Under the pieces are notes generated by a model that ran no database searches, had not been told where the DNA came from, and was given only the letters and a program-made list of their open reading frames with translations. A stretch of DNA of 64,000 nt from Kiritimatiellia bacterium (GTDB taxonomy: Bacteria; Verrucomicrobiota; Kiritimatiellia; RFP12; UBA1067). The stretch spans positions 7,928 to 71,927 of the forward strand of contig DAOPZC010000015.1 in assembly GCA_035353175.1 (NCBI GenBank), given 5' to 3'. Below are positions 1 through 64,000 of the stretch, one piece after another. Position 1 is the first letter of the stretch. Every line of letters begins with the position of its first letter. The position numbers were made by a program, and so were the translations under genes.

Positions 1-1954
1 GCGCGTTCTCCTGCATTTCGGTGGTGTGGACTATAAGACTTGGGCGTACGTCAACGGTCAGCTGGCCGGGACGCACATGGGCGGAAACGCCGCGTTCGGG
101 TTCGAGATCACGACCTTTCTGAAAGAGGGCCCGAACGAGGTGGTGGTGCGGGTCGTCGACCATCTGCGCAGCGGTCTGCAGCCGGGCGGCAAGCAGGCTT
201 ACGACAAGAGCCAAGGATGCGTCTACACCCGCACGACCGGCATTTGGCAGTCCGTATGGCTCGAAGCGGTCGGCACGTCTTATGTGGAGAGCTTCTCGGT
301 CGTGCCCGATCCGGAGCATGCGCGGGTCTTGATCGAAGCGACGGTCAACGGCGCCGATCCGGATCTCGAGCTGAAGGCAGAGGCGTTTGCTGACGGCAAG
401 CGGATGGGTGCCGATTCGGCGGCGGGCACCTGGCGCAATCGTCGCCTGGTGCTGGAGCTCAAAAAAAAGCGCCTGTGGGAGCCGGGGGCACCGTTCCTCT
501 ACGATCTCACGTTTACGCTGACCAGCCGGGGTAAAGTGGTCGACCAGGTGCAGAGCTACTTCGGCTTGCGCTCGGTGGCGATCGAGGGCCGACGCATTCT
601 CATCAACGGCAAGCCCGTGTTCCAGCGCACGATTCTCGATCAGGGGTTCTATCCGGACGGTATCTGGACCGCGCCGACCGATGCGGCATTGAAGGGTGAT
701 ATCGAGCTCTCCATGGCGTGCGGTTTCAACGGCGCGCGGCTGCATCAGAAGGTCTTTGAGCCGCGTTTCCTCTATTGGGCCGACAAGCTCGGCTATCTGG
801 TCTGGGGCGAGTTTCCGAACTGGGGCTACAACTACCGGCCGGAAGGGTATGCGCCGTATGTGACCGAATGGACCGAGGTTCTGCTGCGCGACCGCAACCA
901 CCCGTCGGTCATCGGCTGGTGTCCTTTCAACGAGACGCCCGCATCGGCCGGCGAAATCCAGCAGGTGGTTTGGGCTGTGACCAAGGCCGTCGATCCGACG
1001 CGTCCCGTGTTGGAAACGAGCGGCTGGGTCCATACGCTGCCTCATCCGGAGGTGCGCGACGCGCACGACTACGACGGCAATCCGGAATCGCTGCGCAAGC
1101 GCTGGGAGGAGTATTTCTCGGGTGCGGCGACGGTCGCCCCGATGCCGCCGCGGTATGGGCATTCGTCGACATCCGTGAAAGACTGCGGCGTGCCGTTCAT
1201 GATCAGCGAGTTCGGCGGCATCGGCTGGGCCACCGAAGGCGGCTGGGGGTACGGGAAGGGGCCGCAGACGCTGGACGAGTTCTATGCCCGCTACAAAGGC
1301 CAGTGCGACGCTCAGCTGGACAATCCGAACTTTTTCGGCTTCTGCTACACGCAGCTGACCGATGTGGAACAGGAGCACAACGGCCTTTACTATTATGACC
1401 GCAAGCCCAAGTTCGATGTCGCGAAACTGCACGCGATCACGTCGCGCCAGGCCGCCTACGAGCGGGGCGAGGCACAGGCTCCGCAGCCTCTCCGCCTTGC
1501 CAATGCCGAGTGGAAAGTGCTTGTCGGCGCGGTGCAGGACGGCGCGCTCTGCACGCCCTATCGGTATGTGACCCAAACGCCGCAAGGGGAGTGGACTTCC
1601 GCGGCATATGACGACAGCTCATGGAAGTCGGGACTGCCGCCTTTCGGCACGGAAGGCAAGCGGATCGGGCGCACGCCTTGGGCGACCCCGGACATCTATT
1701 TGCGCAAGACCTTCGAGTACGACGGCGCGGAACTGCGGGCGGGCGCGGTGGTCATCACGTACGACGAGGACACCGAGGTCTACGTCAACGGCCAGAAGAT
1801 CCTGAGCGTCCAGAACTATATCGGCAACTATAAGCTGGTGGTCGTAACGGAGGCGCTCCGCAAGACATTGCGCAAGGGCGCCAATACGCTGGCCATCCAC
1901 ACGCATCAGACCATGGGCGGGCAGTTCATCGATCTCGCGCTGCTCGTCGAATAG
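1..1954 (+). CDS. Glycoside hydrolase family 2-like enzyme, 5'-truncated by the window edge, with a C-terminal galactose-binding-like beta-sandwich
   Basis: The frame is open from nt 2 (RVLLHFGGVDYKTWAYVNGQLAGTHMGG.., a GH2 sugar-binding domain signature). The track start at 26 is an internal GTG. Clan GH-A motifs are present: RNHPSVIGWCPFNE (acid/base NE) and FMISEFGG (nucleophile). The last ~140 aa (W..YDDSSWKSGLPPFG...VYVNGQKI) look like a lectin-type jelly roll. Confidence 0.8.
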   Translation, partial: RVLLHFGGVDYKTWAYVNGQLAGTHMGGNAAFGFEITTFLKEGPNEVVVRVVDHLRSGLQPGGKQAYDKSQGCVYTRTTGIWQSVWLEAVGTSYVESFSVVPDPEHARVLIEATVNGADPDLELKAEAFADGKRMGADSAAGTWRNRRLVLELKKKRLWEPGAPFLYDLTFTLTSRGKVVDQVQSYFGLRSVAIEGRRILINGKPVFQRTILDQGFYPDGIWTAPTDAALKGDIELSMACGFNGARLHQKVFEPRFLYWADKLGYLVWGEFPNWGYNYRPEGYAPYVTEWTEVLLRDRNHPSVIGWCPFNETPASAGEIQQVVWAVTKAVDPTRPVLETSGWVHTLPHPEVRDAHDYDGNPESLRKRWEEYFSGAATVAPMPPRYGHSSTSVKDCGVPFMISEFGGIGWATEGGWGYGKGPQTLDEFYARYKGQCDAQLDNPNFFGFCYTQLTDVEQEHNGLYYYDRKPKFDVAKLHAITSRQAAYERGEAQAPQPLRLANAEWKVLVGAVQDGALCTPYRYVTQTPQGEWTSAAYDDSSWKSGLPPFGTEGKRIGRTPWATPDIYLRKTFEYDGAELRAGAVVITYDEDTEVYVNGQKILSVQNYIGNYKLVVVTEALRKTLRKGANTLAIHTHQTMGGQFIDLALLVE

Positions 1955-1962
1955 AGATACGG

Positions 1963-2619
1963 CTATAGCCCCATGTCCTCGTTGACGATCAGCACGTGGA
2001 AATCGGTCAGGGTCGGCTTGCGGTCGATGATCGTGGTGACGTTGCAGATGCGCTGCGGCGCATCACAGTCGGCGCAGATGCCGGTGACCGCGCAGGGGGT
2101 CTGCTTGCCGAGACGCTGACAATTGGGAGGCGCGGACTTGTCCTTGATGCGTTTAATGGCATCGCAGATGTCGCCTTCGACGATCTTGTTGCGTCCGGCG
2201 ACCACGATGACTTTCGCAGGGCCATAGATCATGGCGGCCACGCGGTTGCCGTTGCCGTCGATGTTCACGAGGCAACCGTCGAGCGTCACGGCGTTGGTGC
2301 CGCTCAGGAACAGGTCGCAGGTCTGCTGCCGCTTCATGATGGACTGCTTCTGCTCGGGCGTCAGGTCAGGGAACCCGTGGTTCAGGATCTCCTTGCCCTG
2401 GTCGGCGAGGATCGTCGTGAGCTTCATGTCGGCCACGGAAAGCGAGCCTCCGAAGCCGACGGACTTGGCGGTCTGCGCCTGCGTGAGAATGTAGTCGGCA
2501 GCTTCCTGCGCCGTGGCGCAATAGACGGCGGTGAAGTGTTTCTTGGCCAGGTTCTCGACCAGTTTGCGGCACTTTTTTTCAGACGTCCAGTTGTTCAGTT
2601 CGATTGTTCGGGGTAGCAT
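1963..2619 (-). CDS. LUD (lactate-utilisation / DUF162) domain protein
   Basis: The track ORF is 1963..2661. The likely start is ATG 2619 (MLPRT..), preceded by AGGAG. The sequence resembles LutC/YkgG-type proteins (GFGGSLS, NAVTLDGCLVNIDGNGNRV). It has a C-terminal Cys cluster, CAVTGICADCDAPQRIC. The family call is from memory. Confidence 0.55.
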   Translation of the reverse strand: MLPRTIELNNWTSEKKCRKLVENLAKKHFTAVYCATAQEAADYILTQAQTAKSVGFGGSLSVADMKLTTILADQGKEILNHGFPDLTPEQKQSIMKRQQTCDLFLSGTNAVTLDGCLVNIDGNGNRVAAMIYGPAKVIVVAGRNKIVEGDICDAIKRIKDKSAPPNCQRLGKQTPCAVTGICADCDAPQRICNVTTIIDRKPTLTDFHVLIVNEDMGL

Positions 2620-2807
2620 GATCAGCTCCTTTGTTTCAATTGTGTCGGAATTATGAATCATGGCGCCAGAGGCGTCAAGGCAAGGCGTTTCAATTTGACC
2701 TCCCGGTGCATATAATCCGCGCTTTCTTGCTGCTTGTGGTGAAACCCGTGGAGTGTTAATTTATCAAACTTGGCGATCCGTGAGATGGACGAAAATTAAG
2801 GAAGAAA

Positions 2808-4733
2808 ATGAGACTCGAGATGAAACGTGGAGTGGCGCATAGAAATGGGGTTCGGCAGGGGGTCGGGCTCGGAGGTTTGTTTGGACTTGTCGCCCTGCAG
2901 GTCTGCGGGGCTGGGGTTGAGATCGGCACCCGGCAGAGAACGCTCGTGCCCGTCGAACTGCCGGAATATACGCCGATCGCGCCGTCAAATGTCGCTGCTT
3001 ATGTGGATTACGGGTACGCCCAATGGCAGTGGGAGGCCGGCACGAACCATGGCGTGCGGCTCGACCTGATGCCCGCGGATTACGCCATGGCCTCGCGCCG
3101 GACCCGCCTGCTCTCGTTCTTTACCATCAGCGACATCCATATCACGGACAAGGAGTCGCCAGCCCAAGTCCCTTATTACGGATGGGGCGCCGAGTTTGGC
3201 GATCCAGGTCTCGGATCGCTCAACCCGTCCTCGTACTCGCCGGCCATGTGCGCCACGACGCATCTGCTCGATTCGACGGTTCAGACGATCAACGCATTGC
3301 ACCGGCTGGCACCCTTCCATTTCGGCATCGCGCTCGGCGACTTCTGCAATTCCGGGCAGTACAACGAACTTCGCTGGTTTATCGACGTCATGGACGGCAA
3401 GAACATCCAGCCCAGCTCCGGCGCACATCTTGGCGCGGACACGATCGACTACCAAAAGCCTTATAAGGCGGCCGGCCTCGACCGTTCGATCCCGTGGTAT
3501 GCGGCCATCGGTAACCACGACCAGTTCTGGATGGGCATAGGCTATCCGACCGAGAAGGTCCGGCAAGCGCTGGTCAGCAGCAATGTGCTCGAGATCACTG
3601 ATGCCGTGGCGGGGCCTTTGTGGCCCAACGCTTCGGAAGGACAAGGCACCTACGTGGGGGTGGTCGACGGAACCACGAAGTATGGAGATGTGATCTATTG
3701 GGGGGCCACGAACGGGTATGAGACAACGCCGACCGTCGCGCCCGATCCGAACCGCCACATCATCACGGAAAATATTGCGTCGCCCACGAACTTCATCGCC
3801 GAGTTTTTCAATACGACATCTGAGCCGGTCGGGCACGGTTTCATCCGGGATGGCGCAGGAAGTACGGCAGCTTGCTACACCTTTCAACCAATGTCCAATG
3901 CGCCGATCCGCGTCATCGTGCTCGACAACACATGCAAGTCCGACCAGGCGAACGAGGATGCCATGTTCTACGGCGGGGGCTGGATGGACGACGCGCGCTA
4001 CGCGTGGCTCACTAACGAGCTGCAGAGGGGGCAGAACGATGAACAGTTGATGATTCTGGCCGCCCATGTTCCTGTAAATCCTCAAGAGAGCCTGCTGTCG
4101 ACGAACAAGCTTGTGGGCATTCAGTTTTACGATGAAGCGGTGGAGACGAACTTAATTGCCACGTTGCACCGTTACCCGAATCTTTTGATGCTGATGACCG
4201 GGCATCGCCACGTGAGCGTGGTGACGCCGTACCCCTCGCCCGATCCGACTCATCCCGAGTTAGGCTTCTGGCAGGTTGAAACGCCGTCGCTGCGGGATTT
4301 TCCCATCCAGTTCCGTTCGTGGGAGATTTTTCTCAACAGCGACACGAACATCTCGATCGTGACGACGGATGTCGATCCGGAGACGACGCCCGATTCGCCG
4401 GCGGGCAAGGCCGTCAGCCTGGGGCTTGGCGCGCTGCGTGTGTACAGCAGCATTGAACTGACCAACACGTATTCGCACGCGTACAATGCGGAGCTGGTCA
4501 AGCTGTTGACTCCCGAGATGCAGGCGAAGCTGGCCGGCTGCGGAGAGACGCAATGGCGGCGTGTGAGCATCGACAGCGGTGTCGACGGACTTGAAGTCGG
4601 CTTTCTCGGCCGGCTGCAGAGTACGGATTCTCTGGTTGCGCCTTTGTGGGCGGAGGTTTCGGACGCGACGAACAGCCCCCACCGGGTATCAGCGCAGTCC
4701 TCGCCACAGTTTTTCCGTGCCGTGAAGGAGTGA
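2808..4733 (+). CDS. Secreted calcineurin-like metallophosphoesterase (TIGR03768-like) with an extra C-terminal beta-sandwich-like tail domain
   Basis: Metallophosphoesterase motifs occur in canonical order: ISDIHITD, GDFCNSGQYNE, GNHD, AAHVP, GHRH. There is an N-terminal hydrophobic segment (GLGGLFGLVALQVCGAG). AAGGAAG lies just upstream of ATG 2808. The C-terminal ~70 aa end in LQSTDSLVAPLW...QFFRAVKE (see findings). Confidence 0.75.
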   Translation: MRLEMKRGVAHRNGVRQGVGLGGLFGLVALQVCGAGVEIGTRQRTLVPVELPEYTPIAPSNVAAYVDYGYAQWQWEAGTNHGVRLDLMPADYAMASRRTRLLSFFTISDIHITDKESPAQVPYYGWGAEFGDPGLGSLNPSSYSPAMCATTHLLDSTVQTINALHRLAPFHFGIALGDFCNSGQYNELRWFIDVMDGKNIQPSSGAHLGADTIDYQKPYKAAGLDRSIPWYAAIGNHDQFWMGIGYPTEKVRQALVSSNVLEITDAVAGPLWPNASEGQGTYVGVVDGTTKYGDVIYWGATNGYETTPTVAPDPNRHIITENIASPTNFIAEFFNTTSEPVGHGFIRDGAGSTAACYTFQPMSNAPIRVIVLDNTCKSDQANEDAMFYGGGWMDDARYAWLTNELQRGQNDEQLMILAAHVPVNPQESLLSTNKLVGIQFYDEAVETNLIATLHRYPNLLMLMTGHRHVSVVTPYPSPDPTHPELGFWQVETPSLRDFPIQFRSWEIFLNSDTNISIVTTDVDPETTPDSPAGKAVSLGLGALRVYSSIELTNTYSHAYNAELVKLLTPEMQAKLAGCGETQWRRVSIDSGVDGLEVGFLGRLQSTDSLVAPLWAEVSDATNSPHRVSAQSSPQFFRAVKE

Positions 4734-4754
4734 GACGTCCGCCATCGCCGTTCC

Positions 4755-4796
4755 GGTTCCTCTCGCGAGAGATCGCGGAGGAACCTATTTTTTTTC
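4755..4796 (+). terminator. Rho-independent terminator candidate after the metallophosphoesterase gene
   Basis: The stem is GGTTCCTC (4755-4762) paired with GAGGAACC (4778-4785), followed by TATTTTTTTT. The T-run overlaps the 3' end of the convergent gene. Confidence 0.55.
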
Positions 4797-5321
4797 AAAA
4801 GGCAGCGGCACGGCGTTGACCATGAGCCGCACCTGTTTGACGCGGTCGTCGCCGGCGAAGGCGCGGACGGCCTGCTCGATCCGTTTCAGCTGGGTGCGAC
4901 GGATCTCGAACAGGTGCAGGGACGAGGTCACGTAGACGTAAAGGATGCCGTTGTCCCATTTGCCCGGGCGGGACACTTTGGCCACCTCCGGAGGAACGAG
5001 GCTTGGCCAGGTTTTCATCAGTTCGTCGAGCCAGGGGCTCTCCTTGATGTTGAGGCGTTTGAGCGTCTTCTCGATGAGCGCCGAGAACGGCTCGGGTTCC
5101 TGTCGCGTTTCCGGCGGATCGGCGTCGATCGGCAGGCCGGGGATGACGTGTTCGAAGAGCGTCTTGACCCCGCGGTTGCGGGCGAGGTCGCGCGGCGTCA
5201 GTTCGCGGCGGACGGCGTTCGGCTCCGTGCGGAAAGAGGCCTCATCCGGCAGCCCCCGGAAATCGGCCGCTTCGGCCTCGAAATCGGAGGGCTTTTCAAA
5301 CGGATGTTTGCCTTTATGCAT
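4785..5321 (-). CDS. DUF721 / DciA-like protein (putative replicative-helicase operator)
   Basis: The C-terminal half (WPSLVPPEVAKVSRPGKWDNGILYVYVTSSLHLFEIRRTQLKRIEQAV) matches the DUF721 pattern as I remember it. The N-terminal ~90 aa are acidic and disordered-looking. Confidence 0.5.
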   Translation of the reverse strand: MHKGKHPFEKPSDFEAEAADFRGLPDEASFRTEPNAVRRELTPRDLARNRGVKTLFEHVIPGLPIDADPPETRQEPEPFSALIEKTLKRLNIKESPWLDELMKTWPSLVPPEVAKVSRPGKWDNGILYVYVTSSLHLFEIRRTQLKRIEQAVRAFAGDDRVKQVRLMVNAVPLPFEKK

Positions 5322-5369
5322 GAAGGCAGTATATCATAACGGTGCGAACAAGGTGAATAGGAGCGTACC

Positions 5370-6566
5370 ATGAAAAAAGGCAATATGCTGATCGCCCAGA
5401 GCGGCGGTCCTTCGATGGTGATTAACCAGAGTCTCGTCGGTGCCGTTTTGGCTGCCAGAGAGAACAAATCCGTCGGCAAGATTTACGGCGCGCTGCACGG
5501 AATCCAGGGGATTTTGGATGAGAACTTCATCGATTTGCGCAAGGAAAGCCGCACGACGCTAGAGGCCGTCGCCAATACGCCCGCGTCGGCCTTAGGTTCG
5601 GTGCGCCGCAAGCCGACTTCCGAAGACTGCCAGTCGATCTTTCGCGTGTTGCGCAAGCTGGACGTCCGCTACTTCTTTTACATCGGAGGCAACGATTCGG
5701 CCGAGACCGTGCACATCATCAACGAGGAGGCGGTGAAGGAAGAGTACGGCATCTGCTGTTTTCATATCCCCAAGACGATCGACAACGATCTGCGCGAGAG
5801 CGACCACACGCCGGGCTACGGCAGCGCCGCGCGGTTTGTGGCGTGCGCGATCAAGGGCGACGATCTGGACAACCGCGCCTTGGGCGGTGTGAAGATCGAC
5901 GTGATCATGGGACGCAACGCGGGCTTCCTGACCGCCGCAGCCGCGCTGGCGCGCCAGGAGAAGGACGACGGACCGCACTTAATCTACCTGCCGGAGCGCC
6001 CCTTCAGCGTCGAGGTCTTTGTCAAGAACGTGAAAGCCGCGGTGAAGAAGTACGGGCGGTGTGTCGTGGCGGTCTCTGAAGGGATCGTGGACAAAGACGG
6101 CACGCCGATCCTCGCGAAATTCACGCAAGAGACCGACTCGCACGGCAACGTGCAGCTGAGCGGCACCGGCGCACTGGGCGATCTGCTGGCGAAGGTCGTC
6201 AAGGAGCAGGCCGGCATCAAGCGTGTGCGCGCCGACACCTTCGGCTATCTGCAGCGATCCTTCCCCGGCATCGCTTCGGCGAGCGACGCGATGGAGGCAC
6301 GGCTGGTCGGCGTCGCGGCCGTGCAGGCGGCGGTCAACGACGAGGTTTCCAGCGGGTCGGTCGCGATCAAGCGCAAGGCGACCAAGAAGTACAGCGTGGA
6401 TTTCGAAGTGGTGCCGCTGCGCAGCGTGGCCAAGGAGACGCGCCACATGCCGGACGCGTTTATCAGCAAGGCGGGCAACGATGTGACGCAAGCGTTCATC
6501 GATTACGCCCGTCCGTTGGTCGGGGCGCTGCCGCCCTGCGCGCGCTTCGCGCAACTGCGGGCGTGA
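5370..6566 (+). CDS. pfp: Pyrophosphate-dependent 6-phosphofructokinase (PfkA family)
   Basis: PFK motifs are present: AQSGGPSMVIN, IGGNDS (Asp at the position that is Gly in ATP-dependent enzymes) and IPKTIDND (Lys, also diagnostic of PPi types). GGAG-like GAATAGGAG lies upstream of the ATG. Confidence 0.85.
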   Translation: MKKGNMLIAQSGGPSMVINQSLVGAVLAARENKSVGKIYGALHGIQGILDENFIDLRKESRTTLEAVANTPASALGSVRRKPTSEDCQSIFRVLRKLDVRYFFYIGGNDSAETVHIINEEAVKEEYGICCFHIPKTIDNDLRESDHTPGYGSAARFVACAIKGDDLDNRALGGVKIDVIMGRNAGFLTAAAALARQEKDDGPHLIYLPERPFSVEVFVKNVKAAVKKYGRCVVAVSEGIVDKDGTPILAKFTQETDSHGNVQLSGTGALGDLLAKVVKEQAGIKRVRADTFGYLQRSFPGIASASDAMEARLVGVAAVQAAVNDEVSSGSVAIKRKATKKYSVDFEVVPLRSVAKETRHMPDAFISKAGNDVTQAFIDYARPLVGALPPCARFAQLRA

Positions 6567-6595
6567 ATGTTCCCGGATGGCGAAAGGGGTTCGGT

Positions 6596-7060
6596 ATGGA
6601 CGAGGTCGTGAGCGGGGCGGCGGATTCCGCGATGGCGGACGAGACGTTGTCGCGCACCGAGCTTCAGATTGAACAGGAGAAGCTCAAGCTGGAGCGCGAG
6701 CGCATCCTGTTGGAGCGTGAGCGCCTCGAGGCGGTCCGCGACCGCGTGACTGCGCAGGCCGGTTTGCACACCGACAAGAACGGCAAATTGTCGGTGACGC
6801 TCTCGACGCTTATCCTGGTCTCCATCATCTGCACACTGGCGGGGGGAATTCTCGGGGCTTTCTCGACCTCCACGCATCTGGACCGCCGCAATGCGGCGCG
6901 GCTGCAGGAGGTGATGCAGACGCTGGCTTCGTCTTCGCCCGAATCGCTTGGGATCACGACCAACGAGAGCGGCGCGGCCGCAAACGAGATGCCTGCGTGG
7001 CTCAAGACGATGAAGCCCAAAGGCACCCATGCCGGCATTTCGCTGGTGGTGATCCAATAG
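6596..7060 (+). CDS. Hypothetical coiled-coil membrane protein
   Basis: The track ORF starts at GTG 6563, overlapping the pfp stop. ATG 6596 has AAAGGGG upstream. There is a coiled-coil stretch (ELQIEQEKLKLERERILLERERLEAVRDR) followed by one TM helix (LSTLILVSIICTLAGGILGAF). No family was recognised. Confidence 0.45.
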   Translation: MDEVVSGAADSAMADETLSRTELQIEQEKLKLERERILLERERLEAVRDRVTAQAGLHTDKNGKLSVTLSTLILVSIICTLAGGILGAFSTSTHLDRRNAARLQEVMQTLASSSPESLGITTNESGAAANEMPAWLKTMKPKGTHAGISLVVIQ

Positions 7061-7090
7061 AAAGAACGATGAGGGAGCGGAGAGTTCGGG

Positions 7091-8476
7091 ATGTCGTTTT
7101 TCAAGGCCTATGACATGCGCGGCGAGTTCGGAAAGGATTTCGATCTCGACACGGTCTACCGCATCGGGCGCTGGCTTCCGGCCGTGCTCGGCGCCCGGCG
7201 CATGCTGATCGGACGCGACATGCGGCTCTCCTCGGAGTGCGTCCGCGATGCGCTCTGCCGCGGGCTGACGGAGTCGGGCTGCGCGGTGGACGACATGGGC
7301 TTGGCCACGACGCCGATGGTCTATTTCTTTACGGCGAGAGAGGGGTATGACGCCTCGGTGCAGATCACGGCCTCGCATAACCCTCCGGACCACAACGGCA
7401 TGAAGGTGTCGCGTTCCGGCGCGATACCGGTGGGCTATGCGACGGGCCTCGCGAAGCTCGAGGAGCGCGTTGCCTCGGACACGTTGCCGCCCGCGGCGGT
7501 GACCGGTGCCTGCAGGACGGTGTCGTATCGCGACGATTTTGTGCAGTGGCTGCGGACCCGTCTGGCTGATCTTTCCGGCTTGCGGTTCGCCGTGGACTGT
7601 TCGGACGGCGTGGCGGGTTTGATCGTCCGCGATCTGCTGGGCGAGAGCCCCGTCTACCTCAACGAGGTGCCGGACGGACGGTTCCCGCATCACTCACCCA
7701 ATCCCCTGGAGGCCGGAAGCCGCACGCAGGTTGCGGACACGGTGCGCGCGCGGGGGCTCGACGCGGGCGTCATCTTTGACGGAGACGCGGACCGCGTGAT
7801 GTTCGTGGACGAGACGGGCGCGTTCGTGCAACCGGACTATCTGATTCCGGTGATCGCCCGGCACTTCCTCGCGCGTGAACCGGGCGCGACGGTGATCCAC
7901 GATATCCGCACTTCGCGCGGAGCGATCGAGGCGCTGCGGGCGGACGGGGCCAAGACGGTGATGGGCAAGGTCGGACATGCGTTCGCCAAAATGGCCCTGC
8001 GCGAAACGGGGGCGGTGTGCGGCGGCGAATTGGCCGGACACTATTATTTCCGCGATTTCTTCTGTTGCGACTCGGGCGAGCTGGCCGCGCTGCTGGTGCT
8101 GGCCGCGTTGGCGGAGGCCAAGCGCCAGGGGGTGAGTTTCAGCGCGCTGATGGCGCCGATCCGCAAATACGCCAACTCCGGCGAGCGCAACTATCGGATC
8201 CAAGACAAAGACGGTGCGATCGCGGCGGTCTTGTCGGCGCTGGCGGCGCTCGGGCCGCCGCAGGCGCGTGCGGATTTCGACGGCGTGCGTCTCGATTATG
8301 CCGACGGGTGGGTGAACATCCGCAAGTCCAATACCGAACCTTTTCTGAGAATGATTGTCGAAGCGCGCGATGCGGCCACCTTGACGGAATGGCTGTCCAT
8401 GCTGGAAGATGTGTTGGCGCCGTTTGGTGCGGCCGAAGCCGGCTGCGCGCCGGAACATGAATCATGCTTGAAGTAG
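7091..8476 (+). CDS. Phosphomannomutase/phosphoglucomutase (alpha-D-phosphohexomutase)
   Basis: It has the active-site Ser loop TASHNPPDHNGMK, the Mg loop FDGDADRVMF and the sugar loop CGGELAGHYYF. Confidence 0.9.
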   Translation: MSFFKAYDMRGEFGKDFDLDTVYRIGRWLPAVLGARRMLIGRDMRLSSECVRDALCRGLTESGCAVDDMGLATTPMVYFFTAREGYDASVQITASHNPPDHNGMKVSRSGAIPVGYATGLAKLEERVASDTLPPAAVTGACRTVSYRDDFVQWLRTRLADLSGLRFAVDCSDGVAGLIVRDLLGESPVYLNEVPDGRFPHHSPNPLEAGSRTQVADTVRARGLDAGVIFDGDADRVMFVDETGAFVQPDYLIPVIARHFLAREPGATVIHDIRTSRGAIEALRADGAKTVMGKVGHAFAKMALRETGAVCGGELAGHYYFRDFFCCDSGELAALLVLAALAEAKRQGVSFSALMAPIRKYANSGERNYRIQDKDGAIAAVLSALAALGPPQARADFDGVRLDYADGWVNIRKSNTEPFLRMIVEARDAATLTEWLSMLEDVLAPFGAAEAGCAPEHESCLK

Positions 8477-9189
8477 ACCATATCAGTTTTTCATACGGGA
8501 GCCACGTGGTGCTCGACGACGTTTCGTTCGATGTGGCACCGGGAGAAATCGTCGCGCTCATGGGACCCAACGGCGCCGGCAAGACGACGCTGCTGAAAAT
8601 CTTGGCCTGCCTCTTGATGCAGGATGCCGGCACGGTCCGGCTCGATGCGGTCGACCCTCTGGTGCGTCCGGTCAGGTACCGGCGGGGGATCGGGTATCTC
8701 TCCGAGCACTGTCCTCTCTATAGCGAAATGACGGTCGAAGCGTATCTGACCTATCGGGTGCGACTCAAGGGAGAGCGCAGCATGCGCGTGCGTCGCCGGG
8801 TGAGCGAGGCGCTGGATCAGTGCGGGCTGGTGGCGGTGGCCAAGACGCGCGTGCGACTTCTGTCGCAAGGATACCGTAAACGCGTGGGGCTGGCGGACGC
8901 CTTGATCATGCATCCGAAACTGCTGCTGCTGGACGACCTGTTGGCGGGCCTCGATGTGGGGCAACGCAAGAAAACGGCGGCCGTAATGTCGGCGGCATCG
9001 TCCCGGGCCGCCGTTGTGGTGTCGGGCCATGAGGTCCATGAGATGCAGGACTGGTGCACGCGGTTTGTGGTGCTGAACCGGGGACGCGTGGTGGCGATGT
9101 ATCGGGCGAGCGATTACAGCCGTTCGCAGCTGGCGAAGCTGCTGGAGACGCAGATGACGTCGGGATTTGAAGGCGAGGTGGGCCCATGA
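8464..9189 (+). CDS. ABC transporter ATP-binding protein (GldA-like, ABC-2 type)
   Basis: Walker A is GPNGAGKTT, the signature is LSQGYRKR and Walker B is LLLLDD. The gene overlaps the upstream gene by 13 nt. Confidence 0.85.
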   Translation: MLEVDHISFSYGSHVVLDDVSFDVAPGEIVALMGPNGAGKTTLLKILACLLMQDAGTVRLDAVDPLVRPVRYRRGIGYLSEHCPLYSEMTVEAYLTYRVRLKGERSMRVRRRVSEALDQCGLVAVAKTRVRLLSQGYRKRVGLADALIMHPKLLLLDDLLAGLDVGQRKKTAAVMSAASSRAAVVVSGHEVHEMQDWCTRFVVLNRGRVVAMYRASDYSRSQLAKLLETQMTSGFEGEVGP

Positions 9190-9929
9190 CGGCCATTCAA
9201 GTCACCTGGGTGCGGGAGGTCAAGGCGTTCCGCGGCGCATTCTCGTGCGGCGTGCCGGTGGCCGCCTTTCTGGCCGCCTGCGGATGGACCTTCGTCGTGA
9301 CGCTGCGGCGCAACGAGGGCAGCGTTCTTCAGATCCAGAGCATCTGGGGACTTTCGATCGCACCTTGGCTGCCGATCTTGAGCGCGCTGCTGACGATGCG
9401 GCTTTTTGCGGAGGAGCGTTCGACGGGCATGATCGATCTGCTGATGTCCTCGCCGATCCGCGAGCGGGATCTGGTGATCGGTAAATTCCTTTCGGCGATG
9501 ACGGTCATGGCGGTGGCGTTGGCCCTGTCGCTGGTCGTGCCGCTGCTGGTGCTGCCGATGTTGTCGCTGCCGGTGCAGGGAACGGTTCGGGGCGTAGCGT
9601 TTGCGGCCACGTTTCTGATCCTGTTCCTGCAGGCGTCGACCTGGTGCGCGGCCGGAACGATGATTTCGGTGTTCTTCCGCAATCAGGCCGCGGCCGCCGT
9701 CAGTTCGCTGGTGCTGTGTAGCGGCATCCCGATCGTCGTGTACGCGGCCATCCTGGCGTGGGTGCCGTCGGTCCGGGCGGAAATGGCGTGGATGCCTTTC
9801 CTGGTCCACGTGTATGATTTTTCGACGGGGCTGTTTTCGACGTCCGTGATCGCACTGTATGGGGTCACGACGGTTTTCTTTCTGTTCGGCTGTTCAAAAT
9901 TGTTGGCGTGTCTGAGGTTGCGGGGTTGA
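9186..9929 (+). CDS. ABC-2 type transporter permease (GldF-like)
   Basis: There is an ATGA start/stop overlap with the ATPase gene. About six hydrophobic helices are visible. Confidence 0.7.
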   Translation: MTAIQVTWVREVKAFRGAFSCGVPVAAFLAACGWTFVVTLRRNEGSVLQIQSIWGLSIAPWLPILSALLTMRLFAEERSTGMIDLLMSSPIRERDLVIGKFLSAMTVMAVALALSLVVPLLVLPMLSLPVQGTVRGVAFAATFLILFLQASTWCAAGTMISVFFRNQAAAAVSSLVLCSGIPIVVYAAILAWVPSVRAEMAWMPFLVHVYDFSTGLFSTSVIALYGVTTVFFLFGCSKLLACLRLRG

Positions 9930-9933
9930 TGAC

Positions 9934-11436
9934 GTGAACGAGAAGAATCAAATAACGGCAGCGGTGCGGACGGCGGGTCGACAGGCCTTAAAGGCCTCGG
10001 CGCTGCTGGCCATCGGCTTGGGGGCCGTCCTGACGGTTCTGGCGGTCGCGCTGGCCTGCCGTCTCGATCTCACGTGGGAGGTTCCCGTCGGCAAGGTCAT
10101 GCAGGTTTCCGCGCGGACACGTGACGTGCTGGCCGATACCCAGGGTTCGATCCGCGTTTCCTGTTTCATGGACCGGCGGCATCCGATGTTTCGGCCGGTG
10201 TCCCGCCTGCTGCGCGGATTGCGGCAGGCCTCGCGCAGCGTGGCCGGTGCCGAGATGGTGATCGAGTATGTGGATCCGCGCTGGGACTTGACCCGGGCGG
10301 GACAGCTCGCGTCGTACGGGGTGCCGGAGAACGCGCTGCTGTTCGAACGGCAGCGGCGTCGCATCGTGGTGACGTTGGACGAGATGCTGGCACGGCGGTC
10401 GCTGTTGCGGACCCAAGAGACGGCGCAATCGCATGATGACAAGGCGGGTTTGGGCGTTTTCCGCGGCGAGATGGTGTGCGCCGCAGCGATCTCCCGGCTG
10501 ACGCTGCCGTACGAGCGGTCGGTGATCTACTGGCTGCAGGGACACGGCGAGGTGCGGTTCGACAATTACGATGAGCTGCGGGGCTTTTCCGATATCGCGC
10601 GCGAGATCACGCGCGACGGGTTTGAAATCAAGGCGCTCGCGCTGCCGGGGTTGGGCCGGATTCCGGACGACTGTCACGTGCTGGTGATCGCGGGTGCGCG
10701 CTATGCGCTGAAGGCTGAAGAGCTGGGGCTGCTGGACGCGTTTCTGCAGCGCGGTGGTCGCCTGCTCTATCTGGTTTCGCCGCGCGTCAAGATCGGCGTG
10801 GAAGGGCTGCTGGAGAAATGGGGCATCAGGCTGACGCCGTTCATCGCCGCAAGCACGCGGACGCTCTCCGGCCATGAGGTGGTGGTGACGACCTTCGCGG
10901 ACCATGTCATTACGCGCAATCTCAACAACGCGTCGGTCGTGTTCGGCTATGCGACCTGCATTGCGGCGGTGACCGCCCCCGCGGCGGGCGCGGATCGCCC
11001 GAAGGTTACGCTGTTGGCTCAGACCGATGAGGCGGGGTGGGGCGAATCTGACCCCGACGTTTTTCCCCGTACGTTCGACGCGCAGTCGGAGCTTCACGGG
11101 CCTGTCGCGGTGGCCGCCGTTTCCGAGCGCGGCGGCGATGTTGCCAAGGACGTGGCGTTCAAGCCCACGCGCGTATGCGTGATGGGCGAGACCGATTTCG
11201 TGATGAATGGCGCGCTGGCCTCACGCGCGAACGCCAACCGCGATTTCTTCATGAATGCGGTCGCATGGTTGGCCGGGATCGATACGGGAACGGCTCCCTC
11301 CCTGGGGGGGGACGCCACTTTGGTGACGGGGTTCGCGCGCCACCAGTGGATCGTTTTCATGGTCTGGTCGGCCGTCGTCGTGCCTGCGTGTGTGTTTCTG
11401 TTGTTTTGCCTGGCCTCGCTGCGCGCGCGGCAATAA
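9934..11436 (+). CDS. GldG-like ABC-transporter auxiliary protein
   Basis: It has N- and C-terminal TM anchors around a large soluble domain. The YWLQGHGE motif is typical of the GldG/ABC_transp_aux family. The start is GTG, 4 nt after the permease stop. Confidence 0.65.
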   Translation: MNEKNQITAAVRTAGRQALKASALLAIGLGAVLTVLAVALACRLDLTWEVPVGKVMQVSARTRDVLADTQGSIRVSCFMDRRHPMFRPVSRLLRGLRQASRSVAGAEMVIEYVDPRWDLTRAGQLASYGVPENALLFERQRRRIVVTLDEMLARRSLLRTQETAQSHDDKAGLGVFRGEMVCAAAISRLTLPYERSVIYWLQGHGEVRFDNYDELRGFSDIAREITRDGFEIKALALPGLGRIPDDCHVLVIAGARYALKAEELGLLDAFLQRGGRLLYLVSPRVKIGVEGLLEKWGIRLTPFIAASTRTLSGHEVVVTTFADHVITRNLNNASVVFGYATCIAAVTAPAAGADRPKVTLLAQTDEAGWGESDPDVFPRTFDAQSELHGPVAVAAVSERGGDVAKDVAFKPTRVCVMGETDFVMNGALASRANANRDFFMNAVAWLAGIDTGTAPSLGGDATLVTGFARHQWIVFMVWSAVVVPACVFLLFCLASLRARQ

Positions 11437-11445
11437 GAAGCGGTT

Positions 11446-13290
11446 ATGGGAAATCGTCGGATCATTTTGATACTGTTGAGCGGGATCGTCCTGTGCGCCC
11501 TGCTTTTGTGGGGCTTGCAGCGGCGTGTGCGTTTTTTTCCTGCCGAGAACAAGGCGAAGACCATTCTGCTCGAACACGTGTTGGAGGACGTGGACCTCGT
11601 GACCGTCGAGCGGGGGGACACCCGCATTGGGCTGCGGCGCGAAGACGGCCGCTGGAGCATGGTGGCGCCCTTTTACGCGCAGGTCGATCAAGGGGCGGCA
11701 TCGCGGCTGCTGGACGTTTTCGAGTCGGCGCGCGTCAAAGATGCCCTGCCGTTCCAGGAGCTGCGCAAACGCGAATTGTCGCTCAAGGAGTTCGGTCTTG
11801 CTCCCGCCCACACGCACGTGGTGTTGGAAGGGGGGCGGCTGCGTGACGAGTTTCACTTCGGCGCGCTCACGCCGCTCGGCGCCGAAATTTACGTGCGCAT
11901 GAATCAGGCCGACCAGGTCTTGGTCGTCCCGGCTTCGGTATACGATGCGATTCCGCGGACCGCAGATGATCTGCGCTCGCGTAAACTGGTGCACGGGGAC
12001 CGCGCGGCGGTCCGGACGCTTGAAGTGCGGATTCCGGGGCGGCCTTTCATCAAGCTCGCGAAAGATTCCGGGACGTGGCGGCTGGTCCAGCCGACGTCGG
12101 CACCGGCTTCGGATGAGAAGGTTGATGCTTTGCTCGATGCGCTGTATGAGGCCCGCGTCTCGCGTTTCATCTGGCCTACGGTTTCGAATGTGATGGATGT
12201 GGCCGAGACGGAGTCGGCATTTAAGACGCGCATGGGGCTGTACGGCCTGGGGGCGGATACGGGATCTCAGATCCAACTCCAGGAGACCGGCCCCGGAGCG
12301 CCTGCGAAGGTCGTTTTTGGCCATTTCCTCGATGAGGCCGCGGGTCTGACCTATGTCTTGCTGCAGGGCGGCGACGCGATCGGCGCGGTTTCGAATGACG
12401 TGTTCAAAGCGTTTCAGGTGTCGCCCTCGGAACTGCGTGACACCCGCCTGTTTTACGAACTGCCGTCGAATGTGCGCCGTTTCCAAGTCTATTTCGGCGA
12501 CGCGCTGTTTGTGTTGACACAGACGAACGCCCTGTGGCGGATGGAAACGCCGATTGCGGACGTGGCGGACCAGGGCGTTGCGCAGGAGACGCTGGAGAAG
12601 TTGCTCCAGCTGAATGCGATCTCGATGGACGACGACAGCGCGAGCGAGATCCGGCGCGTCAGCAATGAACAGAATCTGCCGATCAGCCACGTGGAGGTTT
12701 TCTCCGAGCAAGCCTCGTGGCGTTTTTCGATCGCGCCGGACGACATCGAGGGCAAGTTCTTGCGCGTGACGTTCACAAACGCGCCGACGGTGTTCCGCGT
12801 GGCGAGCAGCAACGTGCCGCCTGCGCTGGTCAGCATGATCGGGCTGTTGAGTTTGCGCGATAAGACGGTTTTGGCCCTGCCTGCCTCCAGCCTGAGGCGG
12901 ATCACGCTCAAGCGCGCCGGCGTCGCGGCCGCCGAAACCGTCGAGCGCCAGAAAAACGACACGATTTGGCATCTGGGAGAGGGCATGACAGGAAAAATCG
13001 CGCCCGCAAGGCTGGACGCGCTGGTCATGCGGCTGGGAAAACTCAAGGCGGACCGGATTGAAGGTCTTGGCGTGGCGTTGGATAACGGCGACGCGTACGG
13101 TCTCCATCAGCCGTGGCTGGAGGTGATCGTCGATGTGGAGGCGGACGACGCGGTCCGTAAAACGTTGCTGATCGGAAAAGAGATCGGGTTCGGCAAACGG
13201 TATGCCATGGTCCGCGGATTGGACGTGCTGTTCGTTTTGGGCAAAGAAGAACTGCTGGTGTTGGCCGAGCGCTTGGTGGATCCGTTGTGA
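11446..13290 (+). CDS. DUF4340-like protein that commonly follows GldG-type genes
   Basis: It has an N-terminal TM helix (IILILLSGIVLCALLLWGL) and a repetitive beta-rich body. It starts 9 nt after the GldG-like gene. The family call rests mostly on context. Confidence 0.5.
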   Translation: MGNRRIILILLSGIVLCALLLWGLQRRVRFFPAENKAKTILLEHVLEDVDLVTVERGDTRIGLRREDGRWSMVAPFYAQVDQGAASRLLDVFESARVKDALPFQELRKRELSLKEFGLAPAHTHVVLEGGRLRDEFHFGALTPLGAEIYVRMNQADQVLVVPASVYDAIPRTADDLRSRKLVHGDRAAVRTLEVRIPGRPFIKLAKDSGTWRLVQPTSAPASDEKVDALLDALYEARVSRFIWPTVSNVMDVAETESAFKTRMGLYGLGADTGSQIQLQETGPGAPAKVVFGHFLDEAAGLTYVLLQGGDAIGAVSNDVFKAFQVSPSELRDTRLFYELPSNVRRFQVYFGDALFVLTQTNALWRMETPIADVADQGVAQETLEKLLQLNAISMDDDSASEIRRVSNEQNLPISHVEVFSEQASWRFSIAPDDIEGKFLRVTFTNAPTVFRVASSNVPPALVSMIGLLSLRDKTVLALPASSLRRITLKRAGVAAAETVERQKNDTIWHLGEGMTGKIAPARLDALVMRLGKLKADRIEGLGVALDNGDAYGLHQPWLEVIVDVEADDAVRKTLLIGKEIGFGKRYAMVRGLDVLFVLGKEELLVLAERLVDPL

Positions 13291-13359
13291 CCGATGCGGC
13301 CCCGTTCGCCGTTGTCCGTCCCTTTGTTTCATTTGTCCGAATAAGATCGGAGGCCGACG

Positions 13360-15258
13360 ATGTCTGCTCTTTCGCGAAGGACGTTTGTGAAGCGGTGCGC
13401 GGGCTCGATGGCGGCGTTGCCGCTGGGGGGCCGGGCCGCAGGAAAGCCGTCTCCGCCGCGGCCGAATATCCTGTGCCTCGTGAGCGAGGACAACGGCCCG
13501 CTGCTCGGCTGTTACGGCGACCCGCTGGCGCGCACGCCGAACCTGGACGGGCTGGCCAGGAAAGGCGTCGTCTTCGAGAGCTGCTACGCCATGCCGGTGT
13601 GCGCTCCGTCGCGGTTCACGCTGATTTCGGGGATGTATCCCGCGACCTGCGGTCCGGCCCACAACATGCGCGCGGCGGGTAAGATCCCCCCGTGGCTCAA
13701 GGCGTTCCCCGCTTATCTGCGCCAAGCCGGATACTACACCACCAACAATTCGAAGACCGACTATAACGCGCCTTTCGATGTCCGGGAGGCGTGGAACGTA
13801 TGCGGCAAAAAAGGGGAGTGGCGGGACCGGCCCTCGCCGGAAACGCCGTTCTTCAGCGTCTACAACCACGAGATGACGCACGAAAGCTGCCTTTTCCCTA
13901 ACGACAAGCGTGCCCCCCGCATGTCTCCGACTGATCCGGCCCGGGTGCGCGTGCGGCTATACCAACCGGACACTCCCGAAATCCGAGCGGACCTTGCCCG
14001 CCAGTACGACTGCATCGCCGAAATGGACCGGCAGTGCGGCGAGAAGCTCACGGCGCTGGAGGCGGCGGGATTGGCAGACGACACGATCGTGTTCTACTAC
14101 GGGGACAACGGCGGCGTCTCGCCGCGCAGCAAGCGGTTCCTTCACGAAAGCGGAACGCATGTGCCGCTGATCGTCTACGTTCCGCCGAAGTGGCGTCACC
14201 TCGCTCCCGCCTCGCCGGGTGCGCGGATCGCCTCGCCGGTGCATTTCGTCGATTTCGCGGCGACCCTGCTGGCGATGGCGGGTGTGCGGCGCCCCGCTTA
14301 TCTGCAAGGGATCCCCTTTGCGGGCGATCCCGAGGCAAAGCCGCGCACCTATGCGTTCTGTAGCCGCGACCGCATGGACGAGCGGTACGACATGGTGCGT
14401 TCGGTGACGGACGGGCGGTGGCTCTATATCCGCAATTTCCGCCCCGAAATCCCTTATGTCGAGCCGCTCAGTTACATGTTTCGGGCACGCGGCTATCAAT
14501 CCTGGGCTAAACTGGCGGAGCAGGGGAAACTCACGCCCGCGACCGCGATGTTTTGGGGCCGGAAACCGGCCGACGAACTTTACGACATCAAGGCCGATCC
14601 CGACAACGTCGTGAATCTGGCGGACCGGCCAGAACAGGCCGGCCGGCTCGCCGCCATGCGGCAGGCGCTGGCAGCGCAGATGATTGAGAACCGCGACAAC
14701 GGACTGTTGCCGGAAGGCTGCGAACTGGAAGGGTACGAGGCCTCGCGCCGTCCCGGTGCCTGGCCGGTGGAACGCGTGTTGGCCACGGCGCTGCTGGCGT
14801 CGGATCAGCGGGCGGAGAACCTGGGCGCCCTGTGCCGGGCCGCCGGCGATGAGTCCATGCCCGTGCGCTGGTGGGCCGCGACCGGCTTGGCTATTCTTGA
14901 GAAACGTGCGGCCGATGCGGCGCCGGTGCTGGAGAAGCTGCTGGGCGACCCGTCGGGCTTCGTGCGCGTGGCGGCGGCCGACGCGCTGGCGCGGCAGGGC
15001 CGGATCGAACGCGCGTTGCCGGCGCTGGCGCAGGCGATGCAGGACCTCGGCTCACCGTGGTGCTCGCTGCAGGCCTGCAACGCGCTGGACCGTTTGGGCG
15101 AGGCGGCGCGTCCGCTGCTGCCTTCGATCCAAGCGTTTGCCAAGCGGGTGGCGCAGGACGAAAGCTTCTCCTCGCCGCAGGCTTACCCGCGCCGCATCCT
15201 CGGTCATCTGCTGGACGTGCTCGAAGGCCGCGCCCAACCGCTGGCCGGGCAAGGGTGA
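13360..15258 (+). CDS. TAT-exported Cys-type sulfatase fused to C-terminal HEAT repeats
   Basis: It has the twin-arginine signal SRRTFVKRCAGSMAALPL, the formylglycine motif CAPSRFTLISG, and the GDNGG and HVPLIV sulfatase motifs. The last ~170 aa are HEAT/PBS-lyase-like (VRWWAATGLAIL, DPSGFVRVAAADALAR). Confidence 0.85.
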   Translation: MSALSRRTFVKRCAGSMAALPLGGRAAGKPSPPRPNILCLVSEDNGPLLGCYGDPLARTPNLDGLARKGVVFESCYAMPVCAPSRFTLISGMYPATCGPAHNMRAAGKIPPWLKAFPAYLRQAGYYTTNNSKTDYNAPFDVREAWNVCGKKGEWRDRPSPETPFFSVYNHEMTHESCLFPNDKRAPRMSPTDPARVRVRLYQPDTPEIRADLARQYDCIAEMDRQCGEKLTALEAAGLADDTIVFYYGDNGGVSPRSKRFLHESGTHVPLIVYVPPKWRHLAPASPGARIASPVHFVDFAATLLAMAGVRRPAYLQGIPFAGDPEAKPRTYAFCSRDRMDERYDMVRSVTDGRWLYIRNFRPEIPYVEPLSYMFRARGYQSWAKLAEQGKLTPATAMFWGRKPADELYDIKADPDNVVNLADRPEQAGRLAAMRQALAAQMIENRDNGLLPEGCELEGYEASRRPGAWPVERVLATALLASDQRAENLGALCRAAGDESMPVRWWAATGLAILEKRAADAAPVLEKLLGDPSGFVRVAAADALARQGRIERALPALAQAMQDLGSPWCSLQACNALDRLGEAARPLLPSIQAFAKRVAQDESFSSPQAYPRRILGHLLDVLEGRAQPLAGQG

Positions 15259-15368
15259 CGGCAGGATGTAACCCGCCGCCCGCATGCCGCTTCTTATCGC
15301 GAGGACAAGGGAGGTGCCCAGCACTTTCTTGATCAGCTCGACCAAATCCTGTTTTGACGCGCTCGAAG

Positions 15369-18300
15369 CTACTGCGCGTAGACTTCGAGCTCGCCGAGCT
15401 GGGCGGCGTTCGGGTAGGCGGGATTGGCGTTTGCGCGGAACACGAAGCGCACGGTGTCCGTCTCCACGGGCGCGAAGGTGACGTTTGCGGCCTGCGCCGT
15501 GCCGTTCTTATCGGTCGTGAAGACGGTCTTGTAGGCGTCGCCCTGTTTCACTTGAACGTCGAACGCGGTCGCATAGCCGCCGGGATCGGCGAAGCGCGCG
15601 ATCACGCGGCCGACTTTGGCGGGCTTGGCGAGTTTCACTTCGGCCCAGTGCGGCATGGCCGTGAGCGCCGAGTGCCAGCGCGTGGCGGCGATGCCGGAGT
15701 GGGATGCCGGCACGCCGTCGTTGAGCTTGGCGGTGCAGCCTTTGTAGCCGCCGAGCTCGCTGTCGGAAGAGGCTTTTGCGCCGCGCTTGGCGAGCGCGAG
15801 GTTATCGCCGTAGGAGGCCTCCGCCGAAACGGAGGGCGTGAAGGCTTTGAACGCGGCGCGGCGCTCGCCGTCGGGAACCCATTCGGTCATGCGGTTCTCG
15901 AAGAGCACGGGACCGCCCCATTTGCCGGTGGTGACGAGGTCGATGTCGCCGTCGCCGTCCATGTCTTCAGCCACGGTGTTGAGGCCCGCGCCGATGCCTT
16001 CGTCGTACGTAATCACGTGCTTGCGGAAGACGGGGTTTGCGCCCGGCGTGAAGCGGTAGTAGAAGACGCACTGCTTGCCGAGTTCGTCGGGGTCGCCGCC
16101 GTTGTGGGCCATGAACCGCTTGCCGATCACGATCTCTTTGTTCCCGTCCTTGTCGATGTCGGCGAAGCAGAGGTAGTGGGGCTGCGACCAGGTGTCGTCG
16201 ATGACGTGCGGCGCCCAGGCGATCGCGCCGGCGGCGTCCCGTTTCTGCTCGTACCAGAAGATGCCGTACTTGTGGGCGGTGCTGACGAGGATGTCGTTGA
16301 GCCCGTCTTTGTTCACGTCGAACACGATGATGTTGGACGTGTGATCGACCTTGCCGTCTTTGGTGCCGAGCGCGATGGGGTGTTCGGTCCACGCCCCGTT
16401 GCGGATGTCTTTGGGCGCTTCGAACCAGACGTCGGGCCGGATGATGTCCGGACGTCCATCGCCGTTGAGGTCGCCGCTGCCCGCGCCGAGGACGTTCTTT
16501 TTCTCGGAAACGGTATGGCGCACCAGCGTGGGCTCGCCGTTGGTGCCTTTGCCGACCTCGTACCAGACGGTGATGTGCGACTGCGGCAGAAACTCGAGCG
16601 CTTTGCCGTCGCCGTCGATGTCCTCGAGCGTGCCGGTCTCGTGGTTGCCGAGTGGGTCGATCGTGTGGACGGGCCACAAGCCGTTGTTCTTGCCACAGGT
16701 GTTCTCGAACCAGAACGAGGTCTTGCTGAACCAGCCGCCGGAGACGATGTCGGGCTTGCCGTCCTTGTTCACGTCGAGAACGAGGTTGCAGAAGTCGTCG
16801 GCGTAGCCTTTGCCGTCGTCGGTGACCGTGGTGCTGACCTCGCGGATCTGCACGGGCTTCCAGTCGGGCGCGAGATAGAGGTAGGGACCGGCCGCGATGT
16901 CGGGTTTGCCGTCGCCGTTGAAGTCGGCGACCGCGCAGGCCTCGGAGCGGTGGGCGTTGAGACGGTGGGGGACAAACGTGAGCGGCGTCAGCAGGCTGCC
17001 GGGCGCGCTGTCGGGCACGTCGACGGGCGTGTGGAGCGCGACCGCTTTGAGCGCCTTCAGCGCCTCGCCCCTGAGGGCTGCGTCGGCGAGTTGCGCGGTG
17101 AGGAAGGCGACGGCTTCCGGCGTCGGCACCGTGCCCCATGCGGCGGCGAGTTGCTGTTTCTCCTCGGCGCGCGTGGCGAGCGCAGCGGCCGCTTTGAGCA
17201 TGGCGGCGCGCCGGGCCAAATCGGGCTCTTTGCCGGCGAGACGGATGAAGCCGCGCAGGGCCACAACGCGCAGGCTGTTCTTCGGGTGAGTCTTCGCCTG
17301 CTCCAGCAGGGCCGTGGCCGCGGCGGGGGCGCTCCAGTTGGCGAGCACGCGCACGGCGTCGTCCGCCACCTCGCCGTCCGTGTCTTTCAGGGCACCCTGG
17401 ACGAGCGGCAAGCCGTCGGCGTGACCGGCGATGCCGAGCGCTTGCAGCAGGGCGCGGCGGAGCGCCGCGTCGGCGGCCGCGAAGAGGGGGGCGATGGCCT
17501 TGGTGGCGACCTCGGGATATTTCCGAGAGCAGGCGAAAAGGGCTTTCTCCGCGGCGCGCTTCTCGCGGTCGTCGGTGGCTTTGCAGACGGCTGCGAACAG
17601 CTCGGGAACCTGCTTCTCCGTCGCCAATTCGGTGAGGGCCTGGAAGGCGGCCGTGCGTACGGCGGGCGCGGCGTCGGTTAGGCAAGAGACCAGCTTCGGC
17701 GCGGCTTTTTCGGACTTGCGGAAGGTGATGATTCCGAGCAGGCGGGTGAGCGCTTCGGCGTTGGCCGGACGTTTGGCGAGCGCCTTCACGAGGCGGGCGT
17801 CAGTCGCGGAATCGGGAAGCTTGATGAGGCTCATGCGGGCGGCATCGGCGAGCGCGGGATCAGTGTGGCCGAGCAGGGCGATCAGCGCCGGCGCGTCGTC
17901 GGCGACGCCGAGGTCGCCGATGCCGGCAATGGCGACCAGACGCGCGGTCGTGTCGGCTTCGTTTGCCATGGCGGCGCGCACCAGCGGAGCCCCCGCGCGC
18001 TTCTTCGCATGCACCAGCGCGCTGACGAGTGCGAGACGCCCCTCAGCGGGCAGTGACCTCATCAGCTTCTCGCCTTGTTTATTCAGGACCTTGTCGGGCA
18101 GTTGCGCGGTGAGGCGGGCGGCCGTGCCGCGCCAAACCGGGGATGCGTTGCCGAGGCCTTCGGGGAGCAAGGCGGCCGCGTTGTCTCCATCGGCCTGGAT
18201 CAGGCCGCAGAAAGCGGCCAGGCGGAGGTGGTCGGGGAGTGTGGAGCGGTAGAGACGCGCGTAGAGGCCGGAGGCTTGCGAGAGCGCTTTGCGTGCCGCG

Positions 18301-18809
18301 AGCGTCTCGGCGGCGGAAAGCGTGGCGTCCGCGGTGGCGGCGTCGAGCGGCGAGGCTTCGAGGGCCGCGAGCGCGCCGGGCGTGGCGATGCGCCCCAGAT
18401 AAGTGAGGGCAGCTGAACGGACCGGTTCGGGTTTGGCGAGGTGCGCGATGGCCTGGGCCTCTGCGGCCGCGTCGCCGCGTCGCGCCAGAGCGCCGAACAG
18501 GCCGGCTTGCTCGCGGCCCGAGGTCGTGGCGAGCGCCGCGCGCAAGGCGGCGTCGGCCGCGGGAAGGCGCAGGGCTTCGAGCAGGAAGCAGGCGTTGTCA
18601 AAGGTCTCGGCCTGCGCGAGCTGTGCCGCGAGCAGCGGAATGGCGTCGGGCGTGGCGGTGGCGAGCAACGTCTGGCGGGCGGCGTCGCGTTCGGCGGGCG
18701 AGCCTGAGGCGAGCTGCCGGAGCAGCGCGGCCTCGTCGGCGAAGAGGGGATGAATGAAAAAGGCGGACAACAGGCAGAGGGCTGAAAGTGACGATGTGTG
18801 TGTACGCAT
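15369..18809 (-). CDS. Secreted multidomain protein: N-terminal HEAT repeats, seven FG-GAP/VCBS repeats (beta-propeller), C-terminal F5/8 type C (discoidin) domain
   Basis: The likely start is ATG 18809 (MRTHTSSLSALCLLSAFFIHPLFA, a signal peptide). FG-GAP calcium loops are visible: DFNGDGKPD, DVNKDGKPD, DIDGDGK, DLNGDGRPD, DVNKDGLND, DIDKDGNKE, DMDGDGDID. The discoidin-like tail is WHSA...WAEVKL...FVFR...ELEVYAQ. Confidence 0.8.
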   Translation of the reverse strand: MRTHTSSLSALCLLSAFFIHPLFADEAALLRQLASGSPAERDAARQTLLATATPDAIPLLAAQLAQAETFDNACFLLEALRLPAADAALRAALATTSGREQAGLFGALARRGDAAAEAQAIAHLAKPEPVRSAALTYLGRIATPGALAALEASPLDAATADATLSAAETLAARKALSQASGLYARLYRSTLPDHLRLAAFCGLIQADGDNAAALLPEGLGNASPVWRGTAARLTAQLPDKVLNKQGEKLMRSLPAEGRLALVSALVHAKKRAGAPLVRAAMANEADTTARLVAIAGIGDLGVADDAPALIALLGHTDPALADAARMSLIKLPDSATDARLVKALAKRPANAEALTRLLGIITFRKSEKAAPKLVSCLTDAAPAVRTAAFQALTELATEKQVPELFAAVCKATDDREKRAAEKALFACSRKYPEVATKAIAPLFAAADAALRRALLQALGIAGHADGLPLVQGALKDTDGEVADDAVRVLANWSAPAAATALLEQAKTHPKNSLRVVALRGFIRLAGKEPDLARRAAMLKAAAALATRAEEKQQLAAAWGTVPTPEAVAFLTAQLADAALRGEALKALKAVALHTPVDVPDSAPGSLLTPLTFVPHRLNAHRSEACAVADFNGDGKPDIAAGPYLYLAPDWKPVQIREVSTTVTDDGKGYADDFCNLVLDVNKDGKPDIVSGGWFSKTSFWFENTCGKNNGLWPVHTIDPLGNHETGTLEDIDGDGKALEFLPQSHITVWYEVGKGTNGEPTLVRHTVSEKKNVLGAGSGDLNGDGRPDIIRPDVWFEAPKDIRNGAWTEHPIALGTKDGKVDHTSNIIVFDVNKDGLNDILVSTAHKYGIFWYEQKRDAAGAIAWAPHVIDDTWSQPHYLCFADIDKDGNKEIVIGKRFMAHNGGDPDELGKQCVFYYRFTPGANPVFRKHVITYDEGIGAGLNTVAEDMDGDGDIDLVTTGKWGGPVLFENRMTEWVPDGERRAAFKAFTPSVSAEASYGDNLALAKRGAKASSDSELGGYKGCTAKLNDGVPASHSGIAATRWHSALTAMPHWAEVKLAKPAKVGRVIARFADPGGYATAFDVQVKQGDAYKTVFTTDKNGTAQAANVTFAPVETDTVRFVFRANANPAYPNAAQLGELEVYAQ

Positions 18810-18941
18810 GGAAGAGCCTCGATTTAGGAACAAGTGAAGGTGACCGGCATGCGGAAGACGTGTGTCGTGCGCGCTCCCCGAACGCGCCGTGAACGGCTCG
18901 GTAGGCCGTCCTTCCTGACAGGGAGGTGTCGTGCTCATTTG

Positions 18942-20192
18942 TCAGAGGGTCCAGGGCGCGCGGTTGGAGCGGTTGATGAGGCGGTTGGCCTCGTCGTCGC
19001 TGGCGAAGGCCAGCGTCGCGGGGTCGAAGGCGAGCTCGCGGTTGAGGTGATAGGCGATCGTGGCCGCATGGCAGGCGACATGCGTGAAGTGTAACGCATC
19101 CGCGGGCGCGGTCGGCGTCTGGCGCGACTTCACGCAGGCGATGAATTCGGCGGGGTGCGCCACGGGGCGCATCCAGCTCTCGGTCTGGATTTTGCGGTTC
19201 TCGAGCAGCGCCGGGGATGACACTTGGATATCGCCCGAGTCGTCGGTCTCCACCCAGCCTTCGTCGCCTTCGAAGCGGACGGCGCAGGAATTGCGGAAGC
19301 CCTTCTGCCGCAGGACGAGCTTGACTCCGTCGGCGTAGTGGGCGGTCATGGCGGTGGCGTCGCCGGGCGTGTAGCGCACGGGCGCAGTGCGTTCGCGGCC
19401 GAGTACGAGCTGGCACAGGTCGATGGTATGGCTGCCCCATTCGGTGAGGTCGCCGTGGTAATCGTATTCGCCGTGCCAACCCTTGATGTACGCGGCGTTG
19501 AACGGGCGCCACGGCGTGGGGCCCAGCCACATGTTCCAGTCGAGCGAGTCGGGGTCCGGCGCGGCTTCGGCGGGCAGGAAATGGTTGGCCGCGGAGCGGC
19601 CCATGCCGGCCATGCCCGCGTGCAGCGTGTGGAGTCGGCCGAGTCGCCCGCTCGTGGCAAGCGACATGGCCGTGACGAAATTGCCGACGTTGCGGCGCTG
19701 CACGCCGCCCTGGTAGATGCGACGGTAACGGTTCGCGGCCGCGACGACCGCCTCGCCTTCGCGCATGGAGAGGGAAATGGGCTTCTCGCAATAGACGTCT
19801 TTGCCGGCTTGCATGGCGAGGATGGCGAGGCGGGCGTGCCAGCGGTCGCCGGTCGCGATGTAGAGCGCGTCGATGTCGGGACGCGCCAGCAGGTCGCGGA
19901 AATCGCGGAAGGCGGTGCAGTCCCTGTTGCCGTAGAACGCATCGGCCGTGGCTTTGGCGCGTTCGCGGCGTTCGCGGTTGACATCGCAGACCGCGAGAAT
20001 ACGCGTGTCGGCGAGGTTCATGAAAACCGGAAGCAGTTGGGTGGCGCGTCCGCCGTTGCCGATGAAGCCCATGGTGACGGTGTTGGACGGCTTGGCGGCT
20101 TCCGCCCCGCTTGCGCGGCAACCGACTGCGGCGGCCGAGAAAGCGGCGGCACGGAACAGAAAACCCCGGCGTCCGATGCGACTGGCATTCAT
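18942..20192 (-). CDS. TAT-exported Gfo/Idh/MocA-family oxidoreductase
   Basis: It has the twin-arginine signal SRIGRRGFLFRAAAFSAAAV. A Rossmann N-terminus (MGFIGNGGRA) and the EKP motif (YCEKPISL) are typical of the family. Confidence 0.8.
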   Translation of the reverse strand: MNASRIGRRGFLFRAAAFSAAAVGCRASGAEAAKPSNTVTMGFIGNGGRATQLLPVFMNLADTRILAVCDVNRERRERAKATADAFYGNRDCTAFRDFRDLLARPDIDALYIATGDRWHARLAILAMQAGKDVYCEKPISLSMREGEAVVAAANRYRRIYQGGVQRRNVGNFVTAMSLATSGRLGRLHTLHAGMAGMGRSAANHFLPAEAAPDPDSLDWNMWLGPTPWRPFNAAYIKGWHGEYDYHGDLTEWGSHTIDLCQLVLGRERTAPVRYTPGDATAMTAHYADGVKLVLRQKGFRNSCAVRFEGDEGWVETDDSGDIQVSSPALLENRKIQTESWMRPVAHPAEFIACVKSRQTPTAPADALHFTHVACHAATIAYHLNRELAFDPATLAFASDDEANRLINRSNRAPWTL

Positions 20193-20518
20193 AAAAGTCC
20201 CCTTCTTATTATGGTATGATTATACGGCGTGTGTTTTAGATCGTCTTGTAAATCACGGGGATAAATGTGTATCCGATCCGCATCAGCCGATGATCGGTCC
20301 GGCAGACGGTTGTGACAATATTGTTTCTTGCGCACGTGCTGGGTGGGGTTACATATCTGTCGGATTTCGTGTGAATCGGGGTGCGGCGGCGCCGAATTTT
20401 TGGTATAAATAAAAAATCAGGCGTGTTTTTGGTGGGTGTCGACGTCTTTTCGGCGATTGGCACATCGTCTGCTTTTACGGAAGACACCTGCAATGAAGCG
20501 GGTTAAACAAGGAGTAGT

Positions 20519-21334
20519 ATGAAAACGAGGATGAAGGCGTTGGTGGCGTTGGCGGCGATCGCCGGTTCGGTTTGTGCGCAGGAGTCCGCGGCGCCAGCCG
20601 CACCTGCTGTTGTGAAAGAAGAGGCTCCTGACACGGGATTGTCGTTCGATGCGACGTTGGACCTCTACTCGGCCTATGTGTGGCGCGGGTGCGTGCTCAA
20701 CGATGAGCCTGTGTGGCAGCCCGGCGCGACGGTCTCGTATGCGGCGGGCGACTACGGCACGTTCTCGGCCGGCGCGTGGGCGAACTTCAATGCGACGGAC
20801 CGCAACAGCAAGACGCACTTCGCCGGCATGGACGAGATCGACTACACGCTCGGCTACGCGGTCGATGTCGGTCCGGTGTCGCTGGGCGCGGGGCACATCT
20901 GGTACACCTTCCCGAGCATCAGTTCCGCGGATTACGCCGGCAGCACACGCGAAGTGTATGTCACGGCCGCCTACAACAACGACATCGTGACGCCCTTCGT
21001 CAAGGCCTACTACGACTACGAGTATGCCGAGGGAGTCTACGGCAACGCCGGTCTGACGAAGTCGATCGACGTGACCGATCAGTTCTCCGCGGGCGCCGAG
21101 GTCTCGGTGGGGGCGGGTGATAGCGACTACATGAACGCGTACTTCGGGACGGACGACGATGGGCTGGCCGATTTCAACGCGGCGGTCTTCTGCTCGTATG
21201 CGCTCACGGACAACCTGTCCATCGGCGCGCGGGTGGCTTGGATGTCGCTCATCGACAGCGATGCCCGCGACAACGAGGTCTACTGGGACGAAGATCTGCT
21301 GTGGGGCGGCATCAACCTCGCAGCCTCGTTCTAA
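20519..21334 (+). CDS. Outer-membrane beta-barrel protein, TorF/Gcw_chp-like putative porin
   Basis: It has the signal peptide MKALVALAAIAGSVCAQE and alternating beta-strand pattern. LYSAYVWRG and EIDYTLGY resemble the TIGR02001 family. The C-terminal residue is Phe. Confidence 0.65.
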   Translation: MKTRMKALVALAAIAGSVCAQESAAPAAPAVVKEEAPDTGLSFDATLDLYSAYVWRGCVLNDEPVWQPGATVSYAAGDYGTFSAGAWANFNATDRNSKTHFAGMDEIDYTLGYAVDVGPVSLGAGHIWYTFPSISSADYAGSTREVYVTAAYNNDIVTPFVKAYYDYEYAEGVYGNAGLTKSIDVTDQFSAGAEVSVGAGDSDYMNAYFGTDDDGLADFNAAVFCSYALTDNLSIGARVAWMSLIDSDARDNEVYWDEDLLWGGINLAASF

Positions 21335-21358
21335 GGCTCGTCTGATCAGGGGACACGG

Positions 21359-21392
21359 AACCGCATGTGCCGAGTGCGCATGCGGTTTTTTT
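21359..21392 (+). terminator. Rho-independent terminator of the porin gene
   Basis: The stem is AACCGCATG (21359-21367) paired with CATGCGGTT (21379-21387), followed by a T-run. Confidence 0.7.
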
Positions 21393-21402
21393 GTTGCCGT
21401 AT

Positions 21403-21440
21403 AAAAAAACAAGGCGTGTGCGGGGTCCGCACGCGCCTTG
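21403..21440 (-). terminator. Rho-independent terminator of the minus-strand TIM-barrel gene
   Basis: A 14-bp stem (CAAGGCGTGTGCGG / CCGCACGCGCCTTG, one G-U pair) is followed on the minus strand by TTTTTTTAT. Confidence 0.7.
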
Positions 21441-21469
21441 CCGGGGCCCGAAACCGGGGCCGGTCAACC

Positions 21470-22414
21470 TCAGCGGGTGGCGTCGACCACGCCGCGGAAG
21501 TAGCCGATGGACTCCGCGATGCCGAGCAGCGGGTCGCTCATGTCCTTCTCGTACTCGAGGCTGCACGCGCCGGTGTAGCCGACTTTGCGCAGGGCGCGGA
21601 CCACCGCCGGGAAGTCGATCGCCCCGCGCGGGATCTCGATGCCGTGGCCCTTCTTGGTGGGCTCGGTCACGTTCTTGATGTGGATGTCGTGGATGCGGTC
21701 GGCGTAGTCGGTGATCGCCTTGACCGGGTCTTTGCCGTCGCGGAACTGGTGTCCGATGTCGAGGCAGAGGCCGACGCGCTTGTCCATATCCTTGATCAGT
21801 TCGATGCCGCTCTCCGCGTTGGGGAAGAGCTCCGGCATGTCGGGGCCGTGGTTGTGGATGGCGTACTTGATGTCGTACTCCTTGACCTTGGCGTCGATCA
21901 GCTTCAGCAGCTCCGGCGACGAGCAGCGCTTCTTCTCCACCATCTTGAACGGCACGCCGACGAGGACCTTCACGCCCACGCGCTTGGCGTAGGCGAAGGC
22001 GGCGTTGACCTCCTCCTCGCTGCCCATGTAGATGGGGCCGACGCCGTAGCCCGTGACGCCGAAACTCTTGCACTTTTCGTGGAAGGCGGCGATCTCTTCG
22101 TCCGTGCTCTTGAGCGGCAGGTGGAAGTCCTTGATGCAGAGGTAGTGGACATCGATCCGCTTAAGCATCTCGAGCGTCTGGTCCGGGAGTTCCTTGAGCG
22201 TGGCCTGGGGATTCTTCTTCTGAGCGTCGGCCAGTGCGGCTTCCTTGTCCAGCTTGAACTTGTGGAACGTGTAGCCCGCGATGGCGATCTTGAAAGGGGC
22301 GGCGGCGGGCGCAGCATCTTGGGCGTGTGCGGCGGCGGTGATCAGCGCCGGGGTGCCGGCCGCGGCGGCCAACCCGAGACCTGCCTGCTTGAAAAAGGAA
22401 CGACGTGTGGTCAT
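21470..22414 (-). CDS. TAT-exported xylose-isomerase-like TIM-barrel protein (sugar phosphate isomerase/epimerase family)
   Basis: The likely start is ATG 22414 (MTTRRSFFKQAGLGLAAAAG, a twin-arginine signal) with AGGAG upstream. The body resembles AP-endonuclease-2/xylose-isomerase-like barrels (HNHGPD, CLDIGH, HIKNV). Confidence 0.75.
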   Translation of the reverse strand: MTTRRSFFKQAGLGLAAAAGTPALITAAAHAQDAAPAAAPFKIAIAGYTFHKFKLDKEAALADAQKKNPQATLKELPDQTLEMLKRIDVHYLCIKDFHLPLKSTDEEIAAFHEKCKSFGVTGYGVGPIYMGSEEEVNAAFAYAKRVGVKVLVGVPFKMVEKKRCSSPELLKLIDAKVKEYDIKYAIHNHGPDMPELFPNAESGIELIKDMDKRVGLCLDIGHQFRDGKDPVKAITDYADRIHDIHIKNVTEPTKKGHGIEIPRGAIDFPAVVRALRKVGYTGACSLEYEKDMSDPLLGIAESIGYFRGVVDATR

Positions 22415-22484
22415 ATATGGATCTCCTGATTTTGAATCTGTCCGTTTGTAAACAGGGCCTGCGGCAAAGTCAAGCGGAAAGCCC

Positions 22485-23081
22485 TCATTTGCTGTTGAGG
22501 GCTTTCCGCAACAGGGACTCGGTGTCTTTGATGGCAGGGTCGGCGTCGAGCGCGGACTGCACCATCTTGCGCGCCTGGTCCTGCGGGAAACCGAGCGAGC
22601 CGAGCGCGAGGATCGCATCGCGCAACATGGCGCTCTGCGGTTCCCCGCCGCCCGCCGTGCGGCCCGCGAGCGCCTCCAGCGGGTCGACCTTGTCGCGCAG
22701 TTCGATCACGATGCGTTCGGCGGTCTTCTTGCCGATGCCGTGGACGGCGCTGATGCGCTTGATGTTGTTCTCGGCGATGGCGAGTGAAAGTTCGGCGACG
22801 GTGAGGCCGCTGAGCACGCTGAGCGCCGTTTTGGGCCCGACCCCGTTCACGCCGATCAGCCGTTCAAACATGGTCTTCTCTTCGGCCTGAATGAAGCCGA
22901 ACAGGATTTGCGCGTCCTCGCGGATGTGGTGGTAGGTGAGCAGCCGGCACGCCGATCCGGTCGCGGGCAGGCGGTCATAGGTGCTCAAGGAGATGAGCGC
23001 CTCATAGCCGACCCCCTGCACGTCGAGCGTGGCGAGGGACGGCGTCTTGTCGACCAGCAGGCCGTGGAGGAAGGCGATCAT
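22485..23081 (-). CDS. ruvA: Holliday junction branch-migration protein RuvA
   Basis: MIAFLHGLLVDKTP..LDVQGVGYE is an OB-fold N-terminus. Tandem HhH motifs are present (LIGVNGVGPKTAL, HGIGKKTAERI). Confidence 0.9.
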   Translation of the reverse strand: MIAFLHGLLVDKTPSLATLDVQGVGYEALISLSTYDRLPATGSACRLLTYHHIREDAQILFGFIQAEEKTMFERLIGVNGVGPKTALSVLSGLTVAELSLAIAENNIKRISAVHGIGKKTAERIVIELRDKVDPLEALAGRTAGGGEPQSAMLRDAILALGSLGFPQDQARKMVQSALDADPAIKDTESLLRKALNSK

Positions 23082-23084
23082 TGC

Positions 23085-24371
23085 TCAGAGGGCCGCATCT
23101 TGCTCCAGGCGCGGCGCGTTTTTGAGCACGTACGCCTCAGCCTCGGAGCACCAGAGGTTGTTGTTGCTGCCACAGATCTCCGCGAGGGCGGCGAAGTAAG
23201 GGTCTTTCTCGCCGAGCTTCGGAAAGTCCGAGATCGCGGTCATGGGCATAGAGACGTGGGTGTAGACCAGCTTTTTGCCGCCGGGGATCTTGGGCAGTGC
23301 TTTGGTGGTCTCGGCCACGGAGTCGATGCCGCCGACGTGGGTGATCATGACGGAAGGGGTGATGAGCCCCTGCGCCGCGTAGTTCATGGAGTCCTGCAGG
23401 TCTTTGGTGTTTCCGCCCGAGGAACCGACCACGTGGTGGCCCATGTAGTGGACATCGTAGAAGTTGATTGCCGCCTTGAAGTCGTCGTGCGCGGGGCCGG
23501 CAAAGAAATTCAGGCACCCCAGATAGCCGAGCAGCGCGGAGGCCTGCTCGATCAGCGCGGGCACCGGCGCGAAGACGAAGACGTCGTCGTACCCCGCACC
23601 GTGGTTGACCGCTTTGATGGCGGCGATGGGCGTGGCCGTTTTGCCGGTGTTCAGGTAGATCAGTTCGACGCCGCACGCCTTGGCGTGGGCGACCGGGAAG
23701 ATCTGCTCCGCGCGGTCCAGTCGGGCCTGGTCGATATCCGTGATGACGAGCCGCCCGGGACGGTGCTCCGGCCCGTGCAGGGCGACGTCGATGGCGCTGA
23801 GGCCCATGGGGCCCGCACCCGCGAGGATGACCATCGAGCCACCGTGCTTGATGCCCATCTGGTGGACGTATTCGCCCGCCTTGAAGTGATAGCTGCAGCG
23901 GTATCCGCCCACGATGCAGGAAACCGGCTCGGCGATGGACGACTTGTAATACGCGTCGCCGTCATAGGTGAGCAGGCAGTCGAGCTCCAGCACCTCTTTG
24001 GGAATCACGATGCGGGTCGCGTCGCCGCCGATCCAGCGGAAAGAGTAGCCGGGTGCCCAGTGCTCGTGGCCGGGGATGTTGAGCTGGGGCTGCACGCCGT
24101 ATTTCTGGCCCACGCGGAACTTGTGCTGCCAGTTCTTGCCGACCTTGAGCAGCTTGCCGCAGAACTCGTGGCCGAGGATGATGGGGTTTGTGGCGATGTC
24201 CTTCGGGACGCGCTTGTGGTTGGCGCCCTGGATCGTGGCCTTGTAATCCGACATGCAGATGCTGTTGGTCACGATGTCGGCCAGAATCTCGTCGTCGGTT
24301 ATTTCGGGGAGGTCGAAACGTTCCAGACGCAGGTCGTTTTCGCCGTAAAGACGCAATGCTAAAGTTTTCAT
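23085..24371 (-). CDS. Zinc-dependent medium-chain dehydrogenase/reductase (sorbose-1-phosphate-reductase-like)
   Basis: Zinc ligands are CMSD and GHEFCG. The Rossmann motif is LAGAGPMGL. The substrate is unknown. Confidence 0.7.
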   Translation of the reverse strand: MKTLALRLYGENDLRLERFDLPEITDDEILADIVTNSICMSDYKATIQGANHKRVPKDIATNPIILGHEFCGKLLKVGKNWQHKFRVGQKYGVQPQLNIPGHEHWAPGYSFRWIGGDATRIVIPKEVLELDCLLTYDGDAYYKSSIAEPVSCIVGGYRCSYHFKAGEYVHQMGIKHGGSMVILAGAGPMGLSAIDVALHGPEHRPGRLVITDIDQARLDRAEQIFPVAHAKACGVELIYLNTGKTATPIAAIKAVNHGAGYDDVFVFAPVPALIEQASALLGYLGCLNFFAGPAHDDFKAAINFYDVHYMGHHVVGSSGGNTKDLQDSMNYAAQGLITPSVMITHVGGIDSVAETTKALPKIPGGKKLVYTHVSMPMTAISDFPKLGEKDPYFAALAEICGSNNNLWCSEAEAYVLKNAPRLEQDAAL

Positions 24372-24562
24372 GGAAGGGAAGTCTCGCTTTTCGGGTTCTT
24401 AAAAATTTAAACAATACCGTTTTGGGGACGGATCCGACAAGATGAAAAACAGGTGCCGGGGGCGATTCGCGCTATTCTTCGCTTTTCTAGTTGCGCTTTG
24501 GCCTGTGAAAATCGAAAATCGGTATCACCTAGCGAGCCTGTGTTCGCGCAAGAGGAGCTTTT

Positions 24563-25672
24563 ATGGAATTGTCTTTGCTGATGAAAGCGTTCGATGTGTC
24601 CGGGCGGCTGGTGACGATCAATCCCACGGGTAACGGCAATGTCAACGACACGTTTCTCGCGATTTTCCGCAACACGTTCGCCGAGGAGCAGGTGATCTTG
24701 CAGCGGGTGAACCGGAACGTTTTCCCGAAGCCCGACGCGATCATGCATAACCTTTGCCAACTCACGGCGCATGTCCATCCGAAACTGGAGTCTGAATCTG
24801 ACCGGGCGGACCGCGTGTGGCAGATGCCGCAGATCGTGAAGACGAAAGACGGCAAGGACTTCTTCGTGGACGACGACGGCGACACGTGGCGCGTCATCAC
24901 CAAAATCGCCTCGGCCACCGCGTTCGATGAGACCCAGGGCGCGGAGCACGCGGCGGAATGCGGCGCGGTGCTGGGCCACTTCCATTGGCTGGTCTCTGAC
25001 CTTGATACCCGGATGATGTTCGATCCTCTGCCGGGCTTCCACATTACGCCGGGCTATCTGGCCAAGTACGACGCCACGCTCAAGAGTGAGCCGCTCGCCA
25101 GCGAGCGCCTGAACGCCTCGATGGAGGCGCGCCGCATGGCGATGTTCATCGAGGAGCGCCGGGGCTTCGCCGCCACGCTCCAGAAGGCTCTCGACGCCGG
25201 CGAACTCACTCTCCGCATGATGCACGGCGACCCCAAGGTCAACAACATCATGATCGATGACTACACCGGCAAGGGCACCGCGATGATCGACCTCGACACC
25301 GTGAGCCCGGGGCTGATCCACTATGACTTCGGCGATGCTCTGCGCTCGATCTGCAACCACGCGGGCGAAGAAGAGCAAAACCTCAGCAAGGTCGTCTTCG
25401 ACCTCGACTTGTGTTCGGCCTTTTGCAAGGGCTACATGGCGCACGCGCGGGCGTTCTTGACCGACGCCGACCGCAAATACCTGTACGACGCGATCCGCCT
25501 GATCACGTTCGAGCTCGGGCTGCGCTTCTTTCAGGACTATCTGGCGGGCAGCGTCTATTTCAAGATCCGCCAGCCCGAGCAGAACCTCAACCGGGCCCGC
25601 GTGCAGTTCCGGCTGTGCGAATCGATCGAGGCGCGTGAACGCCCGATCCGCGACCTGCTGGCGGGGTTGTGA
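24563..25672 (+). CDS. APH-fold sugar kinase, N-acetylhexosamine 1-kinase (NahK)-like
   Basis: By eye it aligns to Bifidobacterium NahK: GNGNVNDTFL, LQRVNRNVFP, WRVITKI, GFHITPGYL and the catalytic HGDPKVNNIM. Confidence 0.65.
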   Translation: MELSLLMKAFDVSGRLVTINPTGNGNVNDTFLAIFRNTFAEEQVILQRVNRNVFPKPDAIMHNLCQLTAHVHPKLESESDRADRVWQMPQIVKTKDGKDFFVDDDGDTWRVITKIASATAFDETQGAEHAAECGAVLGHFHWLVSDLDTRMMFDPLPGFHITPGYLAKYDATLKSEPLASERLNASMEARRMAMFIEERRGFAATLQKALDAGELTLRMMHGDPKVNNIMIDDYTGKGTAMIDLDTVSPGLIHYDFGDALRSICNHAGEEEQNLSKVVFDLDLCSAFCKGYMAHARAFLTDADRKYLYDAIRLITFELGLRFFQDYLAGSVYFKIRQPEQNLNRARVQFRLCESIEARERPIRDLLAGL

Positions 25673-25723
25673 GAAAGGGCGGCCGGCGGTTGACCGCCGC
25701 CGGGCAAAGGGTGCCCCAAAAAA

Positions 25724-25774
25724 AGAGCCTCGTCCCTTGTGGTGCGCCCGGCGCACGGGGACGGGGCTCTTTTT
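25724..25774. terminator. Bidirectional intrinsic terminator between convergent kinase and purE genes
   Basis: A 13-bp outer stem (AGAGCCTCGTCCC / GGGACGGGGCTCT) and an inner 6-bp stem (GTGCGC/GCGCAC) are flanked by an upstream A-run and a downstream T-run. Confidence 0.65.
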
Positions 25775-25786
25775 GTGTCTCAACAC

Positions 25787-26287
25787 CTACAGCGCCGCGT
25801 TGACTTTGGCGTTGCCTTCCACGACCTTTTTCTTCAGCTCTTCCTTGTAGGCGTGGAATTTCTTGCGGAGTTCCTCGTCGGCCGTTCCGAGAATCTGAAC
25901 GGCAAGCAGGGCCGCGTTGGCCGGTCCCGCACTGCCGAGTGTGACGGTGGCCACGGGGATGCCGGCGGGCATCTGGAGCGTGGCGTAGAGCGCGTCGAGA
26001 CCGTTCAGCGCGCCGCCCGCCACGGGGATGCCGATGACCGGCAGGACCGTGTGGGCCGCCAGCACGCCGCCGAGATGGGCCGCGCCGCCCGCCGCCGCGA
26101 TGATCACTTTCAGGCCGCCGCTCTCCGCATTTCTTGCATAGTCAAACGCGAGATCCGGCGTGCGGTGCGCGGAGATGACGCGCACTTCGAACGCGACGCC
26201 AAACGATTTCAGCGTGTCGGCGGCCTTCTGAACGAGCGGCCAGTCCGAGTCGCTTCCCATCACGATACCGACGAGCGGTTTTGACAT
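25787..26287 (-). CDS. purE: N5-carboxyaminoimidazole ribonucleotide mutase
   Basis: VGIVMGSDSDWP, SAHRTP and GGAAHLGGV are classic PurE motifs. Confidence 0.92.
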   Translation of the reverse strand: MSKPLVGIVMGSDSDWPLVQKAADTLKSFGVAFEVRVISAHRTPDLAFDYARNAESGGLKVIIAAAGGAAHLGGVLAAHTVLPVIGIPVAGGALNGLDALYATLQMPAGIPVATVTLGSAGPANAALLAVQILGTADEELRKKFHAYKEELKKKVVEGNAKVNAAL

Positions 26288-26301
26288 TTTCTTCTCCTTG
26301 C

Positions 26302-27582
26302 TTATGACACTTCCCTGCTAAAAGCGCGGTGGGCGATATCCGTGCGGTATTGCGCGCCGTCGAAACGGATGTGCCGGACCGCCTCGTAGGCTTGGCCCAC
26401 AGCGGTTTTGAGATCCTTGCCCAGGGCGGTCACGGCGAGCACGCGGCCGCCGGAGGTCACGGCCGCGCCGTCCTTGAGGGCTGTGCCCGCGTGAAAGACG
26501 ATGCTGTCGGAAACTGTCGCGGCGTCTTCAAGGCCGGTGATGGGCGTGCCCTTCTTGTAGGCCCCGGGATAGCCGCCCGCGGCCATGATCACGGTGGCCG
26601 CGACTTCGGGGCGGACCTGAATCAGCGCGTCGTTCAGCGTGCCGTCGATGCAGGCCTGCAGGGCCGGAATCAGGTCGCCGCCGATGCGCGGCAACACGGC
26701 TTCGGTTTCGGGGTCGCCGAAGCGGGCGTTGAACTCCAGCACCTTGATGCCCTGCGGGCCGATCATCAGGCCCGCATAGAGCACGCCCTTATAGATGATG
26801 CCGCGGCGTTTGAGTTCGCGCACGACGGGCAGGATCACGGTGTTCATGATCTCCGGCAGCAACTCAGGCGTCACAACGGGGGCGGGCGAATAGGCGCCCA
26901 TGCCGCCGGTGTTTGGCCCCTGATCGCCGTCGAAGATGCGCTTGTGGTCCTGCGAGGACGGCAGGATCACGGCGTGCTCGCCATCCACCAGCGCGAGGAT
27001 CGAGGCCTCTTCGCCTTCAAGGAACTCTTCGATCAGCACCTGCGCGCCGGCTTTTCCGAAGACCGCGTCCACCAGCATCGAGCGGACTGCGGCGACCGCC
27101 TCGTCGCGCGTCTGGGCGATGATCACGCCCTTGCCGGCGGCGAGTCCGTCGGCCTTGATCACCACCGGCAGGGAGAAGCGGCCCAGCGCGGTCACCGCGG
27201 CGGCGGCGTCGTCGAACGACTGCGAGCGCGCGGTCGGCACGCCGGCGGCGTTCATGACCTCTTTGGAAAAGAGCTTGCTTCCCTCCATGCGGGCGGCGGA
27301 TTGACAAGGGCCGAAGACGCGCAGCCCCGCGGCGTTGAAGGTGTCCGTGATGCCGAGGCAGAGGGGGCCTTCGGGGCCCACGACGGTCAGGTCGGGACGA
27401 TGTTCTTTGGCCCATGCGAGAAGCGCGGGGAGGTCTTCGGCGGAGATGGGCAGGTTTTGGGCAAGGGCCGCCGTGCCGGCGTTCCCGGGCGCGCAAAACA
27501 GGGTGGGACGGCTGGAGTCCTGAGCGAGTCTCCAGACGATGGCATGCTCTCTGCCACCGCCGCCAACGACAAGAATTTTCAT
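26302..27582 (-). CDS. purD: Phosphoribosylamine-glycine ligase
   Basis: It has MKILVVGGGGREHA and ATP-grasp body motifs over its full length (426 aa). Confidence 0.92.
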   Translation of the reverse strand: MKILVVGGGGREHAIVWRLAQDSSRPTLFCAPGNAGTAALAQNLPISAEDLPALLAWAKEHRPDLTVVGPEGPLCLGITDTFNAAGLRVFGPCQSAARMEGSKLFSKEVMNAAGVPTARSQSFDDAAAAVTALGRFSLPVVIKADGLAAGKGVIIAQTRDEAVAAVRSMLVDAVFGKAGAQVLIEEFLEGEEASILALVDGEHAVILPSSQDHKRIFDGDQGPNTGGMGAYSPAPVVTPELLPEIMNTVILPVVRELKRRGIIYKGVLYAGLMIGPQGIKVLEFNARFGDPETEAVLPRIGGDLIPALQACIDGTLNDALIQVRPEVAATVIMAAGGYPGAYKKGTPITGLEDAATVSDSIVFHAGTALKDGAAVTSGGRVLAVTALGKDLKTAVGQAYEAVRHIRFDGAQYRTDIAHRAFSREVS

Positions 27583-27670
27583 GGGGCGATAATATAAAGA
27601 GGGACCGGGACCTTTACAAGACGGATGTCATGGGCCCTTCCTTTTTTTTATTTCTCTTTTTGCTTTGTCC

Positions 27671-27700
27671 TTGCATGACGGTGGCTGACGGATGTACAAT
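27671..27700 (+). promoter_or_regulatory. Sigma-70-like promoter candidate for the 27.8-35.2 kb operon
   Basis: TTGCAT (27671-27676), an 18-nt spacer, then TACAAT (27695-27700). It lies in an AT-richer 190-nt spacer divergent from purD. This is a motif match only. Confidence 0.35.
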
Positions 27701-27771
27701 CCGGCCACTGATTGGGAAAGATTTCTCTTTTCAAAGAGATGTTCAAAGGTTCTTATACGGAGACAAGCGCT

Positions 27772-29700
27772 ATGATGTCTACCAAAAAGCGGTTGGGCAA
27801 AACCGCCAAGGCGGGAGCGTTATGCGTACTCGCGTTGGCGCTGCAGGGTGACGTGTACGCGGCGGATTCGAGCGTTCCCCTTGAGTGGAATGTGGCTCCC
27901 ATGACCAACGGAGCGTATCTCGAATCGTTCGACGCCCTCTTGCCCGGTTGGGCCGGCGCTGTCGGTTTCAGTGCGGTGACCAACGTGTTCCCCTCGATGG
28001 CCGGATCTGCGCTTCCGGTTCGTTCGAACGCGTGGTTCGGTGCGAACGTCAAGGTTCTGCAGCTGGAGACCGGCGGGGAAGTGGTCTCCAACGCGCTGGC
28101 GCATTCGGATGCCTCCGCTGTGACGTTTGGGAGCCAGCCCGTCTATGTGGATCTGCGCATGAAGTTCGACCCGTTGGTCAATCCGCCGGATCAAGAGCTG
28201 CTGGCCAATTCCAAGATGGCGCTGTTCCTGACGTCCGAGGCCCGGCTGGTCGCGGTGCATGCGGACGGGGCGTCGACGAACGCCGCGCCGCTGGACACCA
28301 ACAAATGGTATCAGGTCACCGTGCGGTTGGAAGACGGCACGTTCGACGTGCTGCTCAACGATGCCGAGATCTTCGGCAACTTGACCCTCAAGGCCGTCGG
28401 CGCCGCCAACACGCTGGTGTCTGCCAATTTCTATGGCACAGGGCTGGTCGATGACCTTTATGTCAGCCACGGTAATCCCGCCTATCGGGTGCCGGGGCCG
28501 ACTGCGCCGATTCCCGATTTGCCGTCCGACGGGGCGAACCCGCCGACCGACGAGCAGCAGACCATGATCAACGCGTGGCTGAACGGGTACCCCGCGGTCA
28601 CGAAACTCAGCCTGACCCAAGACGAGCTCAGCACGGCGTACCTGTTGGGCGATTTGAACGTCGAGGACGGAACCAACGGCGTGGCCGGCGCCTACTCGTT
28701 CGGCATTTCGAAGATCGAAATGGTTTCGCCGACCAACCTGAATCTGACGGCCGCTTTGAAAGTCAACAACGCGGACAAATCCGGTTCGATCAACGGCCGA
28801 ATTCAGATCTACGGAAAAACCGAGATTGACGGTGTCTGGACGCTTTTGGAGGGCGCGATCACGCCGCTGTTCGCGAATTTCGTGAACGGCGAGGCGACGT
28901 ACAACTATCAGATCCCGAATCCCCCGGCCGGCACGATCATCTATGAGGAGGATTTCGACGGCATCGAGACCAGCAACACGGGTGACTCGCTGAATGCGGT
29001 CGGTTGGACGCTGAGTGAGCAGTTCACGAAAAGCAGCGCGCGCTATGCCATTAGCAACGGAAAGCTTTTTATCGACAACCTTGATCTCGCTAACCACACC
29101 TCGACCGATTCCTATGCCGTCGTCAAGTCAAGCGATTTCATGAAGACGTATTGCACGAACGATTACACCTATCAGTACGATGTCACCTATCGGGGTGCAT
29201 CGGGAACGAGCCCATCGGATTCCGGCTCGAGGTATGTGTCTCTGCTTTGCAACTACACCGGCACGAACGTCTACAACACGGCTGATCTCCGCTACGCCGG
29301 TAACGGTTACAATCAGGCGCGTTTCGGTGGCAGTTGGCCTCATTATGACGAAAGCGGCGCGCTCAATGCGACAGGTGCAAATTCCATGTTGTACAAACTG
29401 TTCGGCGAGCCTTTCGTGTCCTCAAGTGTAACGACGAACGCCCTGAAAAACAGGACCTGTACCATCCGCGTGGAAATGTCCATGCAGAACGGTCCAACCG
29501 TCTATGTCAATGGCCTGAAGGTTTCGGAGATGACGATCAATCAGGCGAACTGGACGGCTACGAAAGCTAACGGTAACTATGCGATCTGTTTCAAGCCGTC
29601 GCGCGACATTAAGGCCGAAATCGACAACATCAAGGTCTGGACCGGTTGCGGCGTGGAGCCCGGCGGGTATCGCTTCTTCAAGCCTGTGATCGTCCCCTAA
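27772..29700 (+). CDS. Secreted 642-aa protein A: two concanavalin/LamG-like jelly-roll modules flanking a Pro-rich linker and an Ig-like middle domain (function unknown)
   Basis: The likely start is ATG 27772 (MMSTKKRLGKTAKAGALCVLALALQGDVYA, a signal peptide) with GGAG 9 nt upstream. A LamG-like end-strand is seen twice (GTGLVDDLYVS and EIDNIKVWTG). The linker is RVPGPTAPIPDLPSDGANPPTDE. No catalytic motif was recognised. Confidence 0.6.
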   Translation: MMSTKKRLGKTAKAGALCVLALALQGDVYAADSSVPLEWNVAPMTNGAYLESFDALLPGWAGAVGFSAVTNVFPSMAGSALPVRSNAWFGANVKVLQLETGGEVVSNALAHSDASAVTFGSQPVYVDLRMKFDPLVNPPDQELLANSKMALFLTSEARLVAVHADGASTNAAPLDTNKWYQVTVRLEDGTFDVLLNDAEIFGNLTLKAVGAANTLVSANFYGTGLVDDLYVSHGNPAYRVPGPTAPIPDLPSDGANPPTDEQQTMINAWLNGYPAVTKLSLTQDELSTAYLLGDLNVEDGTNGVAGAYSFGISKIEMVSPTNLNLTAALKVNNADKSGSINGRIQIYGKTEIDGVWTLLEGAITPLFANFVNGEATYNYQIPNPPAGTIIYEEDFDGIETSNTGDSLNAVGWTLSEQFTKSSARYAISNGKLFIDNLDLANHTSTDSYAVVKSSDFMKTYCTNDYTYQYDVTYRGASGTSPSDSGSRYVSLLCNYTGTNVYNTADLRYAGNGYNQARFGGSWPHYDESGALNATGANSMLYKLFGEPFVSSSVTTNALKNRTCTIRVEMSMQNGPTVYVNGLKVSEMTINQANWTATKANGNYAICFKPSRDIKAEIDNIKVWTGCGVEPGGYRFFKPVIVP

Positions 29701-29722
29701 GGCCTTCTAAGGAGATATGGAA

Positions 29723-30490
29723 ATGAAAAAGACACTTTCACTGGTTAGCGGGCTTTTGTTGGCGGCGTCGGTTTTTGGAGCGGACGGGTTGGAGCAGTTG
29801 ACCCTTGCCATCTCGACCCCCGGGCCTGACACCTACGCGGACGGTTCGCCGGTCCTTGTGGGCGAGACCTATCTCTTGATCTACGTCAAGGCGGGAGCGA
29901 CCTTTCAGGGGCTGTATACGGACGGAACGCTGGTGGACCCCGAAAACAACAAGATCGCGATCAAAGCGTTTGCGGTCGAAGGGGCCAAGTGCGGCTACAC
30001 GCCGATTCAGTATCCGGCGGCGCTGTTCCCGGAGGGCGGCTCGTGGGTCGTCGTGGTGCTCGACACGCGCACCGCCGACGGGGCGGTCGGCGGTTTGGTG
30101 GCTGGGTTGGGGTCCGGCGTGACAACCGGCGCGGCCTCCGCGCAGTCCACCAGTTTGAACGCGGTGGGCGGGGCCGGAACGGCGGCGCTGAATGCCTCTG
30201 CGCAGACGCTGGCGTTTGCCGATGTGCCTGCGCCGGAGATCACCGCGGTGCGGCCGAACGGCGGCGCAGTCGACGTCCGGTTCAAGAATTTTTCTGAAAA
30301 GGCCCTTTACGAGGTGCAGAGCGCCACGGATCTCGCGGGGGAGTGGCAGACGGTCGCCACGCGCGTTCAGGCCACGGCTCTGAATGTCGTTCAGGGCGCG
30401 AATGGCGCGGAATTGCCGGCCACCGTGCAGGTGCCGGCCACCGACACCGTGCGCTTCTTCAAGGTGATTGTGCCGAACTCGGCGAAGTGA
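29723..30490 (+). CDS. Secreted protein B: N-terminal ~65-aa module shared with protein D, Gly/Ser/Thr/Ala linker, C-terminal beta-sandwich-like domain ending in RFFKVIVP
   Basis: AAGGAG lies 8 nt upstream of ATG 29723 (the track start 29717 is only 2 nt from the RBS). The signal peptide is MKKTLSLVSGLLLAASVFGA. See findings for module details. Confidence 0.6.
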   Translation: MKKTLSLVSGLLLAASVFGADGLEQLTLAISTPGPDTYADGSPVLVGETYLLIYVKAGATFQGLYTDGTLVDPENNKIAIKAFAVEGAKCGYTPIQYPAALFPEGGSWVVVVLDTRTADGAVGGLVAGLGSGVTTGAASAQSTSLNAVGGAGTAALNASAQTLAFADVPAPEITAVRPNGGAVDVRFKNFSEKALYEVQSATDLAGEWQTVATRVQATALNVVQGANGAELPATVQVPATDTVRFFKVIVPNSAK

Positions 30491-30515
30491 GCGAGCAAGC
30501 CTGAAAGGAAATGCC

Positions 30516-31340
30516 ATGAAAAAACTTTTGATGATCACAGCGGCGTTGGCGGTTGCCGGTTCAATTCGGGCGGGCATTCAGCCGCTTGAGGGCTCCAATG
30601 TCGTCGGTTTCGCGGAGGTCACGGCGCAAGGCGGAAAAAACACCATTATCACCGTGCCGTTCGAGTCGTGTCTGGGGAACGGTTCGGCGGGGATGTTGAG
30701 CGATCTGGTCGCGACCTGCGGGTTGACCGCTCATGCCTCCGATCCCGCGCAAGCCGACCAGTTGGTCGTGTTGACGACCAACGGTGCCACGCAGGTCTAT
30801 TATTATTATTACAACGATGCCGAGGATGGCTGGACTCCGATCACGTCGGCAATGCTGATGCCGGACGGGTCGAGCCAGGCGCTGACGCCGCCCGCCGCCA
30901 CCAATTTCCCGGTTGCGCGCGGTCTGGGTTTTTGGGTCAAGCGGATGGCCAGCACGGCTTCAACCCTCTATGTCAAGGGACAGGTTTCTTCCGCCAAGCA
31001 GGCCACGCCGATCAGCGCGGGCCTCAACCTGATCGGATACGGGGCTGTCGAGCCGTTCGCGCTCAACGGTGTCGACTGGACCGGCGCCTATGGTACCGGC
31101 GGCATCAGTTCGACGACGGACCGGATTCTGGTGGGGAACGGAGATGGCACGTATACGACGTACTACTATTACATCAAGAAAGACGGCGGTTCTTCGTATT
31201 ACGACCAGTTCACAAACAAATGGGTCAAGTCAACGTCGACGGGACCCGCGTTGCCCTCTTCGACGATCCCTGCAGGACAGGGGTTCTGGTATCACCGCCG
31301 GGGGGCCGGCGGCTTCACGTTCCGTCCGGACGGACAATAG
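30516..31340 (+). CDS. Secreted protein C with an internal tandem duplication (poly-Tyr strand plus GFW..R motif)
   Basis: ATG 30516 has AAAGGA upstream. The signal peptide is MKKLLMITAALAVAGSIRAG. Two ~70-aa repeats are visible. The fold is unknown, though it reminds me of small secreted families found only in Verrucomicrobia/Planctomycetes (not verified). Confidence 0.55.
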   Translation: MKKLLMITAALAVAGSIRAGIQPLEGSNVVGFAEVTAQGGKNTIITVPFESCLGNGSAGMLSDLVATCGLTAHASDPAQADQLVVLTTNGATQVYYYYYNDAEDGWTPITSAMLMPDGSSQALTPPAATNFPVARGLGFWVKRMASTASTLYVKGQVSSAKQATPISAGLNLIGYGAVEPFALNGVDWTGAYGTGGISSTTDRILVGNGDGTYTTYYYYIKKDGGSSYYDQFTNKWVKSTSTGPALPSSTIPAGQGFWYHRRGAGGFTFRPDGQ

Positions 31341-31356
31341 GAGGCAAAGGTTTACC

Positions 31357-31860
31357 ATGAAAAAATCAGTGTTGATTGCGCTTTTATTGACCGTGGGCAG
31401 CGTGATGACCTCGCAGGCGGTTGTGATCGGCTGGGCGGCTGAGGGATTGCCGTCCGGAACCGGGTACGCCCGGCTCGTTTATGTGGCCGACGGCTCAACG
31501 CCGGTTCTTACGGACGGGACTTGGTCCAGCGGCGTCGAGTTCATCAGCGAGCACGTCAGCGGTGCCGCGATTGACGGGACCACGCTGTATCCGCAGGAGT
31601 CGACGGACGGGACCCCGCGCGGCGCCGGCGCCTATTTCGTGGTGCTGTTCGATAGCGCGTACGCGAACTATACGGTCAGTACGACATCCATAACTTGGAT
31701 GGATGCCGCTTCAATCAGCACGAGTGATTTTGATCCCATCACCGGGTACTTCACGCCGAATTCTTTCGACGATTGGGCGCTGATTCCTGAGCCGAGCGTG
31801 GCCACATTGCTGGCGATTGGTGCGGCGGTGGCGGCGTTGAGGCGCAGAAAACACGTGTAA
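31357..31860 (+). CDS. PEP-CTERM-tailed secreted protein D
   Basis: AGGAGG lies upstream of ATG 31357. The signal peptide is MKKSVLIALLLTVGSVMTSQA. The C-terminus, IPEPSVATLLAIGAAVAALRRRKHV, has PEP, a TM helix and a basic cluster, which is the exosortase sorting signal. Confidence 0.8.
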   Translation: MKKSVLIALLLTVGSVMTSQAVVIGWAAEGLPSGTGYARLVYVADGSTPVLTDGTWSSGVEFISEHVSGAAIDGTTLYPQESTDGTPRGAGAYFVVLFDSAYANYTVSTTSITWMDAASISTSDFDPITGYFTPNSFDDWALIPEPSVATLLAIGAAVAALRRRKHV

Positions 31861-31869
31861 GATTTTCCT

Positions 31870-34800
31870 ATGCTGTTTCTGACGTTTCGTCCGATTACGC
31901 GTGGCCGGTTGCGTCGGTCGCGCGTTTTCTTTTTGGTCCTTTTTCTGGGGGCTTTGGCGTTCTACGGCCTAACCGTGGCGGCCGATGCTTTTCCCGGAGA
32001 CAGCGCGGCATGGATCGCGTGGGCGGCGGGTCTGGATGTGCGGGAGGTGCCGACCCATCCGCTGCTGACGGCGCTGGGTCACTGGGCGGCCGGACTCCCG
32101 TGTTTTTCCCTCGCGATGCGGCTGAATGCGCTGGCCGTGGTGGCCGGAGCCGTGGCGGTGGCGTTTGTCTTCAAGATCGTCTGGTTCCTTGTTTTCGAAT
32201 TGATGCGTGAGGAGTCCGCGGCTGCGCACGCTTCGAGGAACGCGACGTTCGGCGGTATTGTGGCCGCTTTTGCGGTGGCTGTCAGCCTTCCGTTCTGGCA
32301 TGCGGCCACCCGATTCCGCCCAGAGATCTTCGATGTCGCCTTTCTGTTGGCGTGCGCTCATCTTCTGACCGTTTACGCACGGTCTCAAAACCTGCTTTGG
32401 CTACTCCTGTTCGGCGTGCTCTATGGGGCCGGTGTCGCGGAATCGCCGCTCTTTATCGTCGCCGCTCCGATGATGGCCGTCTTCGCCGTCATCACTGAAT
32501 GGAAACTCTCCTGGTGCCGCATCGGCCGTTTGTTCGCTTCGGCTTGGCTTTCGCTGGCTGTGCTGGCGGGCGTCTATTACCTGTCGGCGCGGACTTTTGC
32601 CCTCGCGCACGATGAGACGCCGACGCTTCGGGCGCTCTTCCACATTGTGGTGCAGGTGTGGAGAGATCAGTTCGACGTGATCTCGAAGTTGGTGCCGCAA
32701 CGGCTATGGCTGCCGGTCGTTGTCCTGGGCGTCGGTTCCGCGGGCCTGTCGTTTTTTGCCGCGTTCAAGACGTTGGATAATCGTCGGTCGTGGAGCCTTT
32801 TTATCCTGAGTGCGCTGCTGACGGTGTTCGCGATTCTTCTGTTGTTCAATGCGCCTTTCTCTCCGTGGGGGGTGCTGGTTCCAAAAGGCGTTGTCCCCGT
32901 CGCCACGTATGCGTTGGCGGGGATGGGGATCGGGCTGCTGGCGGCTTCGTGGCGGGCGTTGGCGGTGCTCAACGACCCCTTGGATGTCGATTATCCGGAT
33001 GACGCGGAGGAGGCTGCGGGTGCGGAGGTCGCCTTGTCCGCTGCGCCTTCCCCCGCCATTTTTGCGGCCAGCCGGGGAACGGGATTGTTGGTGGTGCCGG
33101 CACTGCTCGTGTTGATGGCCGTGTCGGCCATTTTGAACGTCCGGCGGTTTTATGCCGATGACGGCGCCTTCGCGGACCGTGCGGCGGATGTCGTGCTGGA
33201 CGGGCTGCAAGGGCGGACATGGGTGGTTTCGAACGGCATGATCGATCCCAATCTGCTGATCCGCGCGCACGAGCGCGGAACGGCGATCCATCTGCTTTGC
33301 CCGTACCGTGCGCAGGAAAAGAACTATACGGCGCATGTCCTGCGGGCGATGAGGTCTGATGCGACTTTTTCCGAGAACGATAAGCTTCGGGCAGGAAGTC
33401 TGATCGCCTTCAACTTCCATTTGTTCATCGACGACTTGTTCGCCATGGATGAGGCCATCGGCAAGAAGGCCGTGTGCATGGGATTGCCGGACATCTGGTA
33501 CGGGGCGGGTGCCGTGCCGGTGCCGGAGCGGTTGTTCTTCGGCTGCGCCAAGAATGCTGACGAGTTGAAAGGTCGCGACCTGTTAACGGCTCACAAGACT
33601 TTATGGGATGCATGGGCGCCGTTTCTGGACGCCGGCGATGGCGCTCCGAGCCAGCTGTCCTATCGGCACCGCGTCGCGCTGCGGCGGCACTTCGCTTTTT
33701 TGGCGAACAATCTCGGCGTGACCTTGGACGACATCGGCCGGCCCGAGCAGGCGTTCGAATCCTATCAGAAAGCGCGTGCGATCTTCCCCGACAACATCAG
33801 CGCCCTACTCAACGTGTTCGACATGCTGTCGCGCGGCTACCATCCGGAGTTGAAGGATGCGGTTGAAAGACTTCTGCGCCAGAAGGTCGCGAATCCCCGC
33901 GACCGCTATCCGCTCTGGTCGCTGAGCAGGTATTACGGCTATGTGCGCAATTACGAAGTGTTCGTGAAGATGGGGTGGTCGTGGGCTTTGTCCAGCAGCC
34001 CGAGCTCCGTTCTGGCCGGTTTGCGCAACGCCTATTCGCTGCAGCAGGACGATGAGAAACGGGGGGCGCTGACGGCCATGATGGCGTCGATCTACGAGAT
34101 GCGCGGCGATTATCAGCTCAGCGCGTCCGAATACCGGAAAACGCTTCAGCGTGACCCGAAGAACACGTTCGCGATTTCGGGCCTGACCCGCCTGGCGCTC
34201 CAGCAGAGCGTGGTCGATGACGCGCGTAAGATCCTCGAAGCGGGCGAAGCCGCCGGCGCGTCGAAACGACAGCTCAGACAGGACTGGGCCGCGCTCTATC
34301 TGGTCGCCGGCGACTTGCCGCGGGCCCGCGTGGTGCTGCAGGAGATCTGCGAAGAACCGGACGCCTCGCCGATGGCGCTGGCGATGCTGGCGATGGTGAT
34401 GATTGAACAGCAGGACGTGGCGGCCGTCGAGTCCAAGGTTTTGCCGAGGCTGTCCAAAACCGCCGAGGGCAAGAATGCCTATTTCGTCCAGGTGATTCAG
34501 GGGCGGGTCTGGCAAAGCAAAGGCAAAGCCGGATACAAGAATGCGAGGCTCTGTTTTCAGCGCGCCGCGTTGATCCGGCCCGATGTGCAGGCATTGTCGG
34601 ACGTCTTGTTGATGTTCGATGTCCTGCTGGAGGATCAGAAATCCGCCGAAGCCCATGCGCTGTCGATCCTGCGGCAGCGGCCGGACCAGCCGTACGCGAA
34701 CTTCATCATGGGGTCGATCCGTCTGGAGCAGGGTCTGTACGGGGATGCGGAGACCTATCTGCGGCGCAGCGCGAACGGCGCCGCGCCAACGCTGGCCGCG

Positions 34801-35163
34801 CTCAACAACTATGCCCAAGTCCTCTGTCGCATCCGCAAATTGGAAGAGGCTGAGAAGGTCGCCCGACGGGCGGTTGAATTTTCGGCCGACCGTTACGAGG
34901 GATGGGCCACGCTGGCTTTCGTGCTTGCCGAAAAAGGGGATCCCGAGCATGCGGCAGAGTCGCTCGCGAAAGCCAGAAAGGCGAATGACCAGGACACGCG
35001 GTTGTATCTGGTGGACGCGTTGATCGCCGTCAAGCGAGGTGATCCTGATGCGGCCGAAAAGGCCCTCTCCTCGGTCGGAGGGGAATCGGAGCTTTCGGTG
35101 GCGGACCGGCGTGAATGGACGGGACTGCACGAGGAGATTGCACGTCTGCGCCGCGCGAAATAG
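31870..35163 (+). CDS. Polytopic membrane protein, DUF2723/TMEM260-like GT-C glycosyltransferase N-domain fused to C-terminal TPR repeats
   Basis: About eleven hydrophobic helices lie in aa 1-420. The first loop, FPGDSAAWIAWAAGL..THPLLTALG, resembles the DUF2723 (W)DSGE..HPPG region. The last ~470 aa have TPR-like pairs (AFESYQKARAIFPDN, EYRKTLQRDPKN, GWATLAFVLAEKGDPEHAAESLAKA). Confidence 0.6.
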   Translation: MLFLTFRPITRGRLRRSRVFFLVLFLGALAFYGLTVAADAFPGDSAAWIAWAAGLDVREVPTHPLLTALGHWAAGLPCFSLAMRLNALAVVAGAVAVAFVFKIVWFLVFELMREESAAAHASRNATFGGIVAAFAVAVSLPFWHAATRFRPEIFDVAFLLACAHLLTVYARSQNLLWLLLFGVLYGAGVAESPLFIVAAPMMAVFAVITEWKLSWCRIGRLFASAWLSLAVLAGVYYLSARTFALAHDETPTLRALFHIVVQVWRDQFDVISKLVPQRLWLPVVVLGVGSAGLSFFAAFKTLDNRRSWSLFILSALLTVFAILLLFNAPFSPWGVLVPKGVVPVATYALAGMGIGLLAASWRALAVLNDPLDVDYPDDAEEAAGAEVALSAAPSPAIFAASRGTGLLVVPALLVLMAVSAILNVRRFYADDGAFADRAADVVLDGLQGRTWVVSNGMIDPNLLIRAHERGTAIHLLCPYRAQEKNYTAHVLRAMRSDATFSENDKLRAGSLIAFNFHLFIDDLFAMDEAIGKKAVCMGLPDIWYGAGAVPVPERLFFGCAKNADELKGRDLLTAHKTLWDAWAPFLDAGDGAPSQLSYRHRVALRRHFAFLANNLGVTLDDIGRPEQAFESYQKARAIFPDNISALLNVFDMLSRGYHPELKDAVERLLRQKVANPRDRYPLWSLSRYYGYVRNYEVFVKMGWSWALSSSPSSVLAGLRNAYSLQQDDEKRGALTAMMASIYEMRGDYQLSASEYRKTLQRDPKNTFAISGLTRLALQQSVVDDARKILEAGEAAGASKRQLRQDWAALYLVAGDLPRARVVLQEICEEPDASPMALAMLAMVMIEQQDVAAVESKVLPRLSKTAEGKNAYFVQVIQGRVWQSKGKAGYKNARLCFQRAALIRPDVQALSDVLLMFDVLLEDQKSAEAHALSILRQRPDQPYANFIMGSIRLEQGLYGDAETYLRRSANGAAPTLAALNNYAQVLCRIRKLEEAEKVARRAVEFSADRYEGWATLAFVLAEKGDPEHAAESLAKARKANDQDTRLYLVDALIAVKRGDPDAAEKALSSVGGESELSVADRREWTGLHEEIARLRRAK

Positions 35164-35180
35164 CCGTGTGAGGGAAGTAT

Positions 35181-38100
35181 ATGAAACGGATGTGTTTGCT
35201 CATCGCGGGCGTCTGCGCCGCGACGGTTACGGCAACGGCGCAACTGGGCGCGGAATTGATCGGCAACGGCGATCTCTCGAAACTCGATGAGAAGGGGTGG
35301 CCGGTGGGCTGGCCGGGCGGCCGTCAGGCGCGTGTCGAGAAGGATGTGGCCGGGAACCGGCTGGTGCTCGACGGGCCTGGCGCGGGCGTGAATTTCAAGA
35401 TTCCGCTCAAACCGGAGTACGGTCAGCTCAAGCTCGCCATGAAGATGAAGGTTACGGGCGTGACGCTCGGCAAGGAGAGCTGGCAGACCGGCCGCCTCAC
35501 GATGTCGTATCACAGCGCGGCGGGCGAGCGCGTGGGTGAGTGGCCGAACGTTTTCGGCCTGACCGGCACGTCGGAGTGGACCGACTGCGAGCGCGTCTAT
35601 CCGATCCCCACGAATGCGGTGACGCTGCAGATCAGCCCGTGCAACCTGGGCGCGGCGGGGCGCGTCGAGTTCCGGAACCTGTCGCTGACGGTCTGCCGCG
35701 TGCGCGCGCTGGTCAAGGCGGATGCGCCGCTGCCGCCGGGGGCGGAGGCGGCGCCGTGGAGCATCGGCGACGCGTGGCGGCAGACCACGCCGGCGCGCGA
35801 GCGGGTCTGCCTCAACGGTCTGTGGGGCTTCCGTCCGCTCATGAAAGGCGAGGCCGCCGGAGCCGTTCCGGCTGCGGGCGACTGCTGGGGTTGGTTCAAG
35901 GTGCCGGGCATCTGGCCGAACAACGGGCCCGAGTTCGAGACCGGCGCGCAGACGGTCTGGCTCGCGCCGTGGCTGGAGGAACGGGGCGGCGCGGCGGCGT
36001 TCGACCAGGCGTGGTACAAGCGGCGCTTCACCGTGCCGCAGGCGTGGGCCGGCCGCCGCGTCGCGCTCGACTTCACGATGCTGCAGACGCACGCCAAGGC
36101 CTATGTGGACGGCGTGGCGTGTGGCGAGCTGTGGTATCCGGGCGGCGAGCTGGAGCTGACCGGCGCGCTCAAGTCGGGCGCCGAGCAGGAGCTGGCGCTG
36201 CTGGTGACGGCGCGCCCGCTGACCACCGAGCGCAACGCGTTCATGGCGCCGGACCGCATCATCACCGACAAGGCCAGCGTGAAGCTCAAAGGCATCACCG
36301 GCGACCTTTTCCTCTGCGCCATGCCGGCCGCGGCGCGGCTCGAGGACGTGCAGGTCATCACCTCGGTCAAAGACGGGGCCATCACGTTCGCAACGGAGGG
36401 CGAGGGACTGGGGACGGGGAGTTACCGGCTGCGCGCGGAGGTGACGGGCTGCGGCGAGGCGAAGCGCGTGTTCGAGTCCGGCGCGCTGACGCCCGACGCG
36501 GCGGGCACGCTGCGCTTCACGGCGGCTTGGGCGGACGCGAAGCGATGGGACACCGACACGCCGCAGAACCGCTACACGGCGACGCTGACGCTGAGCGATG
36601 CGGCGGGCCAGGCGCTGGACACGCTGACGCCGGTGAGCTTCGGTTTCCGTGAGATCCGCATCCAGGGGCGCGACTTCGTGTTGAACGGCGCGCCGGTCCA
36701 TCTGCGCGCGCTGTACAACAACAGCGCGAACGGCAGCGCCGATAAGGCCGGCAAGGCCGCCGCGCGCGAGCTCTGCCGGCGCATGGCCGAGTACGGGTTC
36801 AACGCGCTGATCGCCGGCAACTACGATTTCACGCCGGGTTCGGTGGGCTATCTCGACGGTCTATTGGAGGCGTGCGACGAGAAGGGCATGCTGATGGCCT
36901 TCTCGTTGCCGCACATGAAAGATTTCGGCTACAAGCTGGATGATCCCAAGACGGCCGAGCTCTACCGCAAGCAGACCGCGTGGCTGATCCGGCGCGCGCG
37001 GAATCATCCCGCGGTGATTTTCTATGCGCTGAACCACAACAGCACCGGGTACTACGGCGATCAGAATCCGATGAAGATCGATGGCGTGTACGAGATTCCC
37101 GAAGTCGAGGCCACCAAAAACATGTGGTGGGCTCGCAACCGTAAACAGGCGCGCCTCACGGATGCCATCGCCAAGGCGATCGATCCCACGCGGCCGGTCT
37201 ACCACCATCAGTCGGGCAACTTGGGCGACATGCACACGGTGAACTGTTACCTCAACTGGGCGCCGGTGCAGGAGCGCAGCGACTGGACCGAACACTGGTC
37301 CACGCAAGGCGTCAAGCCGCTTTTCTTCGTGGAATGGGGGCTGCCGCACATTTCGAGCTGGTCGAGTTACCGCGGGCCGCAGTTCATCTGGCGCTGCGAG
37401 GCGTTCCAGAGCCTGTGGGCGGCCGAATTCGCGGCGCAGTTCTGGGGTGACGCGGCGTATCTCGACGACGACGCGGCGGTCAAGGCGCTGGACCACGAGG
37501 CGGCGCTGTGGGCCAGGGGCAAACCTTTCGCGTGGAGCACGCTCAATCAGCCGCTGCGTAATCTGCCGCAGAACTATACGGGCGTGCAGGCCCTTTTCGC
37601 GAACGACAACTGGCGCTCGCACCGCGCGTGGGGAGTGTCGGCGATGCTGCCGTGGGATCAGGGCGATTTTTGGCGGCGCATGGCGGCGACGCCGACGGCG
37701 GAGGTGCCCGACGCGCTCAAGGGCCTCAAATGCCCGGGACTGATGCCTGACCGCACGCAGCCGGGCGGGCAGTACATCCAGGACCTGGGCGTGCCCGAAG
37801 CCTTCGAGCCGACCGCGATCGGCAAGGCGATGCTGCGCTGGAACATGCAGGACTGCGCGTTCATCGGCGGACCTGCCGAGATGTTCACGTCGAAGGAGCA
37901 TCTTTTCCCTTCGGGCGCAACGGTGAAGAAGAGTCTGGTGGTGCTCAATGATCGGCGCCGCAAACAGAGCGTGGCGTGGACCTGGCGGCTGTGGAATAAG
38001 GGAGACAAACTGATCGAGAAGTCCGGCACGATCGAGGTGGCGGCCGGCGGCAAAGCGGTTGTGCCTGTGGAATTCACGCTTCCGAAGAAGGCTCGGGACG

Positions 38101-39530
38101 GCGAGGGGTATCGGCTGACCGCGGTGTTCAACTTTGAAGGCGGGGCGACGCAGGTGGACGAACTGGCGGTGACGGCGGTGAAGCCGCCGGCCAAACCGGT
38201 CTTGGCCAAGCCGGTGCTGCTCTACGATCCCGCCGGGTTGACCGCCAAGGTGTTTGACCGCCTGCAGGTCCCGTATTCGGCCTTCGACGGGGGCCGCGCG
38301 CCGGCCTTGGACGAGGTGGTCGTGATCGGCCGCGAGGCGTTGGACGAGAAGGGTATCCAGTGGTTGCCCAAGGTCGCCGATGGCGCGCGGGTGCTGGTGT
38401 TCGAGCAGCGGGCGGCGGTGCTGGAAAGGTTGCTCGGATTCCGCATCGCGGAGCGCGGAGCGCGGCGGCTTTTCACGCGCTTTGCGCATCCCGTGACGCA
38501 GCCGTTCGACGATGCGTGCTTCCGTGACTGGACTGGCTCGGCGACGTTGCTGCCGCCGCATCTGGGCGGGCTGCCCGAGGCGGAGACGCACGATCCGAAG
38601 TGGAGGTGGTGCGGTTTCGAGAACACGCATGTCTGGCGATGCGGGAGCCGAGGCAACGTGGCGTCGGTCCTGATCGAGAAGCCGGCGAAGGGCGACTGGC
38701 GGGCGCTGGTCGACGGCGAGTTCGATCTCCAGTACGCCGCTCTCTTGGAGAACGTGGAGGGTCGGGGGCGCGTGATCTTCTGCCAGTTGGATGTGACGGG
38801 GCGCACCGAGAACGATCCGGTGGCCGACCGGCTGGTGGTGAACCTTCTGGACTATCTTGACCGGGCGCAAGCCGAGACCAAACGGGCGACCGTCGGGTTG
38901 GGCGGAGTGTGCGAGACACTGCTGCGCGGTATGGGGGTGGTCGCGGTCCCGGACGGTGTGGAGAAGACGAGTGCCTCCGGGCGGCTGCTGGTGGCCGGGC
39001 CGGGTGCGGTGCCGCCGCAGGGGCTTGCTCAGGCCGTGGAACAGGGAATGAACGTCCTGTGTCTGGGGCTGAGCGACGCGGATCTTCAGGCGTGGTGTCC
39101 GGTGCCGGTTGCGACCGTGCGCACGAACGCGTGCTTCGCGCGCATCGAACGGCGGCCTTCAGAACTGAACGGGCTCTGCAACGCCGATTGGGCGTGGCAC
39201 GGGAGGATGACCTTCGACGCGCTGGCTGTGCCGGAGGGCGAGCGGGCGTCGGCGAGCCCGGCGCTGCGCGTGATCCGTCACGGGAAAGGCCGCGTGGTGC
39301 TGTGGCAGGTCCCGCCGTGGCAGATCGACGAAAAGGCCAAGCCCTATCTGCGCACCAGCAAGCGGCATGCGAACGCGATGGCGGCGCGGCTCCTGGCCAA
39401 TCTCGGCGCCGGATTCAAGACGCCGCTGGCCGAACGTTTCGCGGTGCCGGTCGCGAAGGCGTGGCTGAACAGCTGCTATCTCGACGTCCCCGAGGCTGGC
39501 GACGATCCCTACCGATATTACCGCTGGTAG
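35181..39530 (+). CDS. Secreted 1449-aa GH2-like multidomain protein (CBM-like N-domain, GH2 sugar-binding domain, divergent TIM barrel, large C-terminal extension)
   Basis: The signal peptide is MKRMCLLIAGVCAATVTATAQ. The CBM4/9-like module is ELIGNGDLS...RVEFRNLSL. The GH2_N pattern is AWYKRRFTVPQAWAGRRVALDFTMLQTHAKAYVDGV. The barrel has FFVEWG (nucleophile-like), but NHPAVIFYALNHN replaces the NE acid/base motif. Confidence 0.65.
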   Translation: MKRMCLLIAGVCAATVTATAQLGAELIGNGDLSKLDEKGWPVGWPGGRQARVEKDVAGNRLVLDGPGAGVNFKIPLKPEYGQLKLAMKMKVTGVTLGKESWQTGRLTMSYHSAAGERVGEWPNVFGLTGTSEWTDCERVYPIPTNAVTLQISPCNLGAAGRVEFRNLSLTVCRVRALVKADAPLPPGAEAAPWSIGDAWRQTTPARERVCLNGLWGFRPLMKGEAAGAVPAAGDCWGWFKVPGIWPNNGPEFETGAQTVWLAPWLEERGGAAAFDQAWYKRRFTVPQAWAGRRVALDFTMLQTHAKAYVDGVACGELWYPGGELELTGALKSGAEQELALLVTARPLTTERNAFMAPDRIITDKASVKLKGITGDLFLCAMPAAARLEDVQVITSVKDGAITFATEGEGLGTGSYRLRAEVTGCGEAKRVFESGALTPDAAGTLRFTAAWADAKRWDTDTPQNRYTATLTLSDAAGQALDTLTPVSFGFREIRIQGRDFVLNGAPVHLRALYNNSANGSADKAGKAAARELCRRMAEYGFNALIAGNYDFTPGSVGYLDGLLEACDEKGMLMAFSLPHMKDFGYKLDDPKTAELYRKQTAWLIRRARNHPAVIFYALNHNSTGYYGDQNPMKIDGVYEIPEVEATKNMWWARNRKQARLTDAIAKAIDPTRPVYHHQSGNLGDMHTVNCYLNWAPVQERSDWTEHWSTQGVKPLFFVEWGLPHISSWSSYRGPQFIWRCEAFQSLWAAEFAAQFWGDAAYLDDDAAVKALDHEAALWARGKPFAWSTLNQPLRNLPQNYTGVQALFANDNWRSHRAWGVSAMLPWDQGDFWRRMAATPTAEVPDALKGLKCPGLMPDRTQPGGQYIQDLGVPEAFEPTAIGKAMLRWNMQDCAFIGGPAEMFTSKEHLFPSGATVKKSLVVLNDRRRKQSVAWTWRLWNKGDKLIEKSGTIEVAAGGKAVVPVEFTLPKKARDGEGYRLTAVFNFEGGATQVDELAVTAVKPPAKPVLAKPVLLYDPAGLTAKVFDRLQVPYSAFDGGRAPALDEVVVIGREALDEKGIQWLPKVADGARVLVFEQRAAVLERLLGFRIAERGARRLFTRFAHPVTQPFDDACFRDWTGSATLLPPHLGGLPEAETHDPKWRWCGFENTHVWRCGSRGNVASVLIEKPAKGDWRALVDGEFDLQYAALLENVEGRGRVIFCQLDVTGRTENDPVADRLVVNLLDYLDRAQAETKRATVGLGGVCETLLRGMGVVAVPDGVEKTSASGRLLVAGPGAVPPQGLAQAVEQGMNVLCLGLSDADLQAWCPVPVATVRTNACFARIERRPSELNGLCNADWAWHGRMTFDALAVPEGERASASPALRVIRHGKGRVVLWQVPPWQIDEKAKPYLRTSKRHANAMAARLLANLGAGFKTPLAERFAVPVAKAWLNSCYLDVPEAGDDPYRYYRW

Positions 39531-39578
39531 ACCTTCCGGCTTGTCACCCCCGAACGCTTGTGGTGTAATCAATACGCG

Positions 39579-40559
39579 ATGGAAATCAAAAAGAATTCGT
39601 ATACCTTCGTGCTTACGAAGGAGCAGCAGGAGGCGCTCAAGATCCTGCTCAACATGGGCAATTACAAGCGCAAAGAGGTGCCGCACACGCTGATCGCGGT
39701 CGAGGCGCAGGATTGCGTGGTCAATCTCTATAAGAGCGGAAAATGCCTCGTGCAAGGCAAAGGCGCCGAAGATTTCGTGCTCTTTTTTCTCGAGCCGAAC
39801 GTGCTCCAGTCCGCAACCGTCGGGTATGAGGAAATCCTGAACCCCGACCTCGTTGCACCTCACATGGGCATCGACGAGAGCGGCAAAGGCGATTTCTTCG
39901 GGCCTCTCGTGGCTTGCGCGGTTTATGTGGATCCCGACCTCGCGCACGCCATGCAGGACCTCGGCGTGAAGGACTGCAAACTGCTCACCGACAAGGCGGT
40001 TTTTTTCATCGGCAACAAGACACGGCAGCTTCTCGGCCCCAAGCGCTTTGCCATGGTCGCCATCGGCCCGGAGGCCTACAACCGGCTCTATGCCAAGATG
40101 CGCAACGTGAACACCCTTCTGGCGTGGGCACATGCCCGCTGTATCGAGAACCTGATGGAGTCTGTGCCGGACTGCCCGCGCGCGGTGGCCGACCAGTTCG
40201 GCGCGAAGCAGGTGATCGAACGGGCGCTGATGAAAAAGGGCCGCTCGATCAAGCTCGAGCAGCGGCATAAGGCGGAATCCGACATTGCGGTCGCCGCGGC
40301 CTCCGTGCTCGCCCGCGAGGCGTTTCTGCGCGGCCTTGTCCGCTTAGGTGAGACGTACGGCATCCAAGCGCACAAAGGCGCGTCAGAGCAGGTCAAGGCT
40401 TCGGCCATCGAACTGATCAAGAAGGCCGGGCCGGAGGTTCTGATCAAGACCTGCAAGTGCCACTTCCGCACGGCCGATCAGGTGCTCGCCGCCTGCGGCT
40501 CCTCTCGGGCCGCGCTCGGTCCCGACGGCCAAGCGGTGTCGCGTCCGAAGGATGCGTGA
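39579..40559 (+). CDS. rnhC: Ribonuclease HIII
   Basis: The N-terminal RNase HIII-specific domain is YTFVLTKEQQEALKILL..VNLYKSGKCLVQGKG. The catalytic motif is GIDESGKGDFFGPLV. The likely start is ATG 39579. Confidence 0.85.
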   Translation: MEIKKNSYTFVLTKEQQEALKILLNMGNYKRKEVPHTLIAVEAQDCVVNLYKSGKCLVQGKGAEDFVLFFLEPNVLQSATVGYEEILNPDLVAPHMGIDESGKGDFFGPLVACAVYVDPDLAHAMQDLGVKDCKLLTDKAVFFIGNKTRQLLGPKRFAMVAIGPEAYNRLYAKMRNVNTLLAWAHARCIENLMESVPDCPRAVADQFGAKQVIERALMKKGRSIKLEQRHKAESDIAVAAASVLAREAFLRGLVRLGETYGIQAHKGASEQVKASAIELIKKAGPEVLIKTCKCHFRTADQVLAACGSSRAALGPDGQAVSRPKDA

Positions 40560-40609
40560 TGCGCAAACGCTCAACGTCGCGCACGGAACGTTGAACGGGG
40601 AAAAGAAAA

Positions 40610-40632
40610 GGGGCAAGCCGGTCGCTTGCCCC
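40610..40632 (-). terminator. Intrinsic terminator (strong for the minus-strand gene; weak or no T-run on the plus strand)
   Basis: GGGGCAAGC (40610-40618), loop CGGTC, GCTTGCCCC (40624-40632). The minus strand then reads TTTTCTTTTC. Confidence 0.7.
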
Positions 40633-40701
40633 AGATTGGAATCGTGCCAAGCCTAGCGCTGGCCGATTCGAATCTCGCCGATCACCGCGCCTGTTCACGG
40701 G

Positions 40702-41316
40702 TCACGGCTGCACCCATTCACGCGTGCGTCTCACTTCCCAGCGTCCCGGCTGCCATTGCTTGATGCGGCGCCCGTATGCGTCGAAGGTTTCGATCCAGCA
40801 GCCTTCGACCCACACGCGGCTCTCGCGCTCTTGCCAATAGCCGCTCGGAGCCACGACGACAGGCGCCGGCGCGGCCACGACGACAGGCGCGGGCTCGGCC
40901 ACCACGACGGGCGGCGGGGTCGGCGTCGGCACCCGCAGCGCGCCCATGACAAGACCGACGACAGCTCCTTCGGGGCTGGGCCCCGGTCCCGGTCCGGGCC
41001 CGAAAACAGGTCCCCTCGGAGCGTGCGGAGAGCCTCCGTGGTGATGCTCGGGGCCAGAGCTGAAGCCGGGGCCTCTCGGGGTTTGATGGCCGCCGCCGGA
41101 TGGGGGGGTGCCCCCTCCCGGTCTGACCGAGTTGCCGCCGGGGGCCTGGGGGCTGCCGCCAGAGTGCTGTCCCTGTCCTGCGCCGCCGCCTTGATTTACC
41201 TCGGGGCGTTGTCCGGGCCCACCTTGAGGCCCGGGGGCTGCCGGCGCCGAACCCGCCGTTATCACACATGTCGCCGCAATCAATCCCCATAAAACCGTTT
41301 TGTTTGTGTTTTTCAT
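40702..41316 (-). CDS. Secreted Gly/Pro-rich low-complexity protein with Trp-rich C-terminal motif
   Basis: The likely start is ATG 41316 (MKNTNKTVLWGLIAATCVITAGSA) with AAGGAAG upstream. The centre is GGPGQ/GPGPGP/PAPVVV repeats. The tail is YWQERESRVWVEGCWIE..WQPGRWEVRRTREW. Confidence 0.6.
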   Translation of the reverse strand: MKNTNKTVLWGLIAATCVITAGSAPAAPGPQGGPGQRPEVNQGGGAGQGQHSGGSPQAPGGNSVRPGGGTPPSGGGHQTPRGPGFSSGPEHHHGGSPHAPRGPVFGPGPGPGPSPEGAVVGLVMGALRVPTPTPPPVVVAEPAPVVVAAPAPVVVAPSGYWQERESRVWVEGCWIETFDAYGRRIKQWQPGRWEVRRTREWVQP

Positions 41317-41582
41317 GGTGCTTCCTTTCTGACGCGCCGGAATGGCTCCTTCCATTCACTGCCGCATCTCTTAAACAACCGCATTAAACGGTTGCTTAAT
41401 CACTTTATTGCCTTGGACCGTTTATATTATTCATCTTTTTTGAAGAGTCCGCAAGAGGGGGCGTGATATTCCAGCCAAAAGGAGATTTTGGACCAGAGAA
41501 TGGCGAGCATCGGATCGAGATTGCTTATTGCCGACGCCGGCGGTTTTTGGCTTAATACGCGGCAAAGCAAAGGATTTGATGT

Positions 41583-42278
41583 ATGGCAGAACTGATTGTC
41601 GCTCTCGATGTCTCCTCGACCGCCGAAGTCGAAAATACCGTTGACCGTCTCGGCGCGGCGGTTTCATTCTACAAAATCGGGCTGGAACTTTTCAGCGCGG
41701 AGGGTCCGGATGTCGTCCGCGCCGTCAAAAGCCGCGGCAAAAAGGTCTTCTTGGATCTGAAGCTGCACGATATTCCGCGCACCGTGGAGCGCGCGGTCAA
41801 AGCGGGTGCGGCGTTGGGCGTAGACCTGATGACCATCCACGCATCGGGCTGCAAAACCATGATCCGGGCGGCCAAGGACGCGGCTCTTTCCTGCGGCCCG
41901 AACGCGCCCAGAATCTTGGCGGTGACCGTTCTGACCAGCCTCGACCAGTCCGACCTCGGCGATCTCGGGGTTAACCGCGAGATGAAGGCCCAGGTTGAGG
42001 CATTGGGCTTGCTCGCGTGCGGGAACGGCGCGGACGGCATTGTCTGCTCGCCCAAAGAAGTGGCCAACATGCGCGCGGTGCTCGGGCCCCGGGCGCTGCT
42101 GGTGACGCCGGGGGTGCGTCCGTCCGGAGCCGCCGTCGGCGACCAGAAACGCGTGGCGACGCCTGGCCAGGCCGTGGCGGACGGGTCAACGCACCTGGTG
42201 GTCGGGCGCCCCATCCTCGAGGCGGTCGATCCCGCCGCCGCCGCGCGGGCGATCATCGCCGAGATGGCGGGCGTGTGA
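41583..42278 (+). CDS. pyrF: Orotidine 5'-phosphate decarboxylase
   Basis: It has LIVALDV, FLDLKLHDIPRTV (catalytic Lys) and LVVGRPI. Confidence 0.9.
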   Translation: MAELIVALDVSSTAEVENTVDRLGAAVSFYKIGLELFSAEGPDVVRAVKSRGKKVFLDLKLHDIPRTVERAVKAGAALGVDLMTIHASGCKTMIRAAKDAALSCGPNAPRILAVTVLTSLDQSDLGDLGVNREMKAQVEALGLLACGNGADGIVCSPKEVANMRAVLGPRALLVTPGVRPSGAAVGDQKRVATPGQAVADGSTHLVVGRPILEAVDPAAAARAIIAEMAGV

Positions 42279-42283
42279 CGGGC

Positions 42284-43519
42284 TTAACGCATCAGCAGCA
42301 GCCAGACGAAAAGCACGCCCAGCGAGGCGAGGGTAACCGGCACGCCCGCGCGGGCGTGTTCCCTGAAGCTCAGCGACACGCCCTGCCGCTGCGCCTGCTC
42401 GATCACGATCAGGTTCGCGATGCTGCCGATCGTGATGAGGTTCCCGGCGAACGTGCTCGACAGGGCCAGCACGTACCAGGACTCGTTGCCGGCACCTTCC
42501 AGAAAGCGCACCAGCAGCATGACGGCGGGCACATTGCTCACCAGATTGCTCAGCAGCGCACCCACGGCGGTCAGCGCGAAAGGGGCTGCGACGGTGATGC
42601 CGTGATTCGCCAGCCAGGACAGGGTACGTTCCGGGGTCCCGGTGGTTTCAATGCCGGCGATCACCACGAAGAGCCCGCAGAAGAGCATGATGAGGCTCCA
42701 GTCGATCAAGCCCAACAGCCGCCGCACGTCCATGCGGCGGCTGCACAGCAGAATCCCTCCGGCCGTCAGCGCGGTGATCTCGCGCGGCACACTCGTGAAG
42801 AAAAGCGCGATGACCCCCGCCATGACCAGCAGCCCCTTCCACATCTGCCAGGAGGGCTGGCCGTCGGTTTGAGGCCAAAGGTCTGAAGCCGGAGGAGACG
42901 GTTTTTCGCTGGCGAGCCGGCCGCGGTAGAGGAAGAGCAGGATGCCATAGGCGGCGGCCATGGCCGCGAGCGTCGGTACGCTGCACCAGAGCAGGAAATG
43001 TCCGAAATGGAGCTTTCCCATCTGGCCGATCAGCATGTTTTGCGGATTGCCGATGAGGGTTGCCGCCGAACCGATGTTGCTGGAGCAGGCGAGGCCGATC
43101 AGATACGGCATGGGGTTCAGCCTAGCCCGCAGCACGGCCACGGTCAGGATCGGGGTGAAGGCGAGGCAGACGATGTCGTTGACCAACACCGCCGACAGAA
43201 CGCCGCTCACCGCCATGAGCAGGAAGAGGAACCGTCTGGGGTGCGCCGTCAGTCGGCTGAGCGCCTCTGCGGCGCGCGCGTAAAACCCGCTCAAACGGAG
43301 CTGGGCCGAGACCAGCATCAGTCCGAACAGCAAGAGGAGCGTGGGCGCGTCGATCGAGGCGAGGGCGGATTTGAGCGGTAGCACGCCGGTCGTCACCATG
43401 GCGATCGCGCCCAGCAAAGCGATGCCGGTGCGGTCGATCGTCAGGCCCGGTACGCCGCCCGCCGCGATGCCGCAGTAGGTGATGCCGAAAATCATCCAGC
43501 AGGCCAGAGGGGTTGTCAT
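42284..43519 (-). CDS. ArsB/NhaD-superfamily anion permease (YbiR-like)
   Basis: It is polytopic. LVNDIVCLAFTPIL...IGNPQNMLIG parallels E. coli YbiR FLTNDVALFIVVPL...IGNPQNILIW. Confidence 0.7.
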   Translation of the reverse strand: MTTPLACWMIFGITYCGIAAGGVPGLTIDRTGIALLGAIAMVTTGVLPLKSALASIDAPTLLLLFGLMLVSAQLRLSGFYARAAEALSRLTAHPRRFLFLLMAVSGVLSAVLVNDIVCLAFTPILTVAVLRARLNPMPYLIGLACSSNIGSAATLIGNPQNMLIGQMGKLHFGHFLLWCSVPTLAAMAAAYGILLFLYRGRLASEKPSPPASDLWPQTDGQPSWQMWKGLLVMAGVIALFFTSVPREITALTAGGILLCSRRMDVRRLLGLIDWSLIMLFCGLFVVIAGIETTGTPERTLSWLANHGITVAAPFALTAVGALLSNLVSNVPAVMLLVRFLEGAGNESWYVLALSSTFAGNLITIGSIANLIVIEQAQRQGVSLSFREHARAGVPVTLASLGVLFVWLLLMR

Positions 43520-43707
43520 GCCCGCATATCATACCTGTCGGCCCGCGGTCCCGCAACCCCGTCCCGCTGCGGCGGGTGACGGCCGCGGCTCGGTCAAAAC
43601 TCGGTTATTCCGGTTTACAGGAGGGGAGGGGTAAGGTAAAATCATGAGATTACGATAAAAAATCGCTTAGCGCCGCATCAGGCGCGATCACGGGAAAGGA
43701 TGGGTTG

Positions 43708-44442
43708 ATGAAAAAAACGAGTGTTGTTCCCAACGTGCTGGTCGGCATGATGGTTGCCGGTTTGGGCGCGGGGATGGTGGGGCTGACGACGGGGTGTTCG
43801 ACGGCGTGTTGCGGATGCAAGGCTAACAAGGAGACGATCCAGATGAAGAGCGCGGATTTCTATAAGGATGGGAAGTTCGATGGTGCGAAGGCCAAGCAGG
43901 CCTATTTCGACATGATGACCCGGTTCAACGTGCCGGTCTACGGCGCGCTGAAAAAGGACGACAATTTCTTTTGGGCGGTCGATTTCGCCAAGGGCGATTT
44001 CGCCTCGTTCGGCATGGGCGGCGTGATTTGGGTGAATGAGAAGGCGGAGGGCTATTTCGGGCATGAGATCTATCTGCTCCCGAACCAGAGCATCGCCGAA
44101 CACCGCCATTTGCCCACGGCGGACAAGGACGGCAAGGCCATCCGCTGCAAGATCGAGAGTTGGCAGGTGCGCCACGGTTATGTGTATGGATTCAGCGAGG
44201 TCGGCGAGCCCAATCTCGACACGTATCCGGAAGCCAAGGCGATGCTGTCCAAAGTCCAGATCCCGCACCTCAAGAGCGTGCATGTCGAGCGGTGGGAAGC
44301 CGATGGCTCGATCCACAAGCTGCCCGCGCCCGAGACGTGGCACTTCATGATGGGCGGTAAGGACGGGGCGATTGTGACCGAGTACGCGACGTACCACGAC
44401 GGCGCGGGCCTGCGTTTCTCGGTGCCGGGAGTGGGTTTCTAA
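43708..44442 (+). CDS. Cupin protein of the D-lyxose/D-mannose ketol-isomerase family with an N-terminal signal/lipobox-like anchor
   Basis: The track start 43705 is TTG; ATG 43708 follows GAAAGGA. The N-terminus is MKKTSVVPNVLVGMMVAGLGAGMVGLTTGC. The body parallels lyxose isomerases: WAVDFAKGDFASFG, HEIYLLPNQSIAEHRH, LPAPETWHFMMGG. Confidence 0.55.
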   Translation: MKKTSVVPNVLVGMMVAGLGAGMVGLTTGCSTACCGCKANKETIQMKSADFYKDGKFDGAKAKQAYFDMMTRFNVPVYGALKKDDNFFWAVDFAKGDFASFGMGGVIWVNEKAEGYFGHEIYLLPNQSIAEHRHLPTADKDGKAIRCKIESWQVRHGYVYGFSEVGEPNLDTYPEAKAMLSKVQIPHLKSVHVERWEADGSIHKLPAPETWHFMMGGKDGAIVTEYATYHDGAGLRFSVPGVGF

Positions 44443-44463
44443 GTTCAACAAGGGAGAGATGTC

Positions 44464-44775
44464 ATGACGTATCATCACACGGGGATTCCTGTTTTCGAGA
44501 AGATGGAAGGCATGATGTATGTGGAGCCGCTCAAGGTCTGGGTGACCGACGCGGGCGCGAGCCCGTACAAGGTGGAGTGGCTCTATTTTGAGCCGGACAG
44601 CCCGATGGCCGCCGCCATCCAGGGCGACACCCACGTGGCCTACGTGGTCGAAAACATCGCCGAGGCCGTGAAGGGCAAGAGCGTCTTGTGGCCGGTCTGC
44701 GAGCCGATGCCGGGCCTGAAGATCGCGTTCATTTACGATCAAGGGCTGGCGGTCGAGCTGATGCAGTTGGGCTGA
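44464..44775 (+). CDS. Small VOC/glyoxalase-fold protein
   Basis: It is 103 aa. HHTGIPV..., HVAYVVENI and IAFIYDQGLAVELMQ are typical of single-module VOC proteins. Confidence 0.5.
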   Translation: MTYHHTGIPVFEKMEGMMYVEPLKVWVTDAGASPYKVEWLYFEPDSPMAAAIQGDTHVAYVVENIAEAVKGKSVLWPVCEPMPGLKIAFIYDQGLAVELMQLG

Positions 44776-44876
44776 GCGATACACTCGAAATGCGGGAGCG
44801 CTCATTTTCGCGGGCCGGACGTGCGGCCAGTGACTGGGTCTCCCGCCGATCAACCGAAGAGAAAAGGATTTATATC

Positions 44877-45875
44877 ATGCCGATGAAGAAGTTTATCAAT
44901 GATCCGGCAAATCTGACCAAGGAGTTGCTGGAAGGACTGACGATGTGTTACAGCGGCAAGGTCAAGCTGGTGAACGAGAAGATCGTGGCCCGCGCAGTGC
45001 CGAAAGATCAGGGGAAGGTTGCGATCGTCACGCTGGGCGGCGCGGGGCACGAGCCGGCGCTGAGCGGCTTTGTGGGCGAGGGCATGCTCGACGCGAGCGT
45101 GGTCGGCGACATCTTTGCCGCGCCGGGGGCGCCGAAAGTGCTGGAGGCCCTGCGCATGTTCAAGCGCGATGCCGGCATTCTTTTGGTGACGCTGAACCAC
45201 GCGGGCGACCGCATGAGCGCGAGCAAGGCGCTGCGCGACGCCCAGAAAGAGGGCATCAAAGTCCGCGAGATCGTGACGCACGAGGACATCAGCGCGGGGA
45301 TCGACATCGATCCCGAGGAGAAACGCGGCTTGGCCGGATGCATCCCCCTTTACAAGGTGATCGGCGCGGCGGCCGAGGCGGGCAAGAGCCTGGACGAGGT
45401 CGCGGAGATCGGCGAGCGCTTCAACCAGCAGATGGCGACGCTGGCCGTGGCGATGACCGGCTGCACGCATCCGCAGAACGGCGGCACGATCGCGGTGCTG
45501 CCCGACGACGAGATGGAAATCGGCATGGGCCAGCACGGCGAGGCCGGCGGCGGCCGCACGAAGATCCTCACGGCGGATGAGACCGCCGCGCGCATGATCG
45601 AGCCGCTCGTCAAGGCGACCGGCGTGAAGGCGGGCGACACCGCGCTGCTGATCATCAACGGCGTCGGCGCGACCACGCTGATGGAGATGCTGATCGTCTA
45701 TCGCAAGGCGGCCCAGCTGTTGGCCGCGAAGGGCGTGAAAGTCACTCCCGGCGCGTGCGGCGAATATCTGACCGTGCAGGAGATGGCCGGTTTCCAGATG
45801 ATCCTCTGCAAGCTGGACGCGGACCACGCGGAGTATCTGAAGGCGACGGCCCGCACCCCGTATTGGACCGCGTAG
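44877..45875 (+). CDS. dhaK: Dihydroxyacetone kinase, DhaK subunit
   Basis: It starts MKKFINDPANLTKELLEGL. It has GGAGHEPA and the full-length DhaK pattern. ATG 44877 has AAAAGGA upstream; the track's upstream extension overlaps the VOC gene. Confidence 0.85.
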   Translation: MPMKKFINDPANLTKELLEGLTMCYSGKVKLVNEKIVARAVPKDQGKVAIVTLGGAGHEPALSGFVGEGMLDASVVGDIFAAPGAPKVLEALRMFKRDAGILLVTLNHAGDRMSASKALRDAQKEGIKVREIVTHEDISAGIDIDPEEKRGLAGCIPLYKVIGAAAEAGKSLDEVAEIGERFNQQMATLAVAMTGCTHPQNGGTIAVLPDDEMEIGMGQHGEAGGGRTKILTADETAARMIEPLVKATGVKAGDTALLIINGVGATTLMEMLIVYRKAAQLLAAKGVKVTPGACGEYLTVQEMAGFQMILCKLDADHAEYLKATARTPYWTA

Positions 45876-45885
45876 CGCAGTGATC

Positions 45886-45961
45886 ATTTAGGAGTTAGGA
45901 TTTAGGAGTTGGAATGCGTTCCTCTCAGACTCCTAAATCCTCCTTCCTGGATCCTAAATCC
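45886..45961 (+). repeat. Nested direct/inverted repeat hairpin between dhaK and dhaL
   Basis: ATTTAGGAGTT occurs twice (45886-45896 and 45900-45910). A perfect 13-bp inverted repeat pairs AGGATTTAGGAGT (45897-45909) with ACTCCTAAATCCT (45929-45941). An outer pair joins ATTTAGGA (45886-45893) with TCCTAAAT (45952-45959). Confidence 0.8.
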
Positions 45962-46585
45962 CAAGAGGTGCTTGTGCTGACGATTCAGAACTTCAAGACG
46001 ATGATCGCCGCGGCCGGCGACGATATCCGCGCGGGCGAAAAAAAATTCTCCGAGCTGGATGCCGCTGCGGGCGGCGACGGCGATCATGGGACCGCGATCG
46101 TGACGGCTTTCAACGCGATGGCCAAAGCCGACGGCGCGGATTTCAAGAGCTATCTCAAGGCCTTGAGCGACGCTCTTCAGAACGAGGCGTGCGGCTCGAC
46201 CAGCACGCTTTACGGCTCGTGGCTGCAGGGCATGAGCGATACGGCTCCGGAGGGCGCGGCGGAACTCGACGCGGCGACGCTCGCCAAGGTCTTCAACGGA
46301 GGCCTCGAAGAACTCGGCTTCGTCACGCGCGCCCGCGTGGGCGACAAAACATTGATGGATGCGCTCATGCCCGCGACGGAGGCGCTGTCGTCGGCGCAGG
46401 CGGACGGCGTCGCCGCGATGTTCGGCAAGGCCGCCGATGCGGCTAAGAAGGGCGCGGAGGCCACCTGTGCAATGCGCGCCAAGTTCGGTCGCGCGAAGAA
46501 CCTCGGCGACCGTTCGATCGGCCCGTGTGACGCGGGTGCCGCCTCCATGGCGTGCATCTTCGCCGCATTTGCGAAGTCGGTGTAG
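45914..46585 (+). CDS. dhaL: Dihydroxyacetone kinase, DhaL (ADP-binding) subunit; start uncertain (ATG 45914 or GTG 45974)
   Basis: It has [14 protein letters not shown] (the DhaL Asp-rich Mg/ADP motif). Homologue length favours GTG 45968/45974 (AAGAGG upstream). ATG 45914 has AGGAG upstream but lies in the hairpin loop. Confidence 0.8.
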
Positions 46586-46608
46586 GAAAGGGAATAAGGA
46601 GTTTTATC

Positions 46609-47478
46609 ATGGCTGATTTGGATGACATTCGCGATGGCAAGAACTACGGCATCGGCGAAGCGCAGAAGTGTGAGGGATTTTTTCTCAAGGGCTCGGGCAA
46701 TCTCGACTGGGGCATGAAGGACCGTCTCAGCCGCATTTTCAACCCGGCGACGGGCAAGAGCGTGATGCTGGCGTTCGACCACGGTTTCATCATGGGGCCG
46801 ACCTCGGGCGTCGAGCGTATCGATCTGGGCATTTTGCCGCTGATCGAATTTGCGGATTGCCTGATGTGCGCCCGCGGCGTGCTGCGCTCGCTGGTGCCGC
46901 CGAGCAGCCGCAAGCCGGTCTGCCTGCGCTCCGATGCGGGCACCTCGATCCTGACCGAGCTCAACAACAACGTCGTCATCGACGTCCAGGACGCGGTGAA
47001 GCTGAACGCGTCGGCGATGGCGGTGATGGTGGCGATCGGCGACCACAAGTACGAGGCGCAGACCGTGGCGAACCTCTATCAGGCGGTGGATGCCGGGCAG
47101 GCGTACGGCATTCCTGTCATGGGCGTGACCGCGGTTGGCAAGGACATGGTGCGCGATGCGCGCTACTTCGGCCTGGCTTCGCGGATCTGCGCGGAGAACG
47201 GCGCGAACATCGTCAAGACCTACTATACCGAAGGGTTCGAAAAGGTCGTGTCGTGCTGCCCCGTGCCGATCGTGATCGCGGGCGGCAAGAAGCTGCCGGA
47301 GCTGGAAGCGCTGGAACTGGCCTACAGGGCGATCCAGAGCGGCGCTGCGGGCGTCGACATGGGGCGCAACGTCTTCCAGTCGGAGAAGCCCACGGCGATG
47401 ATTCAGGCGGTCTCGGCGGTTGTCCACAAGGGCATGAAGCCGGCCGAGGCTTTCCAGATGTTCAACGATCTGCAGTAG
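46609..47478 (+). CDS. Class I aldolase of the DhnA/FbaB/LsrF family
   Basis: AAGGAG lies upstream of ATG 46609. It has LAFDHG, the Schiff-base Lys context GANIVKTYY, and [13 protein letters not shown]. Confidence 0.7.
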
Positions 47479-47514
47479 GCGGATCGGCCTCTGCCCGCAG
47501 AGGGAACACAACGG

Positions 47515-47551
47515 GGAGGGCTCCGCGGTCACGCGGAGCCCTCCTGTTTTA
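47515..47551 (+). terminator. Rho-independent terminator after the aldolase gene
   Basis: A perfect 13-bp stem pairs GGAGGGCTCCGCG (47515-47527) with CGCGGAGCCCTCC (47532-47544). The loop is GTCA, followed by TGTTTTA. Confidence 0.75.
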
Positions 47552-47995
47552 GATGACGATCCGATACGGGGTCATGTGAGAGAGAACAAAACCGTGGCGT
47601 GTGTAGAAACGTTGCGCGCCCGCGTTGATGTTGTCCGTCAGCAGAGTGATGCGCCGGTAGCCGCCGCCCCGCGCAAATTCGACGGCGTGTTCCAGCAGGG
47701 CTGAACCGTAACCCCGATTGCGGAATCCGGACCGTATGATCAGGTCTTCGAGCAAAAGGACATCCCCTCCGCAGACGGTGCTGACGAGGAATTGGACGCT
47801 GACCATTCCGAGAAGCTCGGAGCCGTTGCGGAGCACAAAGACCCGACCGCGCTGGGGGTTGCCGACCAACAGGTTGAGCGCGCTCCTTTGCTTCGCGAGA
47901 TCAGGCATGAATTCCGTCTCGATGGTGAAAAGTAAACCGAGCAAATCGCACAGTTGCGGAATGTCAGAATGGGTTGCGTCGTCGAGCGAGATCAT
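47549..47995 (-). CDS. GNAT-family N-acetyltransferase
   Basis: The acetyl-CoA loop is RNRGYGSALLEHAVEFAR. It is 148 aa. Confidence 0.75.
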   Translation of the reverse strand: MISLDDATHSDIPQLCDLLGLLFTIETEFMPDLAKQRSALNLLVGNPQRGRVFVLRNGSELLGMVSVQFLVSTVCGGDVLLLEDLIIRSGFRNRGYGSALLEHAVEFARGGGYRRITLLTDNINAGAQRFYTRHGFVLSHMTPYRIVI

Positions 47996-48007
47996 GGTTT
48001 CCTCCCG

Positions 48008-49627
48008 TCAGGTGGTACGGCTCTCGTGTTTAGCGAATGATTGAGGTGTCAGTTGCGCGGCAGCCTTTTTTGAAAACCGGCGCGGATCGATGCGGAATTT
48101 CTTTAGCTTGTAGCGCACCATGCGCGATGTGATGCCGATCTCCCGCGCGACCGCGCACACGTTGCCGTTTTTTTTCTTGAGCGCATCCAGCAGCACGGCC
48201 GATTCCATCTGGTGGATGCGGCTTTTTAGCGTGGTGTCATTGTCGCCGGGACTGCAGGCCGGCTGGTTGGCCCTGACGGATTGCGGCAGGTGCTCCGGCA
48301 GCAGGAGCGAGCCGGAGCAGAGCAGGACCGCATACTCGATGCAGTTCTCCAGCTCGCGCACGTTTCCGGGCCAGGCGTAACGGACGAGTTCCCGCATGGT
48401 CTCGCCGGCAATCGGGGGCCGCGTTTTCGTCATCAGGTTCGCGTACTTCTGAACGAAGTGGTTGGCGAGCACGGGGATGTCACCTGGGCGGTCGCGCAGC
48501 GGCGGGATTGGGATGGGAAAGACGTTGATGCGGTAATAGAGATCGGCTCTGAACGTGCCGTTACGCATGGCCTCTTCAAGGTTGCGGTTCGTGGCGGCGA
48601 TGACGCGCACGTCGGCCTTGATCGTCTCGTTGCCGCCGACGCGTTCGAATTCGCACTCCTGCAGCACGCGCAGCAGTTTAGCCTGCATGGCCGCGGAGAT
48701 CTCCCCGATCTCGTCGAGAAAGACCGTGCCGCCCTGGGCTTCTTCGATCCGGCCGATTCGGCGCGCGACGGCTCCGGTGAACGCGCCCTTCTCATGGCCG
48801 AACAGCTCGCTTTCGAAAAGATTTTCGTTGAGCGCCGCGCAGTTGATGCGCACGAACGGCTTGCAGGCCCGGGTGCTGTTGTAGTGGATGGCCGAAGCGA
48901 CCAGTTCCTTGCCGGTGCCGGATTCGCCGCGGATCAAGACGGTCGCCTGCGTCGGCGCGACTTGCTGAACGCGCATCTGCACGTGGCGGATGGCGTCAGA
49001 GTTGCCGGCCATCTTGCGTTGCTGCGCCTGCATGCTCACCACCGAACGGAGTCGCGCGTTCTCGCGCTCGAGCGCTTCGCGCTCCTGTTTGAGCTGGCAC
49101 CGGTACTGCACGTCATGCGCGATGAGGCGCGCGACAATGCCGAGAAAGTCTTTGAGCTCGTTGAGGTGGCTGACTTCGCGCAGGCCTGGATCGTCCACTG
49201 AAAGCACGCCGATCGTTTCCGACGCCAGACGGATGGGCACGCAGACGAACCCCAGTGTTTTACGCCATTCGGGGGATCGCTGAAAGATGCGCGACTGGAA
49301 CTCCGGCTCGTCGGCGATGCGGTTCAGGACAACGGGCTCGCCGGTCGTCAGCACCTTGCCGACGATGCCTTCGCCACGGTGATAAACGGCGGAGAGTTGC
49401 GCGGGCTCATTCATCCCGTGTGCGGCCCCCACGATCAGCCGCTCGTGATCGCAGTCGACCAACAGGATCGTGCCGCGCACGAGGCCGAGGTTCGTCTCCA
49501 AAAGACGCAATGTCCGTTGGAGCAACTCGTCTTGGCCGGTGAAGTGCACCATCAATTCACAGAGTTTTCGAAGAACCATCATCTCGATGGTCCTGTCGCA
49601 GCCGTCAGCCATGTGGTCACAGTGCAT
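48008..49627 (-). CDS. Sigma-54-dependent transcriptional activator, GAF-AAA+-HTH (NifA-type architecture)
   Basis: It has an N-terminal GAF-like domain, Walker A GESGTGKE, the sigma-54 contact loop GAFTGA ([10 protein letters not shown]), Walker B FLDEIGE and a Fis-type HTH ([23 protein letters not shown]). Confidence 0.85.
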
Positions 49628-49812
49628 AATCGTTTACCTGCCGTCTGAAAAGCAGGTCTTATGCCATGGAGGCCATTCTCTTGAAGGAGCCACATTTCAA
49701 CGACATAAACGCAATGTTCATCGTAACGATTGAAGTACATATGGCACATGACGACATTCTTGTCTGTATTTGAAAAGAGAAACAAACAGGAAGAAGTCGC
49801 CCTTCAGGACAC

Positions 49813-49936
49813 GACAATCCTTTCACTGTCGACAGAAGTGTCCGTAAACGGGCGCACGGCTCCTCAATCGCTATGAACGCGAACACGTTACGAAGATCGG
49901 CGGGCCGCCGGAGCGCGCCGAAGTGACAATCCTTTC
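49813..49936 (+). repeat. Two exact copies of GACAATCCTTTC in the activator/nifV-like intergenic region
   Basis: The copies are at 49813-49824 and 49925-49936, 112 bp apart centre to centre, inside a ~470-bp region of lower GC. Confidence 0.85.
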
Positions 49937-50105
49937 CGATCCCGCCGGCGATACGGAAAACCGCCTTACAAGGAGCCGCGAAGAATTCGGCCTAGACGTT
50001 AACACGCTGCGTGAGAGCGGGTTGTGGAATTCAAGAACGCACTCCCGCATACGGCGTAAACCGCATTGGCATGTTTCCTGTTTATAGGACAGGCACTTGC
50101 GGCCC

Positions 50106-50300
50106 ATGAACGGGACGGACGACACGTATAAGGGTTACCTCACCTATGCGCGCTACGAGGCGCCGTTGCTGAAAGGGTTCTTCGGCAAGCGCAGCGAGTT
50201 GAACCACGCCGTCCAGCTCGAGGTCTTCGAGCCGGGCGACTACTACGAGACCGACGAGACCGCCGTGTTCCTGCGCTGGGAGGTGAACGCGAAATTCTGA
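50106..50300 (+). CDS. Small hypothetical protein (64 aa) upstream of the NifV-like gene
   Basis: The track ORF starts at TTG 50097; ATG is at 50106. Third-position G/C bias is strong and usage is coding-like (MNGTDDTYKGYLTYARYEAPLLKGFFGKRSELNHAVQLEVFEPGDYYETDETAVFLRWEVNAKF). No family was recognised and the RBS is weak. Confidence 0.5.
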   Translation: MNGTDDTYKGYLTYARYEAPLLKGFFGKRSELNHAVQLEVFEPGDYYETDETAVFLRWEVNAKF

Positions 50301-50385
50301 GGTGGACGGCAGGACTGGGACTCGCCCGCCTGTTGACGGTGCGGCACAGGAGGGCGAGCGCCCTGCGAGCGGAGAAAGGGAAATC

Positions 50386-51552
50386 ATGATCGACGCGACA
50401 AACAAACTGAGCTTCAGCGACACGACGTTGCGCGACGGCGAGCAGGCGCCGGGCGTGGTGTTCTCACTGGCCGACAAGCTGCGCATCGCCGCGGCGCTCG
50501 ACGCGCTGGGCGTGGATGAGGCCGAGGTCGGCTCCGCGGCGATGGGCGCCGAAGAGCTGGCCGGTCTTCGCGTCCTGGCGTCGCAGGGGTACCGCATGAG
50601 GCTCTCGTGCTGGTGCCGATCCTTGGAGGAGGACGTCTATTACGCGGTCAAGGCCGGGATCGGCACGGTCAACGTGTCGTTTCCCGTCTCGGACCTTCTG
50701 CTGGCGTCGATGGACCGCTGCAGGGACTGGGTGTTTCACCATCTCGACAGCATGCTCGGCTTTGCGGCGCAGACCGGCTGTCGCTACTCGGTGGGCTTGC
50801 AGGATGCCGGGCGCGCCGATCCCGCGTTTCTGGACCGCGTCGTGCGGCAGGTTGCGGAGCTGCGCGCGTTCCGAGTGCGCATCTCGGATACGGTGGGCAT
50901 CCTCAACCCGTTCACCGCGGCCGCGCTGATTGCCCGCGTGAAGTCGGCTGCGCCCGGCTTGGGCGTTTCATTCCACGCGCACAACGATCTCGGCATGGCG
51001 GTGGCGAACACGCTGGCGGCGGCGCAGGCGGGGGCCGACACGCTGGACTGCACGGTGAACGGATTGGGCGAGCGCGCGGGCAACTGTCCGCTCGAAGAGC
51101 TGCTTTTCGCGCTCGCGTACTCCGCCGGCGTTCCGCTGGCGTGGTCCCCTGAAAAGCTGATGGCGCTGTGCGAGCTGACGGCCGAGGCGTCGGGGCGGCC
51201 GGTGCCGCTCGCGAAACCCGTTACCGGCGCGATGGCTCTACGGCACGAGTCGGGCATTCACGTGCGCAGCCTGCTGAAAGACCCGCTCGCGTACGCGGCC
51301 TATCCGCCGTCGGCCATCGGCCGCACGGACCACGCGTTTGCTTTGGGCAAGCACTCGGGGGCGGCGGGCGTCAAGGCGTTCTTTGCGGCGCACGGCATTG
51401 TTTTGAGCTTCGACGAGGTCCGGCGCTTGACCGAGGCCGTTCGCCAGGAGGCGCGCCGGCTGAAGCGCGATCTAGATGATCACGAGGTGCTCGAGCTGCA
51501 CCGGCCGGTGTTCGAGGCGAGCTTCGGCGGACAGGCGACAAAGGTGGTGTGA
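50386..51552 (+). CDS. Homocitrate synthase-like protein (NifV-type short DRE-TIM metallolyase)
   Basis: ATG 50386 has GAGAAAGGGA upstream. It has TTLRDGEQAPGV and the HAHNDLGMAVANTLAA metal site. At ~388 aa it lacks the LeuA regulatory domain. Confidence 0.7.
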   Translation: MIDATNKLSFSDTTLRDGEQAPGVVFSLADKLRIAAALDALGVDEAEVGSAAMGAEELAGLRVLASQGYRMRLSCWCRSLEEDVYYAVKAGIGTVNVSFPVSDLLLASMDRCRDWVFHHLDSMLGFAAQTGCRYSVGLQDAGRADPAFLDRVVRQVAELRAFRVRISDTVGILNPFTAAALIARVKSAAPGLGVSFHAHNDLGMAVANTLAAAQAGADTLDCTVNGLGERAGNCPLEELLFALAYSAGVPLAWSPEKLMALCELTAEASGRPVPLAKPVTGAMALRHESGIHVRSLLKDPLAYAAYPPSAIGRTDHAFALGKHSGAAGVKAFFAAHGIVLSFDEVRRLTEAVRQEARRLKRDLDDHEVLELHRPVFEASFGGQATKVV

Positions 51553-51555
51553 CGC

Positions 51556-52350
51556 ATGGCAAAAGCGTTCAGAGTTCTCTGCGTGGGGTTGACGGCGCTG
51601 CTGGCGCTGTTTGTCGCCGGCACGCTGGGCCATGTGTTCGTCGTGTCGCCGACGGTCCTGGGCCGGGCTTTGACGGACGGCTCGCTACTTCCGGTTCTGG
51701 GGGTCAGCCTTCAGACGTCGCTGTGCGCGGCGCTGCTGGCGATGGGGCTGGGGACGCCGGTGGCCTATGTGCTGGCGCGCCGGGAGTTCCGCGGCAAGAC
51801 CGCGCTGGAGACGCTGCTGGATCTGCCGGTGGCGCTGCCGCCGATGGTCGCCGGGCTGGCGCTGCTGCTGCTCGTCTCGCCCGCCGCGCCGCTGGGGGGC
51901 TTGCTGGGGCGGGCCGGCGTCGGCCTGATCTTCACGAAAGCCGGCATCGTGCTGGCGCAGTTCTTCGTGGCCCTCCCGTTCTATATCCGGGCGGTGCGCT
52001 CGGCGATCACGGCCATCCCGCCCTCGATTCCGGCGGCCGCGGCGCTGCTGCGCGCGAGCGAAGGATACACGTTCTTCCATGTGATTTTGCCCCTGAGCCG
52101 CGACGGCCTGATCAGCGGGTTCGTGATGTGCTGGGCGCGGGCGCTGGGCGAGTTCGGCGCGACGGCCATGGTGGCGGGCTGCATCCCGGGGGTCACAGAA
52201 ACGCTGCCCGTGGCGATCTACACGCGCGCCACCGCCGGCGACCTGGCGTCCGCCGGAGCCGCGGCGTTCTGCCTGTCGGCGCTCTCTTTCCTGGCGCTGA
52301 CCGCCCTGCGGCTGGCGTTCCGGCCGGAAGCGGCGAGGAGGCTGGCATGA
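51556..52350 (+). CDS. modB: Molybdate/tungstate-type ABC transporter permease
   Basis: The EAA region and LGEFGATAMVAGCIPGVTETLPVAIY closely parallel E. coli ModB LGEFGATITFVSNIPGETRTLPLAIY. Confidence 0.75.
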   Translation: MAKAFRVLCVGLTALLALFVAGTLGHVFVVSPTVLGRALTDGSLLPVLGVSLQTSLCAALLAMGLGTPVAYVLARREFRGKTALETLLDLPVALPPMVAGLALLLLVSPAAPLGGLLGRAGVGLIFTKAGIVLAQFFVALPFYIRAVRSAITAIPPSIPAAAALLRASEGYTFFHVILPLSRDGLISGFVMCWARALGEFGATAMVAGCIPGVTETLPVAIYTRATAGDLASAGAAAFCLSALSFLALTALRLAFRPEAARRLA

Positions 52351-52997
52351 TCGCGTGCGACCAGATTTGCAAACGCTTCGGCGACCGGCGCGTGCTGGAG
52401 GACGTCTCGTTCACGATCGAGCGCGGGGCCTTCTCCATCTTGCTGGGTCCGAGCGGCTGCGGCAAGACGCTGCTGCTCTCGATCTTGGCGGGGCTGGAGG
52501 CTCCGTCGTCCGGGCGCGTGCTGATCGGCGGCAGCGACTTGACGCGCGTCCCGCCGGAGCGGAGACCCGTGACCATGGTGTTTCAGCGGCACGCGCTCTT
52601 TCCCCATCTGACGGTTTTCGAGAACATCGCGTTCAGCATGCGGGTCCGGCACCTGCATCAGGACGCGATCCGCTCGCGCGTCGAGGACCTGCTGGGCCTG
52701 ATCGATTTGGAGTCGTATCGCCATGCGAAGCCTGACGTGCTCAGCGGCGGGCAGTGCCAGCGGGTGGCCTTCGCGCGGGCGCTGGCCTCCGATGCCGAGG
52801 TGGTGCTGTTCGACGAACCCCTGAACAGCCTCGACAAGGGAATGAAGTCCTCGCTGGTCGCGGAACTCAAGAAATGGCACAAATACAAGCGTTTTACGGC
52901 CCTTTATGTGACGCACGATCTTGAGGAAGCTTTTGCGCTGGGGGATCGCGTGCTGGGGATGAAAAAAGGCAAGGTGGCGCAAACCGCTTTTGAATGA
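52347..52997 (+). CDS. ABC transporter ATP-binding protein (short, no TOBE domain), partner of the ModB-like permease
   Basis: There is an ATGA overlap with modB. Walker A is GPSGCGKT, the signature is LSGGQCQRV and Walker B is VVLFDEP. It is 216 aa. Confidence 0.8.
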   Translation: MIACDQICKRFGDRRVLEDVSFTIERGAFSILLGPSGCGKTLLLSILAGLEAPSSGRVLIGGSDLTRVPPERRPVTMVFQRHALFPHLTVFENIAFSMRVRHLHQDAIRSRVEDLLGLIDLESYRHAKPDVLSGGQCQRVAFARALASDAEVVLFDEPLNSLDKGMKSSLVAELKKWHKYKRFTALYVTHDLEEAFALGDRVLGMKKGKVAQTAFE

Positions 52998-53199
52998 GGC
53001 GAGGGCGGCTCGCTCCGGTCATTGAACGGTTGCCATCGACGCGGAAGGGGAGTGTCGGGCGGCGTTATGAACGGTCGGCGCGAAAACCGACAAACCGCAA
53101 AATAGCCTTTGAGCCGGATCGCACGCGCGTGATAGGATGTAAACCGTTAACACGTGAAGGGCGTTTTATTTTGGGGAGTCTGCCAAGGAGATTTGAAAC

Positions 53200-55806
53200 A
53201 TGAGGATGATGTTTGGATGGGGGGCTTTTGTTCTCGCGTGCGCTTGCTTCGTACAGGCGGAGGACGTGCCGATCACGGTGACAAGCGAGCGGATCGCGCT
53301 GACGCTGGGGCGTGCGGAGAAGGGTGCGGTCGTGTCGCTCAAAACGCGCGCGGGCGTGGAATTCGCGGCCGTGGGGCAGAAACCCGCAAACCTGTTTAGC
53401 CTGACGTTCTCACAGCAGGCACCGGTGCCTGGGGCAGAGCTTCTGTTGTCGAGCGCGGATGCGAAGGCCTTCACTGCCGATGTCAAGGACGGGGCCGGCG
53501 GGACGTGCGCGACGCTGGTCTACGAGGGCTTCACGCAAGGGGTTGCCCGCGTGGTTTGCACGGTGCGGACGAAGCCGGGCGACGCGATGGCGCGCTGGGG
53601 CATCGCCGTGCAGATGCGGGACGGCTGGGTGCTTGAGAAGGTGCAGTATCCGTTCGTGACGCTGGCCGCGCAGCTGGGCACGAGCGTCGAGGACGACGCG
53701 GCCGTGCTGGGAACCGCCAAAGGCGGCATTTTCCGCCGGCCCGGGACGATGAAGCCCGGCTGGCGGAGCGCGGGAAGCCAACCCGGCAATCTGGCGGCGG
53801 CGTTCGGCTGTTACTACGACGACCGCGCGGGGTTCTACACCGCGGCGGAGGACGGCAAGGGGTATCCCAAAGATCTGATCCTGACCCGCACGGCGGCCGG
53901 CGTGGAGTTCAGCTGGTCTCGCCCGTGTTTCGCGACCGGCGCGGACACGCAGGGATACGACGTCGTGATGTCCGCTTGCGGCGGGTCGGACGGCGCGCCG
54001 TCCGACTGGCGCGATGCGGCGGATCTCTACAAGGCGTGGGCGCTGACGCAGCCGTGGTGCGCGACGCCCTTTGCGCAGCGCGGCGATCTGCCCGCTTGGC
54101 TCAAAGACGGGCCGGCGATGGTTCGGTTCGGGCGCGAATGGCTGGCCGACCCGGAGCGCATTGAGCGCTGGCTGACGCAGTACTGGCAGAAGTACTTCCC
54201 GCAGATGCCGCTCATCACGGCGTACTGGGGTTGGGAGAAGCGCGGCAGCTGGGTGACGCCCGACTACTTCCCGATCTATCCGACGGACGAGCAGTTCACC
54301 AACCTGGTGGCGAAGACGCGCAAGATGGGGTGCCATGCGTTTCCGTGGCCCTCGGGTTACCACTGGACGCTGACCTACAACAAACGGCCGGACGGCAGCT
54401 TCGAGTGGGATGACCGCGCGCGTTTCGACGCGGTGGCGCGCACGCACGCGGTCCACCAGCGCGACGGCGAGCTTTATCTCCGCGTGCCGAGCTGGCTGCA
54501 AGGCGGCAACACCGCCTGCATGTGCGGCGGCGATCCCTGGACCCTCCGCTGGTGGAACGAGGAGATCTGCGCGCCGCTGGCGCAGCGCGGCTGCGAGCTG
54601 GTGCAGGTGGACCAGGTGGTCGGCGCGAACTGGCCCGCGTGCTACGCGGCGAACCACGGGCATCCGCAGGGGCGCGGTCAATGGATGACCGAGTCGTTCA
54701 CGCGGCAGCTGCTGACCATGCGCGAGGCGATGTGCAGGGCTGAGCCTGATTCAGTGGTGTGTTTCGAAGAGCCCAATGAGTGGTACAACCACATTGTGGG
54801 GCTGCAGGACTACCGCGACTGCGAAGCGCGAAGCGAATGGGCCTCGGTGTTCAACTACCTCTACCACGAGTATCTGCCGTGTTTCCAGAGCAACCCGCGC
54901 GGCAACGACCGCGTGATGTTCGCCCACTGCGTGGCGGACGGGCAGATGCCACATCTGGTGCCGTCCGGGAAAGACTTTGCGGACGACGAGGCGCTGGTGA
55001 ACGGCGTCTTCGAGGCGCGTACGGCGGGAACCAGCGCGCTGCGTGGCTGGGAAAAGCTGAGCGGATATCAGGGCAAGGCGTGGACCGGACAGGCGTTCAG
55101 CGACACGGATGAGAAGCACGGCGGCGCGTCGAGCCTGCGCCTCGAGAACACCAACAGCAGCGACGTTGTGCAGGTCTCGCAGAACGTGGAGGTGAGCGAC
55201 AGCGGTTTCATGGCCGGGGGCAAGTATCGCCTCAGCGCGTGGCTGAAGACCGAACGCATGGCGCAGCCGAACGGCATCAACTTCGGGGTCTTCGCGCCGG
55301 GCCTCAAATCGACGGGGCAGGGCGGACAGCTCAAGTTCCCTCCGGCCGGCTCGGGCTGGACGCGCGTGTCGGCGGACTTCACGGTGCCGGCCGGGGCGGA
55401 GATGATGCGAATCATGTGCCATGTGAACGGCGCGGCGAAGGCCTGGGTGGATGATCTGACGCTGGAGGCGGTCCGGCCGGACGGCAGCACGAAGGGCGTG
55501 CGCTACGACGGGCTTGCGCTCGACGCGCGTTTCCTCAAACAGTGGGTGACACTCTACCACGGCGAAGGCCGGCCCTGGCTGATGTACGGCCGGCTGGCAC
55601 ATCCTCCGAAATTGGCGTGTGCGGCGATCACCTATCGCGAGCGTCTGACGCCGGCCGTTTTCCACAATGCGTTCCGCGCGCCCGACGGCCGTGAGGCCGT
55701 GGTGCTTGCGAACGCCACGCGCGAGCCGCAGGACGTGACGCTCTTCTGGCGAGGAGCGGCTATGCCGCTCACTCTGGAGGCGGACGGCGTGCTGCTGGTG
55801 AAATGA
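53200..55806 (+). CDS. Secreted glycoside-hydrolase-like protein of an uncharacterised family (DUF6259-like) with an inserted CBM4/9-like module
   Basis: The signal peptide is MRMMFGWGAFVLACACFVQA. The central region looks like an (alpha/beta)8 barrel (ELVQVDQVVG, CFEEPNE). The CBM-like module is VNGVFEA...SSLRLEN...GGKYRLSAWLK...AWVDDLTLE. Confidence 0.5.
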   Translation: MRMMFGWGAFVLACACFVQAEDVPITVTSERIALTLGRAEKGAVVSLKTRAGVEFAAVGQKPANLFSLTFSQQAPVPGAELLLSSADAKAFTADVKDGAGGTCATLVYEGFTQGVARVVCTVRTKPGDAMARWGIAVQMRDGWVLEKVQYPFVTLAAQLGTSVEDDAAVLGTAKGGIFRRPGTMKPGWRSAGSQPGNLAAAFGCYYDDRAGFYTAAEDGKGYPKDLILTRTAAGVEFSWSRPCFATGADTQGYDVVMSACGGSDGAPSDWRDAADLYKAWALTQPWCATPFAQRGDLPAWLKDGPAMVRFGREWLADPERIERWLTQYWQKYFPQMPLITAYWGWEKRGSWVTPDYFPIYPTDEQFTNLVAKTRKMGCHAFPWPSGYHWTLTYNKRPDGSFEWDDRARFDAVARTHAVHQRDGELYLRVPSWLQGGNTACMCGGDPWTLRWWNEEICAPLAQRGCELVQVDQVVGANWPACYAANHGHPQGRGQWMTESFTRQLLTMREAMCRAEPDSVVCFEEPNEWYNHIVGLQDYRDCEARSEWASVFNYLYHEYLPCFQSNPRGNDRVMFAHCVADGQMPHLVPSGKDFADDEALVNGVFEARTAGTSALRGWEKLSGYQGKAWTGQAFSDTDEKHGGASSLRLENTNSSDVVQVSQNVEVSDSGFMAGGKYRLSAWLKTERMAQPNGINFGVFAPGLKSTGQGGQLKFPPAGSGWTRVSADFTVPAGAEMMRIMCHVNGAAKAWVDDLTLEAVRPDGSTKGVRYDGLALDARFLKQWVTLYHGEGRPWLMYGRLAHPPKLACAAITYRERLTPAVFHNAFRAPDGREAVVLANATREPQDVTLFWRGAAMPLTLEADGVLLVK

Positions 55807-55846
55807 AGCCGGAGCGTGTGTTCGCGAAAAAAAGTTTCGTGTCGGA

Positions 55847-55875
55847 TTGACATCCGGAATGGCATTCGGTAATCT
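55847..55875 (+). promoter_or_regulatory. Sigma-70-like promoter candidate upstream of tRNA-Thr/tuf
   Basis: TTGACA (55847-55852), a 17-nt spacer, then TAATCT (55870-55875). This is a motif match only. Confidence 0.4.
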
Positions 55876-56034
55876 AAGCAAGTTTTCATTTTTTCCGGAA
55901 CTCGGTTTTGGAAAGACGGGAAACAGAACATTGGCAAGGTTTGATGGACTCCTGCACGATGCCTGAGGGTTTTCCTTGAAGCCCGAAGGATATTGGGTAA
56001 GGGGTTCTTTGCCCCGCAGGGGGTGATGGACAAG

Positions 56035-56110
<76 letters not shown>

Positions 56111-56156
56111 GCTTTGACGATGGATTTTTTGTCACTACTCACAGGAGGAAACCAAA

Positions 56157-57365
<1,209 letters not shown>

Positions 57366-57448
57366 GAAGCTTCCTGTGAGCGTGTCCGTCCGGGGCGTTT
57401 CGGCGCTCCGGACGCGGCACGGGTTTCAGTGAAGCCAACGAGGCGAAT

Positions 57449-57601
57449 ATGCCCAGAGAATTAGCTATTTTGGCCTGCACAGAGTGTAAGCGCCGCAATT
57501 ATACGACCACGCGGAACAAACGTACGATGACGAACCGTCTGGAGATGAAGAAGTATTGTCCGACGGAGAAGAAACGCACGTTGCACCGGGAAGCGAAGTA
57601 G
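57449..57601 (+). CDS. rpmG: 50S ribosomal protein L33
   Basis: It is not in the ORF track (50 aa). Hand translation gives [50 protein letters not shown]. It has a CxxC...C zinc-ribbon pattern and the canonical position between tuf and tRNA-Trp. Confidence 0.9.
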
Positions 57602-57616
57602 TCCAGACGCAACTTT

Positions 57617-57693
57617 AGGCCAGTAGCTCAATTTGGCAGAGTACCGGTCTCCAAAACCGGGTGTTGGGGGTTCGAGTCCCTCCTGGCCTGCCA
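57617..57693 (+). tRNA. tRNA-Trp (anticodon CCA), CCA encoded
   Basis: The acceptor is AGGCCAG/CTGGCCT. The anticodon stem is CCGGT/ACCGG with loop CTCCAAA. The T arm is GGGGG-TTCGAGT-CCCTC. Confidence 0.95.
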
Positions 57694-57783
57694 GTTATGA
57701 ACGCGCTATCTGTCGCTGTTCCGAAACGGAATGGTAACAGGTTTTCGCATTTTGATAGCGGATTGACCGAAGGGTCCTGAGAC

Positions 57784-57987
57784 ATGAGTAACGTGAAGCA
57801 AGTCATCCAAAGTCTGGGAGCTTATCTCGGCGAGGTCGGTGTCGAGTTCAAGAAGATCGCATGGCCGGACCGTCAGGAACTGATCGATTCGACGTTGGTG
57901 GTGATTTCTTTTATTGTGATTCTGGCCGTGGTGGTGCTGTGTTGCGACAAGACCATCCTGTTTTTCCTGCAGCTGATCCATGCGTAA
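57784..57987 (+). CDS. secE: Preprotein translocase subunit SecE
   Basis: It is 67 aa. KKIAWP followed by a single TM helix (LVVISFIVILAVVVL), in the canonical position before nusG. Confidence 0.9.
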   Translation: MSNVKQVIQSLGAYLGEVGVEFKKIAWPDRQELIDSTLVVISFIVILAVVVLCCDKTILFFLQLIHA

Positions 57988-58002
57988 CGCGGGGAGTCGT
58001 CC

Positions 58003-58566
58003 ATGACGAAGCAATGGTTTGTTTTGCACACGTTGACTGGCCAAGAGCAGAAGGTTAAGCGGTCGATAGAAGCGCGCGTGCGGATCGAGGAAATGGGGGA
58101 GTACATCGGCGACGTGGTGATTCCCACCGAGAAGGTTTCTGAAGTCAAGAACGGCGTCAAGACGACGGTGACGCGCAAGTTCTTCCCCGGCTATGTTTTG
58201 ATCAATTTGGCTTTGTATGATGAGGGGCGCAATGTGATGGAGCCCACCTGGCGGTTTTTGAAGGAAACGTCGGGCGTGATCGGGTTCATCGGCGGCGAGC
58301 GCCCGATGCCGTTGTCGGCGGCCGAGGTTGACGCGATCGTCAACCAAGTGGCCGAGAAGAAAGAAAAGGTCAAGCCCAAGGTTCAGTTCGAGCCGGGCGA
58401 GACCGTCAAGATCATCGATGGACCGTTCATGAGTTTCAGCGGCACCGTCGATGAAGTGGATCCCGACCGGGGCAAACTGAAGGTCTCTGTAGCGATCTTC
58501 GGTCGTTCCGCTCCGGTCGAGCTGGAGTACTGGCAGGTCGAGCGCGCGGTCAACGAAAACGCGTAG
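58003..58566 (+). CDS. nusG: Transcription termination/antitermination factor NusG
   Basis: The NGN N-terminus is WFVLHTLTGQEQKV. The KOW motif is GETVKIIDGPFMSFSGTV. Confidence 0.95.
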   Translation: MTKQWFVLHTLTGQEQKVKRSIEARVRIEEMGEYIGDVVIPTEKVSEVKNGVKTTVTRKFFPGYVLINLALYDEGRNVMEPTWRFLKETSGVIGFIGGERPMPLSAAEVDAIVNQVAEKKEKVKPKVQFEPGETVKIIDGPFMSFSGTVDEVDPDRGKLKVSVAIFGRSAPVELEYWQVERAVNENA

Positions 58567-58677
58567 CGGATTTTCCGGGAAGGTGTCGCGCGTCAGCGCG
58601 GCGACGGCTCGTCAACTGTGGTTCGCATGTACCGGTGGGGATGCCGGGAGGGCCACGACAGACAAGTAGGTGCGATC

Positions 58678-59103
58678 ATGGCGAAGAAAATCACGGGTAC
58701 CGTGAAACTGCAGATTCCCGCCGGTGCGGCGAATCCTGCGCCGCCTGTGGGCCCCGCGCTGGGTGCTCAAGGCGTCAACATCATGGCGTTCTGCAAAGAG
58801 TTTAACGCCAAGACTCAAGACAAGGCCGGTCTGATTATCCCCGTGGTGATCACGGTGTATGCGGACCGCAGCTTTTCACTCGTTTTCAAGAGCCCCCCGG
58901 CTTCCGCCCTGCTGAAGAAGGAGGCGGGTTTGGCCAAGGGTTCCGGCGTTCCCAACCGCGACAAGGTCGGCAAGGTGACGCGCGAACAGGTCCGCAAGAT
59001 CGTTGCGATGAAGAAGGCGGATTTGAACGCGTCGAGCGAAGAGGCCGCGATGCGGATGATCGAAGGTACCGCGCGCAACATGGGTATCGAGGTTGTTGAT
59101 TAA
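58678..59103 (+). CDS. rplK: 50S ribosomal protein L11
   Basis: It starts [29 protein letters not shown]. The start is ATG 58678, inside the longer track ORF. Confidence 0.95.
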
Positions 59104-59121
59104 TCAAAGGGGACACGGATC

Positions 59122-59817
59122 ATGGCGAAACATGGCAAACGGTATATCGACGCCCAGAAGAAAGCCCCGACCGGACCGGTGAGTCTGGAAGAGGCGGTGG
59201 CTTTCGTGAAGGCGAACGCGGGCGCGAAATTTGACGAGACGGTCGAGATCGCGATGCGGCTCGGCGTGGACATCAAGAAATCGGACCAGACGGTCCGCGG
59301 CACGGTCAATCTTCCGCACGGCACCGGCAAGAACGTCCGCGTGATCGTTTTCGCGGGCGGCACGCTCGCCGACGAGGCGCGCGCGGCCGGCGCCGAAGAG
59401 GTCGGTTACGAGGATCTGATCGAAAAGGTCAAAAACGGCTGGACGGACTTCGATGTGGCGATCTCGACCACGGACGCGATGAAGGAAGTGCGCAAGATCG
59501 CTCGTGTGCTCGGCCCCCGCGGCTTGATGCCGAACCCGAAGACCGGCACGGTGACGGATGACACGGCTGCCGCCGTGAAGGCCGCCAAGGGCGGCAAGGT
59601 CGATTTCCGCATGGACCGCACCGGCAACGTCTGCGTGCTGTGCGGCAAGCGCAGCTTCGACGCCGACAAGCTGGTCGGGAACATCAATACCATCGTCGAT
59701 GCGGTCAGGGCCGAGCGGCCCGCGGGTGCCAAGGGCACGTTCATCCGCTCCCTGACGGTCAGCTCCACGATGGGCGTGGGTGTGCGCGTGGTGGTCAAAG
59801 AAGCCGCTGCTGAATAA
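59122..59817 (+). CDS. rplA: 50S ribosomal protein L1
   Basis: It has MAKHGKRY..., DETVEIAMRLGVD and GPRGLMPNPK. Confidence 0.95.
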   Translation: MAKHGKRYIDAQKKAPTGPVSLEEAVAFVKANAGAKFDETVEIAMRLGVDIKKSDQTVRGTVNLPHGTGKNVRVIVFAGGTLADEARAAGAEEVGYEDLIEKVKNGWTDFDVAISTTDAMKEVRKIARVLGPRGLMPNPKTGTVTDDTAAAVKAAKGGKVDFRMDRTGNVCVLCGKRSFDADKLVGNINTIVDAVRAERPAGAKGTFIRSLTVSSTMGVGVRVVVKEAAAE

Positions 59818-59834
59818 CACGGGAGAGCGATCCA

Positions 59835-60359
59835 ATGAGAACCGAAAAAATTTCAATCTTGAATGAGGTCATCGAGCGTGTCAAAGCTTCCGACTTCTGT
59901 TTCATCCTGAACTACGGTGGCCTGAAGGTGACGCAGCTGACGACGCTGCGCCAAGGTCTGGCCAAGCTCAATTCGCGCGCGTTTGTGGTGAAGAACACCT
60001 ATCTTGGCAAAGTCGCGAAGGATCTGGGATGGGCGGACGTCTCCTCGATGCTGTCCGGGCCGACGGCGGTCGTGACTGGCAAAGGCGATGTGACCGAGGT
60101 GGCCAAGCTCCTGGTCGAGTTCGTGAAGAAGAACGACAAGGCGGCGATCAAAGGCGCGAGCCTCGAAACCGCGGCACTCAGCGCCGCGGACGTGGAAGCC
60201 CTTTCGAAGCTGCCGTCGAAGGACGCGATGCGCGGCATGCTGCTGGGGACGCTGTTGGCTCCTGCCACCAGTCTCGTGCGCGTGCTCAACGCGCCGCTGC
60301 TTAACGCGCTCTACGCCCTCAAGGCGTACGAAGAGAAAAAGAACGGATCTGCGGCATAA
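59835..60359 (+). CDS. rplJ: 50S ribosomal protein L10
   Basis: It has the right position and length (174 aa) and a typical L10 N-terminal pattern. Confidence 0.9.
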   Translation: MRTEKISILNEVIERVKASDFCFILNYGGLKVTQLTTLRQGLAKLNSRAFVVKNTYLGKVAKDLGWADVSSMLSGPTAVVTGKGDVTEVAKLLVEFVKKNDKAAIKGASLETAALSAADVEALSKLPSKDAMRGMLLGTLLAPATSLVRVLNAPLLNALYALKAYEEKKNGSAA

Positions 60360-60512
60360 CGAGTGTCGTAAAAACCACGGGGTGCGGAGTGCCGGCGGGT
60401 GCCGGTGCTCTCGGGCGCGAAAGCGAAAACGGCCGCTTCATGAGCGGTGGCACCTGTGGGAATCCCGCCCGCGAAACAACGCGTGCGGTTGCACAAAAAA
60501 GGAACAAGCGAA

Positions 60513-60884
60513 ATGACGAATGAAGAAGTGATTGATTTTCTGAGCAACCTCTCGGTGCTCGAGATCTCCAAGCTGGTCAAGGCCCTGGAAGAGAAGTGGG
60601 GCGTCACCGCCGCCGCTCCCGTGGCTGCCGCCGCCCCCGTGGCCGCCGCCGCCGCCGCTCCGGTCGAAGAGAAGACCGAGTTCGACGTGATCCTGGCTGA
60701 GGCTGGCGCCAACAAGATCGGCGTCATCAAGGAAGTGCGCGCGATCACGGGCCTCGGGCTGAAGGATGCCAAGGACCTGGTCGAGGCCGCCCCGAAACCG
60801 GTCAAGCAGGGCGTCAGCAAGGACGAGGCTGGCAAGCTGAAAGAGCAGCTTGAGAAGGCCGGCGCCAAAGTCGAAGTGAAGTAA
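60513..60884 (+). CDS. rplL: 50S ribosomal protein L7/L12
   Basis: It has [19 protein letters not shown], an Ala/Pro hinge, and a C-terminal domain ([24 protein letters not shown]). Confidence 0.95.
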
Positions 60885-60907
60885 TACTTCGTCGATCCGA
60901 ACCGTGG

Positions 60908-60937
60908 GGACTGCCCGAGTGATGACCCGGGCAGTCC
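60908..60937 (+). terminator. rplL-rpoB intergenic hairpin (attenuator candidate)
   Basis: A perfect 10-bp stem pairs GGACTGCCCG (60908-60917) with CGGGCAGTCC (60928-60937). The following T-run is weak (TCGCTTTCC). The position matches the known partial terminator between rplL and rpoB in other bacteria. Confidence 0.5.
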
Positions 60938-61222
60938 TCGCTTTCCGGTAACGGGCGGAAACGCCCCGAGCCGGAGTGCCCGAAAGGTCATCGCGTTTCA
61001 CAGTTGCCAAAAGAAAGATGAATCGCACCTGGTGATCCGTTGATGCGAGTGTCTGCCGAAGCGTGAATCAGTTAACCAAGTGGCTGCTTACCACACTTCC
61101 ATTCATAACCGGCGGACAGAACATCGCATTCCGATCAGCAGCGGGCGGCAGGGCTTCGGCCTTGGCGTGCGGGGTTTTTCACTTGGCGGCGTCACATTCA
61201 CAATTCCAACCTGAGGTAGGCA

Positions 61223-64000
<2,778 letters not shown>

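Follow-up and report, generated by a model that had tools for sequence, protein, structure and literature searches.

We analysed a 64-kb stretch of DNA (hereafter, the window) from an uncultured Kiritimatiellia bacterium and confirmed five forward-strand open reading frames, A to E, which follow one another with intergenic gaps of 22, 25, 16 and 9 nt (Table 1). The same five genes were predicted by independent gene callers on six metagenome or MAG contigs. Upstream of gene A, the promoter-like pair reported by the first-pass annotation is present, with TTGCAT at 27671–27676, TACAAT at 27695–27700 and 18 nt between them. Its first hexamer matches at 3/6 positions and the pair is weak, below the strength of a consensus scan, yet a similarly placed TTGnnn-N16–19-TAnnnT pair lies 85–106 nt 5′ of the A start codon in 17/20 orthologous loci. 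Between a conserved CTGATTGGG motif (27708–27716) and a GGAGA Shine–Dalgarno sequence (27759–27763) sits a small hairpin, and a 5–7-bp hairpin with differing stem sequences occupies the same position in most orthologous loci. At the other end of the cassette, a gene for a secreted GH2-like protein of 1449 aa begins 17 nt 3′ of E on the same strand, such that the transcription unit may extend past E into this gene, which is syntenic in the closest relative only.

Table 1. Features of the A–E locus, in window coordinates.
Feature	Coordinates	Strand	Size or basis
Promoter-like pair TTGCAT-18 nt-TACAAT, 5′ of gene A	27671..27700	+	read from sequence
5′-UTR hairpin TCTCTT-TTCA-AAGAGA (small)	27724..27739	+	recurs in most orthologous loci
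Gene A	27772-29700	+	642 aa
A insertion, lineage-specific, ~248 aa (residues ~383-630)	28918..29661	+	orthologue alignment
Gene B	29723-30490	+	255 aa
Gene C	30516-31340	+	274 aa
Gene D	31357-31860	+	167 aa
D PEP-CTERM tail, residues 143-165	31783-31851	+	TIGR02595
Gene E	31870-35163	+	1097 aa
E N-terminal polytopic membrane domain, TMEM260/GT117-like GT-C module, residues 1-424	31870..33141	+	PF11028, hydropathy
E post-membrane domain, residues ~425-608	33142..33696	+	11 diverse homologues aligned
E C-terminal TPR solenoid (residues ~610-1070) and tail	33697..35163	+	TPR Pfam families

Judged directly from their sequences, the products of A to D all begin with signal peptides of the n-h-c type (A, MMSTKKRLGK...VYA/AD; B, MKKTLSLV...VFG/AD; C, MKKLL...IRA/G; D, MKKSV...SQA/V), and AF2 pLDDT falls below 50 at residues 1–21 of B and 1–25 of C, consistent with cleaved leaders. 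The elements on which the first-pass annotation was built, namely the reading frames and gaps, these signal peptides, the PEP-CTERM tail of D and the TMEM260-like N-domain and TPR array of E, all proved real.

The order A-B-C-D-E was found in six related MAG species, and the cassette also accompanies C homologues of 41–47% identity, with unrelated flanks. We surveyed 63 metagenome loci carrying a core-type C gene, scoring partners only where the contig had room, and found D in 47/47, E in 26/26, B in 43/43 and A in 25/25. Flanking genes vary from locus to locus, and those elsewhere are housekeeping genes such as groEL/dnaK, purA, the GTPase Der and tRNA synthetases. Because synteny is complete in every informative locus while the flanks differ, the cassette is one co-inherited unit and no chance cluster, which upholds the earlier proposal of a self-contained module. 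The five-gene cassette is undescribed and strictly conserved.

In more distant versions of the cassette, B, C and D persist alongside an E-like protein, with giant adhesin-like proteins in place of A or with the C module fused at the C-terminus of such proteins; relatives of B, C, D and E turn up together with other cargo, for example at loci L104, L105, L098, L103 and L100/L101. In other lineages, the A slot holds adhesin-like proteins of 1,300–4,900 aa, and elsewhere SdrD_B/SpaA-type adhesin repeats occupy it. A more fitting description of the gene set is therefore a conserved B-C-D-E core with a variable cargo slot, A. An E-like gene is not adjacent in several distant C/D/B cassettes (L018, L020, L023, L089 and L092), and E homologues at 28–30% identity have no A–D neighbours. 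The earlier interpretation is partly supported, with the co-inherited module upheld and the gene set recast as core plus variable slot.

Gene A encodes a secreted protein whose N-terminal ~382 aa are conserved and whose C-terminal beta-sandwich has YRFFKPVIVP as its last residues; its orthologues are 385–544 aa long. In the A orthologue alignment, the window protein alone carries an insertion, placed before the last beta-strand, and this insertion was the sole exception in a Pfam scan of 18 A orthologues that otherwise returned no matches. It is weakly ConA/LamG-like, with matches below the cut-off to Laminin_G_3 (E = 7.6e-4, residues 553–624) and 3keto-disac_hyd (E = 4.5e-3). The label 'lectin-like' previously given to A is weak, its support being this sub-threshold Laminin_G_3 match inside a lineage-specific insertion. 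Lineage-specific insertions in A are as expected for an exposed tip.

The AF2 model of B contains two Ig-like beta-sandwich domains (pLDDT 86.6, pTM 0.81), and the protein carries an invariant STPGPDxYADG motif and the C-terminus VRFFKVIVP. None of 91 B homologue clusters has a Pfam domain of its own, and the model found no PDB match at E ≤ 1e-3, but weak resemblances to Fab, FN3 and streptococcal pilin. C was modelled as an internally duplicated beta-sandwich pair (pLDDT 84.4, pTM 0.78); both halves terminate in GxGFW.(K/R)R and match each other (hhalign probability 95%, E = 2.5e-8), bearing out the internal duplication noted before. Its 103 homologue clusters are likewise without a Pfam domain, its model has no match at E ≤ 1e-3 in the PDB or BFVD, and for neither B nor C did the PDB, Pfam or NCBIfam yield a significant relative. 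The C profile reaches 1875 representatives at E ≤ 1e-3 in a 50%-identity library, some of the matches lying at the C-terminus of proteins of 430–1713 aa. Across A to D, outside the D tail, no CAZyme, SusD or other family was matched in Pfam or NCBIfam, in keeping with the first reading of these proteins. The claim that A to D consist of beta-sandwich modules holds for B and C, whose models are confident; a module shared by B and D is not supported, the two aligning over their signal peptides only (hhalign probability <10%; BLASTP E = 0.6–1).

D is a small secreted protein that appears beta-rich and is the sole PEP-CTERM-like ORF within the window. Besides its signal peptide, it has at the C-terminus a PEP motif together with a TM helix and basic cluster; IPEPSVATLLAIGAAVAALRRRKHV and the IPEPS...RRRK tail are conserved in orthologues. 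This tail passes the NCBIfam model TIGR02595 PEP_CTERM (18.2 bits; cut-off, 16), sustaining the earlier assignment, and scores just under the cut-off of Pfam PF07589 (18.5 bits against 20.7). D-like PEP-CTERM proteins come after C-like proteins in many loci. In the PEP-CTERM system an exosortase (EpsH/Xrt) gene is present in the genome, usually accompanied by EPS genes; neither the 64-kb window nor the flanks of related loci contained an exosortase, and the window also contains no sugar-donor synthase or outer-membrane export component. D shares its signal peptide and sorting tail with the PEP-CTERM/exosortase (EpsH/XrtA) system that includes the TPR lipoprotein PrsT, and PrsT is the best NCBIfam match of the E TPR region, far under its cut-off (74.6 versus 312 bits). 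Unlike PrsT, E is a polytopic GT-C-type protein and not a TPR lipoprotein; PrsK/PrsR and EPS genes are absent from the window and flanks, and the described system has no counterpart of B or C.

E matches PF11028 TMEM260-like (former DUF2723) at 37.2 bits (gathering score 24.2) over residues 44–212, covering profile positions 1–176 of 179, and most E orthologues also have precomputed PF11028 matches. Hydropathy indicates ~10–12 TM segments between residues 19 and 424, a domain with the landmarks D44 (in FPGDSA), D56, E59, R84, N86, E191 and R306; a weak match to PMT_2 was also seen (E = 0.012). In at least 95% of 54 E homologues R84, N86, E114, E191, S192 and R306 are conserved, D56 is acidic in 50/54 and E59 in 51/54, and by eye E191 is apparently retained in distant E-like proteins of ~800 aa (ASETPL, SGEY). 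The post-membrane domain has, by eye, alpha/beta character and, among 11 diverse homologues, an invariant D459 within NG(L/M)ID. The C-terminal region matches many TPR Pfam families (for example, TPR_2 at 4.8e-16 and TPR_19 at 1.3e-14) and, in the PDB, the TPRs of OGT and designed TPRs. The PF11028 score, the profile match to the solved TMEM260 structure described below and the ~460 aa of TPR support the original view of E as a TMEM260/GT117-type protein with a TPR array.

Human TMEM260 (CAZy GT117; PDB 9rql/9rqm/9rqn) is a client-specific O-mannosyltransferase whose TPR captures strands of Ig-like beta-sandwich (IPT) domains in the unfolded state (PMC10214176; 10.64898/2026.03.17.711096). The enzyme has an eleven-helix GT-C fold with a donor tunnel, a luminal Rossmann-like domain and an extracytoplasmic TPR domain, and moves mannose from polyprenyl-phosphate-mannose to Ser/Thr of its clients. 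It shares with E the PF11028 model and the layout of a polytopic GT-C-type domain, a post-membrane domain and then TPR, and a profile of 11 E N-domains matches its solved structure (9rql_A, E = 2.8e-4, query residues ~23–197 only). In the profile alignment, PG-D-S after TM1 and R-x-N before TM2 both align, with D44 of E at D52, E59 at H67, and R84/N86 at the Arg and Asn of TMEM260 YRVNLL. TMEM260 acts on Ig-like beta-sandwich domains, and E is encoded beside two predicted beta-sandwich proteins, B and C.

The two proteins differ in size (TMEM260, 707 aa with ~140 aa of TPR; bacterial E, 1097 aa with ~460 aa) and in the residues expected at an active site. In TMEM260, D52 belongs to the sugar-recognition motif; D52A is inactive (PMC10214176; 10.64898/2026.03.17.711096), D52E keeps ~20% activity, and H67 is essential and touches mannose (10.64898/2026.03.17.711096). 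By contrast, the D52-equivalent is not conserved in the E family, being acidic in 24/54 E homologues (residue counts D12, E12, V5, A5, N4, H4, R4 and others) and 13/35 metagenome copies, and Pro in the full-length E of locus L104. The H67-equivalent is a conserved Glu, with Glu/Asp in 51/54 homologues. The Rossmann-like domain with the catalytic base D441 is also not recognisable in E: alignment of E with TMEM260 residues 407–549 gave an hhalign probability of 0.3%, and a PDB profile search returned TPRs only. The donor of E would be some bacterial polyprenyl-phosphate sugar, and its candidate clients, unlike those of TMEM260, are encoded in the same cassette.

E can also be likened to TMTC1–4 (GT105), PMT/POMT (GT39) and actinobacterial Pmt, which have a GT-C core and act extracytoplasmically on newly translocated or Sec-exported proteins; the TMTCs combine GT-C with TPR and have beta-sandwich cadherin domains as clients (PMC10214176). 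However, TMTC1–4, PMT and POMT show no significant sequence match to E, PMTs have MIR domains in place of TPR, and none of the TMTC or PMT enzymes is known to share a fixed gene cassette with the proteins it serves. In Pseudomonas aeruginosa, the O-oligosaccharyltransferase gene pilO/tfpO adjoins pilA, which encodes its pilin substrate, and E follows the same logic of a polytopic membrane glycosyltransferase gene (here a candidate) beside a secreted structural protein. Unlike E, PilO/TfpO belongs to a Wzy_C/O-antigen-ligase-like family, is without TPR, has type IV pilins as clients and transfers an oligosaccharide en bloc. Two further assignments were rejected. For the Verru_Chthon cassette proteins A–D of a PVC four-gene cassette (TIGR02596–02600), an NCBIfam scan gave no match of any kind to A–C at E ≤ 0.1, D matched PEP-CTERM models only, and the N-termini of A–D are ordinary Sec signal peptides instead of the prepilin type. 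A polysaccharide utilisation locus was set aside, as neither a SusC-like TonB-dependent transporter nor a SusD-like protein was found in A–E or their neighbours (Pfam, NCBIfam).

The best explanation is that A–E are a self-contained envelope module of this bacterium. Tentatively, we favour a display module in which the TPR/GT-C protein E would bind the products of the adjoining genes and glycosylate or mature them. A client role for A–D is suggested by their being secreted and non-catalytic, by the beta-sandwich models of B and C and by the PEP-CTERM tail of D, and the binding of IPT domains by the TMEM260 TPR offers a direct precedent for an E TPR that may recruit its neighbours. The module had been proposed to export its surface proteins; E is not an exporter, and A–D would leave via Sec as unfolded chains. 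In the inner membrane, E would extend its TPR solenoid into the periplasm, grip extended segments of A–D much as TMEM260 does with IPT domains, and pass the chains by a membrane-embedded site, where sugar from a polyprenyl-phosphate donor might be transferred to Ser/Thr or the chains would at least be held or matured. The folded beta-sandwich proteins could then build a surface structure, with D, processed via PEP-CTERM and exosortase, as the anchor, B and C as stalk or adaptor, and A as the distal tip, possibly carbohydrate-binding. Glycosylation is the step that we infer, and this reading is weakened by the variable D52-equivalent, the replacement of H67 by Glu and the unmatched Rossmann-like domain. 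Also counting against it are the distant C/D/B cassettes with no E-like gene beside them, the E homologues that have no A–D neighbours, and the absence of exosortase, sugar-donor synthase and outer-membrane export genes from the window.

The main rival, which we consider somewhat unlikely, is a purely non-catalytic role: E would be a pseudoenzyme descended from a GT-C glycosyltransferase, its TPR serving as a scaffold or holdase anchored in the membrane, with no sugar transfer. E would take over A–D as they emerge from Sec, hold them in an assembly-competent state and pass them to exosortase or surface assembly. The D52-equivalent varies freely, while D52A kills TMEM260, H67 is replaced in E, the E TPR is ~3× longer than that of TMEM260, as expected if binding were its main job, and strict synteny suits a dedicated chaperone equally well as an enzyme. 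A mere anchor, however, would hardly explain the near-invariance of R84, N86, E114, E191 and R306, the acidic D56/E59 or the persistence of some charged membrane-domain residues in very distant E-like proteins; moreover, the window E retains Asp44, and the residual activity of TMEM260 D52E implies that Glu variants may still work.

It is improbable that E instead glycosylates a non-protein acceptor (exopolysaccharide, lipid-linked glycan or lipid A/LPS) that A–D bind or organise. GT-C enzymes do include many lipid and polysaccharide transferases, the insertion in A is weakly ConA/LamG-like, and the sugar-recognition motif of E is unlike that of TMEM260. PEP-CTERM systems also correlate with EPS loci (PMC1569441), but EPS biosynthesis, flippase, polymerase and export genes are absent from the cassette and its varied flanks, the sole recognisable relative of E is a protein O-mannosyltransferase, and TPR arrays on GT-C cores (TMTC, TMEM260) act on protein clients (PMC10214176; 10.64898/2026.03.17.711096). 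Very unlikely, finally, is an accessory for glycan capture in polysaccharide degradation, with SusE/F-like surface proteins that bind glycans and a functional tie to the downstream GH2-like enzyme. Although that enzyme is encoded directly after E, a sulfatase and another GH2 are encoded in the window and a weakly ConA-like domain is present in A, synteny of the GH2 gene is limited to the closest relative, other loci have the housekeeping flanks listed above, A–D carry no SusC/SusD, CBM or CAZyme signature, and the A slot elsewhere holds adhesin repeats.

For the TMEM260 family, the envelope module A–E, with glycosylation as a putative activity, offers the first candidate in bacteria for an enzyme encoded together with its clients.

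The cassette comprises five open reading frames, A–E (see the table), separated by gaps of 22, 25, 16 and 9 nt (A/B, B/C, C/D and D/E) and divergent from purD. The first-pass annotation, made by a model from the sequence alone, had placed all five exactly, and six public contigs with an identical E give the same independent gene calls. A, B and D each have a GGAG-type ribosome-binding site, and C has a weaker GGAA; E, starting 9 nt past the D stop, has no GGAG-type site, an arrangement that would fit translational coupling. A–D each begin with an ordinary Sec signal peptide on direct reading of the sequence, as had been proposed, and in the AF2 models of B and C pLDDT falls below 50 over exactly the signal-peptide residues. 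Beyond the cassette, the window carries ordinary chromosomal genes (tuf, nusG, rplK, rplA, rpoB, pur genes, pfk, sulfatase and GH2 genes), and no exosortase, EPS genes, sugar-donor synthase or A–D paralogues were found within its 64 kb. It also holds an auxiliary-type ABC transporter cluster, whose arrangement we take to resemble GldA/F/G-type systems, two proteins of unusual domain combination and three ORFs that are well supported by GC3 and have no Pfam match at E-value ≤ 1e-5.

Coordinates of the cassette, its leader and other features in the window
Feature	Position	Strand	Description
ORF	2808-4733	+	641 aa
ABC cluster	8464-13290	+	ABC ATPase, ABC-2 permease, ABC_transp_aux (PF09822), DUF4340
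Sulfatase fusion	13360-15258	+	sulfatase fused to HEAT repeats
Multidomain protein	15369-18938	-	1189 aa; FG-GAP/HEAT/F5_F8 type C
ORF	20519-21334	+	271 aa
Promoter-like pair	27671-27700		TTGCAT-18-TACAAT
Leader features	27708-27763		conserved motif, hairpin and ribosome-binding site
Leader hairpin	27724-27739		5-7-bp stem
Gene A	27772-29700	+	642 aa ORF
Insertion in A	28918-29661		~248 aa
Gene B	29723-30490	+	255 aa ORF
Gene C	30516-31340	+	274 aa ORF
Gene D	31357-31860	+	167 aa ORF
Gene E	31870-35163	+	1097 aa ORF
Gene F	35181-39530	+	1449 aa, secreted, GH2-like
ORF	43705-44442	+	245 aa

The promoter-like pair proposed upstream of A is present but weak by consensus, and a promoter scan does not list it. 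In place of a consensus scan, we used phylogenetic footprinting of orthologous leaders, and in 17 of 20 orthologous loci this placed a TTGnnn-N16-19-TAnnnT pair 85–106 nt ahead of the A start codon. A (C/T)GATTG(G/A) motif is conserved just past the −10-like box, followed by a hairpin that keeps its position while its stem sequence varies between lineages, and then by the GGAGA ribosome-binding site of A. This conservation supports a real promoter and structured leader upstream of A, and the hairpin and motif region could serve as an RNA stability element, a regulatory element or an operator.

We next examined whether the five genes form a conserved unit. By tblastn, the A-B-C-D-E order is kept in six related MAG species, with identities of 62–72% for E and 39–70% for A–D, and homologues of C at 41% and 47% identity lie in the same five-gene arrangement among entirely different flanking genes. 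A metagenome scan with a C alignment yielded 79 loci, which we annotated with HMMs built from our own alignments. Across the 63 loci with a core-type C, synteny was complete in every contig with enough room (D in 47/47, B in 43/43, E in 26/26 and A in 25/25), bearing out the proposed operon as a conserved unit; conservation of the cassette is far beyond chance. Related contigs derive from anaerobic-digester and other metagenomes, with MAGs labelled Kiritimatiellae/Kiritimatiellia or ‘uncultured Lentisphaeraceae’. Distant E homologues at 28–30% identity (loci L021 and L022) have no A–D-like neighbours; in L021 (5252-16108), a 30% identical homologue with Leu at the D52-equivalent acid position (AYPGLPAA) comes before two other genes, for an L-type-lectin/PATR protein of 855 aa and a PKD/PQQ protein of 1586 aa. 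Directly 3′ of E, after 17 nt, lies F, which carries Glyco_hydro_2_C and distant beta-galactosidase models followed by ~800 aa of unannotated C-terminal sequence. No terminator separates the two genes, and the transcript may therefore continue into F in this genome; F was nevertheless excluded from the system, since its synteny does not extend past L007, the closest relative.

Scans of A–D and 18 A orthologues against Pfam and NCBIfam returned only PEP-CTERM and a sub-threshold ConA-like match, and the homologue clusters of A–D carry no precomputed Pfam domains. The earlier description of A as lectin-like is borne out weakly, by this ConA-like match: an insertion between the last two beta-strands of the C-terminal domain is weakly ConA/LamG-like, but the match is below cut-off and the insertion is confined to this lineage. 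In the L017 orthologue, other insertions sit at other places in the protein. AF2 predicted B (pLDDT 86.6, pTM 0.81) as two Ig-like sandwiches and C (pLDDT 84.4, pTM 0.78) as an all-beta, two-lobed fold, making both predicted beta-sandwich proteins. Foldseek gave no match at E-value ≤ 1e-3 for B against PDB (best: Fabs, FN3 receptors and a streptococcal ancillary pilin) or for C against PDB and the viral BFVD; a specific structural homologue of either was rejected, with only generic jelly-roll, Fab and FN3 matches. The suggested internal duplication of C was confirmed (hhalign probability 95%, E-value 2.5e-8), and both halves terminate in GxGFW.(K/R)R. Its profile reached 1875 representatives at E-value ≤ 1e-3 in a 50%-identity library, mostly stand-alone proteins of 240–295 aa, with some at the C-terminus of 430–1713-aa proteins. 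D appears beta-rich and is, by its tail IPEPSVATLLAIGAAVAALRRRKHV, a member of the PEP-CTERM class as first annotated, passing NCBIfam TIGR02595 and falling just below the Pfam cut-off. A module shared by B and D, also claimed from the sequence, was not recovered (weak BLASTP; hhalign probability <30%, signal peptides only), and shared A/C and A/B modules were rejected at the sequence-profile level on the same grounds. No CAZyme or SusD-like family matched, and A–D are therefore not ordinary accessory proteins of those kinds; they are secreted and apparently non-catalytic.

E was recognized as a DUF2723/TMEM260-type protein in the first-pass annotation, and Pfam agrees: PF11028 scores 37.2 bits (cut-off 24.2), TPR repeats run from about residue 610 to 1070, and hydropathy gives roughly 10–12 membrane segments at residues 19–424, in line with the approximately eleven proposed. 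Full-length E retrieved only TPR proteins from PDB sequences, and an N-domain profile was required to reach TMEM260. That profile, from 11 diverse E N-domains, matched human TMEM260 (9rql_A, E-value 2.8e-4, residues 23–197), the sole PDB family above chance level. TMEM260 (GT117) is the closest characterized relative of E, and by sequence E is a candidate for the GT-C fold. TMEM260 O-mannosylates Ig-like IPT domains specifically, in a Dol-P-Man-dependent reaction, and its TPR domain binds an extended, unfolded client strand; D52A is inactive, D52E retains ~20% activity, and H67, R264, Y267 and luminal D441 are essential (PMC10214176; preprint 10.64898/2026.03.17.711096). In the alignment, E D44 (FPG-D-SA) corresponds to D52 of the GGDSGE motif, E59 to H67, and R84/N86 to Arg and Asn in YRVNLL. 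Across the family, an acidic residue occupies position 44 in only 24 of 54 proteins (D12, E12, V5, A5, N4, H4, R4 and others) and in 13 of 35 metagenome copies, and the full-length E of variant locus L104 has Pro there. Ten positions keep their residue in at least 95% of the 54 (P42, G43, P64, R84, N86, E114, E191, S192, R306 and W361), D56 and E59 are acidic in 50 and 51 of them, and E191, read by eye, seems to be kept even in distant E-like proteins of ~800 aa. After the membrane domain, D459 is invariant across 11 diverse sequences, with no detectable Rossmann-like homology to TMEM260 407–549 (hhalign probability 0.3%); a PDB profile search with this domain was swamped by TPRs. E thus belongs to PF11028 but has Glu in place of the active-site H67, and its D52-equivalent is equivocal, with Asp kept in the window protein and the family variable. 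We therefore file E, from its sequence, as a divergent TMEM260-like protein, not a demonstrated O-mannosyltransferase. Its closest functional analogues would be the GT-C/TPR TMTC enzymes and Sec-coupled PMT enzymes.

More distant loci show B, C, D and E travelling together while the A slot changes. In L104, a 2205-aa SdrD_B/SpaA-type-repeat protein precedes B, C, D with its PEP-CTERM tail and a full-length E that has both PF11028 and TPRs. In L105, a 1332-aa protein with a C-like C-terminus precedes D, B and an E-like TPR protein of 736 aa. In L098, L103 and L100/L101, ~800–860-aa proteins with multiple TM segments, a TDGxxD motif and TPRs lie beside large proteins that have a C-like module at the C-terminal end, or within a few kb of them. 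Other variants have no adjacent E-like gene, pairing a giant protein (>4925 aa or 1624 aa) with D-like and B-like genes or consisting of a bare C-like/PEP-CTERM pair. A, B and the L104 giant share a C-terminal motif, (R/K)FF(K/R)xx(I/V), which forms the last strand of the C-terminal beta-sandwich in the B model; the insertion in the window's A sits immediately ahead of this strand. Giant secreted proteins whose C-terminus is related to the C module occur in L018 (1-9401), L020 (3060-7934), L092 (3865-8421) and L100 (954-8789); they span 1,500 to >4,900 aa, and nearly all of them lack Pfam domains. D-like PEP-CTERM genes, B-like genes or both come next. At L102 (5451-12068, GC 0.40), from a low-GC organism, a 1031-aa Big_1/invasin-like protein ending in a C-like module precedes a 1170-aa Peptidase_C25 (gingipain-family) protein, which suggests that organisms beyond the PVC group use the module too, for sorting in another context.

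We tentatively favour, at somewhat short of an even chance, a model in which E captures and glycosylates or matures its Sec-exported neighbours, which then build a D-anchored surface structure. E would sit in the inner membrane with its TPR domain in the periplasm, capture the unfolded exported proteins and move a sugar to them from a polyprenyl-phosphate donor, or at least mature them; the products would assemble with D as anchor, B and C as stalk or adaptor and A as an exposed, diversifying tip. The main rival, that E is now a non-catalytic scaffold, draws on the unconserved D52-equivalent, but the invariant charged residues of the membrane domain speak against it, and we consider it rather unlikely. 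Action of E on EPS, lipid or another non-protein acceptor is improbable given that EPS genes are absent from every flank, and a glycan-capture accessory tied to the neighbouring GH2 gene is less probable still, as synteny of that gene stops at the closest relative.

On a broader view, which we hold to be possible though doubtful, B-C-D-E is a distinct, undescribed display apparatus of the PVC superphylum, in which E matures or assembles a PEP-CTERM-anchored stalk with interchangeable cargo. Here the GT-C-derived, TPR-rich E may be a dedicated maturation or assembly factor, acting by glycosylation or non-catalytically. B, C and D would form the anchored beta-sandwich stalk, the cargo would range from 385–642-aa lectin-like A proteins to adhesins of >4,900 aa with a C-like C-terminus, and the (R/K)FF(K/R)xx(I/V) beta-sandwich ending would be a docking or sorting element.

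In the literature searched on DUF2723, GT117 and PEP-CTERM with Kiritimatiellota, we found no bacterial system of this kind and, as first suggested, no description of the gene set; nor was a function described there for the many bacterial GT117/DUF2723 relatives of TMEM260, itself known as an enzyme only since 2023, with a structure in 2026. The cassette presumptively represents a client-specific type of GT-C/TPR enzyme, hard-wired to its presumptive clients and a PEP-CTERM anchor. It is a natural experiment in which a bacterial TMEM260-family member is permanently linked to four candidate clients that are small, secreted and easily expressed, and through this fixed linkage one can test directly how GT-C/TPR enzymes recognize clients, and also whether the TMEM260 family can lose catalysis yet retain a chaperone role. 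Three new protein families, the B-, C- and D-type partners, are defined, C with ~1,900 representatives at 50% identity. Their recurrence with giant adhesin-like proteins points to an unrecognized means by which Kiritimatiellia, and related uncultured polysaccharide-degrading anaerobes of digesters, sediments and lakes, build or anchor surface structures.
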